DNA of 64,000 nt from Stegostoma tigrinum (taxonomy: Eukaryota), in the NCBI RefSeq assembly GCF_030684315.1, contig NC_081373.1, positions 47,878,066-47,942,065 of the forward strand, written 5' to 3'. A model generated the notes under the pieces. It searched no databases, was not told the DNA's origin, and saw only the letters and a list, made by a program, of their open reading frames with translations. The stretch's first letter is position 1. Every line of letters begins with the position of its first letter. A program made the position numbers and the translations under genes. This document shows, piece by piece, positions 1 to 64,000 of the stretch.

Positions 1-1775
1 GTCAACCTCTCTTCATAAGATAAGCCCTCCAGTCCAGGCAGCATCCTGGTAAACCTTCTCTGAACCCGCTCCAAAGCATCCACATCTTTCCTAGAATAGG
101 GCAACCAGAACTGGACGCAGTATTCCAAGTGCGGTCTAACCAAAGTTTTATAGAGCTGCAACAAGATCTCACGACTCTTAAACTCAATCCCTCTGTTAAT
201 GAAAGCCAAAACACCATATGCTTTCTTAACAACCCTGTCCACTTGGGTGGCCATTTTAAGGGATCTATGTATCTGCACACCAAGATCCCTCTGTTCCTCC
301 ACACTGCCAAGAATCCTATCCTTAATCCTGTACTCAGCTTTCAAATTCGACCTTCCAAAATGCATCACCTCACATTTATCCAGGTTGAACTCCATCTGCC
401 ACCTCTCAGCCCATCTCTGCATCCTGTCAATGTCCCGCTGCAGCCTACAACAGCCCTCTCTACTGTCAATGACCCCTCCGACCTTTGTGTCATCTGCAAA
501 CTTGCTGACCCATCCTTCGATCCCCTCATCCAAGTCATTAATAAAAATTACAAACAGTAGAGGCCCAAGGACAGAGCCCTGTGGAACCCCACTCACCACT
601 GACTTCCAGGCAGAATATTTTCCTTCTACTACCACTCGCTGTATTCTGTTGGCCAGCCAATTCTGTATCCAGGCAGCTAAGTTCCCCCGTATCCCATTTC
701 TCCTGACCTTCTGAATGAGCCTACCATGGGGAACCTTATCAAATGCCTTACTGAAGTCCATATACAGCACATCCATAGCTCGACCCTCATCAACTTTTCT
801 AGTCACATCCTCAAAAAACTCGATAAGGTTTGTGAGGCATGACCTACCCCTCACAAAGCCGTGTTGACTGTATTTGATCAAGCCATGCTCTTCCAGATGG
901 TCATAAATCCTATCCCTCAGAATCCTTTCTAACACCTTGCAGACGACAGACGTGAGACTTACTGGTCTGTAATTGCCGGGGATTTCCCTATTTCCTTTCT
1001 TGAAGAGAGGAATTACATTTGCCTCTCTCCAGTCCTCAGGTACGACTCCAGTGGAGAGCGAGGATGCAAAGATCTTCGCAAGTGGCGAAGCAATTGCATT
1101 TCTCACTTCCCAAAGCAGTCGAGGACAAATCTGGTCCGGGCCTGGCGACTTGTCAATCTTAATGTTTGACAAAATTTTCAGCACATCACCTTCCTCTATC
1201 TCTATCCATTCCAGCATGCACACCTGCTCTTCAAAGGTTTCATTCACTACAAAGTTCGTTTCTTTCGTAAAGACAGAAGCAAAAAACTCATTTAGGGCTT
1301 CCCCTACCTGCTCAGACTCCACACACAAGTTCCCTATGCTATCCCTGATCGGCCCTACTCTTTCTTTGACCATTCTCTTATTCCTCACATAAGTGTAAAA
1401 TGCCTTTGTGTTTTCCCTGATTCGTTCTGCCAAGCCTTTCTCGTGCCCCCTCCTGGCTCTCCTCAGACCATTTTTGAGCTCCTTCCTTGCCTGCGTGTAA
1501 TCCTTTCTAGCTGAACTTGACCCTAGCTTCCTCCACCTTATGTAAGCTACCTTCTTCCTTTTCACAAGAAGCTCCACCGCTCTCGTCATCCAAGGTTCCT
1601 TTATCTTACCCCTTCCTGCCTGTCTCAGAGGGACATATTTACTCATCACTCGCAACAACTGTTCCTTAAACAGTCTCCACATGTCTATAGTTCCCTTACC
1701 ATGGAACAATTGCTCCCAGTCCATCCTTCCTAACTCATGTCTAATCGCGTCATAGTTTCCACTTCCCCAATTAAA
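1..1775 (-). mobile_element. Young CR1-clade LINE, 5'-truncated ORF2 (RT region), runs off left edge
   Basis: Reverse complement is nearly identical to about 51390-53165; antisense ORFs 199..714 and 973..1392 differ from 52452..52967 and 51774..52193 by only a few residues; homology stops near 1775. Confidence 0.95.
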
Positions 1776-1980
1776 TTCCCCAACTTGCCAGCAGATCAAT
1801 TTGAAATCACAGAAAATAATTTTTAAAAGATCTCATATGACCATAATAAGACATAGGAACAGAAATTAGGCCATTTGGCCCATCGTGTCTGTTCCGCCTT
1901 TCAATTATGGCCAATAAGTTCCTCAACTCCATTCTCCCACGTTCTCCCCATAATCCTTGATCCCCTTGATTATCAAGAAC

Positions 1981-2013
<33 letters not shown>

Positions 2014-2028
2014 GATCTATCTATCTAT
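1981..2028. repeat. (CTAT/GATA)n microsatellite, about 12 units with one interruption
   Basis: ctatctatctatc...atcgatctatctatctat read directly; abuts a decayed CR1 3' fragment (about 1845-1985, minus). Confidence 0.95.
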
Positions 2029-2364
2029 TCTAAATGGTTTATCAGCTTTATTGATACACTGGTCAATTCAGTGAAAAGTAATTCTGGATATGTAAGCCAT
2101 TTAAAATGCGCCTCTCACTAAATAGAGATGGGGACAATTTGAAAAGTCTTTTGTAATGATGCCTATCAGTGGAAACACATAATATCAACTTGAAGATGAG
2201 CCAGTTTCATGGATGGAATCTGATTAATTGAATCTTGAATCAATGTTAAAAACCATAGAAAATTCCAAGATTTTACAATTGCCAGATATTTTGCTCTTGT
2301 TCACCCAATTCCACCAAATTGCATTGGTTTAACAAAGAAAATCCCAAACTGTCTGAAGAAACAT

Positions 2365-2492
2365 TCTGAAGATGGGTCATCAGAACTGAAACGCTAACTC
2401 TGTTTTCTCTTCAGATGTTGCCAGACCTGCTGATGTTTTCAAGTAATTTCTGTTTGTGTTTCTGATTTTCAGCATCCAAAGTTGTTTGGTTT
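2365..2492 (+). mobile_element. Penelope-like terminal-repeat fragment with degenerate hammerhead-like core
   Basis: ctgaagatgggtcatcagaactgaaacgctaactc followed by gatgttgccagacctgctga, the same tail as copies at 19914, 20191, 25928 and 58945. Confidence 0.6.
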
Positions 2493-4559
2493 TTCTCAAC
2501 CCCTTCATCTCCATTCACTTCGGCAGGTCTTCAACTCACACTGATCTTCTGGTAAACAGTCTCCTAAACTGTCTTTTCCATCTGAATCTGACCCTACCCA
2601 TTTTGGCTGCAGATCGGGCATTTGTTAGTAGTTTTAATCTAAGTGGAGTATGTGCAGCAACACTGTTAAGGGCCAACTGGCCTACTGGTGTGCGTTGAAT
2701 GCTATGTGTAAATATAATTCAATGCACTGAATCAGGACAAGCAGCATTCAGCTGGAGATCGCAGTTTGACTTAAGTTATGGCATATTACAAAGGACATTT
2801 GGCATAGTTACAGGTTATTTGGTCTAGTTAAATAGTCGAATCTGATATTTGATCTACAGGGGTATCTTCACAACTAACTTCATTTCACAATGTTAAAATA
2901 TCTGTTATTCTTTTCATTGCCATGTTCTTATTGAACTTTCCCTCAAGTTTCATATTCTAATAGCTCTAGGTAAATATATTTCTCATAATTTCCTTATTGA
3001 TGATATGAATAAGCATAATGATTCGTGAAACCCAGTACTGGGCTCCTCCGCAAGTGGAAAGATCTGCTCTATTGAAACCCTTCATAATTATAAGGAGCCC
3101 CACCAGCTTGCCTTTCGGCCCTTGATTTTCCAGATCAAAGAATCTGATCTGTTCAGTCTCAATATTTCAGATCGAAGTTTATTGACTACAATCCCAATAA
3201 TTGTAGAATTGCTGTCTGTAGTCCACTATTGTCAGCAATTTATGACCTAGCTAAATCTATATTGGATTTTGAAAACCAACGTTATATCATTTATGAAGTA
3301 GCTTCTGCACTAATGTTGTCTTTGTCTGAGTGGTGGTAATGGGCACAAAAAAATTACCAGCAGTCAAGGTATTCCCTTTATAGTTACTCGAAAATAAATT
3401 GGAAACCACTAGAATTATCTTCAAGAGGATGGGATAAATCCATAAAGCTGGTTGAAGGTACTTATTAGCACATGAATCAAAGAGCTAGGTTGTACATGAT
3501 GCTCGATCTATAATTTAGCAATGAGCTGGAAATGGTTGGCAAGATAGATGCAGTGAGACATTAAGACATAAGTAATAATAAGATAAATCTATTATTCAGT
3601 GGGGTTGAAAGATAAACAATAAAAGAAAACAGAACACAAACCCATAGTGAGAACAGCAAGCAGGCATTTTATACATACAAAGACAACAAAGAATAGATTG
3701 CTTTAATGAAGTGTGGAATATATAATAAAAATTTAACTGGTTAATTATTTAAACACATGCAAGGAGAGGTATTGAAACATTAAGCACATCACTTTGTGCA
3801 ATGAATGGGCTTTGGGTGAGTGAGAATCTCACCAGTACTTCAATACAAACGCATTTTAAAGAAACAAGTAAATCTGAAAGAAGGATAATTACTTGAGGAC
3901 AGCCTCACATAATTTTGAGTAAATTAGATTCGCTCTGCTCTGTCAGGTAGAATTTGAGGTGGTGAAATAGAGAAAGCTGGCCTTGGTTCCAGAAGACAAT
4001 ATCTGTAAGTGAACACATTGGGCTGGGTTTTCAAGGCAACTTGAAGAAGTGACTCAAGATAGGTGCCCTGAAAATTTGAAGCTGGATGGTGTGTCACCTT
4101 CAAGGTGCCAATGTTGATATCATCAATAATCATCAAGGAATGTTGGGAACCCTACTCACCTTCTAAGTTCAGCCAATTAGTTTTTAAAAATTCATTAATA
4201 ACATTTTAGGGTTTCAAATACAAATTTATAACAGCACACACAGATCAGCCTTGCCTCCAGAAACAGGTTATCTAAAGGAAGGTGGTCCTGAGTGGGAAAC
4301 CAACCATGGCTGTGCCAGGTCATCACCACAGCTCTACAAAGAGGTCTTAGCTAAACGTGAGACTGGGCAATTGGTAAGGTATGTCACTGCCACTGAACAA
4401 GTGGCAGAAAAAGTGGCATTCAGTATCCAGACTTTGAATGGGGTCAGCATACCCTGCCATTGCATGGGCAGAGGAACAAGGAATCAAGGATGCTCAAGAA
4501 AATTGGTTGGCCATCCCCCTTGCTGGCACTTGAATAAGCTTTTCAAATTTTGGGCCCAG

Positions 4560-5362
4560 TGGCATTGAGAAACAACACTCTTCTCAGAAAGGGAAGTCCA
4601 AGAATGACAAGGATGTGGGAGAGGAACAGAGATCTGGAAGGCAATGGGTGTCAAACTAACAACAGAGGATTGACTGCAGAAGACGGTACCTCCTGGAGAT
4701 AACTGACAACCCATGCAGCAGGTGATTGCAAATCTCCAGCAGATGACAGAAACAACTCTGTGCTCATAGCTGAAGACCCCACTCATTGTTGCACTGGGTG
4801 GCAGACCTGACTAGTAGATGTCAACATCATTGTAGCCTTCTGACGTTTCAAGCATGAGCTACAGGCCAGAAAGGCAATCTGCAAAAAGCAGCAAATCACT
4901 TCATTTTGAATGTCACTGTTCTTTCTTGGCCAAAGTTGAACATTACTTTCATTTCACAAAGGACATGGTCTTGCAGTAGTAGGGGGATTTTAGATTTTGT
5001 CTTCATTTTCGGATTATCCAAGTTGCAAAGCATCAATGATTGCACCCTTAATGCACCCAGTGGTTAGCCAGTGAGACCCATCAATAAGGAGGGTTTTCAC
5101 TATATCAATGTCCACCTATGCCAGACCACGACAAATATTTCCTCCATGTCAGTATTCTCTTTTCTGCCAGCTGCCAAGTTTCCTTCATCCTCTGCCAAGC
5201 AAAGCTCTCTCAGATCTTCACTGCACCATGCATGGATGAATTCTAGGGGCAAGAGATATTCCTTGAAGAAATTGCTTCTCGCCCCTCTATGAGAATGCCA
5301 GGCAGAGTAATGGAGACAGTAAAGCCAATGTGGTCTTCTAAGCATTGAAAGTCACTGAGCAA
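4560..5362 (+). pseudogene. Decayed PIF/Harbinger DDE transposase
   Basis: From 5011 reads GLSKLQSINDCT...INKEGFHYINVHLC, resembling HARBI1-family GFP..GAIDCTH...NRKGFHSINVQLVC; RYSLKKLLLAPL resembles GYPLxxWLLTP; stops and frameshifts present. Confidence 0.7.
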
Positions 5363-6639
5363 GGTGTGGACTTGTTGGGCCAAAGGGCCTGTTTCCACAC
5401 TGTAGGGATTCTATGATAAAAAAAGTCCCAGAGGATGGTAATACTGAACTAGTCAGATCCCAGAGTGGAATCAAAGTTTTATCTTGGCAATTTGGTTATT
5501 GTGGTGATCAATCACTGAACAGATTCACAAGAGGCTGCCAATGTATTTTTAAAGAAAGAGCATCTAAAATTATTATGCACGCAAGGGAAAAACAAAAATT
5601 ATTTTACATTATGTAAGAACCATTTGAACCTTTCTTCATACAAATATCAAGAAATAAAGATTCAATCCCTTTAGTCTCACAGCAATATTACAGGTAGCCA
5701 AATCTCATTGTTTTCACTTTGAAATTCTCTGTTCAGTTGATACATCTGTTGTTTTTGTTTTCAGCATATTTCTATATGCTATCTTTGTTAATTAATTTCT
5801 GTTCATAACAACATGAGAAAAAAACAGCTAATACAGCTCAACTAGTTCTTAACTATCTCCTGTCTTGTATTTCAGGAGCTCCCTCTTATTGAGATTAAAC
5901 AACTCAGGACTGCCTCGTTCCTGCCTTAACAGTTCTTGAGACTGTGAAACTGCAAAGCTGCCCTTTCAGGTATTTTTATCCCTGAATGATCTGCTTTTAT
6001 CTGAAAGATACCAACACGCACATTGCCCTTCTGAATTTCCTGCAAGAAAAGTGTTTCTGTCTCAGACTTCCCGTGGCCAGGATACCTTGTTGCGATGCAC
6101 CAGCCCAGTTATTATTGACCCTATTTTACTCATTGCTTCTAAAATACTAAATTATCCACCTCAAAACTTTTTGTTTTTCTTTAAAAAAAGCTCAGTTAAA
6201 TGCATATAAATAAATTTCCAGACACCGCTCATAGAACTCAAAATGAAACTAAATCCTTCCCTTTGAAACTATGCAATAAATGAACATAAATCAAACTTAA
6301 ACTCTATGTGCTTCTGTTCACTTTGTGGCACAAGTTTCAAACTTTAATAACAACAGGTTATGAAGCTTCATCAAAAAGTAGTCAAAATGACTGAAGATAT
6401 GAATTTTGTGCATGGCCTGATTGGATGATGCCTTTCAATGCTCTTCTGTATTGGTCTTGTTCACTGTTGCTCTCTACATAAGAGCATGGATTGCGGACTC
6501 TGGAACTGCAGAAAAGATGCCTTGTTTGCCCCTCCACAAATATAAAACATCACCCTTCTCCAGATTGAATTCCATTTGCCATTTTCCCACCCATTCAACA
6601 AAACTTGCAGCCAATAGCCATTGTCTTCACCATCAACTG

Positions 6640-8372
6640 CGCTCAAGTGAACAACCTACACAAATACGCTACAATCATCATGGACTTCATTAGCAAGTGC
6701 ATGGAGGACTGCGTGCCAAAGAGGCCAATCCGGGTGTTCCCCAATCGGAAAATCTTGGGTGAACCGAGAAATCCACGGCCTACAGAAGCCCAGGGCATGC
6801 AACATTCAAGTCAGACAACGCAGGCCTGTACAGAAAATCCAGATATGACCTCTGCAAAACCATCAGAGATGCCAAGGGGCAGTGCCAGGCTAAGTTAGAG
6901 CCCAAACTAATGTACGGCCACCCACTGCCTCTGGCAAGGCCTCCACGACATAACAAGATGCTAAATGAAGCAGAGCAAGACAGTGGACAAAAACACATCC
7001 TTCCCCGATGGGCTCAATGCTTTCTGCGTTTGGTTTGAGCAGAATGCCAGTGGCACAGTGTCACCTGCCCCAACATGCATCTATTCCCTCCGTCATTGCT
7101 ACAGACGTCAGATCGGTCTTCCTGGGAGTCAACCTAAGGAAGGCAAGAGGCTCGCATTGAATCCCGAGCCATGCACTTAGATCCTATGCAGACCGGCTTG
7201 TAGAGGTATTCATTGACAAGCTGAAGTCCCCACTTGCTTCAAGAAGTCAACCATTATCCCAGTACCAAAGAAAGTGCCTGGCAGCTCTGAAAATCACAAA
7301 GTGCTTCAAGAGGCTGGTCATGGCCCACCGTAACTCTAGATAGCAAAGTGTGGAGCTGGGTGAACACAGCAGGCCAAGCAGCATCTTAGGAGCACAAAAG
7401 CTGACCTTTCGGGATTAGACCTTTCATCAGATGAAGGGTCTAGGCCCAAAACGCCAGCTAGTGTGCTCCTAAGATGCTGCTTGGCTTGCTGTGTTCATTC
7501 AGCTCCACATTTCGTTATCTCGGTTTCTCCCATTATTTCTGATCACAATTTTAACCTCACCGTAACTCTAGCCTGCCAACATGTCTTGATCCCCTCCAAT
7601 TTTCTAACTGACAAAACAGGCTCATAGCAGACGCCATTTCGCTAATCCTACACTCAGATATGGAACATCTGAATAGCAAGGACGCCTACGTCAGATTCCT
7701 ACTCATCAATAACAGCTCCGCCTTCATCACCATAATCCCCACCAGACTGATCTCAAAACTCTGAGACCTAGGCGTCGGCTCCACCCTCTGGAACTGGATC
7801 CTCTGCTTCTGTTCCCACGGACCACAATCCGTGAAGATAGAGAACTGCACCTCGTCCACAATAATCCTCAGTACTGGACATGACAAGGACATTATTTCAC
7901 CTCCCTACAGTCCTCCCTGTACACCCACAACTTTGCAGCCAAATTCCAGATGAACGCCATTTACAAGTTTGTTGACGATACCACCCTGGTAGGATGGATA
8001 TCAAAAAATGATGAGTCAGCATACAGAAAGGGGATGGAGGGTTTGGTGTCATTGTGCTAAGATAACAACCTCAGTCTCCATGTCAGCAAAACAAAGAACT
8101 GATCATTGACTTCAGGAAGAAAGGAGGAGGACACACATCCATCTACATCAATGGAGCTGAGGTGGAGAGGGTAGAGAGCACCAAGTTCCAGGAGTGATGA
8201 TAACTGACAACCTGTCCTGGACTTCCCATGTAGATGTGATAGTCAAGGAGGCACAACAATGCCTCTTCTTCCTCAGGCAGCTTTGGAAACTTCATATGTC
8301 CATAAGGTCCCTCACCAACTTCTACAGATGCACCGTTGAAAGCATTCTATCCAGGTGCATAACAGCCTGATG
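6640..8372 (+). mobile_element. Decayed Rex1/Babar-type LINE RT fragment, interrupted at 7340-7557
   Basis: YATIIMDFISKCMEDCVPKRPIRVFPNRK, DGLNAFC, KFVDDTTLVG (FADD-like), KTKELIIDFRK-like motifs; many stops. Confidence 0.75.
7340..7557. mobile_element. Palindromic mini Penelope-derived insertion with perfect 14-bp TSD
   Basis: caccgtaactctag at 7326-7339 and 7558-7571; about 90-bp inverted arms meet at ttcatcagatgaa (about 7424-7436). Confidence 0.85.
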
Positions 8373-8639
8373 GCTGGCGTGGGATGTCTAAATAAGTGCT
8401 ACAATTCATCTAAACCTCATGCATTCTTGCCTCATTGACTCTAAGTAGTCAATTATTCCAATTCCATCTCATGAAATCTGAATCTAAATCAACTTCCCAT
8501 TGGAGATAGGTTTCTGTCCTTAGAACAAAATTAGTTTCTGTTTCCCACGATTGTAGCAAAAAAGTTGGCTAATTATGACTTTCACGGTAGATATGCCTCT
8601 GTCCCCTTATTTAGAATTGTGAAAATTTCACCAAAAAAA

Positions 8640-10720
8640 AATTTGTTTTTTATACAGTAAGATCCAGATGCTGGAGGTGGGGATGTTTACAGTTGCTTTT
8701 CTTCGAGTTGGTGATGCAGGCTGGATCCTCGGCAGGAAAGGTGAGGATGTCAGATTCTGCGAGAGGATGACTTTGGAGAACATGGAGTTTTACTCAGGTT
8801 AAGGCAGGAGAAATCCATCTTAGTCAATTATGGCTCCATCAGTCGACTCTCAATTTTCATTCAAGTGATGGAAGCTATCACTGACAGTGCTATCAAGCAA
8901 CACTCGATCAGCAGCAACCTGCTCACTTACATTGAGTTTGGGTTCCATCAGGGCCGCTCAGCTTCTGACCTCTTTAAATCCTTGTATCAAAACAGGGACC
9001 AAAGATCTGAACTCAAGAGGTGAGCTCTTACATCAAGGCTGCACATATGTGGCATGAAGGAGTTCTGACAAAACTAATATCAATGGAAATCAGGATGTCA
9101 TGGACCTGACCAGACTCACTCAAAATATTTTAAGAACGTAGCCTAGACCCTAATTTTATTTTTATTTTAAAAGGCAAATGTAACATGCTGTGTTCAAGAT
9201 GCAATTTGATTGGTCAAACTACTCCATTTTAAGCAAAAATACAATTTATTCAAACACTACAGTTAAAATACGGCAAAAGAAAGAAGAAATTTGAATAACA
9301 ACTGTATTGGAAAACTTTACAGAATAATAGATACAGCAATAATTACTAATTAACTGTTCCAATATAGTAACATCTCCTGAGCACACCCCTCAGCAAGAAG
9401 GCAAATTCAGAAGATCGATTTTCTCATAAGCATTGCCTACAGTAAGAAGAGAAAATCTGGTTTCTGGCTGTACCTAAGAGAGAGGGTAAAATAGCTTCTA
9501 TTTCTTTAAGACTCCAGCAGCTTCTGCTGAATCTAGAAGCTGAGAGCTGGTCACTCCCATTCAGGCTGCTTCTATTGTTCCAACTTTAAAAAAAACTCCA
9601 GACCTCACAAGCTGTTAACATTACCACAGACTGCTCAACACCTCTCATTCAATCTCTGTCTTAAAAGCAACAACGACAAAATCCTTCATTTAAAGCTACA
9701 GCATGATCACAGGGAGAAATGCTCCCCACTAGCTGATGTCATACCTAGCATCAAGGAAGTTGTTTGTGCTTGTTGGAGGTAAAGCATCTTAGTTCCAGGA
9801 CTTCACTGCAAAAGTTCCGCAGGGTAGTGTCCTAGACTCAAACTCTCAAGCTGTTTCATCAATTTACTCACTCCACAGTGAGGTGTTCACTGATGATACA
9901 CAGATTTCAGCAATGTTTATAAATTCTCAGATAATGAGAAAGTCCATGATCATTTGCAGGAAGATCTTGAAACAGCCGAGATTAAGCTAACAAGTGACAA
10001 GTGACAATTGTGACTCGTAAGTGTCAGGCAGTGTCTGTTTCCACAAAAGATTTCACTTTGACATTCAAAAGCATTACCCCTGCTGAATCCTGAGGGTTAT
10101 CATTGTTCAGAAACTGAATTGGACTAGCCGTATAAATACAGTGACTACAGGTTGATCGGGCAGCTGTGGAAAGGTTCTTTACCCCTGTGGTAGCATCTAG
10201 GACAAGTGGGAATAAACTTAGAATAAGGAGTTGTAACACAGAGGTGAGCAGGAATTCTTTTCTGCGAGGGTCGTAAATCTTTACTACAAGGTATGTTGAG
10301 GCTGGGCAGTTAAATGCATTCAAGGATGAAATGAACTGATTTTTAAGTATTAAGTGAATGAAGGCTTATGGGGAAAAAGTAGAGTTGAGAATTATCAGAT
10401 AGGCCACAGCCTCATTGAATTTTGGAACTGACTCGATGGGCTGAATGGGTTACTTCTGTTTCCAAGTCTGAAGGTCTTAGACTAGGCTGGGATTTTTTTT
10501 TGGCAAAAGCACACTTCTAGGCTGCTCAAAACCTGTCCACTGCCTGCAAGGAACATATCAGTGATGGGATATTCTCCATTCAGGTGATTGTGGGCCTACC
10601 AGCACACATAAAAAAAACTCTACACTGTCAAGACAGAGCATTTCTCTTGATTGTCATCCCATTCACTCTCTTAAACATTCACTCCCTTTACTAATGATGC
10701 ATAGTGGCAGCAGTGTGTTT
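8640..10720 (+). mobile_element. Old L2/CR1-group LINE fragments, interrupted by a solo LTR and a CR1 3' piece
   Basis: Decayed RT motifs (gttccgcagggtagtgtcctag = VPQGSVL; gtgttcactgatgat); same family as the minus-strand copy at 12385-13420. Confidence 0.6.
9096..9711 (-). mobile_element. Solo LTR (616 bp)
   Basis: TG...CA termini (tgtcatg / catgatcaca); 4-bp near-TSD agga/ggga; splits otherwise contiguous LINE sequence; minus-strand AATAAA near 9245. Confidence 0.65.
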
Positions 10721-11094
10721 CGTTTTTTTTTGCTTTGAGTCAATACTGCTGCCTGCACAATTGAATTATGGGTCTGGAGTATTATTAGGCTGGAATTTTT
10801 TTACACATTTACAGTCCCTGGGACTGCTTTCTCTATATCCTTAAGTAAATTTCTGCAAATACAACACTCCTTCATTTATATCTATCTACAATAGGTTATC
10901 AAATTCAGCTCCCTAGTGTAGTGTCTAAAACTTCTCTCTTTACATGCTCATTTTAGACAGGTGTGTTCTCTCTGACTCGTGTCGGAGTCCTGTTATCATT
11001 CATGGCATCATATTTGCATGAATATTATTATACAAATACATACTGTCTACAGGGTGTAGTAATTTATTTTAGAAACATTTATAGGATGTTGTAC

Positions 11095-13420
11095 ATGGGA
11101 TGTGGGTATCGCTGGCTGGACCAGCATTTGTTGCCGATCCCTACTTGCCCTTGAGAAGGTGATGGTGAACAGCTTTCTTGAACTGCTGCAGTCCATATGC
11201 TGTAGTTAGACCCGTAGGGAGAGAATTCCAGGGCTTTAAACTAAGGATAGCAAAGGATCTGCATGATATTTCAAAGTCAGAATGGTGACGGGCTTGGAGG
11301 GAACTTACAGGTTCCAATGTATCTGTTGTCCTCATCCTTCTAAGTGGTTGTGTTGCAAAGTGCTGCTGATCTCAATGAGATCATGTCTTATCTGAAAATC
11401 CTCAACTCCACTTTTTGCCTTTTCCACATAATCTTTGATTCCCTTTGGTGAATTTCTGCAGTGCACCTTGTGGATGGTACACATTGCTGCTACTGAGCAT
11501 TGGTTGTGGAGGGTGTAAATGCTTGTGGATGTGTTGACATTTAAGCAGGCTGCTTTGTCCTGGATGGTGTCCATCTGCTTGAGTGTTGCTGGGGCTGCAT
11601 TCATCCAGGCAAGTGGGGAGTACCCCATCGCACTCCTGGCTTGTCCCTTGTAAATGGTGGACAGGCTTTTGAGGAGTCAGGAGGTGAGTTACTCGGTGAC
11701 GTGCTCCTTTTTGATTTTTTCTGACTGATTTCATTGTCACATGATCCGAAATACAGTGAAAAGCTTTGTTTAAGACCAGTACAGGCGGATCACAGCAAGC
11801 AAGGGATGCACAAATCAAAAAGATTGACAGGCATACATGTTACATCACAAGTTACATTATTTGAGGCTAGGGTCCGTTAAATAGTCTGATAACGACCAGA
11901 AAGAAGCTGTCCCTGAACCTGCCTTTGCGTGTCTTCAGGCTCCTGCATCTTCTGCCTGACAGACAAAGATTGTGGGGGATCATTACCAGAGTGTGACGGG
12001 TCTTTGATGATGTTGGCTGCCTTTCCACAGCAGCAAGCTATGTAAGTATGTCCATGGGTAGAATGTTGGCTTCCATGATGGTCTGGGCTGTGCACACAAC
12101 CTTCTGTAGTTTCTTACAGCCCTGGGCAGAGCACATGTCACACCAGGCCATTATGCAGTATGGGTTCGGTGGTGCATCTGTAGTAGTTGGTGACGGTCCT
12201 TATGGACATGCCAAATTTCCTGAGCCACCTGGGGATGAAGAGGCATTGCTGTGTCATCTTGACTATCACATCTACGTCGGAAGTCCAGGACAGGTTATTG
12301 GTTACCATCACACCAAAGAACTTGATGCTCTTCACCTTTTCAACCTCAGTTCCATTGAAGTAGATGGGAGCATGCTCTCCTCCTTCCCAGTCTCCAAATT
12401 GCTAATGAAGTTATTGTATTTCTATGGTGAGTCCAGTTTAGTTTTTGAGAAATGGTAACCCCTAGGATGTTAAGAGTGGGGGTTCCAGTGATGGTAACAG
12501 CGCTGATTGCCAAGGGGGTTGGGTGGGGGCGTAGGTCGTGGTCAGTTGCCTCTCGTTGGAAATTGTCATAGCCTAGCATTTACGTGTCATGAATGCTTCT
12601 TGCCACTTGACAGCCTAAGCTAGAAAATTGTCCAGGTCTTGTGGCATTTGAACATGAACTGCTTCAGTATCTGAAAGTGTTGAATGTTGTACAATCATCA
12701 GTGGATGCCCTCATTTCTGAACTTATGATGGAGGGAAGGTCATTGATGAAGCAGCTGAAGATAGTTGAGCCCAGGACATTATCCAAGGAACTCCTGCAGA
12801 GATGTCCTGGAGCTAAGATACAGACTTTCAACAACCACAACCATCTTCCCATGTGATAGGTATGATTCCAACCAGCAGAGCTTTCCCCCAAAGACCCATT
12901 GACTCCAATTTTCCCAGAGTTCCTTGATGCTACACATATTCAAAGGCAGCCATGACAGCAAAGGCACCTCACTTCTGGAATTCAGCTCTTTTGTCCTCGC
13001 TAGAACCAAGGTTGTAATGAGAACTGGAACTGAATAGCCCTGATGGGGCCTAAACTGAGCTTCGCTGAGAAGGTTATCGCTGTTTGATAGCACTGTTGAT
13101 GACACCTTCCATCACTTTCCTGATGATCGAGAGTATACTGATGAGGTGGTAATTGGTTGGGTTGGATTTGTTCTGCTTTTTGCATACAAAACATATGTGG
13201 GCAATTTTCCACATTATTGGATAGATGCCAATCTCATAACCATTCTGAAACAGCTTGGGTAGGGGTGCGGCAAGTTCTGGGGCAGAAACATTCAGTACTA
13301 TTGCTGGAATGTTGTCAGATCACATAGCCTTTGCAGTATACTGTGACTCCAACTCTTTTTTGATGCCACGCTGAATGAATCAAACTTTGGATGAAGGCTG
13401 TGGTGCTGGAAACCTCTAGA
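11095..13420 (-). mobile_element. L2/CR1-group LINE (RT plus 3' end) with nested Rex1 3' fragment at about 11740-12385
   Basis: NLLSEAQFRPHQG, NVLGSTIFSCFINDLPSII..STDD, YSPLAWMNAAPATLKQMDTIQDKAA; nested KSIKFFGVMVTNNLSW..RKFGMS (Rex1-like). Confidence 0.7.
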
Positions 13421-13692
13421 CTTGCTAAATGGGGATGTCAGGTTTAACAGCGTACATCTGTTTACTTATGAAGTGACCAAACTACTTTTTCCAAAACATC
13501 TGTATCTTATTGACCGAATTTTTAAACAAAGAAGTTAGAGCAAATTTTTGCTGTTTGGTTTGTCCCAGTAGTGTTAATAATTGCTCTTGTGCATCATTTG
13601 GTATTCAGGACTGGATCTGTGAACTGTTATTTCAGTGCCACTTGTTCCCTGTTGAACTAGACAGCCATGGAGGCAAAGACGATCCATAATTC

Positions 13693-14740
13693 ATCGATAA
13701 CAAAGTGTGGAGCTGGATGAACACAGCAGGCCAAGCAGCTTCTCAGGAGCACAAAAGCTGACGTTTTGGGCCTAGTCCCTTCGTCAGAAATGGGGTATCG
13801 GGAGAAGGTTCTGAAATAATTAGTGAGAGAGGGGGAGGCGGATCGAAGAAGGATAGATGAGAAAATAGGTGGAGAGGAGAGTATAGGTGGGGAGGTAGGG
13901 AGTGGATAGGTCAGTCTGGGGAGGACGGACAGGTCAAGGGGATGGGATGATGTTAGTAGGTAGGAAATGGAAATGCGGCTTGAGGTGGGAGGAGGGGATA
14001 AGTGAGACAAAGAACAGGTTAGGGAGGCGGGGATGAGCTGGGCTGGTTTTGGGATGCAGTGGGAGGAGGGGAGATTTTGAAGCTTGTGAAGTCCACATTG
14101 ATACCATTGGGCTGCAGGGTTCCCAAGCGGAATATGAGTTGCTGTTCCTGCACCCTTTGGGTGGCATCATTGTGGCACTGCAGGAGGCCCAGGATGGACA
14201 TGTCGTCTAAGGAATGGGAGGGGGAGTTGAAATGGTTCGTGACTGGGAGGTGCAGTTGTTTATTGCAAATTGAGTGTGGGGGTTCTGCAAAGCAGTCCCC
14301 AAGCCTCCGCTTGGTTTCCCCAATGTAGAGGATGCCACACCGGGTACAGTGGATGCAGTATACCACATTGGCAGATGTGCAGGTGAACATCTGCTTGATG
14401 TGGAATGTCATCTTGGGGCCTGGGATGGGGGTGAGGGAGGAGGTGTGTGGGCAGGTGTAGCATTTCCTGCGGTTGCAGGGGAAGGTGCCGGGTGTGGTGG
14501 GGATAGAGGGGAGTGTGGAGCGAACAAGGGAGTCATGGAGAGAGTGGTCTCTCCGGAATGCAGATAAGCTGGGGAGGGAAAAATGTCTTTGGTGGTGGGG
14601 TCGGATTGTAGATGGCAGAAGTATTGAGGATGATGCATTGTATCTGGAGGTTGGTGGGGTGGTATTTGTGGATTTTGGGAAGAGGACAGAAGCCGGTGGT
14701 GCAGGTTTGGGGAACAATGAGGTTGGAGGCTGTGGGTAGG
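13693..14740 (-). mobile_element. Penelope-like element 3' part (GIY-YIG endonuclease plus terminal repeat), inverted arm
   Basis: PCNRRKCYTC, FTCTSANVVYCIHCTRCGILYIGETKRRL, EQQLIFRLGTLQPNGIN; hammerhead-like core at about 13758-13787. Confidence 0.9.
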
Positions 14741-14749
14741 AGGTCAGCT

Positions 14750-16094
14750 GAGGTGACCTCTCTTTCTCCATCTTAGGCAACCATCTAGAAACCGACGTCC
14801 ATTTCAAGCCCACCGACTCTCACAACTACCTAGAATACACCTCCTCCCACCCACCTTCCTGCAAAAATTCCATCTCCTATTCCCATTCCTTTGCCTCTGC
14901 CGCACCTGCTCCCAGGATGAGGCATTCCACTCCCACACATCCCAATGTCCTCGTTCTTCAAGGACCGCAACTTCCGCCCCCGCAGTGATCAAGAATGCCC
15001 TCGACCGTGTTTCCCGCATTTCCCGCAACTCATCCCTCACACCCCGTCCCCACAATAACCGCCAAAAGAGAATCCCCCTAGTCCTCACATACCACCCCAC
15101 CAACCACCAAATACAACGCATCATCCTCCGACACTTCCACCGTCTACAATCCGACCCCATCACCCAAGACATTTTTCCATCCCCACCCTTGTCTACCTTC
15201 CGGAGAAACCACTCTTTCCGGGACTCCCTTGTCCGCTCCACACTCCCCTCCAACCCCACCACACCCGGCACCTTCCCCACAACCGCAGGAAGTGCTACAC
15301 TTGCCCCCACACCTCCTCCCTCACCCCCATCCCAGGCCCCAAGATGACTTTCCACATCCAGCAGCTGTTCACCTGCAGATCTGCTAATGTGGTATACTGC
15401 CTCCGCTGTACACGGTGTGGCTTCATCTACATTGGCGAAACCAAGCAGAGGCTTGGGAATGGCTTTGCAGAACACTTCCGCTCAGTTCGCAATAAACAAC
15501 TGCACCTCCCAGTCGCGAACCATTTCAACTCCCCCTTCCACTCCTTAGATGACATGACCATCCTGCCTCCTGCAGTACCATAATGATGCCACCCGAAGGT
15601 TGCGGGAACAGCAACTCATTATCTGCTTGGGAACCCTGCAGCCCAATGGTATCAATGTGGACTTCACAAGCTTCAAAATCTCCCCTCCCCCCCACTGCAT
15701 CCCGAAAGCAGTCCAGCTCGTTCCCACCTCCCTAACCTGTTCTTCCTCTCACCTATCCCCTCCTCCCACCTCAAGCCGCACTTCCACTTCCTCCCTACTA
15801 ACCTCATCCAGCTCCCTTGACCTATCCGTCCTCCCCAGACTGACCTATCCTCTCCCTATCTCCCCACCCATTCTCTCATCTCCAACTATCTACTCCTCTA
15901 TCCATCTTCAATCTCCCTCCCCCTCTCTCCCTATTTATTTCAGAACCCTCTCCCCATCCCCTTTTTCTGATGAAGGGTCTAGGCCCAAAACGTCAGCTTT
16001 TGTGCTCCTAAGATGCTGCTTGGCCTGCTGTGTTCATCCAGCTCTCCACGTGTTTATCTCAGATTTTTCAGCATCTGCAGTTCCCATTATGTCT
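14750..16094 (+). mobile_element. Penelope-like element 3' part (RT C-terminus, linker, GIY-YIG, terminal repeat)
   Basis: TDVHFKPTDSHNYLEYTSSHP, RIPLVLTYHP, CRSANVVYCLRCTRCGFIYIGETKQRL; frameshifted; 12-bp TSD gatccataattc at 13681-13692 and 16095-16106 flanks both arms. Confidence 0.9.
15967..15996 (+). ncRNA. Minimal type-I hammerhead-ribozyme-like motif (core mutated GAAA to AAAA)
   Basis: CTGATGA-aGGGtctaggCCC-aAAA-CGTC; minimal hammerheads are known from Penelope terminal repeats; stem I is weak here. Confidence 0.5.
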
Positions 16095-17307
16095 GATCCA
16101 TAATTCCTATCTCCTTTACACTCTCACTCATCCATTCAAGACTCATTAACGATAAAAATTTATAACTTGTATGTGGTGATTTGTCTTCTATTATCTCAGA
16201 TGTTGTGTGCATGGAAAAAATCCCAACATATCAGTGACAACAGATGATGATGTGAGCACCAGTGATGGCAGCAAATTGTAGAATAAGTCAACGATCTCAA
16301 ATAATACCTCTATACGAAATTACTGTTGTGGAGTCCTAAGAGAGTTGACACAAGGGATTATTCTTGCTGAACATCAAAGCAATTTGTCAATTGAAAAACA
16401 GTTTTACGTGTTACAAATAAACATATTAAGAGCTTCTCTAACAAGCCTCCAATAGATGGCAGTACTGTAAAAGTTATTCACATCCCAAAAGATATTTGTA
16501 GGCAGGCTCAAGGAGTAGATTTTATCAAGTTCGTTCTCCGTTATATATGCAATCCTGCTGGGCCCACTGACCTGCACTCCTAACATGTGCCACAGGAACA
16601 GGTTTGTAAAATCTAACCTTTGAAATTGTCACACCAATCATGAAGCATTTTCTTGTTAGACTGTCAGATCAATCAGTATTGTAACCTAAATGTCGAAGAA
16701 TACAGCTTTTCAGCTTTTATCGCCCATTTTGAAATTTGTCAAAGTAAAACAAATGAGAAGCATAGTCAACCATCTGAAATAAGCTCTTTTAAGACATTTT
16801 CATGGAGAAACTGTGACAAGATTCCCAAAATCCAAGGAATTAACACCCTGACTGACATGCTTAGTGATTTTTTAAACTGTCAGGTCCATTTGTTAAAACT
16901 GTTTAAAACCTTAATTGTATTCATTATTTAACATTCTTTTGAGGTTTAAAAAAACCAGGATAGTTTTAGCTTGTGAGCAATTCAATAAGGAGTAATTTAA
17001 AATCAGCCTAGGATTGATAGAAGATTAAACTGGCACTTCTAACGTTGAATCACATCAGGCATTAGTCAGTTGTACTAGAAGGCAGATATTTCTGTAAAAC
17101 TGGGACTCTACTCCCTATTGGATTCTACCATCCCTGTGGATCACTAGTTGTTCGGCTTGGAATTTTGATGTCATCCCCCCATCTGACTGTACCTGAAGAT
17201 AGCTAGACTATCCTCTCTTAAATGCAATTTCTTTACATTATCTCCTTTTCTTTATATTTAGCCTCTGTTTTCACCCTATTTAGTTTGTTTGCTTGAATCT
17301 TATACAT

Positions 17308-17641
17308 CATAGAATCCCTAGAGTGAGGAAACAGGTCATTTGGCCCATCATACCCACAATAACCCTCCAATGTGCATTCCACCCAGACCTTTTAACCCTG
17401 CATTTCCCATTGCTAATCCACCTACCTGCACATCCGTCGATACTATGGACAATCTAGCATGGCCAATCCACCTAACCTGTACATCTTTGGATTGTGGGAG
17501 GAATCCAGAGCACCATGAGGAAACCCATGCAGGCACATGGAAATGTGCAAACTCCACACAGACAGTTGCCCAAGGCTGGAATTTTACCCGGGTCCCTGGC
17601 GCTGTGAGGCAGCAGTGCTGACCACTGAGCCACCATGCCAC
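17308..17641 (-). mobile_element. HE1-type tRNA-derived SINE, full length
   Basis: Head gtggcatggtggctcagtggtcagcactgctgcctcacagcgccagggacccgggt (A box, degenerate B box); CR1-like tail gggattctatg. Confidence 0.85.
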
Positions 17642-19913
17642 CCTATCTTCCTTAATGTGAGCATAAATCATAAACATACCACTGCAATCCAGAGCTACTA
17701 TGTTCTCGCCTCTTACTTTGCTATGGTTTTAGACAGAGAGAGATATAATTATCATTAATGTATGTAGTTCTGAGGTAATATACAACACAGTAACAAATTC
17801 TGAATAATAGCCATTTCAAACCTGAAGTATCCACATTGTATTTGATGCATTTTATTAACAAATCAAACAGACATGATCGATCCTTTCAACATAAGCGTAC
17901 AAACAAACACTTGTTTAAAAAAGTCAGAGACCAGGACATTTTATCACAGTTAGATAGCAGCCAGCAGAGTGACAGCCAAAGGTCAGCACAAAGCAAACAT
18001 CAACAAGGTTCATTGTCCTTGAAGGCATATTGGTGCATTTTATCAACAGATAAGTGTTCTAAGGTTTTTTTTTAATATCCGCTAATGTAATTCTGATGAA
18101 CATCTTTCAACATGACACTGTTCTGTGCTGTGTTTCTAATATCCACCAATGTGCACTAACATTTTTTTCTATGTGTACAATCTTTCAATCATTCTTTACA
18201 CAGGAAGCATCTGCAATTGATATTTTAGTTATCCATATGAGGGGATTTCATATATAGAATATCCCTGCTCCCAATTCCACTCGACTTATTTCTTGAGGCC
18301 ACAGTGTGAAATCCATACTGTAAATGCAATTTCACTTACGCTGTTCTGCCATCACTTTCTTATCAGTTGCACTCAATTTCAACTTCAATCTGGATATGGC
18401 ATTGCAAGTCAATATTCTGGGTTTTATTGCATCCACCCATTCAGCAAGCTGGATTTGGAGGATAAATGCAATGAAAATTGGACAAGTCCTACAATAGGTG
18501 GGTGATCTGTTCTGGCAGATTATGGCCCAGGCAGTGAAGCTGAAAATCTGACCCATCATTTCAAAGTGGCATCTGATGGCTTGCTTTGTAATTTTTCCTA
18601 TCTCTACCCCTGCAGTAAGTTTTTATGCATAATCTGGCCATCCCATCCCAAATGTTTGAACTTGTGTGTGTGATGCAATAGATACAAACTTAAACCACGC
18701 AGGCTGCTGAATAGTGAATTGTAGTACCAATGCCTTTCTCTGCTAACTTATCTCCTTGTGAGTGATTTATATTGGTCACAGATTTTAGTGCCTTTCCCCT
18801 GCAAATTTTCCTTCAGATTAATGTGGCTGACATGTCTCCTAACAGCCAACTCAGTATCAGAGGCCAAAAGGGATAAGAACTTTGACGAGGGATAATGTTA
18901 TATTTAAGGAAGGAATGATGATAAATAGTGAGAGAGGGAAAAGCCTTGATGGTTTAAAGGTATTATTATCAAAAATTTATACCAACATGATATATTGAGG
19001 ATCTGTTGCTCCACAAAATGAGAAATAATAAATTAACAAGATCTGTGGAGAAATAAGTGAATGAAAGTTTGAATGACAAGTCTTAAAAATGAAGGAACCA
19101 TTCACTCTACAAGTTTAATGTTAGTGTAAAGCAGTTTCAACTTTGTATATTCATGTCTTGTTTAGTTCCAAAATGGTGTGGAGTAGCACTTCTTCATCTA
19201 GGGACTCATTCCTTCCCATGCACTGACTCCAAATTCAGACAGCATTTCCATTATACATGTAATGCAAAGGGAAGATACCAATATCAAAAACTGTAGTGTA
19301 AAAAGCAAATTCTCATAGAAATTTTGGAAGATTTCTCCATGGATGAAATTTTACAGGGCCCTTAGTTAGGATGAGCATTCACGACAACTAATTATGCATA
19401 TACACTTCATTGGCATTAAAGAAAGATTTTATTTTACTAAACCAACGGAATATTCGTTGAGGTTTGGGAGGGTTTCTGATCCACCACCCATGGTGGAAAC
19501 ATAGCATTGAGTTAGAAAATTTATTTTGCGTACAGTTTGGAGCACTGGAAGTTTCTAATCTGATCTTCAAGGAGACTTGAGGAAAGTCAAGTGGCTCATT
19601 GTTGAAATCAAGCCTTAAAAATGATTCAAAGGATGTATTGCTTTCTATAAATATCCAAGTGGAACATAATTCTGGTAAGCATTGAAATAAATGCGTAAAA
19701 AGATATAATTACAGAAAGCTTTCACTTATATTTCAACATTTCTCATCCTGAAACACTTTAGGGCTAATCAATGCCTTTTCAAGTGTAGTCACTAAAAAGC
19801 CATAGCATTGGTTACTCTCTCTTTAAAGAAAGAGACATAACTGGTGTGTTTTAACCTCAGGGTTACCACTCCCTCAGGTCAGGGGTGCGGTTGAGAGGGT
19901 AGGACTTGAATGG

Positions 19914-20012
19914 TTCTGAGGAACAGTGATCGGATCTAAAACGTTAACTCTGATATTTTTCTTCTCAGATGCTGCCAGGCCTACTGAGCTTTCCCAGCAG
20001 CTTCTGCTTTTG
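19914..20012 (+). mobile_element. Penelope-like terminal-repeat fragment
   Basis: ctgaggaacagtgatcggatctaaaacgttaactc...gatgctgccaggcctactgagctttcccagc; inverted partner at 20191-20290. Confidence 0.65.
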
Positions 20013-20190
20013 ATCCATACAGTTATATTACCTTTCCCATGCTGGCATATCAATTAAATTGATATTTTAAATATGTAATGCTCCTCTTACGTTGTCATTC
20101 TGCCCCTTTGCACTGGCATTCAACTTAGTATTGTTTCAAAACTCCATGATCTTGTCAGCTCTCCTCCCAAATTCATCCTATTATTCTTTG

Positions 20191-20290
20191 AACAAAAACA
20201 GAAGTTGCTGGAAAAGCTCAGCAGGTCTGGCAGCATCTGTGAAGAAAAACACAGAGTTAACATTTCGGGTCCGGTAACCCTTCCTCAGAA
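20191..20290 (-). mobile_element. Penelope-like terminal-repeat fragment with near-intact hammerhead core
   Basis: Minus strand CTGAGGA-aGGGTtaccggACCC-GAAA-tGTTaac. Confidence 0.7.
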
Positions 20291-21111
20291 ATATTATTTT
20301 TTGAGTTGGGAATCTGCCCAAGTATTAGCCTAGCTACACCAATCCTTTCTGTCGGCAGTCTCACAATTATCCTCCTGCTGATCAAATGTTCAGTTGCCTA
20401 TCCTAAATCTTCATTCTCTTTGTTGCATTAATCTGTAAAAGCTTTAAAATATAAATCTCACATCAATTTTTCTCATGGCCACATATGCCCCAGTGAAATA
20501 TCAGGGTTATTTCTTGCTGGAATTTAACTACAATTTCCTCGTTGTAGTTTATAATTTTTTATTATTGTGATTGTCATAGATATAGATGTAGGCCATTTAG
20601 CCCCAAGTCTTTTTGTGCCATTCAATTAGATTATTGCTGATCTGTATCGTCATTTTCATACCTTGTTAATATGACACTAACTACTTATTCCTAAGCACAC
20701 ATGAATGTACAAAATACGAGCAGAGCATTTGGCAGTATACACATGCTCCACCAATCAATCAGGTCAGGGCTGATCTATTTGTGTATCAATTTCTACATTC
20801 CCATCTATGCTCAACAACTTTTGATTCCGTCGTCTAATGAGAATCCATCGCTGCCTGAAAAATTTTCAATTGACCCACTTCCTTGATTTCTGAGGCAGAG
20901 TTCTCTGAAGTTGTTCAACCCTCTGAGAATCACAAAATTCACAGAGAAAAAAAAAATTCTCTCATCTCTGTTCAGAAGGATGACGTCCAATAATAAGAAC
21001 AGTGACCCCTAGTTCTGGGCTCACCCATTCTATTTCAATTCCACTTTGCTAAGGTTGTTCAGGGTGTTATTAACTTCAGTCAAGTTACCCCTCACTCTTT
21101 TAGCCTCTAAT

Positions 21112-21412
21112 CATAGAAGCCCTACAGTGTGGAAGTGGGCCATTCGGCTCATCGAGCCTAACCCTCCGAAGAGCAAAGTGTCACCCCCGCCAACCCTATC
21201 CCTGTAAACCCACATTTTCCAACTAGCTTACACATCCCTGAACACTATAGCCAATCTAGCGTGGCCAATCCACCTAACCTGCACATTTTTGGAGGAAACC
21301 CACACCAACATGGGGAAAGTGTGCAAACTCTACGTGGACAGTCACGCAAGGGTAGAATCAAATCCGGATCCCTGGCCCTGTGAGGCAGCAGTGCTATTCA
21401 CTGAGCCACCAC
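21112..21412 (-). mobile_element. HE1-type SINE
   Basis: ccctggccctgtgaggcagcagtgctattcactgagccacc head and ggccaatccacctaacctgcaca core. Confidence 0.8.
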
Positions 21413-21619
21413 GCCTGATGGAAACAAGGCCAACACATCCAGACTATCTGCATAAGACAACCCATTTAATCCAGGTAACAATTTAATAAATCTTCTCTGA
21501 ACTGCCTTGAATGCTTTTAAACCCTTCTCTGAATAAGGAGTCCAAACTATACACAGATGTTGACTCACTAATTGCCTCTATAAACGAAGCATAACATTCC
21601 TGCTTTTATAAAACATTAT

Positions 21620-22435
21620 GTCCATGACTTTCACCAACCTCTCCACTTCTGCAAATCTCTCCATGACAGCCTCATCTCTCAACGTGGTATAGCCCATTTC
21701 CACCTTCACCCCAAAATCTATTAACAGGGCTGCTTGGGCAAACCTACCATTCCTTCCTCACAGGAATTATTCTTCCTAACTTGACTATATTTTTCTCCCT
21801 GTCCAGTTTCTCAATATTTACATTTGTGATTCTTAGGATGCTTTACTGCAGTTTCAAATTTCCAGTTTGTGGGCTCTAGCTGAATCCCTCTTGGCCATAG
21901 ATGTGCAATTCCTTTAGTCGTCCATCTCCCATCAGGATGGTCTCAGGTCCCTCTGCTTCTTTGTGGAAAATAGGTCAGAACCACCCCCATCAACATCCAC
22001 TCTCCTCCACCTGGCAGATCTCATCCTCACTCTGGACAACCCCTTTAACTCCTCTCATTTTCTTCAGGTCAGATTTGTGGCCATAGGTATCTGCATGAGC
22101 CCCAGTTTAGTAGAAAATCCCTTGTTCCAATCTTACTCAGGTCTCTCCCACATATCTCTTCAGTACTTCTTCCCTTGGTGCTGCTTTCTACTCTTGTTCT
22201 GAACTGGAGAAATTTATCAATTCGCTTCCAATTACCATTCTGCTCTCACCTTCACCTGTCCATCTTCACCTCCTCTCTTCCCTTCCTCAACATCACCGTT
22301 TCTATTTCTGGGGATAGGCTGGCGAACAATATACATTACAAACCCACTGACTTCCAGTTATCTTAAATATATATCTTCACACTTTGCTTTTTGAAAGGAC
22401 TCCATCCCATTCTCCCAGTCTCTCTGTCTCCAAAT
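21620..22435 (+). mobile_element. Decayed Penelope-like RT fragment
   Basis: PPSTSTLLHLADLILTLDN.FNSSHFLQV..VAIG..MSP and SSLPFLNITVSISGDRLANNIHYKPTD motifs. Confidence 0.65.
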
Positions 22436-22915
22436 GCACCACAGAAAGCATTCTATCCAGATGTATCATGGCATGATAAGGTAACTGCACTGTCCAGGAC
22501 TGTATGAAACTACAGAGAGTTGTGAGCACAGTCTAGTCCATCACACAGGCCAACCTTCCACACACTGACTCCATTACTTTTCTTGCTGCCTCAGGAGAGA
22601 AGCCAACATAATCAAAGACTGCTCCCATCCCCAAATATATTCTCTTCAAACCTCTTCTAAAGGGCAGAAACTACAAAAGCTTAAACACAAAACCAACAGA
22701 TTCAAGAAAAGCTTCTTCCCCACTGTTATTAGACTTCTAAATAGACCTCTCAAATTTTAAATTTAATGATGATCTTGCTTCTCTGCAGCTAACATTGTAT
22801 TCCTCACACTGTTTTATTGCCCGAAAGCACTTTGCATGATAAGGATCTACCTGTACTGCAAGCAAAACAAAACTTCACTGTATCGAGGTATGTGACAATA
22901 ATAAATCAAATTAGA
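22436..22915 (+). mobile_element. Rex1/Babar LINE 3' end
   Basis: agaaagcattctatccagatg...ttcaagaaaagcttcttcccc...tgtgacaataataaatcaaa; parallels 49480-49975. Confidence 0.65.
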
Positions 22916-25900
22916 TCAACATGCATTGCCTAAACCTAAACATAATGTTCTGAATAGGGTCCAGCCAAAAATATGAACACTTGGATTTTCACCTATTTCA
23001 GGGCCCTTGAAATAAAAGTCAACTTTTCATGAAGCTATTAAATTATTTTTCATATCCATGCACTAGCTTTTAATAGGATATGCATTTAGACCTCTTAACA
23101 TTTGTTCCTCATATAATGCTATGATTTTTCTGCCAGAACTGACCTTTGTTTCAGTTCTATTTTGGTTTGCTTCTCTTAGCTAGCTATAAGCATTGCTATT
23201 ATGTAATTCAAAAATGAAGGAATGAAATGAGACTAACCAGAATATGTTCAATATTAAATACATGATTTCAAGAAGCAAAGTTTGAAAACAATGAAGCATT
23301 CTGTAAGTTAATTTACTCCCAGAAATAAGCTGAAGGTGAACTTTGTCAAGAAAAATCTCATGCTTTTAAAGCTTGAATTCTATTTTAGTAGTTAATGCAA
23401 TACATACCCACGAAAAACAAGGTCCAGTTAATTAGCTGTCTGCAAAATTGATGAAGGGATTAATTAAAAGTAGTCACAGGAAGAAAAGCAAGCTACACAA
23501 AGGGAAAGATTCAACTGGGAATTATTCCTTTTGGTGAGATGAAAGTAGGATAAGTAGCCAATCTGCTAAAAATTCTCAGTTTGAGGCCTGAGCAATTTTA
23601 ACAGCTGGACCTCATTTCCTTGATACCTTCAGCTATCAGCTTGAGACAAGTGGATGGAGACAGCTAAATGGATTGAGGCAGATTCAAATCATCTACCAAA
23701 ACCAAGGTATGCAGCACAAGACTGAGGCCTTTTTGTGGGATGTAGAGTAACAGTCAGCCCAGACATTTCTCGATGTGGTCCAGAAGACCTCTCGGGATCA
23801 TCTTGATCCTAAGGAAATTTTACAACTTATCTTGGAAGGTGCCTTTTCCCATACCAATATCTCAGTATATAAACTGCTCAGGAAGCCAACGGCATCAAGA
23901 GAACTTGCATATATAAGGGGAAAGCTCCTGTCTGTGACAGACAATTAACTCATCTGCCTAAAATAAAGGAATCAGAGCTAGTCTGAATCAGCAAGGGTAG
24001 AGCTACAAGTCTCTGCAGAACTATTAGTTCTTCTGAGTGGATTGAGCTAACATCCCCTCCAAAGTTTTCTGAGATGAATGTGTGAGAATATTGGGAAGAA
24101 AAGATATTTGTGTCGAGATAATAGAAATATGTGGACAAATTCACATATGGAGGCACCAAAATTTATGCAAACATCATCCCAAATAAACGAAATGAATGAT
24201 TGTCTGCTTAAAAAAAAGCGCAATAGGAAGGTAGCAGAAGTGGGCAGGCCATTTGTGCATATTTATATATCCTTGGTGAAAATCTTAAGTACTTAAAGAA
24301 ATAGAAGCAGAATTAAGCTACATTCCCATTTAGACCACTCTGATAGTCAACAAGATCATGGCTAATCTTTTACTTCAACTGCACCATCCTCTCTCACTCC
24401 AATAGCCCACAATTGCTTTACTGCCCTAAACACTTGGAAATCTCAACCTTGAATACACTCTTTGACTGAAGATCCAAAGCTATGTGGGGTAGGCCATGAC
24501 AAAAATTCACAAGCTTCTGATTAAAGAAATTTTCCTAATTTCAATCTTAAATGGCAGACTCCTTAACCCAAGACTTTGGGTCCTCAACTTGTCACCCAGG
24601 GGAAATAACCTCAGCCTGTCATATCGTGCCAATTCGAGTAAGAATGTTACATGTTCCAATGAAATTGCATTTCACACTTCTAAACATGAGATAACATAAG
24701 TTCAATCTACAAAATCACTCGTAGAACAGCCCCAGGAATTAATCCAGTCAACGTTTGTGGCACCCCCTAAGATGAGTATATTTTCCCACAGATAAGACAA
24801 AAAGCAAAAGTTTTTTTTAACATTTATTTGTGGGACATGGGCGTCGCTGGCAGGTCAACATTTTATTGTCCATCCCATGTTGCCCTTCAGAAGGTGGTGA
24901 TGAGCTGCCTTCAAACCAACGCAGTCCACCTGCTGTAGCTTTTCCACAATGGGTGAGGCCTGATCATAGCCCTTCATGATAGTAGCAAGACTTCTTCTCC
25001 CTATTCTGCAACCCCTCCCTTTAAAAACTAATAAATCATTGCTTTCAAATTGCTCACTGCACCTGCAGGTTGGCTGCCTGCAATTCATGCGTAAGGATAC
25101 ATAAACATTCATGAAAGCAAACTTATATTAATTTCTTACCTATTAAAAACATTCAGATTTCCCATTTTTTTTCTACTGAAGTAGATACTATTACGCTCTC
25201 TGATTTTTGGCTTCCTCTGCCACCTTCTTGCCCAGTTACTTGGTTAGTCTAAAGAAATAAACTGTGGAAGTGATTGCTGACAAATGTATTAAGAACATTG
25301 TAAAAATGTTCTACTAATTTTAATGTGGTGAAGGGAGAGTTGGAACTATAAAATTTAAAGGTGTCAGTGAACTTAAAGAAGCTAAAAGTAGCAGACTGAA
25401 GATAAATAATGAACATATATTCCCTTGTTTGGGAAGGTACCAAAGAAGAAATTTGGAAGGTTCTAGCACATTAGAAAAATGCCAACATTGTGAGCTAACA
25501 GAACTTTGATGATGGAGCTATTACTAAAATTATGTCAAAAGGCATCTTTGGGGAGTCGGTGGCATAAATATTCAGAAGAGTTGAAGTGTACAACAGATCT
25601 AGGCATCATTACAATCTCATTAGTTGAGTAGCAATAACTGATTCTTAGAAGTACATTTGAGATATGTGTAACATAATAATGGAATATGATACAGCCAGCC
25701 TGGATTTATAAGAAGATTTTGCTGAACAAACTTCCTTGATTATTTTCAGGTTTGGCACACCTTAAACAGATTGGTATTTTTATTTAACAAAATTTAATGG
25801 AATTTTAAAATGTGGAATGGTTTGCAGAGCAAGTTAAATCCAAGAAAACGATGAGCTGACACATGAATTGTAACACGCATGAGATGTTGAATGGAGTACT

Positions 25901-25927
25901 AAGGAAGGCCAATACTTTAGCCCTGAA

Positions 25928-26070
25928 ACAAAAACAGGAAATGTTGGAGAAACTCAGGAAGTCTGGCAGTATCTGTAGACAGGCACAGAATTAATGTTTC
26001 GAGTCTGATATGACTCTTCTTCAGCACTTTCAGACTTGCACCACCCACAGTACTTTGCTTTTATTTCAGC
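25928..26070. mobile_element. Penelope-like terminal-repeat remnant with hammerhead core on minus strand (25990-26024)
   Basis: Minus strand CTGAAGA-aGAGTCatatcaGACTC-GAAAC-ATT; 5-bp stem II; embedded in a very old CR1 (about 25560-26740). Confidence 0.6.
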
Positions 26071-26771
26071 ACTTGAGTACTTGTTGTTTTCAAACAACCT
26101 CAATAACAGATTGACTATAATCTTATTGGATTTGCTGATGGCCTAAACCAACATAATGATAAATTACGTTTTACATTCAAGTCAAAAACATGGAAACACA
26201 AGTATATAATGGATGGAAATGATTTACAGAGACATAGGAAAGGGTCATAGGATAATAGCAGTTATGTCAGTACACATTTCTGGACAGAAATGATAAACAA
26301 TTGAATTCCAGATAGATTTATATAGACCAGAACAGTCAAATATATCTATAGATTGGGCAAAGCTTTAAAATGCGCTGGTCAGACCACATTTAGTAAATTT
26401 TGGTCATCATGCCATGAAAACCATACATGCATTATGAAGGGTACAAAGTGTTAGAAATTGAACCCAAGTATAAAATGGATGAAGTAGAGAAACAATCTAA
26501 GAAGTTTACATTTTACTGTCATGAAAAAAAGACTAGTTAAAGGCGGTTACCAAACAGTGCAAATAAACAAGAGCAAGATTGTTATTTTATCATAAAGAAA
26601 AGTAGAATTTAAGCAAATAAATTATTAAAAAGTTTGCATTTAAATAGAAATTATGGAGATCTTTGCCCAATAAAATGGCAGTCACTTGGAATGCTATAGT
26701 ATTGAACGCAAAAAAATAGTACTTTTGTGAAGGTATGAGTTCTTGTAAAAGAAGCTCAGGAACAATAAAAG

Positions 26772-27068
26772 GGTGGCATCGTGGTTAGCACTGCTGCTTC
26801 ACAGCACAAGGAACTTGGGTTTGATTCCAACCTCAGGCAACTGTCCATGTGGAGTTTACATGTCCCCTGCTTCATGCTCCAGTTTCCTCCCACAGTGCAG
26901 GTTAGGTGAGTTGGCCAGACTAAATTGCCCAGCTATTTGCAAGCTAGGTAGCTTAGCCATGGGAAATGTAGGATTACACTGATGGTGTAGGGGGGTGGGT
27001 TTGGGTGGGATGCTCTTCAGAGAGTCAGTGTGGACTCAATGGGCCTGCCTTTATGCTCTAAGGAATTA
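26772..27068 (+). mobile_element. HE1-type SINE
   Basis: gtggttagcactgctgcttcacagcacaaggaacttgggtttgattccaacc (B box) plus the conserved core. Confidence 0.8.
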
Positions 27069-27899
27069 ATGCTTCCATTCAATAATAGGGATAAACTTCA
27101 ATAGAATAATTGATCATTTTCACATGGAACCTGCTTTAACTTTTTTTCTTGTCAACTCTAAACTGATAGAAATGCTTTGACTGAAAACAATGTTACCTGT
27201 ACAGAATCACATTGCTGGGATAAATTGCCAGTATGGTAATTCAGCAAAGATTAATTTACCATAACTTGGACATACTTATAATATTCTGTAGTACAAAATA
27301 TGTATGTAATTATGAATTGCTTGGACTGGAGAAGACAAACTTGTGAGACACAACTGACTTAAAAGCAGATAGAAATACAGTTTGACAGGAACCGACGTTC
27401 AAATTTTAAATATTAAATTTTTTTTTGACCAATCATTTAAAGCTTTGCTCAATGCTCCACAATTTTAGGACCATCAAAAGTTGCAAGTGAAACAGGCTAA
27501 AATGGTTAAACATTTTAGGTAAATATTTGCCCATGTCAAATCTTTCATGAAAAATGCCTCCAAAATGAAGACTTTGATGCAAATAATGTGGAGTTAATAA
27601 TGAGGCCAGAAATTATAATTTGGGGAAAAGAGGGGAATTCTTGAATTATAAGTTTTAAATTACATCATTAATATGTAAGGATTGGTAATGAAAGATGAAA
27701 ACAAAGTGAGACCTTAGCCTCATTAGTGTGAATGATGATGTTGTTGTCAAATTATTCAACTTTGCAGAAAAGTGAAATGGTGATGCTTCTATTGTCAAAT
27801 AGCTTGCCAAGATTTAATGTCCAGGTTCATTGGTGAGGAGTGGCCAGTTGGACAATAATGGACAGCTCAGACTCACTGAGCTACGTTTTAGCATTTGTT

Positions 27900-29753
27900 T
27901 TTTTTTGGAGTGGCCTCACCTGAAGAATAGTCAAAATATTATGCACCATATCCTACATTAGAATTTCACATAATATCACAGACAGAAAGAGAGAGCACAA
28001 GAATTCTGTGTAAGTTACGCATAAATCTGGTTAAAACTCGATTATCGTTGTGACTTTTTTTTGTTAAAATATTGCCATGATTTTAAAAAAATTTTGCCTT
28101 TTTTTTGTTAAATAGTCCAACTTTGCATAATTTATAACGTGACTTGCCATTTAATACATAAAAGCTGTATTTGTTGGTTAGTCAACACATCAATAACATC
28201 ATCCACTGGTGAAGGGAGAGAAATCCAGCTATCAGCTGTTAATCCAGAATCTGTCGAGATCTATTTTGAAATACATTAAATGAAATTGCAATCAGTTAAA
28301 TGAGTTTGCCTGTGCAAAGACATATGTCCTGAACACATTATTCTTAAACTGCAGCAAAGCCGTTATTCTGTTTAATTGTGGGGGATGTGATTTCATCACC
28401 AAAACGTCTGAGGAAAGCTTATTTTGTTTCTTTTGATCTCCCAACCACCAGGAGCAACGCGCCAGAAACACTCGCAGAGATTTTGGGAGATATCAGAATT
28501 ACCCAATGCAACAACCAGCTGGTAATTCATTAATTATTAAATCTCACCTGAATACTATCACAGGGGAAGTAGGATTCGAAAGATGTAACTATTTCAATGT
28601 ATGAAACTTGTCATTTTGGTTTTAAATCCGCTTTATGTAGCAAAAGTCAAGATGCATCAAAGCTCAAAACCAATTCTGTGTTTGTGAAAATGTTGAAAGG
28701 ATGTGCCATTTTTTATTCATTAAGAAGTATGCTACACTGAGGCTTGGAGGAACCTTGTTATCACCAGATTTGCTGAAATTTCACATTTCTAATTGCTGCA
28801 AATTAACTGATGTGCATGGACACCTATTCCCAAACTGAGAAACAATAATTTAATAGGCAGAAGAAAGGGCTGGGAAAAGTGGAGAGCTGTTCAATAAAAT
28901 ATTTTTGTTTCTAAGACAACAGCTGTGAAATTTGTTTATGGCAGTCGCATAAAACAGGCTTTCAGCATGATTTTTCAACATGCATGATCTTCTTTCTGCT
29001 GAAGTTCACACAATATTTTAAGCTCTTTTTGAAGACACATTTCGTAGTTTTGCTGTCATTTTTGCTCAGTCGATGTGAAGGATCTTGGCAATATTTTCCA
29101 AATCAATGTAAAATAAAAACTGGCACAGTGTACTTCAGCTCGCCGATTTGCTACAAGCCTGTCTCAAACTGCTGGCATAGACCAATTTTACCCCCAATAT
29201 ATTTAGCTGCTTCGATCAATTGCAGTACGCAATTGGGTTTGTCAGAATGAGGGCACAGTTTCAAATCAGTGAAATCTACAGGCATCTGCAAAAATGGATA
29301 AGAACACCATTACATTTAATGAAAAAGAACCAACTTACTTCAGAACCTCACAGAATGAACTTTTTAAAGTTTTACTTCAAAATGAATCCCAGGTAGGGCA
29401 AGTGTCAGTACTGAGTCTATTACTTATACTTCTATGAACAAGCAAATAATATCTTCCCTCTAACAATCTGTCATGCCTTATGAAAAGTTAGCAATATATT
29501 TTGTGAGGCTAATCAGCTAAATGATAACCACAGTCAGGCTGTGAAATTGCTGTCATATTAAGGGTCCTTTTTACATTTAAAGATTTTACCCATTTCTGCA
29601 AAAATCAGAATGTGGATGCTTGGTGAGCACATTGAATGAAAATCACATGAATCAAAATGTATGTTTAAGGTGAATAAATTGAAAATCATTGTTACTTTTC
29701 TACAGTACCCATAAAAAGTGAATTTTATCATTAGTAGCAATAAAAATTCTAAA
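27900..29753 (-). other. PCDH15: Probable PCDH15-CD3 3' UTR (distal end uncertain)
   Basis: AT-rich, nearly TE-free DNA directly after the stop; candidate minus-strand poly(A) signals AATAAA 28712-28717 and ATTAAA 28150-28155. Confidence 0.45.
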
Positions 29754-30329
29754 TCACAGTTTTGTCATTGGTATGTGAAGGTTATTCCAAGGTCCCATCC
29801 ACAGTTCTTCCTCATCTGATTGTGTCTGATCGCTGTGGGACTCAAATGACTCCTTAGCACCTTCACTGTCGACAGCTGATTCTTGGTTATCTGTGCTTTT
29901 CCCTCTCTCGTTCTTTGCCTTTACCGTGCTCAGTCTGGACAGGCAGCTGGCAGGCCCCATGCTGCAGGAGGCCATGGAGCTACTTGATGGTCTTGCATTG
30001 AGATTGTCATTGCTGCAAGAAGCTGTCGCATTGGCCAATGGATTGTTCAATGGGACCTTTTCTTCCTGTGTTGCTGCCAGTTTGTCTAGTTTCTTAAAAT
30101 GTTTTCCTACCCTCGCAGGCGAAGCTGCTTTCCCATTGGTCGGAGGGCAACTGCGTCTTGTTCTTACGATTGATCCATTTTGAGCAAAGTAGATATTACT
30201 GTTAATGTTGCTATGGTTATTTGGGTGCTTGATACGAATCCTTTGTGCTTCTGGTGCACTGTCCTCACCAGTTGAGCTGGTTTCATACTCACGATCCACA
30301 ATCAACTTCACTCGTTTATGGCGAGACCA
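29754..30329 (-). CDS. PCDH15: Protocadherin-15 terminal exon, CD3 cytoplasmic isoform (191 aa plus stop)
   Basis: Acceptor tcctcacacAG at 30330-30331, phase 0; WSRHKRVKLIVDREYETSSTGEDSAPE, NIYFAQNGSIVRTRR, SDEEELWMGPWNNLHIPMTKL* match recalled mammalian CD3 including the PDZ ligand. Confidence 0.96.
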   Translation of the reverse strand, partial: WSRHKRVKLIVDREYETSSTGEDSAPEAQRIRIKHPNNHSNINSNIYFAQNGSIVRTRRSCPPTNGKAASPARVGKHFKKLDKLAATQEEKVPLNNPLANATASCSNDNLNARPSSSSMASCSMGPASCLSRLSTVKAKNERGKSTDNQESAVDSEGAKESFESHSDQTQSDEEELWMGPWNNLHIPMTKL

Positions 30330-31223
30330 CTGTGTGAGGAGGAATAGAAATATTTTAGAAGGACTTGAGACATTATTCAGCTGAAATGTTAAAATATATT
30401 CTGAATTATATATTGGTTTCCTTGGATCAAAACTGGACCATATTGAAGAGTGTCCTCCTTTATCAAGAACAACATGTATTGACAAGCACAACACTTTGAA
30501 TGGAACAATGCCACAAAATGCATCAAGGAGGTAATTGGAAAATAGACATGAGGTCAGAGGGAGACAGATTGACAATGACTGATTGGATTCAAAGAGTGAA
30601 TTTGAAGGTGGATCTTGAAAGAAGTGTGAAGTAGCAAAGGGAAACCTTCAGAGTACAACCTAAGTTGTCACTATCAATGACGAAAGGAAGGAGAGAGACA
30701 GAGGAAGTCAGAGGTTGAGGAAAGTTGTTGAGTTGACGGACATTGGAGATGCAATTGACTGTAGATGGGGAAAAGGGCAAGATAAGAAGGACAGTTGATG
30801 GAAGCAACGTCACTAAAGTTTGATACCATAAGTGAACTTTGGAAAACTTCATGACTTCTAAAAAAGGTAATTTCACACAGCAATCTTAGAAAATCAACTG
30901 CATGCATGACGATAGGCATAGGTGTTCTGATAAATTTAAACATGCCAACACAACACAAAATGTTGAGTTCAGTGGAAGAATTGATCATATTGATCAATAT
31001 AAATTAAATAAATGCAACAAAAAATTGTTACTCAATACACTGATTCCAGAATAATCTGCTCAATCTTAGAGAAGCACCATATAACCACACAAGCAAAAGT
31101 CACAGCAAACATTTACAATCCAATTCTACTACTTTGCTGACTAAAAATAAACTCATTGGAAAAACAGCCATGGCAAATATCAAAACCACTCTTAGAAAAT
31201 GTTTTGAACACCTGTAGTTCCTT

Positions 31224-33113
31224 TTAAAACGATGTTCCTGATTCTGAGAGATCTTCACTCTCTTCTTGGAGAGCTCCTCCATCACTCCTGTTTTCATTAT
31301 ATTTGGAAGCTGTTCCTTTGCTTAAACTTTCACTCCCACTGGATGCAATGACTGTTTTATTATCTCCTGACTCAGAATAACTTAAGCTTTCCATTTGATC
31401 GGAAACAGCTGCACTTGTCAGACTATGGTTCATGCTACTTCTGCCACTAATGCTGGATTGTTCAGTACTCTCACTGGGACCCGATTGACTGGTATTACTT
31501 CCGGTGCTAACATTCTGGTCATCTGCCACCTGACTGATAGTGCTGATGCTTCGGCTAATACTTTCATTAGTATTTTGTTGACTGGCTGGTGACCTGGATA
31601 TTGTTCTGTCAGTCATACAACTAACTTCATCTTCACTGGCCTCACTTTCAACATCTTCATTCTCTATCTCAGAGATGATGCCTTGGTCTTCATCTGATTC
31701 TTCCTCAATGATATCCTCAGATCCACTGGCAAACGTTACTGATGTACTTACACTCGTTCCTCTTGTTGAAAACATTTCACGGGAACTACTGTTACTACTT
31801 CTTGTGGCAAATGTCCCTCTGCTTTTAATACTTTCTTGAATTGACAAGCTTGATTTTTCTCTAGGGCTGTTTTCATCTGCCGTTTTCTGACTGACCTCAC
31901 TATCTGACATCAAACTACTTTCTGTTGCTACTGACGTGCCCCTGCTTCCTGGGGACACTGTTTTGGAACTTGTTGCTTGTGTTGATATGCTGGATTCATC
32001 TGATACTTCAGCAAAACTATGTGACGCAGAATCAGTTTGAGATGATGTCCTTGACACAAAATCTTGACTTTCTGTACCAGACAATCTGATCTGTGAAGTT
32101 TGACCACTCTTAGAACTAGGCTTTTCAGAGGGTTCGCTTTTGGATTCTTTATCAGAACCAGACTCATCCTCTTTACCTTCCTCCGATTCTTCTTCCGCTG
32201 GTTCAGATTCTGTGACATCTTGTGTTGCATCTGATTCTTCATCATTTTCTTCATCTGAGTCCACAGTACTTTCATTTGTTTCATCTTGATCTAGCGTCAC
32301 TTTGAGATAGTCTTTACCTTCCATTTCTGAATGTTCAAGACTACTTACTGACAAATCATCTCCAGTCCTTTTAGAAGAATCACTTTTCTGCTGACGGTCA
32401 TTACTATCTTCTTCAGAAACATCGCTTTTTTCCTCATCACTCTCTGCTGTGACACTAATCGAGACTTTTGATTTTGTTTCTTCCTTTTCAGATATGCTAC
32501 TCGTCTGAGTCTTAGACTCATCTTCTTGTTCACTTTCAGCAACTGAAGTCTTACTGACGGAGCTTTCTGATTTTCGCCTGGGATGTAGCTGTTTAGAAAG
32601 CTTGATACTCTTCAACATTTTGCCCATTTTCTTTTTCTCTGTCGGCCTATCCATTGTTGACTTCTGAAAATAGTTCCCGTTAATGATCATACTTTCTGAG
32701 TCACCATTTTGCACACTATCTTGGCTTTCCACATGGTGCGCAGACACAGGTTTAGCATAACTAGAATCCTTGCCACTGCCCTTGACTTTCTGAAGTATCA
32801 TGGGAAATATTTTTGCTTTCTTCCATCGTGAGTGATATGAGATGGAAGGCTCCACAAGCTGCTTACTGCCTGCCTCTCCTTTTCTGGGATCTGTTGATAA
32901 TTTACTAATCTGCACCACACTCTTCAGCTTCCTCTTTCCTTCTTCACCCTGAACCTTTCCGGCTGCTTTTTTCTCTGCAATCTGTATGGTGCCTGTTTGT
33001 TCTGGGGCCCCACTTGAACCTAATGCCTCACCCCTTGATGTCCCTGCCTGAGCCTGATCTCCTCCTTCCTGCTTTCTGCCTTTCCTAATTGGACTTTTGC
33101 CTTGCTGTGTTCC
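31224..33113 (-). CDS. PCDH15: Protocadherin-15 terminal exon, CD2-type cytoplasmic isoform (629 aa plus stop, Ser/Glu-rich)
   Basis: Acceptor atttcAG at 33114-33115, phase 0, extends the 564-aa ORF by 65 codons; WKKAKIFPMILQKVKG and KDYLKVTLDQDETNESTVDSDEE match recalled mammalian CD2 blocks; ends GTSF*. Confidence 0.9.
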   Translation of the reverse strand, partial: GTQQGKSPIRKGRKQEGGDQAQAGTSRGEALGSSGAPEQTGTIQIAEKKAAGKVQGEEGKRKLKSVVQISKLSTDPRKGEAGSKQLVEPSISYHSRWKKAKIFPMILQKVKGSGKDSSYAKPVSAHHVESQDSVQNGDSESMIINGNYFQKSTMDRPTEKKKMGKMLKSIKLSKQLHPRRKSESSVSKTSVAESEQEDESKTQTSSISEKEETKSKVSISVTAESDEEKSDVSEEDSNDRQQKSDSSKRTGDDLSVSSLEHSEMEGKDYLKVTLDQDETNESTVDSDEENDEESDATQDVTESEPAEEESEEGKEDESGSDKESKSEPSEKPSSKSGQTSQIRLSGTESQDFVSRTSSQTDSASHSFAEVSDESSISTQATSSKTVSPGSRGTSVATESSLMSDSEVSQKTADENSPREKSSLSIQESIKSRGTFATRSSNSSSREMFSTRGTSVSTSVTFASGSEDIIEEESDEDQGIISEIENEDVESEASEDEVSCMTDRTISRSPASQQNTNESISRSISTISQVADDQNVSTGSNTSQSGPSESTEQSSISGRSSMNHSLTSAAVSDQMESLSYSESGDNKTVIASSGSESLSKGTASKYNENRSDGGALQEESEDLSESGTSF

Positions 33114-33509
33114 CTGAAATTATGAAAATGGGACTGGTATTAATCAAGTTATGCAGAATCATCATTGACAAACAAAACACTTCATTTTTAAGCATGACAT
33201 TCATTTCCATTGGTCATAGAAAGGAGGACTTACACTGCTATTACATCTTATATATCCTCATTAATTCCCAATGTTTTTTCTAGCCACTTAATTGCTTTTG
33301 AAGTGTCATCCCTGTTGTTATGTAGGTAAGCATGACTGCCAAATTGCAAAGTCCAATAAATAATTGCCTGTTCCATTTCATATTGGATGAGAGGTAAATA
33401 TTGGCTGTAACAGAGGGAAAGTTTCAATCTTCAAACATATTTATATCAAATGCAAATGCTTTTAAGGATAGAGAGGGCAAAACAAGACCTAATCCAAGTT
33501 TTACTTGTT

Positions 33510-34230
33510 CACAGGATGTGGTGTCACTGGCTAGGCTGGCAATTATTGCCAATCCCTAATTGCCCCTAAGAATATAGTGGTGTGCTCCATTCTTTAACCA
33601 CTGAGGTCCATGAGGTGCAGATACATCCACAGTGCTGTTAGGAAGAAAAATTCAACGTTTCGATCCAGTGACAGCAAAGGAATGGCTGTTGGAAGTCAGG
33701 CAGCTCGCTGGAGGGGAATGTTGGTGTTCTCATCTATCTGCTGCCTTTGTCCTTTGGTGGTAGAAGTTATGGGTGTGGACAGCACAGAAAGAGAGCGTTC
33801 AGTCCAACCAGTCCATGCTGAACATAATCTTTAAACTAAACTATTTCCATCTGCCTGCTCCTTCTCCTTTTATGTACTTATCCAAATATCTATTAAATGT
33901 CACAATTATACACACATCTGCCACTTCCTCAGGAAGTTCATTCCACACGTGACCACTCTCTGTGTAATAATTTGCCCCTCATGTCTTTTTTAAAATTCTC
34001 TTCTTTCACTTTAATAATGTGCTCAGTCTTGAAATCCCCCCTCCTAGGAAATAGACAACTACCATTAACACTATCCATACCTCTCATTATTTTAAAAACC
34101 TATATAAGGTCACCTCGCAACTTCCTAAGGTCCAGTGAAAGATGGCCCACCCTACGCAGCCTTTCTTTATAACTCAAACCTTTCATATCCGGCAACATCC
34201 TGGTAAATCTCTTCCAAACGCCCTCCAGCT
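33510..34230 (-). mobile_element. L2-type 3' fragment followed by CR1 3' fragment (intronic)
   Basis: ggatgtggtgtcactggctaggctggcaattattgccaatccctaattgccc; CR1 tail-region motifs tataaggtcacctcgcaac and ggcaacatcctggtaaatct. Confidence 0.6.
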
Positions 34231-34616
34231 GGATGGTCCATCGGAAAAGATTTGGTGTGTTGATTTGAACTGATATGGCTTATTGCCACAAAGCACAGAT
34301 TGAGTTATAGATTACAGGAATGAGTATATCATTACTGGCAGCACACATGAACATATTGAAGAAATTAAATAGTTAAAAGAAATGCAGTGTAAAACATTTC
34401 CTGTAAATGCTTAGTATTTTTCACCGACAGGAGGAAAAAGGAGAGAGGCCATGGGTAATATGTGTTAACATGTTAGCCAGTGATGTGCTTCTACCCTTTC
34501 ATCTCAAATCGGATGGTGGGGATAAAACTTCATGACTCTAATGGCTAAAAGAACTTAAAATTTAATACTGCCTGACATGCAGAAAGTCAGACAGGAAATA
34601 AAATTCCATGGATCCG

Positions 34617-35110
34617 TAGAATCCCAACAGTATAGAAACAGGCCCTTTGGCTCAACAGGTCCACAGCAACTCTCAGAGCATCCTGCCCAGACCCAGCCCT
34701 CTGTAACCCACCTTGAACACTATGGGCAATTTAGCCTGGCCAATCCACCAGCCTGCACATCTTTGGATTGTGGGAAGAAACCAGAGTACACCCACGCTGA
34801 CAGCGACCAAACTCCACTCAGACAGTTGGCCAAGGGTGGAATCGAACCAAGGCCCCTGGCACTGTGAGGCAGCAGTGCTAACCACTGAGCCACCGTGCCA
34901 CAAGAATACCACACAGTTGCCCAAGGCTGGAGTTGAACCCAGGTCTCTGGCATTGTGAGACGACAATATTAACCACAGTGCTGCCGTGTCATCCAAACCA
35001 GGGGATGATCACAGAATCCCTACAGTGTGAAAACTGACCATCACGTCCAAACTGACTCTCCTAGGAGTATCCCACCCAGACCGACCTCCTTACTCTATCC
35101 CTAAAACCCT
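34617..35110 (-). mobile_element. HE1-type SINE with a second tandem tRNA head (34908-34991) and an extra tail fragment
   Basis: Two successive cagttg(g)cccaagg.tggartygaacc...ctggca.tgtgag head units. Confidence 0.75.
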
Positions 35111-36543
35111 CATACATTTGTGCTTATAGAAGGAAGTACAGAAATAAGGAAAATGTGAGGAAAACAAGCGATTGGTGTTAAAGGTGCAGCTACATGTGGC
35201 TGACATCTAGAAAGTTTGCAACAAGCTGAGACAATAAATTGCCTACTGAAATAAATTTATTTTATATTGTTAATGGCAAAACTGGGCAGAATTTCCAGCG
35301 AGTGGCAATTTCATGCTGACTGCCATTCCAGTCTTTTTGTTTTTATGAAGAAGGGTCCTCAAACCCAAAAGCTCTACTACCAAGGGTCACAGACAAGGGC
35401 TAGGCAATTTACAATTGAGATGAGGAGAAATTTCATCACCTAGGAGAGTGGCAAGTTTGTGGGATTCTCTGCTACAGAAAGCAGTTGAAGCCAAAACATT
35501 GAATGTTTTCAAGAAGCAGTTAGATATAGTTCTTAGGGTTAAAGGGATAAAAGGGTTTGGGAGAAAGCAGGAACAGCAGGCTGAGATGGGTGATCAGCCA
35601 TGTTCATATTGAATGGCCTACTCCAGCTCCTACACTTCAGATGTTTTGTAAGAGATGATTGGTATGAAAATTCGTGTTCTACTTTCCTGCTGAAAACAGT
35701 GTGAATGTATTCTATCCTGCTATGTTTATTGCCTAGAAGAACAAAGGTTCCTGGGAACACCATCACCTGCAAATTTCCCATCAACTTTGAGAGTTGGAAC
35801 TATATCATTCCAACTTCATGGTTGCTCTATCAAACTCCTGGTCCTTCCTCCCTAACAACACTATGGGTGTACCTACACCAGATGAATGGCAGCAGTTCAG
35901 GAAAGTAGCAACTCGGGAGGGGGAACAAATATTGGCTTTGTCAGGGAAGCTCATGCCCGATGAGAAAATTAGACAATGGAAGCTAGTCTCCATTTATAAG
36001 GTCATGCGTGATCCAGATAGTATTTCACAACAATCCAGAAACTTCCATAACCCTTTCATGGTGCCAGACTGCAGATTGCATGAATTGATTCTGTTTTGTA
36101 ACTTTTCAAAATGGGATATTAATTCCCCCGAATTCTTAATCTTAATCTGAACCACTTTGACCTAGATGCTGAGGTGGCTCGCAAGGTTTCATGGATTTAT
36201 CAGATTCTTTTACTCCTATTTTATCCATCAATAAGATGGATTAAAATAAATGAACTACACTTTGGATATTTTGTAACAGATGATTTCAGAATTAAATTCG
36301 CGTTCTACTTTAATGCTGAAAACAATACGAATGTATATGTCAAGAAGGTATGGAAAATACCAACTCCTACATTATACCTTATGACAAAAAATACTGCTCT
36401 TCCTATTTTGAGTTAGACAGTAAAACAAACCTTTGACGCCATGTCTTTCAAAATACTTTATATTTTCCGTTCAAAATATTTTATTCCATGAAAATTAGTA
36501 TGTAAAAATCAAAATGAAAGACGTATCTTCTGCATATATCTAC

Positions 36544-36679
36544 CTCGGCATCTGCATTTGATCCCTGTGGGCTGTAATAATAGCCACCATCATCTTCCAT
36601 GACCACCTCTCCATAGTCATCATACATTCCAGAGGGAGAGATTAATCTTCGGCGACTGCCATACTGCGGGACCTCGTAC
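36544..36679 (-). CDS. PCDH15: PCDH15 exon shared by CD2 and CD3 (136 nt, phase 2 to 0)
   Basis: ccaattctAG|G TAC GAG...GCC GAG|GTagat; YEVPQYGSRRRLISPSGMYDDYGEV matches recalled mammalian YEMPQYGSRRRLLPPAGQEEYGEV. Confidence 0.94.
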
Positions 36680-37057
36680 CTAGAATTGGGGTCAGAAATC
36701 GATGCATTACTATCTCTTGTTTGAGACAAAAAAAAATCCACGAGATATTTAAACTCTCTTTCCAGTCAGCTCACTTATCAACAAAAGTTGGCAGATGCAA
36801 TCAATCTAACTCTGCGTAGGTTAGGGCTTATTTAAGTTTGGAACGGTTGTCGGTGCTCATGGCAAAGCTATTTTCAATAAAGCTTACTGCAAACTCAGAG
36901 TTGCTTTTTCATGTGAGAGGCATCATTGCTCAAGAAGTAAAAGTGCACAATTAAAGATCACATTATCTAACTTGAATTTTTGTACAACTTCTGAATAAAA
37001 CATTGTAAAGCATGCCTGTAGTAGGGTCCAATAACCAATTTCCATCATGTTAATACT

Positions 37058-37253
37058 GTGTGAAGCTGGATAAACACAGCAGGCCAAGCAGCATCAGAGG
37101 AGCAGGAAAGTTTGACATTTTGGGTCAAGACCTTTTTTTCTGAAGAAGAGTCTCGACCCGAAAAATCAAAATTTCCTGCTCGGCCTGCTGTGTTCATCCA
37201 GTTTCACATCATATTATCTCAGATTCTCCAGCATCAACCGTTCCTACTGTTAC
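37058..37253. mobile_element. Palindromic mini Penelope-derived insertion with degenerate 17-bp TSD
   Basis: tccatcatgttaatact (37041-37057) versus tccaccatgtaaatact (37254-37270); inverted arms; CTGAAGA...GAAA at about 37140-37163. Confidence 0.75.
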
Positions 37254-37949
37254 TCCACCATGTAAATACTTAGCAGCAAAGATTTAATAACACAGACAAA
37301 AAATATAGGAATACAGCAGTATAACAAAATATTTTGTAATCTTAGATAAGATTGAGCATATTTAAGTCATCTTTAACTTTTGTACAGAACAACAATAGCT
37401 GATATTCATAAAAAGGAATAGTAACAAATAATATCAGAGCTTTGCCAAACTATATTTAAATGGTCTAGCTGTTGTAGAAAGACATCCCTCAGTATTAATT
37501 GACAGGGCGTTTGCGATCAAAGTGTCTTGGTTAAATAAACCAAAGCCAAATTCAACAATTTTCCCAGTTTTTACTTATTGACAGGATTCAACCTTAGGTA
37601 TATAATCACAACTAAATTGTGGAAATGTTCCACCTTATGAACATTTTAACTTTTAATTCCTGTATGATACATTATTTAAACTTTACCAGTTATATCACGT
37701 TGAATCAAATAAATCATTGGCTTGAACCTTACTTTTTTTTTGGCTAAGGCTGAGTTGTGTGAACTTTTTGATAGGGTTCGTTTCACTGTGATGCCAAGCA
37801 AATTCTCTCGTCCTAGCTTGCCAAACTTGCCTCATTAAGTTACCAACCACACCCCATGGTATCTCTCACTTTCAATTTCTGCTCCATCTTTCCTTCCTAG
37901 AAGAACTGACCACTCCACCAGCGTCCTTTGCATTTGCAAGACATTTTAA

Positions 37950-39260
37950 AGCCCGTTGTGGAGCTGGTCAAACTTCAGCCCAAAGCTGCCCTGCACAATT
38001 GTTGACATTTGCCCTGGACATGGCAGAGGGGGAAATTTTATGTTTGTTTTGTGTGAAGGGATCTGCAGTCCCTGTTGGACAAGCTTTTTATTCAGACGGG
38101 ACTTCCTCTTCCTCCAGGATCTGTAGGGCAGGCCACAACACCAGAACATACCAACTTGGTCTGAGGTTGCCATTAGATTCAAACAGTTTCAGCTGTCTGG
38201 AGGGTTGGCCACCACTGCAGGAAGAAGGTCAATCTCCTTCTCCACTGTGCCAGTGTAAGGTCCATGACCTTCTCTCTGATACTCCACAATTATTCCATCT
38301 CTGGTACTGTAGCCATCTCCAACCAAGGCTCATCCCCACCAGCCTGCAACTTTTTGCCATTTGCTGCCACCCATTCCAACCCCCAACACGACTAATCCTG
38401 TCTGCTCTCCGTGCTCCCTATTCACTCCATCAGAACACTTCCCCACTTGCAGTCACAGCAATAGCTGTGCTGCCCATTTACATCTCCCCAGTAGCTGCCT
38501 CTCTTTTATTCCAGGAGGGAGGCAGCCTGGAATTAGGCAGAAGGCTCGAAGCAGCTGGTGGGCTGCCCCATATTTGGGAGAGGGTCCTGACTCTGATTGC
38601 ACCAAGCAGGGCCTGGTCTGGTATCGGAGGCTACCCTTGACTTGACTGACGATTCCTGACAGCCGAGAGAGCATCCCAGCTTTGTGTCTTTGCTAAATAG
38701 CATGGCAACATAACAGTAATGTGATCCTGGTGTTGCCAGCTGAGGGGACAAAGTGACACAAAGGCAAGGCAAGGTAATGCAAGGAGGGAATGCTGTGAGC
38801 ATGCAGGCAGGGTGCTACTATAGCAAGTGAACTTGATGGGATACAACCTGGTCCAGTTTATGGGCTGGGTGCGTGTCCCTGGGAGCCCAGTGTCCTTGCT
38901 GCAACATTACAGTGATATTGTCAGCGCGGCCTGAGTCACAGCATTGAAGTGCAGAAGGTACCTGTAAATGGGCTGGAGATGTAGCATATGGGTTATTGGA
39001 GGCGGGCACATGTCAGATGCCAAAGTCCTTGGATGTGGAATGTGAATGGCTGGTATTCATGTAGAACGCCCGGAGATGTTGGCACTCAGTGCCCAACATT
39101 GAGTTCATTTAGAGCTAGCAGTGAGCTGAATCAGCAAGTTTCCTGCACTTGCTTCCATGACAAGTTTACTGATCCCTAGCTTCTTTGCCAAACGTTGGTA
39201 AGATGAGAATCTGAATGCCAATGAGGCACGTTGTGGTGTTAAACAAATGGTTAACCAGCA
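37950..39260 (-). mobile_element. Probable decayed Harbinger-associated (Myb/SANT partner) region
   Basis: GC-richer island with overlapping nonsense ORFs; minus-strand tggaagcaagtgcaggaaac resembles a frameshifted WKQCRK; weak. Confidence 0.35.
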
Positions 39261-41054
39261 ACAATGACTGTCAACTAGCATCTCACTGCTGCCTAGAATC
39301 AATCTCGTCACAATGCTTGTGAAAATTTTATATCGATGGACAGAGAGGACCTTCCCGCACGAGTTGCCCCATTCCATTACAAATCAGACATCCATAAGAT
39401 CCTGATACGACATTCAACTATTAAATTTTAACATTTTTGGATCTAGTACAGCTTTAACAAAGACTGTTCAAATGGTTCCTGTGTTCACAAAATGCTCCAA
39501 AGAGATTCTATACTGTCACATAAGGCATCCAGTTCATCTGTGCTAGCTCACAAGGACAAGCTCATGCAAGTTCTGGAATCATTGCTAAATGGAAGGCAAT
39601 TAAGGTAGAAATTCATTGCAGACAGTCACACAGACCAGGCAATATTAGATATTTTGTCTGTTATGCACAATATCAGATATTTAGTTCCGCTGCTGTTAAT
39701 TTAATTAGACATCAAGTGCTGTGAACAACAGGCAACCGAATCAATATCATCCTATCACTGCTCGACATGAATTTCTATCCCATTGACTTTAATCTATACG
39801 AATGCTGTTATGACTTGTTGGCTCTAAAAAAGGGCTCTCATACTAAACTCATCTGACCAGTCTCAGGCACTAATATTGACTGCAAATTTATATTCAGAAT
39901 ACAGTTACTGCTGAATTCCTATGGTCTGTTAAACTGCTTTTAATTCTCAGATAATTCAAACTGTTTGAAATATAGTCTCTCTGAGAGCCACATGTAACCT
40001 TCATTAACTCATGCATAAATTTAGTACAATGATGAAGAATGAAGGTAAAGGGGTATGAATTAATTTGGTTTCTTCGATCTCAAGGTATTGATTCCAATGT
40101 CGTTACAACATAATTTTGTTTGTAAAATACTGCCTGTATATCTCTGTATCAGATAGTTTCAGTTTGCTTAGAATGTAACTATCTCTACTGAACACGATTG
40201 CTATTCCAAACTTCTTAGGAACTGAAATTTCACCTCAGAAATTCAGGTCTGAGAAAGTCTCTTGAAGGTTAGGACAGCACGGAATCATTTGATGATCTGA
40301 TGCAATCTTATTTATGAGTAGATAATTGCAAACCTTGAATAAAATTGCTTCAGTATCTTAAATCATTACTGCTAACCTTGTACATGATTAGCCCATTAAT
40401 CCATGTAGCATCATTCTTTTTTCATTCCTTGCACATTATGTTTCTCCTCATTATTAGTGCAGGTTAGCCATGTTAAAATGAAAGTCAATGCAAATGGAAC
40501 TTTTGTGATAGGTGTAATATTCACAGGCCAGGCATGGGGGTTGGATTACCCATGGTTGTGGTCTGTTGGTATGGGCAAGGATGGTTATTGAATTCTTCCT
40601 GAGCAGTAAGCAGTCCTCGAAATGTATAATTCAGGTATCAAATGGTTCAATTTGCCCTTATTTAGTCACTATGGAACAGAGAAGAAGTCCATTGTGTGCT
40701 GCAACAGGAAAAATCAATAAAGACAGGTCAACACATACTGAACAGCAGCCCAGGCATTTATTAACAGTCATAGATGGTCACTGATCTCAATCCTAATTGT
40801 TATGACTCATGTGAATTTACAAAGTGCAGTTACTGAACATTGACTGAAGGCTTTCAAAAGCCCAATGCCTTTATCTTGGTAAGGTCAACAAGAAGGTTCA
40901 TTTTGGATGTCCACATGATTCGATTTTCATGCACGTCTTAACGTTGATGTGAATTTCACTCAAACATAACTCATGCAAATATGTAAGTGGAGGTCTTAAG
41001 GCACTTGGACAGCCCTGACTATAATTATAGCAATTTTTCATAAACTTGCTCAGC

Positions 41055-41257
41055 TGTGTTGTGACACATCTCAGGAGCAGGTGGTGTTTGAACCTGGGCT
41101 GCCTGGCTCAGAGATAGGGGCTACCACTGTACCAAGAGAGACCACAGAATTTTTTCTGGATTTGATATTCACCATCTGCTATGGTGAGATTCAAACTCCA
41201 GACCTTACTCTGAGATTATAGATGATTAGTCCAATGACAATACCTCTATATCACTGC
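41055..41257 (-). mobile_element. Two adjacent tRNA-SINE head fragments
   Basis: Minus-strand B-box-like ggttcaaacacc and gagtttgaatctc; second matches the SINE at 42478 and 63818. Confidence 0.55.
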
Positions 41258-42059
41258 CTCTCTCTCTCCACCAAGAGCTTTCATGCCTATTTTTAGGCCC
41301 AATCTCAAAATACACTGGAACTCAGCACCATAACCTCCGCTCATGGGCTCCACTGCCCATTGGATTCATGTAGATTGCCAATGGGCCCGGATCCTGCACT
41401 CTGCAGTACAGAGAAAGATAGAAAATAGGGGCAGCAGTAGCAGGCCATTCAGCCCTTCGAGCCTGCTCTGCTATTCAATGTGAACAGAGTTGATCATCCA
41501 ACTAAGTATCCTATTCCCACTTCCTCTCCATACCCTTTGATCCCTTTATCCCTAAGGATGATACATAACTCCTTGTTGAAAACATTCCACATTTTGAGCT
41601 TAACCGTGCAATCCGTGGGGATGCCGAGTGGCATAGCACATTGCCATCGGAGCAAACACCCATCTTAGACAACATGAGCTTGAGGTCTGCCTGACAGGAA
41701 AGTGGTTCTTGACATACAAACATATCAGTCAGGAGTGAAACTAGGCCATTCAGCTCTCAGCCTCATCAGTTCCTCAAATAATGCCACGTTGATCCGGTTA
41801 TAATCACAAATCCACATTTCCGCCTGCCTCTAACAACCTCTCGTCCCCTTGTTTAAAAAGAATCTATCTACCTCTGCATGAAAAATATTCAAGACTCTGC
41901 TTCCAATGCTTTATCAGGAAGAGATTTCCAAAGACTCATGACCTTCTCGTCTGAAAAGACGTCAGGTGATCTTTGTTTTAAATAGGTAGCCCATGATTTC
42001 TTTAGTAGCAGTGACGTCCTCATGTCGGACTCTCCCCTTCTTCCTTATCTGAGAAGACA

Positions 42060-42445
42060 AGTGTTTGGTCTGCTCCCCACTTTTTGAAGGTCACACCCCA
42101 TCATTGAACTACAATGTGCAGTACAAAACCCAAAGCCATGATACTGAAAACACTGTCCAGTGCCTGCTTTTCCTGAAGTAGCACAGACAATGAAAGTGCG
42201 TCTTCAGAAGACCATTCAATGATGGCCCTCATGTTTGCATGGGCAGCATGGTAGCGCAGTTGGATATTTGTCTTTGAGTTACTTCCTGGGGTTATTAGCC
42301 ACGCCCTCTGGGCATTCACCTTTGTCATCCACAAGACAGCATTGGCAATGCTATTGGAAATAAACCTTCGAGGAGCTTGGGACCTGTGCCGAATGTCAGG
42401 GTTGTAACAACTCACTGGATAACGGGCCACCACCAACAGGATTTG
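42060..42445 (-). pseudogene. Decayed Harbinger transposase C-terminal part
   Basis: VVARYPVSCYN (cf. ARYPGSCHD) and WLITP...QLRYHAAHANMRAIIE (cf. WLMTP...RYNxAHxxTRxxIE). Confidence 0.7.
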
Positions 42446-42477
42446 TTGCCTGTGATGACAATTGAGATGGGCTAGGC

Positions 42478-42790
42478 CACCATTTATTGCCCATTCCTAA
42501 TTGCTCAGCAGGCAGTTAAGAGTCAATCATATTGCTGTTAGTCTGGAGTCACATGTAGGCCATAACAAGCAAGTACAACAGATTTCCTTCTCTAAAGAAC
42601 ATTAGTGAATCAAATGGGTTTTTCTGACAATCAGCACTGGTTTCATTGTCATCATTAGACTCTTGACTCCAGATTCTTTATTGAATTCAAATTCCACCAT
42701 CAGCCATGGTGAGATTTGAACTCAGGTGCTCAGAAAATTACCCTGGTTGCTTGGTTAATAGTCTAGTGATAATACTACTAGGTCATTGCT
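42478..42790 (-). mobile_element. tRNA-derived SINE with L2-like tail
   Basis: Reverse complement matches 63818-64000 (ctagtagtattatcact...gttcaaatctcaccatgg...gagtctaatgatgac). Confidence 0.7.
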
Positions 42791-42966
42791 TCGCAGTTAA
42801 AATTCCCCCTGAAAAATGAGTAAGACAAACAGTTGTTAGCCCAAATGAGCTAGTCCTCTTTCCAGGTGAGTAGTGAGTTGTTTGTAGTTGAAAATCCCTT
42901 TTATTTCTCTGGACATTGTCACTAAGTGAATGCTATAATTGGAAAATTAAGGTAAGAAAACAATAG

Positions 42967-43149
42967 AGATAATGGGAACTGCAGATGCTGGGGAATCCGA
43001 GATAAGACAGTGTGGAGCTGGATGAACACAGCAGGCCAAGCAGCATCTTAGGAGCACAAAATCTGATGAAGGATCTAGGCCTGAAATGTCAGCTTTTGTG
43101 CTCCTAAGCTCGGCCTGCTGTGTTCATCCAACTCTACACTTTCTTATCA
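42967..43149. mobile_element. Palindromic mini Penelope-derived insertion with perfect 14-bp TSD
   Basis: taagaaaacaatag at 42953-42966 and 43150-43163; inverted arms; CTGATGAaggatctaggcctGAAAtgtc at about 43063-43090. Confidence 0.85.
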
Positions 43150-43326
43150 TAAGAAAACAATAGCTTAGTTTAAAACAATGGGTTATGATTTGTAATGGCT
43201 TTGCTCTATATTCATTATACATTAGAAGAATCGAATGTTCCTTTCCTAAACACCCTTGGTATGGTTTTGTGAAGGCAAACATGATATGTTGGTAGAAGTG
43301 TTCAAAACTTCATACGGGGGGCTTAC

Positions 43327-43400
43327 CCAGGTTCATAATTGTAGTATTCCTGTGCATAGTAGTCCTGGCCAGGATCAATCCCTGATTCCATGGAGAGTTC
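43327..43400 (-). CDS. PCDH15: PCDH15 74-nt exon ELSMESGIDPGQDYYAQEYYNYEP(G), phase 0 to 2
   Basis: tggcAG|GAA...CCT GG|GTaagc; GG+G joins in frame to exon 36544-36679; resembles recalled vertebrate ELSMESGIDPGQEY. Confidence 0.9.
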
Positions 43401-43601
43401 CTGCCATTCAGACAAAACGCATAATGGGTATTTGTGCTCATGTGTGACCATATTAATCTTTTGTCATCACTAACCACAAATACATATCAGGAGCAGATAA
43501 AGGATTGGAAAAGTTGATATTCTGAATGCAGAGAAATGTACATCTGCTAACTTGCCAGAAGGTTTTGATGAATTATTAAAACAATAGATAAACTATTGTA
43601 C

Positions 43602-43640
43602 CTCAGGTCTAAGCAGCGAGGGCCTCAGTAATTGCTGTTG
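43602..43640 (-). CDS. PCDH15: PCDH15 39-nt exon QQQLLRPSLLRPE, phase 0 to 0
   Basis: Long polypyrimidine tract and ttccAG acceptor, GAG|GTacaa donor; in frame with neighbours; resembles recalled LLRPSLLKPE. Confidence 0.85.
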
Positions 43641-43794
43641 CTGGAAAAGAGTTGTAAGAAAGAAAAGAACAAAAAGGAGGAGGTGGTAAAAGAGGTAATA
43701 TTTGGAAATCTTTGGTTGACTTTTAAGCATCAGATATCTGAAGTAGTAGGATATACAGAAAGATGAATCATCAGCAAAAAAGTGAGATTCTTAC

Positions 43795-43816
43795 CTCCTG
43801 TTGTCCATATCCCCTC
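43795..43816 (-). CDS. PCDH15: PCDH15 22-nt microexon (x)RGYGQQE, phase 2 to 0
   Basis: ttctttgcAG|GAGGGGATATGGACAACAGGAG|GTaaga; 22+39+74 = 135 nt keeps the frame. Confidence 0.75.
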
Positions 43817-44960
43817 CTGCAAAGAATTGTATACAAATAACACATTTTAAAATGCAACCAAAATTTAATTTGAAACTATTAAACAGATAATGACGTTATT
43901 AACTTATAGCATTAATATTGCGGTTTAACCTTTAACATTACCAATATAAAAATGAAATGTTCATTATGGAATAACAATCATTGTGCCTTCATTTGAGCTA
44001 AGAGAATAGTGCAGTGAGTGCATTATTGTGCCTTTGATATGAATCGCTCTATCACATTGAAGCTACATAACTAATAGTAACTATTATTCATCATACATTC
44101 AACAAAACAATTAAATTCTTTACTTATTTTCTAAACGTAAAATTAAATATTAAATATTTTATCAGGAAGCCCTAACTTAAGGGAATCTTATCAAAATCTT
44201 GACTTGTATTCCGAGAATCCAGTATTACAGTGATATAATTATTTTAAAGTAGCTGATATATGAGAATATCATAGAATAAAGAACAGTACTACAGAGGAAC
44301 AGGTCCTTCACCCTGCGATGTTGTGCCAAACATGACACTAAGTCAAACTAATCCTTTCTGGCTGCCCACGGTTCATTTCTCTCCATTCCTTGCTTATTCA
44401 TGTGCTTTTCTAAAAGCGCCTTTAATTCCCCCTTGCCATATGCATATTCTCTTCCAAGCCACACACTACGTAATTTGGAATTGCATAGCTGTTCCTTGAC
44501 TGCCACTGGGCCAACATCATTGGAATTGTCTTCCCAACAACATGGAACTGCAATGAATCAAGATGGCACCTCATTACCATCTAGTCAAGGGCAATTAGGG
44601 ATGGGCAATAAATGCCAGCCTTCCCAGCAACACTCTCAGTGAATAAAAAAAATACGATATGTATTACCGATTCAAAGCTACTTAGAGTTGTCCTCCTATG
44701 TATATATTTGAGATGCAAATGTCCTTTAGTACTGTTCTTGCTTCATAAGGATTACTGTCACAAATTACTGTGGAAGCTCTTATCCAGGAATGTATCAAAA
44801 TGCTGAAAGCAGTCTCAGATGGTCAACCATGACAGGTAAATGTAAAATAGTTGTGATTTAAATGTATAGATGCACTTGATTTCTGTGGAAAAGGAATGGT
44901 CCCACTTTAGAAATGAAATAATCTTATTTGCTTTCTGAGAACAATCTCACATCAGGCTGA

Positions 44961-45207
44961 GATAGTATGCACTGTCGATGCTGGAGATAACAGAGCATGG
45001 AGCTGGAGGAATATAGCAGGCTAGGCAGCATCAGAGGAGTAGGAATGCTGACATTTCCTATTTCTGAACTCCCCTTCCCCTGCCCCCATTTTCGAACTCC
45101 CTTCCCTTTCCCCCATTTCTGGAGAAGGGTCCTGACCCGAAACATCAGCTTTCTTGGTCCTCTGATGCTGCCTGGCCTGCTGTGTTCCTCCAGCTCCAAA
45201 CTGTGTT
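44961..45207. mobile_element. Palindromic mini Penelope-derived insertion with degenerate 17-bp TSD
   Basis: atctcacatcaggctga (44944-44960) versus atctcacaacagactga (45208-45224); inverted arms; internal duplication of about 29 nt; CTGGAGA-aGGGTCctGACCC-GAAAC at about 45119-45143. Confidence 0.75.
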
Positions 45208-48094
45208 ATCTCACAACAGACTGAATATCTCAGCTTGTGCATGGCAAAAGGTGTAATGTGCAGTGCTATCCAACAAACAAGAGAAACACAACAACTTAGA
45301 TTCTTGTGAGTTATAATATTCCAAGTCACATTCTGTAATTAATTACTGTGATTCACATTTAGAAGGGAAAGCAAGGCAAGAGAATAAAAAAGTTCAAAAT
45401 ATTTCAGTAAACACATTTGCGTACACAGCGGAGAAATGGAAAGGCATGATTGATGATTTATTGTCATGAATAAAGTCACAATCTGCATAGACTAAAAATT
45501 AGAATTCAGTGCCAGCATATGATGATCAAAAGCAAATTACTCCAATTGTCCTCTGATGTGAAAGTAATGAGGAATTAATATGTAGATTTATCAAGATGGA
45601 TAATTTGATGTTCACAAAAGGCTACTTAATATTATCTTGCATCTGGCATCTCCAAACAGTGATGCACAGAATTTGTTTGCAAGGCTAAAACAGACAATTT
45701 TATTGTGTTAACCAATGCACAATGCTTTAAGGGTGTGTTAATGGTTACATACTGATACTTAATCAGTTAATCAGCTTTTAACCCTTCATTGCACAGAGGC
45801 ATCAAATGTTTAGTGCAGGCCAAAAAAAAAGTACAGTTTAAGTGATTATTGTTAGAATTAGTGCTTTTCAAAACAACTTGAAGCTTTTAGTCCTGTAGTA
45901 AAGATTATTTTTTAATTGAAGATTAAGCATCATGCCCTGGAGTTTTCGAAACAGGGAATGAGATCAACATCTCACTTTCAGTGGAATTTACAGCAGGTTA
46001 GAATGAAACAATAGAATTACACAAACCAGAAAGGTATCTGGCGCTTAGTTTCTTTGTATCAAACTTTCTATCCTTACCTACTCTCTACTGAAGAAAAATT
46101 GAAAAGGTATCACTGGGCTTGAAAACTCTTATATTGAAAATATGTAAAATTGGGAAGCAGTGATTTGATGATGCAGAAATAAAATTTCGATAAAAGAGAG
46201 TCAGGACCAAACTTGGACCTAGAGTCATAGAGATTTACAACATGGAAGCAGATGCATCGGTCCAACTCGGCCACGTTCACCAACTCGTCCAAATTAAACT
46301 AGTCTGGCCTGCCTGTGTTTGGCTCATATCCACCTAAACCTTTCATATTTGTGTAATTGTCCAAATGTCTTTTCAATTTTGTAACCGTACATGCATCCAC
46401 TACCTCCTCTGGCAGTTCACTCCATATATAAACCACACTGTGTGTGAAAATGTTGCCCCTTAGATCCATTTTAAATTTTTCTCCTCTCACCTTAAAAATA
46501 TGCCCTCTAGTTTTGAATTCCTCGACCTGAGGGAAAAGACCTTTGCTATTTGCCTTCTCTATTCCCCTCATGATTTTATTAACCTCTCTAAGGTCACCCC
46601 TCAAACTTCTACACTTCAGCCTCTCCCTATAACCCAAATTCTCCAGTCCCAGAAACATCCTGGTAAGTCTTCTTTGAATCCACTTCAATTTAATAACAGC
46701 ATTCTTACTTCAAAATGACATCCCAACTCCTATACGTAATGGTCTGAGCAATTAAGGCAAGTGTGCTAAACACCTTCTTAATGACCATGTCCATGTGATG
46801 CAACTTTCAAAGAACAGTGTCCCTGAACCCCTAGGTCTCTCTGTTCAACACTAACCAGGGCCCTACGATTAAATGTATATGTCCTGCCCTTGTCTGTTTT
46901 ACCAAAACACATTACCTCGCACCTATTCAAATTAAACTCCAACTGACACTCCTCAGTCACTGGCCCAATTTTGTGTCATGTGCAATCTTATTAGCCAAGC
47001 TTCCCAAATTCTTATCCAAATCACTTACATAAATGATAAACAAAGTGGGCCCTGCACTGATCCCTGCAGAACATCATTGGTCACAGGACACCAGTCCAAA
47101 GAACAACCCCCTCACCACTACCCTCTATCTCACAACCATCCAGCCAATTTTGTATCCAATGGGCAAGCTCTTCCTGAATGCCACGTGATCTAACTTTAGC
47201 AATTAGTCTGCCATGTGGAACCTTGTCAAAAGCTTTACAAGACAATGTCTCCTGTTCCACCCTCATCAATCTTTTTGGTTACATCCTCAAAAAACCGAAA
47301 AAAATTTGAGAGACACAATTTCCCACACACAAACCCACGCTAACTATGCCTAATCAGTCCTTGCTTCTCCAAATGCATGAAAATACAATTTCTCAGAATA
47401 CTCTCCAACAACTTACACACTACTGATGTCAGGTTCACTGGTCTAATGTTCCCAGTTTTCTCCTCATAGCCTTTCTTAAATAAAGGCATACAATTAGCCA
47501 CCCTCCAGTCCTCTGGCAGCTGAACCATGGCTGTAGATAATACAGGTATCTCCCACAACTTTTCCCCCTAACTTCCTACAATATTCTGGGATACACTTGA
47601 GATATATCTCAGAGATATATCCACTTTTATGTTTGTTGAGACCTCCAGCACCTCCCCATCTCTAATGTGGACTGTTTTCAAGGTACCTGAGTTATGTCAC
47701 CTTCATTTCTTTGTCCACAATAAAAACTGATGCAAATTGTTTGTTTAGTATCTCTCTCATGCCCTGTAGTTCCACACATAGACAAATTTGTTGATTTGTA
47801 TTCTCTCCCCAGTTGCTCTTTTGTTGTCTATGTGCTTGTAGAATTTTTTTGGGGTTACCCTTTACCTTTTCCACCAAGGCTTTCTTATATCTCCTTCCTG
47901 CCCTCCTGATTTCTCTCTTAAAAATGTCCCCACACTCTTTATACTCTTGAAGAGATTCACTTGATCCCAACTGTCCATACCTAATATATGACTTCTTCTT
48001 ATTCTTGACCAGGGCTTCAATATCTTTATTCATCCAATGTTCCCTACTCTTACCAGCCTTGTCCTTCAGACAGGAACATAATGCCTCTGAACCA

Positions 48095-48698
48095 GTAGGT
48101 GTGGAATGGAAAAGCACATCAGGTCAGACAGCATCTGAGGAGCAGGAAAGTCAACGTTTCAGGCCAAAACCCTTCATTAGGACTGGGAGGGCAAGGTGAG
48201 ATCAGTAATAAATAAAGGGAGGGTGTTGGGGCTGGGCAGGTGGAAGCAGGCAGGGGTTATTGTGATTGGTCAGTGGGAAGGGTGGAGCAGATAGCTGAGT
48301 AGGAAGATGGACAGGTTAGGTCAGGTCAGGGAGGCGAGGAAGAGGCGGAGGGCTGGACATGGGATAAGATTAGGGATGGAGGGATTTTGAAGCTGTTGAA
48401 GTAAATATTAAGGCCACTGGGCTGTAAGATCCCAAGGTGAAATATCAGGTGTTCATCCTCCAGTTAACATTTGGCCTCACTCTGGCAGTGGAGGAGCCCC
48501 TAAGGATAAACATGTCCTCAGGGGTGTGGGAGGGGTAGTTAAAATGGACAGCAACCGGAGGGTCGGGTTGGTTGGTGTGTTCAGAGTGCAGATACTGTGT
48601 AAACTAGTTCCTGAGCCTGTGTTTGGTCTCTGAGATATAAAGGAGACTATATCAGGAGCAATGGATACAATAGATGAGGTTGGATGGGTGCAGGTGAA
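48095..48698 (-). mobile_element. Nested Penelope-like 3' fragment
   Basis: Diverged homolog of 13700-14390; minus-strand ctaatgaagggttttggcctgaaacgttgac hammerhead-like motif. Confidence 0.7.
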
Positions 48699-48704
48699 TC
48701 TCGG

Positions 48705-49078
48705 CTCAAATAGCTCAGTAGCAGCAGTGTTTACTATCTACAAGGTGCACTGCAGAAATTCACCAAAGATCCTCAGACAACACCTTCCAAACTTTCATCT
48801 AGAAGGACAAGGGCAGCAAGCATATGGGAACACCACCCCCTTTAGGTTCCCCTCCGAGGCACTCACCATCCTGACTTGGAAATACATCGCTGTTCCTTCA
48901 CTGTCACTGGGTCAAAATCTTGGGACTTCTTCTCTAATAGCATTGTGGGTCAACAGACAGCAGGAGGACTGTAGCGGTTCAAGAAGGCAGCTCACCACCA
49001 CCTTCTCAAGAGCAACTAGGGATGGGCAAAAAATGCTGGCCAGCCAGTGACGCCCACATCCCACAAACGAATAGAAAA
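48705..49078 (+). mobile_element. Nested L2-type LINE 3' end
   Basis: SVAAVFTIYKVHCRNSPKILRQHLPN; tail ggttcaagaaggcagctcaccaccaccttctcaag...gacgcccacatccc. Confidence 0.7.
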
Positions 49079-49479
49079 AAAAATCATTTGCCTTGCCTTA
49101 TTTCCAAAGCAAAGGTCAACTTTTTGCTCCATCTCTACTAATTACGTATTGATAAAAAAATGTTTTCTTGAACATATTTAACAAATTCCTCACCATCCAA
49201 GCCCTTGAAATGATGGCCATCCCAATCTACTTTTGGGAAGTTAAAATCCCCTACAATTATAACTCTATTATCTCTACATATGTCTGAGATCTCTTTACAT
49301 ATTTGCTCATCAATTTCCTGCTGACTTTTGGGGGACTTACAATTATTCAATTTCATCAAGGTGATCATCCTTTTCTTATTTCTGTGTTTGATCCATACAG
49401 CTTCAATGGATGATCTTGCTGATATATCCTAAGAACAGCAGTAATGTTTTCCTTAATCACAACGAGTCCACGATGACTC

Positions 49480-49975
49480 TTACCATTTTTTATAGACACA
49501 GCACAGAAAGCATCCTATCCAGGATTCAACACGGACCAGGGTGACAACTCCTCTGCCCAGACTGCTAGAAATTATAGAGAGTTGTGAGCATGCAAACTAG
49601 CCTTCCTTCCAAAAACTCCATCTATATTTCCTGCTGTCTTGGGAAAGCAGCCATCATAATCAAAGACCCTACCCTCCCTAGTGAAACTTTCTTCCACCCT
49701 CTTCCATCAGGCAGATGATATAAAAGTTTGAAAACATATACCAACAGATTTAAGAACAGCTTCTTCCCTGTTGTTAATAGACTTATGAATGGACCTCCCA
49801 TATATATAAACGATCTTTCTCTGCACTTTCTTCGTAGCTGTAATATTATATGTTGCATTCTGTTCTATAACCCTGAGGTACTCATGTAGGGTAAGATTTG
49901 CCTGGTCAGCATGCAACACAACGCTTTTCACTGTATCTTGGTACATGTGACAATAATAAATAATAAATTTTAAAA
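49480..49975 (+). mobile_element. Nested Rex1/Babar LINE 3' end
   Basis: aaagcagccatcataatcaaagaccc...agaacagcttcttccctg...gtacatgtgacaataataaa. Confidence 0.7.
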
Positions 49976-50619
49976 ATCAAAAGCACCAACACCTTCCTTT
50001 CTTGCCTCCCTTTCTATCCTTCCTATAGCATCTAAACTTTTGGAACATTGAGCTGCCAGTCCTATCCTCCATGAGCTATGTTTCTGTAATGGCTACCTAT
50101 CATTGTTTTGAGGCTGGGAATGATAGGCTGGCACTGAAGAAGGTGCAGACAGTCTAGATTTGATAGTTGGGATACACAGAGGGGGAAGAGGATTTAAATA
50201 CAGTCTTTGGGATTTAGGAATGTAGCCATGTTGAAAACCGTACTGACCATAATGGGGAATGTCTAACTTTGAAGGTAATAACTATAAAATAATAAAATAA
50301 TAAAAGGTAATAAAATAATTTGAGAATGAGAAGCAGCTTCAATAAGTTTAAATGCAATGGTAGCTTTCTTTTCGGTAGAGGAAGTGGGAAATATATGAAA
50401 CTGCCTGCAGTGGTAAAGGAGGAGCTACTGTATCATGGTTGGGGAGTTAGAAATGCTGTCTAAAAGCTTAGTCAAAAATGGATTTTGGGAAGCTTTCAAA
50501 ATAGTCAGAAAAATTGAGAAGCATAATATACATTAGGGACGAGGAGGAAGGAACCCACAGGCATTGTTTTTAGGATGAATCAATGAGAGGCAGATGCACA
50601 ACTGGTCAATGTTCATGAA

Positions 50620-53468
50620 GTGAGCGTTGATGCAGGTGAGGCAGTAGCAAGAGGTCGACCAGCTAGTGGGAAGGATTTTCCTGGGAAGGAACCAAGGGAT
50701 CGGTTAAAGTGTGTTTGCTTTAATGCAAGGAGTATCAGGAATAAAAGTGATGAACTTAGAGCATGGATCAGTACCTGGTGCTATGATGTTGTGGCCATAA
50801 CAGAGACATGGGTTTCTCATGGGCAGGAATGGTTGCTGGATCTTCCAGGGTTCAGAACATTTAAAAAGAATAGGGAGGGGGGAAAAAGAGGAGGGGGTGT
50901 AGCACTACTAATCAGAGAGGGTATCACAGCTACAGAAGCTTCCATTGTCGAGGAAGATCTGCCTACTGAGTCAGTATGGGTGGAAATTAGGAACAGCAAG
51001 AGAGTAGTCACCTCATTAGGGGTTTACTACAGGCCTCCCAATAGCAGCAGGGAGATTGAAGAAAGCATAGGTCGACAGATTTTGGAAAAGTGTGCACGCA
51101 GTAGGGTTGTTGTAATGGGTGACTTTAACTTTCCTAATATTGATTGGAACCTCCTTCGAGCAGAAGATTTGAATGGAGCTGTTTTTGTAAGGTGTGTTCA
51201 GGAGGGTTTCCTAATGCAGTACGTTGACAGGCCGACGAGGGGAGAGGCCATTCTAGACTTGGTGCTCGGAAACGAGCCGGGGCAGGTATCAGATCTTGTG
51301 GTGGGAGAGCATTTTGGTGATAGTGACCATAACTGCCTCACATTCTACATAGCTATGGAGAAGGAGAGGATTAGGCAAAATGGGAGGATATTTAATTGGG
51401 GAAGAGGAAAATATGATGCGATTAGACATGAGTTAGGAAGCATGGACTGGGAGCAGTTGTTCCATGGTAAGGGAACTATAGACATGTGGAGACTGTTTAA
51501 GGAACAGTTGTTGGGAGTGATGAGTAAATATGTCCCTCTGAGACAGGCAAGAAGGGGTAAGATAAAGGAACCTTGGATGACGAGAGCGGTGGAGCTTCTA
51601 GTGAAAAGGAAGAAGGTAGCTTACATAAGGTGGAGGAAGCTAGGGTCAAGTTCAGCTAGAAAGGATTACACGCAGGCAAGGAAGGAGCTCAAAAATGGTC
51701 TGAGGAGAGCCAGGAGGGGGCACGAGAAAGGCTTGGCAGAACGAATCAGGGAAAACACAAAGGCATTTTACACTTACGTGAGGAATAAGAGAATGATCAA
51801 AGAAAGAGTAGGGCCGATCAGGGATAGCATAGGGAGCTTGTGTGTGGAGCCTGAGGAGGTAGGGGAAGCCCTAAATGAGTTTTTTGCTTCTGTCTTTACG
51901 AAAGAAACGAACTTTGTAGTGAATGAAACCTTTGAAGAGCAGGTGTGCATGCTGGAATGGATAGAGATAGAGGAAGCTGATGTGCTGAAAATTTTGTCAA
52001 ACATTAAGATTGACAAGTCGCCAGGCCCGGACCAGATTTGTCCTCGGCTGCTTTGGGAAGCGAGAAATGCAATTGCTTTGCCACTTGCGAAGATCTTTGC
52101 ATCCTCGCTCTCCACTGGAGTCGTACCTGAGGACTGGAGAGAGGCAAATGTAATTCCTCTCTTCAAGAAAGGAAATAGGGAAATCCCTGGCAATTATAGA
52201 CCGGTAAGTCTCACGTCTGTCGTCTGCAAGGTGTTAGAAAGGATTCTGAGGGATAAGATTTATGACCATCTGGAAGAGCATGGCTTGATCAAATACAGTC
52301 AACACGGCTTTGTGAGGGGTAGGTCATGCCTTACAAACCTTATCGAGTTTTTTGAGGATGTGACTAGAAAGGTTGATGAGGGTCGAGCTGTGGATGTGGT
52401 GTATATGGACTTCAGTAAGGCATTTGATAAGGTTCCCCATGGTAGGCTCATTCAGAAGGTCAGGAGGAATGGGATACAGGGGAACTTAGCTGCTTGGATA
52501 CAGAATTGGCTGGCCAACAGAAGACAGCGAGTGGTAGTAGAAGGAAAATATTCTGCCTGGAAGTCAGTGGTGAGTGGGGTTCCACAGGGCTCTGTCCTTG
52601 GGCCTCTACTGTTTGTAGTTTTTATTAATGACTTGGATGAGGGGATTGAAGGATGGGTCAGCAAGTTTGCAGACGACACAAAGGTCGGAGGTGTCGTTGA
52701 CAGTGTAGAGGGCTGTTGTAGGCTGCAGCGGGACATTGACAGGATGCAGAGATGGGCTGAGAGGTGGCAGATGGAGTTCAACCTGGATAAATGCGAGGTG
52801 ATGCATTTTGGAAGGTCGAATTTGAAAGCTGAGTACAGGATTAAGGATAGGATTCTTGGCAGCGTGGAGGAACAGAGGGATCTTGGTGTGCAGATACATA
52901 GATCCCTTAAAATGGCCACCCAAGTGGACAGGGTTGTTAAGAAAGCATATGGTGTTTTGGCTTTCATTAACAGGGGGATTGAGTTTAAGAGTCGTGAGAT
53001 CTTGTTGCAGCTCTATAAAACTTTGGTTAGACGCACTTGGAATACTGCGTCCAGTTCTGGGCGCCCTATTATAGGAAAGATGTGGATGCTTTGGAGAGGG
53101 TTCAGAGGAGGTTTACGAGGATGCTGCCTGGACTGGAGGGCTTATCTTATGAAGAGAGGTTGACTGAGCTCGATCTCTTTTCATTGGAGAAAAGGAGGAG
53201 GAGAGGGGACCTAATTGAGGTATACAAGATAATGAGAGGCATAGATAGAGTTGATAGCCAGAGACTATTTCCCAGGGCAGAAATGGCTAGCACGAGGGGT
53301 CATAGTTTTAAGCTGGTTGGTGGAAAGTATAGAGGGGATGTCAGAGGTAGGTTCTTTCCGCAGAGAGTTGTGAGAGCATGGAATGCGTTGCCAGCAGCAG
53401 TTGTGGAAGCAAGGTCATTGGGGTCATTTAAGAGACTGCTGGACATGTATATGGTCACAGAAATTTGA
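50620..53468 (+). pseudogene. CR1 ORF2 (APE endonuclease plus reverse transcriptase) with a single 1-nt deletion near 53032
   Basis: NARSIRNK, AITETW, MGDFN, SDHN (APE); QHGF, DFSKAFD, GVPQGSVLGP, FADD (RT); 847-aa ORF continues in the 143-aa ORF (EYCVQFWAPY). Confidence 0.93.
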
Positions 53469-53562
53469 GGGTGCATACATGAGGATCAATGGTCGGCACA
53501 ACATTGTGGGCTGAAGGGCCTGTTCTGTGCTGTACTGTTCTATGTTCTATGTTCTATGTTCT
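50623..53562 (+). mobile_element. Young CR1 LINE, truncated just 5' of ORF2, with intact 3' UTR and (TTCTATG)n tail; antisense in a PCDH15 intron
   Basis: Tail gttctatgttctatgttctatgttct at about 53537-53562; possible 5-bp TSD aagtg (50618-50622 / 53563-53567); no ORF1 seen. Confidence 0.95.
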
Positions 53563-53879
53563 AAGTGTAAATTAAAGGAGGGTTTATTAGGTTGGGAATA
53601 TTAGAGACTGTGCAGGGAAAGACAATGAAGGTATTTGAAGAGATGAAAATTGAATGTGTTGGCAGAGCGAGAGCAGCAAAAACATCATAATGAATGGATG
53701 GCCAATAGATATTGGTTTGAATGTTGGAAAATTAGAAATAAGTATTTCCTGCAGGGTTTAGGTGACAGTACTGTCACTGTGAATGTACTCTTGTACTATT
53801 AACATGCTCAAACTTCTATCTTGTTTCTCATGTCATTTTTTCTTTCAGAATTTGCACAGCCTCCACAATCAAAGGGTGG

Positions 53880-55320
53880 CCCCACAAGACACATCCTCCA
53901 CCACCTCTGGGGGTAAAAACGCACTAATCCCTCAGAGGATACACCAGCAAGGCTGCCTCATGAACCTTCCAGCAACCCAGTTACTGACACATCAGGGGTG
54001 TATTTTAGCTGGAATAGTGTTACAAGCTACTGTTTCTGAGCATTTCGCCAACTTGTCTCTGCAGCGGGCTAAGGATAAAGATTGCCCGGCGTCATTGGCA
54101 CTTGGAGGATTCTTAACCCCACACAGGAGAAGACGCCTGGTGTCGGCAATTAGCAGCTTCATTTAAATGCACAAGAAGACACAGGAGCAGTGGGGAGGTC
54201 TGTTAGAAGCACTGGGTGAATTCCCTTGAATGTTGGAGGTACTATGCGGTCTCTAGCATGTCTGGCTGCCGCCACGGGCAGGTTGCCAGCTGACACTGAC
54301 AGCCAGGTCTAGCACTTTCAGGATCTACTGAATCTATATAGAGAACCTGCACTCCATTGATTCAGCCACTGGTGCTCCGCAATGACAGACCTTGATCTCA
54401 TTCCAGGTGCCCCTTTCTTACATGGAGGCAAGGCAGTGCGAGTAGACACACGAGTGGAGGAGGTATCACACACAGGTCCCCCTCAGAAGCCTCCTCTCAT
54501 GACACTCCAGAGGAGGCCAGCATCCCTACCTCCACTCTGCCTGTCACCCTCAGCCCTGTGGGAGTTCGGGCCTTGGAGGGTATATCTGCCCTTGGGCAGA
54601 ACGCACTCAGCATGTTTGATCTCTGTAGCTACAAACACTGAGCAAAACTCCAAGGTCAACAGGCTCCATAATAGACCAAACTCCACACTAGATGCACACA
54701 CTGGGACTACATCAAGGCAGAGTGGGATAGAAAGGAAAAATATGACCTTAGTTGTAAAAATGTTTTTAAATTTGTAAATAGATGCTCACTTTTCATTAAT
54801 CAGCTATCATACTGGCTACAATGATAAGAATGATACTACAAAGGAATCCTTTGTGCAGCAGAATGTTTTATGGTCTAAGGTTGGAAGTGTCTGATCACTT
54901 GATGACTGCTCAAAAGGGTGACAGCCTGTCTGACTTTGCGTCTGCACCTAATAGCAGAAACCAAAGAACTGGCGCAAGGGTGGGGGGAGGCAAGGCCAGA
55001 CAGAGATGCTGTGGGCATCCAAATAGACACAAAATGAGTGAGTAATAACAGAGCAAGTGAGATGCCCTGAGTTGACTGGTCCAAACCTTGAGTTGGGTGC
55101 CTGTCCCTGTGCCAAGCACACTGGCAGCAGCCTTATATGGAAAGGTGCTAGTGTGTTTCAAAGTACAGCACTGAAGTACAGAATACATTATGTATGTGGA
55201 TTGGAAATTGCCATGATGAATCAGTGAGGCTAGAACATGTCTAATGCCAACTTCCATGGATATTGGGGACTGTTGTCCAAGATGTAGGGTTGCAGGAGCC
55301 AAGCAGTGAGTTAGCATTGC
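53880..55320 (+). mobile_element. Probable decayed DNA-transposon (Harbinger-associated) region
   Basis: GC-richer island resembling 37950-39260 in character; no clean motif. Confidence 0.25.
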
Positions 55321-55619
55321 CAGGTAACCGTTTGTACTTTCATGTTATGAAATATCGGTGCCTAGATTCTATCTAGGGAAGAGGCAATGGGTAAATGTAC
55401 ATAAATGAGGCAAGATTAGATAACCATGAGATGTTAGTATATGCAAATGATTGCAAAAAGGTCTAATGCCACTCACTTGTGAGGTTCTGATCTCACCATT
55501 CAACACTTAGTTGGAAAATCGAACTTGTTGCTTTCAATGTACAATATCTCCTCGTTGCTGATCTCACTCTATTTTCCAAAATTTCTTGCTGATGGCCTTC
55601 TCATTCAAGGGGTGGGAAT

Positions 55620-56085
55620 GTTCTGCCAAAGATGTTGCTGGAATGGAAGGTTTGAGTTGTAATGGGAGGCCGCATAGGCTTGGATTTCTCTCACTGCAGC
55701 ATAGGAGGTTGAGGTGACCTTATAGAGGTTTATAAATTATGAGGGGTACAGATAAGGTGAAAGTCAGGTGTCTTTTCCCTCGGGTGGGGGATTTCAAGAT
55801 CAAGGGGCATATTTTTAATGTGACAATAGGAAGATTTTTAAAAAAGGGCACGGGACAATTACTTTACAAAGTGCGGCTCTTTACAAAGTGAATTTCTAGA
55901 CGGAGTGAAGGATTGACTTACACTTACAACGTTTAGAAGAGGTTTAGATATGTAGATGAATAACAAATGTTTGGAGGGATTTGGGCCAAGCACAGGCAGA
56001 CGGGACTGTTTTAATTTGGAATTATGGTTGGCATGGACTTGTTGGACCCAAGGGTCCGTTTCCATGTTGTGTGACTCTATGACTT
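55620..56085 (+). mobile_element. CR1 3' fragment
   Basis: gaggtgaccttatagaggtttataaattatgagggg...gactctatgact tail. Confidence 0.75.
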
Positions 56086-56419
56086 TATGGCTGTTAAGAA
56101 ATCAAGTCTGTAATGCAGCTACTGAAGTACAAGAGGTGCAATCTTCTTTCTAGTGAACCCTAGCAGTTTCTGTGGAAGGACAGCAAGCACTTGCATTTAT
56201 ATCATAGCACATCATCATGATGCCCCAAAGTGTTTTCTAATGAATTCATTGTAATGATTGTTATTATGCATCCTGTTTTTGTTATTAGCTATATCGCTCA
56301 TTATAAATTCCAACACATAGCAATGGAAATGATGAGTTCATTTCAACCATAATAGTTGTTATTGATAAGAGGAACATTGCTCAGAAAATCATGAAAACCT
56401 GGCACGAAGAAGAGTTACT

Positions 56420-57035
56420 CTGTTTGAACCTCTGTTTGCTCCTCGCTGATGCTGCCAGACCTGTTGAGTTCCTCCAACAATTTCTATTCAGATTCATGAA
56501 AACTCCATGTTTTTGTTGGAATTGCTACATATATCTTTCACATCTAATTAAGACAAACAAGCAGAACCTTAGTTTGACACAAACACAAAAATACCACAGA
56601 TGCTGCAAATTCAAAAGAAAAATGGAAAATTCTGGAAATACTCAGCATATCAGGGAGCATCTGTGGACAGAAAAACCAAAGACCAATCTTCCAAGGAATA
56701 GGAATCACTGTTGCATTGCTGTTCTGTTCCTACATTTTTGATGGAGTTCCACATTTCTGGTCTTTCCAGGCTTCCTTTTAACACAGGATTGTGTGTGAAT
56801 GTCTAGCCACTTTCACTTTTTACAGTATTACCTACTACATTCAAACAAACCCATGGCTGTAAACAAACCCATGTGGATCAGAACTGGAAAAGACACAACC
56901 GAAGTTAACAGACCGGATCATATAACTACCAAATGGAGTAGAACAACATCGCTCGATTGGAGGCTGCACTGATGATGTTGCCTGGTGATAAAACACTTGT
57001 ATGATAACTAGCCAGCTCAGCAAACAAGCTCACAA
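56420..57035. mobile_element. Cluster of Penelope-like terminal-repeat remnants
   Basis: gatgctgccagacctgttgagttcctcc (+), cagatgctgcaaattc...gagcatctgtgg (-), and CTGATGAtgttgcctggtgatAAAAc at about 56969-56994. Confidence 0.5.
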
Positions 57036-58944
57036 TGTATTCCTTCTCAGTATCGGGGACATTGGTTTAAGATACCAAGGAGTTATGGTATTGCTCTTCA
57101 TAAATATGAACTTCCTAGGCAATTCCTGCAGAGTCAGTTGTTTAGGATTATCTAAGGGATCTTTGGATGTATGACTATGTGGAGACTGGAAGATCCAGGT
57201 CAAAGTTTAAAGTCAGTGAGTTTTCATTACCAATCTATCCTGATGGAAGGTCATTGAATTGAAAAGCTAACTTTGAGCTGCATTTCCAAGGAGCTATGGT
57301 GACATCGAGGCTCTCCAAGCAGAATTTGTGTCCAGAAGTCTTGCCCAATTTAGAGCTGTTCTTAATTTCATTGAGGTCACGGGCTGGGGCTTCCAAGAAC
57401 TAGGTATGTGACATGGCTCCCTCATATGAGAAGGTCAAACCCAGCAACGCCATTTGAAGACCCCATTTTCACTGGTGAAAAAGCATAGTTAATATTGTCA
57501 ATGTTACAAATCTTTACAGAGATCTTAAGTGCCCTTGAAGGGCAAAAAAATGTTTGCAGACCTGTCAAGTTATTAAAATGTTCGAACAATTCATATTGAA
57601 AAGAAAAATGGCCTACCTGAGTCTGAGACTTGAAAAATATCTGTCCTTGCAATGTTAACAGCTGTTTGTGACATAACTCTTATGTGCATCATGCTTGAAT
57701 TTTTCACCCAGAAGCATAGTTCCATTGTCACACTCCTCACTCTGTGGCCATACAATAATACCATATCAAGTGCTCTCTCATTTCCAAAGCCATTGCAAGA
57801 CCTATCCAAGCATTTTCAGTTATGTTGAATTGAGTTGAGTAATCAAATTAGAAACAAGAGCTGATCTAAGTTGCTAAAAGCTTATATTTCCAATCACAGA
57901 AAAAAATTGTGTAAACTTGTGTTGATCAAATATATAATTTTAAAGGATCTATCAATTAAGTTTAATGAACACCTAAATTTTAGAAAACGAAAACAACATT
58001 AAAGTTGAATAGATTCTCTACTCCACAGAATTCTAAGTACTCATTTGTTGTCATAATATGGTACGTCAGCTAACAGAGCTGAGAAAGGTAACTCCCAATA
58101 AAACAATGGCACTGAAAATGTTTTTTTGACAGAAATGAAATTCATTTGATGCATTGATGTGCTTTGTGACAATTATTCAGTGACAATACATTCTTCATGC
58201 TGAATTTAATAAATTGAGTCTTTTGTTTCATTAGTTAATGTTAAATTGTTTAATTAATGAGTTCATTGTTTAATTAGTTAATTAGTTAAGAAAATTGTAA
58301 AATATGGACTTTTAGTCTGCAAGTGGTGTTGTCTGCAGCCCAGATGTTTAGAATGTTTTCAGTTCATATATTGTGATCTTAAAGAAGATCATTGTGTTAC
58401 ATTAATAAAGCTTCTCAGGTAGCAGGGTTGGACTTTCAATCACCCTTAGAATGGGTTTACATTAAAAGCCATGTACTAAGACGATGTGTCAAATTTCTTA
58501 TGCCTCCAAGACACAATGAAACTTTTAATGGGAAGCTGCAGGTTTGAGGGAGCCAGCAACTCATCCATTCTTCCAATTCATGCCCTATTAGATTCAGACA
58601 GCATCAACTCTTCAATGTTAATAATGGAAGAGCAACGAAAGAGCCTGGGGCATGTTTGAGCACGGCTGATGGGAATAGAGTGGACTCATCCTTCATTGTG
58701 ACTGCTGCCAAAAAGTTGTATATATCAGCAAATAGTCAAATTGATGCAGTGGCCTGAAGTTGCCATTGCTTGAGCAGAGCAGTGTGGAATGAGCATCTGG
58801 GCACACGCTAACTGAATGAACCAGCTGGCTGTCTGCCCTCCTGCCCACTCCTCACTAATAGTAAACCCAACCATAACTGTCATTCGCCTTTTTACAATTG
58901 TGCTCGTTCTCATGATCCTACGTCTAACCCAATCCTGTCACCAG

Positions 58945-59055
58945 CAATTGAAATAAAAACAAAGAGTGCTGGAGAAACTCAGCAGGTCAGACAGCATCTG
59001 TGGAGAGAGAAACAGAATGATTTTTTCAATCCTAATATGACTCTTCTTCAGAACA
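58945..59055 (-). mobile_element. Penelope-like terminal-repeat remnant
   Basis: gtgctggagaaactcagcaggtcagacagcatctgtggagag...tgactcttcttcagaac. Confidence 0.65.
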
Positions 59056-60160
59056 TCAGCATTGAATGCTGAACTCACCCCTGGATCAAGTAGGATCTTT
59101 GCTCTCAAAAACAGCATTGTGTTAGTAATGCTGACATGATACAGCATCTGGAACCAAAAATGGTTGGGACATCAAATTCCTGACCACAGATTTAAAATTT
59201 GGCTCAGGAGGACAAGTACTACTGTTTAATTGAATACCTACTAAAATAACACAATTTTAAGTTAATTTATAAGCATTTTTACAATAAGCACCCCTTTTTC
59301 AGTTTCTTGTATATTTTTAATATTTGATTTACTAATATTTAATTAGGATGATTTAATGATCTATAAGTTAAAAATTACATTTTTGTACTGTCCAACTTTG
59401 GGTGTCAAACTCACATAAGCTGTTGCTGTTCCAAGAACTCAGGTAACACTTTTGATGAAGGATCTGGGCCATCAGTATGAGTTCTTTTAAAAAATATCAA
59501 CAAAAAAGCATTTGATAGAAATAATTTTAATATAGAAAAAATGAAGTTGTCAGTGACAAGAAGGAATAAAGATTAAAAATGAAAATTGTGCATTGATTGG
59601 AGGGTACAATTTCAAGATTCCAGCAAGACAGCAAGAAGTGAGATGAGAAGAAACGGCTTTGTTCAGAGTTGGTAGAATTTGAATGGCGCAGCCTAGGAAC
59701 GTGGTGGAGGTGGATTCTATAGGAAGTTTGAAAAAAGAGTGGGATATATAATTGAAAGTGATGAATTTAGACGGCTACGGATATAGGGGTGATACAGACA
59801 CAATGGATCAAATGGTCTCCTTCCTTACTGTACCAGTCTGTGATTCTCTATAAGTTGTCTACTGTGATCTATTTCAAAATACATTTGAAATGTTTGGATC
59901 TGATAACTACTTTGGACGAGTGATCAAAACACCTGAAAGTTGCTCAGAGAGGATTTAATTTTGGAAGAACTGGAACATTTAAGCTATTTCAGTGTAAAAT
60001 AGATGAACTGAAAATCTGAAATTTCAATAGACATGAAGAGGAAGTGGACTGTCTACAGGAATGTAATTTTTCTGTCTGACAGTATTAAATGGTGAATCCA
60101 GAGCATGTAGAAATTAAAACATTCCACTTTCCCTCCAAATTAGCCATTTCTAGAATTTCA

Positions 60161-60477
60161 AAGAATCATAGAAGCAGGCCATTTGGCCCATCTAGTCCAC
60201 AGCGACCCTCTTAAGAGCATCTCACTCCCCCCACCCACCCTACTACTCCATCCCTGTACCACTGCATTCCCTGAACACAATGGGCAATTTAGCACGGTCA
60301 GTCCACCCAACCTGCACATCTTTGGACTGTGTGAGGAAGCCGGACCACCCGGATGAAATTCACGCAGACACAGGGGAGAATCTGCAAACTCCACACAGAT
60401 AGTTGCCCGAGGGTAGAATCGAACCCGGTCCCTGGTGCTGTGAGGCAGCAGTGCTAACTATTGAGTGACCATGCCAT
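60161..60477 (-). mobile_element. HE1-type SINE
   Basis: gaatcgaacccggtccctggtgctgtgaggcagcagtgctaac head (B box GGTTCGATTC on minus) plus core. Confidence 0.85.
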
Positions 60478-61289
60478 CCCGTTTCCAGGGTTTAATGTTT
60501 TTTTTTCAAAATGCGTGGTGAATTGCTGATGTGGGTCCATGCACTGAGATCTTGGCATTATGGTAGCGAGCAAAGCATTGTATTTCAGCAGCTTAAAAAG
60601 TTGCAACTAAATCAGGTTACAGTGGAATTAGTTAAACATGATTTTGTGAATATGGGTGGGAGAAAAACAGCTTGCTGCCTTCACATCAACTGAAAATGCT
60701 TTATGTTTTTCATGATTGTTTAAAAAGACTGAACAGAAGTTTTTTTAGAATGTGACATAATTTGTGAAGAATGAGGAAAAGACAAATCTCTACACAAATG
60801 AAGGAACAAAAAACATATCCAAAGTCCCTGACTCTCTTCGGTCCTCGTTGATCTTAAAAAAAAAGTCACACATAAGGATGAGCAGACTCTCACCATCAGT
60901 GGCTCAGGAAAGATGATCTCTCACTACCTATTTCATTTCTAATAAAATATCACAATGGGACACTTACCACAGTTTGTCAGTTTTAGGAGTTAGCAGTAGG
61001 AGAATCAAAGTGCGCATGCAGGAGAACCTTGAGGATAGGATCACAGGAGGAACATGAGGCAGTGGTATTTGGAGAGGCAGCAAGATACTGTCTGGGTAAC
61101 CATGTGTGCACTATCAGTGACTCCTGTAACTTCAAAGTTTTGGCAAAATTACTTCAATTCCATAGCCAAGGCAATGTAACTAGTGGGTAGAGTGACTGGC
61201 TAATCAATAGTCTATCTCGTGTGATAAGCAAGTTGCACTCAACAGTAGATTTTAAAAACTAAGCATTGAAATTGATAGGAACAATGTAC

Positions 61290-62660
61290 ATTTTAACAAA
61301 AGTGAAAAAATCTCAATGTGCTGCACAGGATTTGAATTTGACACCAATCAGAGTGAGGCACCAGGACAGATGATGTAAATTCTTGGTTAAAGCAGTATTT
61401 TAGGGGAGCGACTTCAAGCAGAGAGCGAAGTAAACAGCCAGAAAGGTTGCTTCTACCAGACCAGATCAGCAGGTCCTGTAGGTCCTGCTGTAAACAGATC
61501 CCTGGACAAGGAGAATTAGTAACTCCAAAGCTGGTAGCAGCTGCATTGTGATTAGTCTATAAAAGCAGTCCTGGGTTAGAGTTCAGATATGAGTGAATAG
61601 ACATCAGAGTGTCAGTGAATAAAGCTCAAAATCCCTGACAGACCAAGAGAAACTTTGAAACAGTACAGTTATCCAAGCTGGTAGAGCAAAACAAAAAAGT
61701 TAAAAATCACTTACAGTCACATCAAAATGAATCAGTTCCTTGAGGCACCACTATAGGAGCAGAAGTAAGGGGCCACGATAGAGATATGGCTCTAAGGTCA
61801 CAGAAACGGGGACATTGACAAACCAGTAATTAAAGTGAGAGGATTGGGAAGATTAAAAGCCTAAGCAAACCTGACAGAATGACAAAATAAAAATTTGAAA
61901 CTTATTCATACTACACCCTACAATAGGTGTTACCATATGACACAACCTACTTAAATTTGTTACATTTGGGATAGGGGCAACAGGTCTGGATCAGAGATGT
62001 GAATGGAAAGGCTATGGGAACCCAAGGATCTGGAGCCCAGCAGAGATTGTATGTTGGAGCTGGAAAGGCTGGAAATCTAATAAGGGTCAAGTTATGGACG
62101 AATATAAAACCAAAGGTAAGAAGTAGTAAAATTAAAGCATTGCTATACTGGAAGCTAAAATAAGACAGCAAGCACAGGATTGTGTGTGAATAGGATTTAA
62201 GGACGGTACATTGCTGGATAAGTAAAAGTTTAAGTAGGCTAGATGATGTGATGCCAACCAGGAAAATACTGATATAGTCTAGCAGCAATTTAGCTATAAG
62301 AAGGCTTCTGCAGCACATGAACTAAGGCAAGAACAGAATGAGGTGATATGCAAGAGGTTGAAGTAGGAAGTCTTCACAATGGAGAAGACGTCTGCTCAGT
62401 AGCTCATGATGAGGTCAAAAACAGTTTCCAGGACAGGAAAGGTCTGTTTTGATGTCAGACAATTGCCAGGGAAGAAAATGGAATCAGTGGCCAGAGAGAA
62501 AAGCTTATGGCAGGGACCGAATACAGTGAATTCTCAATGTTTAGCTGTCAGAAACTTTATCCCATCCAATACCAGGTGTGAGAAAAGCAGTCTGACAAAG
62601 CAGCAGTAGGAGAGTTAAGAAAGATAATGGTGAGATACAGCTGAGTGTTATCAGTTTTTG
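61290..62660 (-). mobile_element. Very old L2-type LINE remnants
   Basis: ctggaagctaaaataagacag...tgtgtgaataggatttaagg and gagatacagctgagtgttatcag (minus-strand ADNTQLY-like). Confidence 0.45.
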
Positions 62661-63239
62661 TGAAGAACAATGGTTTGATCTTTCAGGATCCTTATACTGG
62701 AGGTTGATTACTGGTATCTTTGGAGAAGATGTGAGTCAGACCAGTGGGCATGGGTTAAATTCTAATTCCAACTAAGGTTATCATGAAGGCCCCAACTCTT
62801 CAAGCTCATCCCACACCTCAGGTTAAACTCACTACTAATCAACTCCGTCTAATGAAAGAGCAGCTCAATGCTCCTCTGACGCTATGGTGATTTTCACTTT
62901 CTTTCTTCATTTTGACTGTTTGAAAATAAATCTCGAGAAGTTAGTACCAATGAATAACTAATTAGCCAGGCTTTTCCAATAGACAGGGAGTGATTTTCAG
63001 CAGCGTGGAAGGGAAATGCAAATCAGGCCCCTGAGGAACCCCCAGTGTAGCAGACTCCAAAAGGAATCACCCAGGAAACTGAAGATTCCAGTGGGAAATT
63101 GTTCAATGCCTGAAACCCTTTGAAAGTCTCCAATTGATTCAGAGAATTTTAAGCATTCTGGTGCAAACAATTAAGTAGTTACACAGGAAAAGTTAGACAA
63201 TTAAAATCTAGTGTAGCTCCAGAGTTGTCATTAAACTGA

Positions 63240-63660
63240 CCCTCTCCCCTCAACTTACCATAGACACCCGCTAGCTACATCACCCCCAGGCTCCTTCTTA
63301 CCAGAGAGCCCTGACCCAGCACCCTCTCCCCACCACCACCTCAGCTGGGACCTACAACCACCTCCTCTGTGGCTTGCCAACATCCAACCATTGTCCATTA
63401 CTAGACCTGAATCCAACAACTCTGTGCCTTCCCCCCCACCGCTACGCCATTGGCACCTGACACCCACGTAACTCCCCAACCACTGAGCCCAAATTCCTGC
63501 CACTATGTCGGACTCCAACACCCAGCATATTCTTTATTGCCATGAAACAAATCCCACCAACATTCCCCCCCCCCCACCACCAGACCTCATAACCCCTGCC
63601 CATCGTTAACACTGCATCACTCACCTAGACCCTTTTTCCCACACTGTGCACTGAAAACCT
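63240..63660. repeat. C-rich low-complexity tract
   Basis: Many ccc/cacc runs on plus (G-runs on minus); no clear period. Confidence 0.5.
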
Positions 63661-63817
63661 ACCCATCTGGTAAACCTTACCTCCTGGCATCCTAACCTCA
63701 CACTTACCTTACTTTCCAGGCAAGGACAAAGTGGCTGTCTGAAATGGACATCTAAATTGTAGAATAGGGCAACTGACCACTGTTGGAAAAGCAAGTCTTC
63801 CCCCAACTTCATGGGAA

Positions 63818-64000
63818 GGTAATGGTCTAGTGGTATTATCACTTGATTGATTATACAGAGACTTAGGGAATGTTCTAGTGACCTAGGTTTTAATCCCACC
63901 ATTGGCATGTGATGGAATGTGAAATTGATAAAAAATATGGAATTGAGAGTCTGATGATGACTCCGAAACCATTGTCGATTGTCACTAATGCCCTTTAGAA
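63818..64000 (+). mobile_element. tRNA-derived SINE with L2-like tail (partial)
   Basis: ggtctagtggtattatcact...ggttttaatcccacc...gaaaccattgtcgattgt; same family as 42478-42790. Confidence 0.7.

Follow-up and report, generated by a model that had tools for sequence, protein, structure and literature searches.

The shark exon described here, which lies on the minus strand of the window (the whole 64-kb stretch of DNA analysed), is very probably the orthologue of the terminal exon of PCDH15-CD2. Selected by alternative 3' splice-site choice, it would encode a predicted disordered tail, likely ancestral in its long form, that likely holds PCDH15 links in place by way of short motifs and a PDZ ligand. 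Judged from its sequence, the exon is the expected orthologue, and the shark form does not stand out from those of other non-mammals.

Genomic context and integrity of the CD2 exon

Exons within the window were placed by tblastn with PCDH15 proteins, which located four upstream exons, the CD2 exon and the CD3 exon, all with an AG acceptor and the internal ones with a GT donor. Matches of the shared exon, CD3 and three upstream cytoplasmic exons assign the locus to PCDH15, whose cadherin and transmembrane exons lie outside the window. The features are as follows, with (-) denoting the minus strand:

43795..43816 (-): upstream micro-exon, 22 nt, AG/GT
43602..43640 (-): upstream frame-neutral exon, 39 nt, AG/GT; missing from the Scyliorhinus model
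43327..43400 (-): upstream cytoplasmic exon, 74 nt, AG/GT
36544..36679 (-): exon common to CD2 and CD3 (equivalent of mammalian exon 37), 136 nt, AG/GT
31224..33113 (-): PCDH15-CD2 terminal coding exon, 1890 nt, 629 aa plus TAA; predicted to be disordered; Ser+Thr 30%, Asp+Glu 19%
30330..31223 (-): gap from the CD2 stop to the CD3 acceptor, 894 nt
29754..30329 (-): PCDH15-CD3 terminal coding exon, 191 aa, ending in M-T-K-L, phase-0 AG acceptor

The shared exon (36679-36544) ends in GAG followed by GT, in phase 0, and is identical to Scyliorhinus PCDH15 at 45/45 residues; the identity of CD3 is 92% to Scyliorhinus and 80% to the ray Narcine, which points to a shark as the probable source of the DNA. 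The exon order 36679-36544, 33113-31224, 30329-29754 corresponds to the mammalian order of exons 37, 38 and 39, with agreeing phases (for mammalian exon 37, see the description in PMC7532178). The acceptor of the CD2 exon is a canonical AG at phase 0, in phase with the donor of the shared exon. As read from these sites, donor 36544 would be joined to either 33113, giving CD2, or 30329, giving CD3. Neither AATAAA nor ATTAAA occurs in the 894-nt stretch 30330..31223 on the minus strand. Translation, splice dinucleotides and exon order all agree with the initial annotation, which had described an open 1890-nt exon with a phase-0 acceptor between the shared exon and CD3.

The other two frames of 33113-31224 contain 18 and 90 stops. 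Compared with the 629 codons observed, the longest open frame averaged 114 aa and peaked at 284 aa across 1000 mononucleotide shuffles of the exon, and it peaked at 178 aa across 100 shuffles of positions 25001-45000. In four genomic-type sequencing runs, which represent at most two samples from one study and possibly the source sample, the exon and the neighbouring unique DNA have the same contig depth, and the contigs differ from the exon by 0 indels and four substitutions, all of them missense. These runs behave as genomic DNA, with no exon-exon joint among the joints listed, a table dominated by repeats. The low-complexity, purine-rich sequence (A 38%, G 25%) and the exclusively missense differences could hint at a chance reading frame or a dead exon. 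However, the length of the frame relative to the shuffles, the canonical in-phase acceptor and, above all, the existence of homologues that are open and motif-conserved across jawed vertebrates refute this notion, whose probability is negligible. The CD2 exon is intact and had been named correctly.

Homology to PCDH15-CD2 and a motif map of the tail

A search with aa 60-300 of the shark tail recovered 106 proteins at E <=0.001 among 2367 candidates (best E 1.5e-94), all with PCDH15-type domains, from catshark, ray, chimaera, sturgeons, paddlefish, gar, bowfin, bichir, teleosts, frogs, turtles, squamates and birds. CD2 is older than the split between sharks and bony fishes, as had been proposed, given its presence in chimaera, ray, catshark, ray-finned fishes and tetrapods. 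Most of the comparison sequences are predicted gene models. A phmmer search with aa 60-295 against 1.84 billion representatives gave 11 matches, with the named ones from jawed fishes, five without a name and no cyclostome identified; searches of the tail against Pfam families and, by sequence, against the PDB returned 0 matches each.

When block 2 of a bird (see below) was used as the query, seven eutherian models and echidna were found with weak E-values, and further eutherian models came from additional searches; two targeted sequence searches recovered no marsupial or platypus CD2. With an HMM built from 38 non-mammal sequences, 10/10 eutherian CD2 tails reached 35.8-43.5 bits and the echidna tail 52.4 bits, compared with a best score of -1.8 among 1100 local shuffles. 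The alignment to tetrapod CD2, whose absence had been named beforehand as an argument against the proposal, is present by this HMM; plain local alignment of the whole shark tail with four eutherians is marginal (163-186 vs shuffle maxima of 159-169, with one of the four under its maximum), because acidic composition dominates. The significance of the shark-eutherian similarity, as far as these sequences go, rests on two blocks, which form part of the following motif map:

32898..32933 (-): basic block 0, aa 61-72; kept in non-mammals, not seen in the echidna model or in eutherians
32778..32825 (-): block 1, aa 97-112, WKKAKIFPMILQKVKG; 11/16 identical to owl monkey CD2
32586..32771 (-): inter-block motifs aa 115-125, aa 143-152 and basic amphipathic aa 161-176; all missing in eutherians, with a remnant of aa 115-125 in echidna
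32436..32474 (-): KSKVSISVTAES motif, aa 214-226; pattern in 38/38 non-mammal species tested and in echidna, 0/10 eutherians
32247..32315 (-): block 2, aa 267-289, KDYLKVTLDQDETNESTVDS; 15/21 identical to owl monkey CD2; most strongly conserved segment
31689..31721 (-): acidic island, aa 465-475; aligns across non-mammals within an otherwise fast-changing Ser/Thr tail
31224..31238 (-): C-terminal class I PDZ-type end G-T-S-F plus stop

The two CD2 blocks and the T-S-F end noted earlier are thus located at aa 97-112 and aa 267-289, 170 aa apart, with G-T-S-F as the final residues. Together, the locus, the two blocks (11/16 and 15/21 identities) and HMM scores above those of shuffles confirm the identity as PCDH15-CD2, and position, phase, the two collinear blocks and the ending make orthology to mammalian exon 38, as judged at the sequence level, secure. 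The motifs at aa 61-72, 115-125, 143-152, 161-176, 214-226 and 465-475 align from chimaera to birds; carrying conserved motifs, the inter-block region is, on this alignment, not mere filler. The segment aa 61-185 contains 27 basic vs 11 acidic residues, and the five 11-mers of highest amphipathicity include aa 58-68, 101-111 and 161-171. These amphipathic stretches may resemble calmodulin- or lipid-binding helices. The comparison did pinpoint the conserved motifs, as the initial annotation had anticipated, with blocks 1 and 2 persisting all the way to primates.

Many of the collected models depict the CD2 exon differently, namely as an internal cassette in which a donor near the 3' end is spliced to CD3, producing a CD2-CD3 hybrid tail that ends in M-T-K-L. 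Such chimeric models make up 49/160 of the collected block-2 PCDH15 proteins, among them several X isoforms listed in RefSeq for birds and turtles, and the shark exon contains two phase-0 GT sites (31895 and 31751) that agree with a general-knowledge consensus at 7/9 positions. The position of the junction, however, ranges from 109 to 438 aa past block 2 in the 45/49 models in which it is locatable and varies even among songbirds, while the open frame runs on as far as a conserved T-x-F/L end that needs translation through to the stop. It is therefore improbable that the exon acts mainly as a cassette.

Tail length and block spacing across vertebrates

Both blocks are present in 158/229 collected proteins. 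Their spacing is 121-170 aa in 143/144 non-mammal models (isoforms counted, shark protein included), compared with 53 aa in the single echidna model and 39 aa in 13/13 eutherian models, the last value matching the mammalian spacing of about 40 aa given in the initial annotation. By group, it amounts to 169-170 aa in chondrichthyans, 158-162 aa in non-teleost ray-finned fishes, 134-143 aa in teleosts, 151-153 aa in frogs, 162 aa in turtles, 127-133 aa in squamates and 134-142 aa in birds. The exception among non-mammals is a cobra (Naja) model with a spacing of 35 aa, where another elapid has 133 aa. This value is probably a false-intron artefact, and a short spacing can thus arise from modelling. 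The CD2-specific part comprises 629 aa in the present shark and 717 aa in Callorhinchus, 635 aa in paddlefish, 647 aa in gar, 648 aa in bichir, 635 aa in a darter and 657 aa in stickleback, and 576 aa in the loggerhead turtle, 510 aa in a sparrow and 282 aa in the owl monkey. The species table excludes duplicate isoforms, eight models from birds whose ends are aberrant (P0054, 55, 57-61, 71), models without block 1 (P0106, 108-110, 113) and the Naja model (P0117), which was kept in the spacing count; complete models were chosen by their CD2-type end, so that their class I count is no independent test.

According to the initial annotation, CD2 was expanded in the shark, which would imply a short ancestral form that grew in cartilaginous fishes, perhaps for a function in the ear, the lateral line or electroreceptors. 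Chondrichthyans indeed have the widest spacing seen (169-170 aa), and the longest complete tail is that of Callorhinchus (717 aa). However, gar, bichir, paddlefish and turtles, with a spacing of 158-162 aa, come close, the tails of ray-finned fishes are equally long or longer, and the motifs between the blocks can be aligned in fishes, frogs, turtles, lizards and birds, so that, starting from a short ancestor, the same gains would have had to occur independently several times. The distribution of lengths and spacings, with tails in ray-finned fishes and chimaera as long or longer and wide spacing in 143/144 non-mammals, largely refutes a shark-specific expansion, which we regard as highly improbable. 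Nor is the T-S-F end a shark trait, being the usual ending among non-mammals.

Since long tails and wide spacing prevail in non-mammals, it is the mammals that are derived. Placed on the accepted vertebrate tree, which was used to polarise the length change, the sequences are most simply read as a single long ancestor followed by stepwise contraction in mammals. The long CD2 form is, in all probability, ancestral to jawed vertebrates, and the sequence comparison points to a likely shortening of the tail in mammals and not to a lengthening in sharks. The echidna model retains remnants of two intervening motifs but shares the short shared exon and the block flanks with eutherians; although the data consist of one chimeric gene model, echidna probably represents a true intermediate. 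The timing of the contraction is coarse because the sampling holds no named marsupial, platypus, coelacanth, lungfish or cyclostome sequences, and the state before jawed vertebrates is unrooted for want of an outgroup sequence.

Composition, predicted disorder and the calcineurin motif

From block 1 to the end, eutherian tails contain 24-27% Glu and 19-21% Ser+Thr and have a net charge per residue of -0.17 to -0.19, whereas the 38 non-mammal tails contain 11-17.5% Glu and 29-35.5% Ser+Thr, with a net charge per residue of -0.03 to -0.14. The shark tail has 186 Ser/Thr residues and 32 S/T-x-x-D/E sites, compared with 53 and 18 in owl monkey. With 12.2% Glu and a charged fraction of 0.31, it does not qualify as an acidic polyampholyte of the eutherian type; for mammalian CD2, 24.7% Glu and a charged fraction of 0.39 have been given (10.64898/2026.09.17.752191). 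AlphaFold2 with a 40-row alignment returned a mean pLDDT of 42.6 and a pTM of 0.20, with no residue above 70 and no secondary-structure elements, the few stretches with pLDDT >50 coinciding for the most part with block 1, aa 159-172 and block 2. The shark CD2 tail is accordingly predicted to be disordered, in line with the disordered linker envisaged at the outset, although low pLDDT alone is no proof.

Could the conserved blocks be calcineurin docking sites (PxIxIT- or LxVP-like) across jawed vertebrates? A PxIxIT motif has been proposed for mammalian CD2 (10.64898/2026.09.17.752191), and the stretches KVSISVT and DYLKVT superficially resemble such motifs. With the loose expressions from 10.1101/632547, however, PxIxIT was matched in 10/10 eutherians but only 1/38 non-mammals (a gecko), and LxVP in 0/10 eutherians and 1/38 non-mammals, not at block 2, with neither expression matching in the shark. 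As the ancient blocks fail the published patterns, this proposal is rejected as quite unlikely. The sequences suggest instead that eutherians lost several conserved motifs and gained both Glu richness and a PxIxIT match.

Proposed function of the tail

Phenylalanine is tolerated as the last residue of class I PDZ ligands. Shark CD2 ends with Thr at position -2 and hydrophobic Phe in last position, where PMC13733988 defines the ligand as ending in V/L. In the mouse, the last 11 residues of CD2 bind whirlin NTR-PDZ1-Hp1 at 8.5 uM (PMC7532178), and the PDZ motif binds NHERF-1 PDZ1 in a phospho-controlled manner, with loss of the motif leading to high-frequency hearing loss (PMC13733988). Mouse CD2 is moreover transported by MYO3A (10.1101/2022.02.25.482032) and has been described as an expanded disordered monomer (10.64898/2026.09.17.752191). 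By analogy with the binding of mouse CD2 to whirlin PDZ1 and NHERF-1 PDZ1, the shark T-S-F end may bind PDZ scaffolds and thereby couple kinocilial or tip links to the actin core. The tail would then form an unfolded Ser/Thr- and acid-rich spacer with some seven short conserved motifs; via its C-terminus and blocks 1 and 2, it would connect PCDH15 links with PDZ scaffolds and motors. The two blocks, kept from shark to primate, could represent the core partner-binding sites, and the extra motifs of non-mammals may bind further partners. A role of tyrosine phosphorylation was set aside, as mutation of all six CD2 tyrosines left bundle polarity normal in mice (PMC12370195).

The chances are about even that CD2 is intact but functionally minor in fishes, acting at kinocilial links or in non-sensory tissue, with its tip-link role being a mammalian acquisition. 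In zebrafish, CD2 is detected but did not constitute the main isoform in any eye or ear measurement, CD3 being dominant in the ear, and the authors suggest, as a proposal, a role of CD2 in kinocilial links (PMC13443151). The tip links of mature mouse auditory, but not vestibular, hair cells need CD2, and its loss in mice and patients affects auditory and not vestibular transduction (PMC4119359). On the other hand, transcript share need not follow importance, and blocks 1 and 2 are common to fishes and mammals. This scenario concerns the site of action only and is compatible with a long ancestral tail that anchors PCDH15 links.

For the mammalian branch, we envisage that the exon was cut roughly in half in the stem lineage, with most inter-block motifs deleted and echidna as an intermediate, and that eutherians then gained Glu richness and the PxIxIT match. 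It is conceivable, if rather doubtful, that mammalian CD2 is a rebuilt remnant: a Ser/Thr-rich, phospho-charged tail of 400-700 aa with about seven motifs, the form of CD2 during most of jawed-vertebrate history, would have been halved, its basic motifs for persistent kinocilial links deleted, fixed glutamate brought in and a eutherian calcineurin site added, so that the tail came to serve the tip link of an adult cochlea without kinocilia. That this rebuilding explains the mammalian tip-link role is an equally tentative suggestion. If mammalian CD2 is such a remnant, blocks 1 and 2 would be its sole ancient binding sites and mark the core CD2 ligands.

Relation to previous work and significance

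The comparison pares the mammalian tail of about 280 aa down to a pair of short blocks and a PDZ end, all retained since the last common ancestor of jawed vertebrates, and it identifies high glutamate and PxIxIT as eutherian rather than ancient traits. It reveals no shark-specific adaptation in shark CD2 and cautions that zebrafish or chick CD2 is not a like-for-like model of the human isoform. The reversed polarity of the length change and the motif map are the main yield here; zebrafish CD2 and the Callorhinchus CD2 model were known already. Our literature search, whose coverage of subscription papers was poor, found no description of shark CD2 or of a mammalian CD2 contraction; outside its reach lay Ahmed et al. 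2006, which reportedly dealt with avian PCDH15 isoforms and may note the difference in CD2 length.

The two blocks and the PDZ end could serve as small baits in the hunt for CD2 ligands that PMC4119359 advocates. The initial annotation's view that only CD1 and CD3 had been described in zebrafish is outdated, as CD2 isoforms of both pcdh15a and pcdh15b have been annotated and measured by qRT-PCR (PMC13443151); the supplement of that study lists pcdh15a-CD2 with 2123 aa and human CD2 with 1783-1790 aa in four of five rows. Positive selection on mammalian PCDH15 has been reported for the extracellular part, CD2 being named only in a reference in the accessible portion of PMC8594068. The 2026 preprint 10.64898/2026.09.17.752191 stresses the high glutamate content and PxIxIT and, in its accessible portion, aligns six placental mammals and no non-mammal.

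Comparison with known CD2 forms

Like shark CD2, mammalian PCDH15-CD2 (exon 38; mouse Q99PJ1-10, human Q96QU1-4) is encoded between the shared exon and CD3 and has its own stop, and both forms display the same order of blocks 1 and 2, predicted or measured disorder, Thr at -2 and a hydrophobic last residue. They differ in length (629 vs ~282 aa), block spacing (170 vs 39 aa), the size of the shared exon (45 vs 36 aa) and, over the part that runs from block 1 to the C-terminus, the content of Glu (13% vs 24-27%), the content of Ser+Thr (32% vs 19-21%) and the net charge per residue (-0.10 vs -0.17 to -0.19). Moreover, the shark form has five extra conserved motifs, no PxIxIT and the end T-S-F, whereas the mammalian form ends in T-A-L.

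A close counterpart is Callorhinchus milii XP_042192779.1 (RefSeq), with the same 170-aa spacing, the same motifs and 60% identity over aa 60-300; unlike the shark protein, it comprises 717 aa and ends in V-T-S-L, and it is a predicted model whose name carries no CD2 label. Zebrafish pcdh15a-CD2 and pcdh15b-CD2 are likewise long fish isoforms and minor transcripts in eye and ear (PMC13443151). In the teleost models, a comparison outside which the zebrafish sequences lie, the spacing is 134-143 aa, and block 1 has diverged in spiny-rayed fishes. CD2-type models of birds, turtles, lizards and frogs (RefSeq/UniRef) share all motifs with the shark and usually end in D-S-T-S-F, but extend 166-344 aa past block 2, compared with 363 aa in the shark.

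Shared exon and upstream gene structure

The last exon common to the CD2 and CD3 messages (36544-36679, minus strand) encodes 45 aa in Stegostoma, compared with about 36-37 aa in echidna and eutherians (models P0120 and P0124). Like the CD2 tail, the exon has been shortened in mammals, where it also carries a run of glutamates in place of the tyrosine-rich end of its shark counterpart. Further upstream, the frame-neutral 39-nt exon at 43602-43640 (minus strand) is included in the Callorhinchus and gar models and missing from that of Scyliorhinus; it is likely to be a cassette exon. The region 43817-64000 contained no CD1-like frame of at least 120 aa among the frames listed on the PCDH15 strand. 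Because the common exon preceding 43816 was not found in this region either, the intron upstream of 43816 probably exceeds 20 kb.

The window also contains LINE-type elements and a candidate Penelope-like region:

50587-53163, plus strand, LINE-type retrotransposon frame with RVT_1 and endonuclease domains
3-1832, minus strand, LINE-type retrotransposon frame with an RVT_1 domain
14019-16103, both strands, repeated fragments

The two LINE-type frames are near-identical to each other. The repeated fragments resemble a GIY-YIG endonuclease of Penelope-like elements; a Pfam search of them gave no match at E 0.001.

The 3' end of the CD2 message and CD2-CD3 hybrid models

Between the CD2 stop codon and the CD3 acceptor (30330-31223, minus strand), there is no AATAAA or ATTAAA motif but only variant hexamers, and the first canonical polyadenylation-type hexamers lie 3' of CD3, at 29320-28717 (minus strand). 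The CD2 message may extend through CD3 and carry it as part of its 3' UTR. Among the 160 database PCDH15 models that have the second conserved CD2 motif (block 2), 49 splice from within CD2 into CD3 (for example P0002, P0011, P0039, P0063 and P0120), with a junction whose position varies. These hybrids are probably predictor artefacts, although a genuine CD2-CD3 isoform is conceivable in birds or turtles. False introns are probably behind the spacing of only 35 aa between the two CD2 blocks in the model of a snake, Naja, from UniRef (P0117), which resembles the short mammalian spacing and calls for caution in length comparisons built on gene models.

Comparison of CD2 C-terminal ends

Diverged teleost CD2-like tails also occur in database entries for stand-alone 'uncharacterized' or 'LEO1-like' proteins (P0220, P0223, P0225 and P0229). 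They lack a T-x-F/L ending wherever the end was visible and likely derive from a second paralogue. The ends of teleost CD2 proper (P0092 and others), S-E-G-x-x-T-A/S-F/L, align with the mammalian S-E-G-Y-N-T-A-L, and the match includes the Ser and Glu mutated in the study on NHERF-1 binding by mouse CD2 (PMC13733988). In shark CD2, by contrast, the S-E pair lies one position nearer the C-terminus than in the teleost and mammalian ends.
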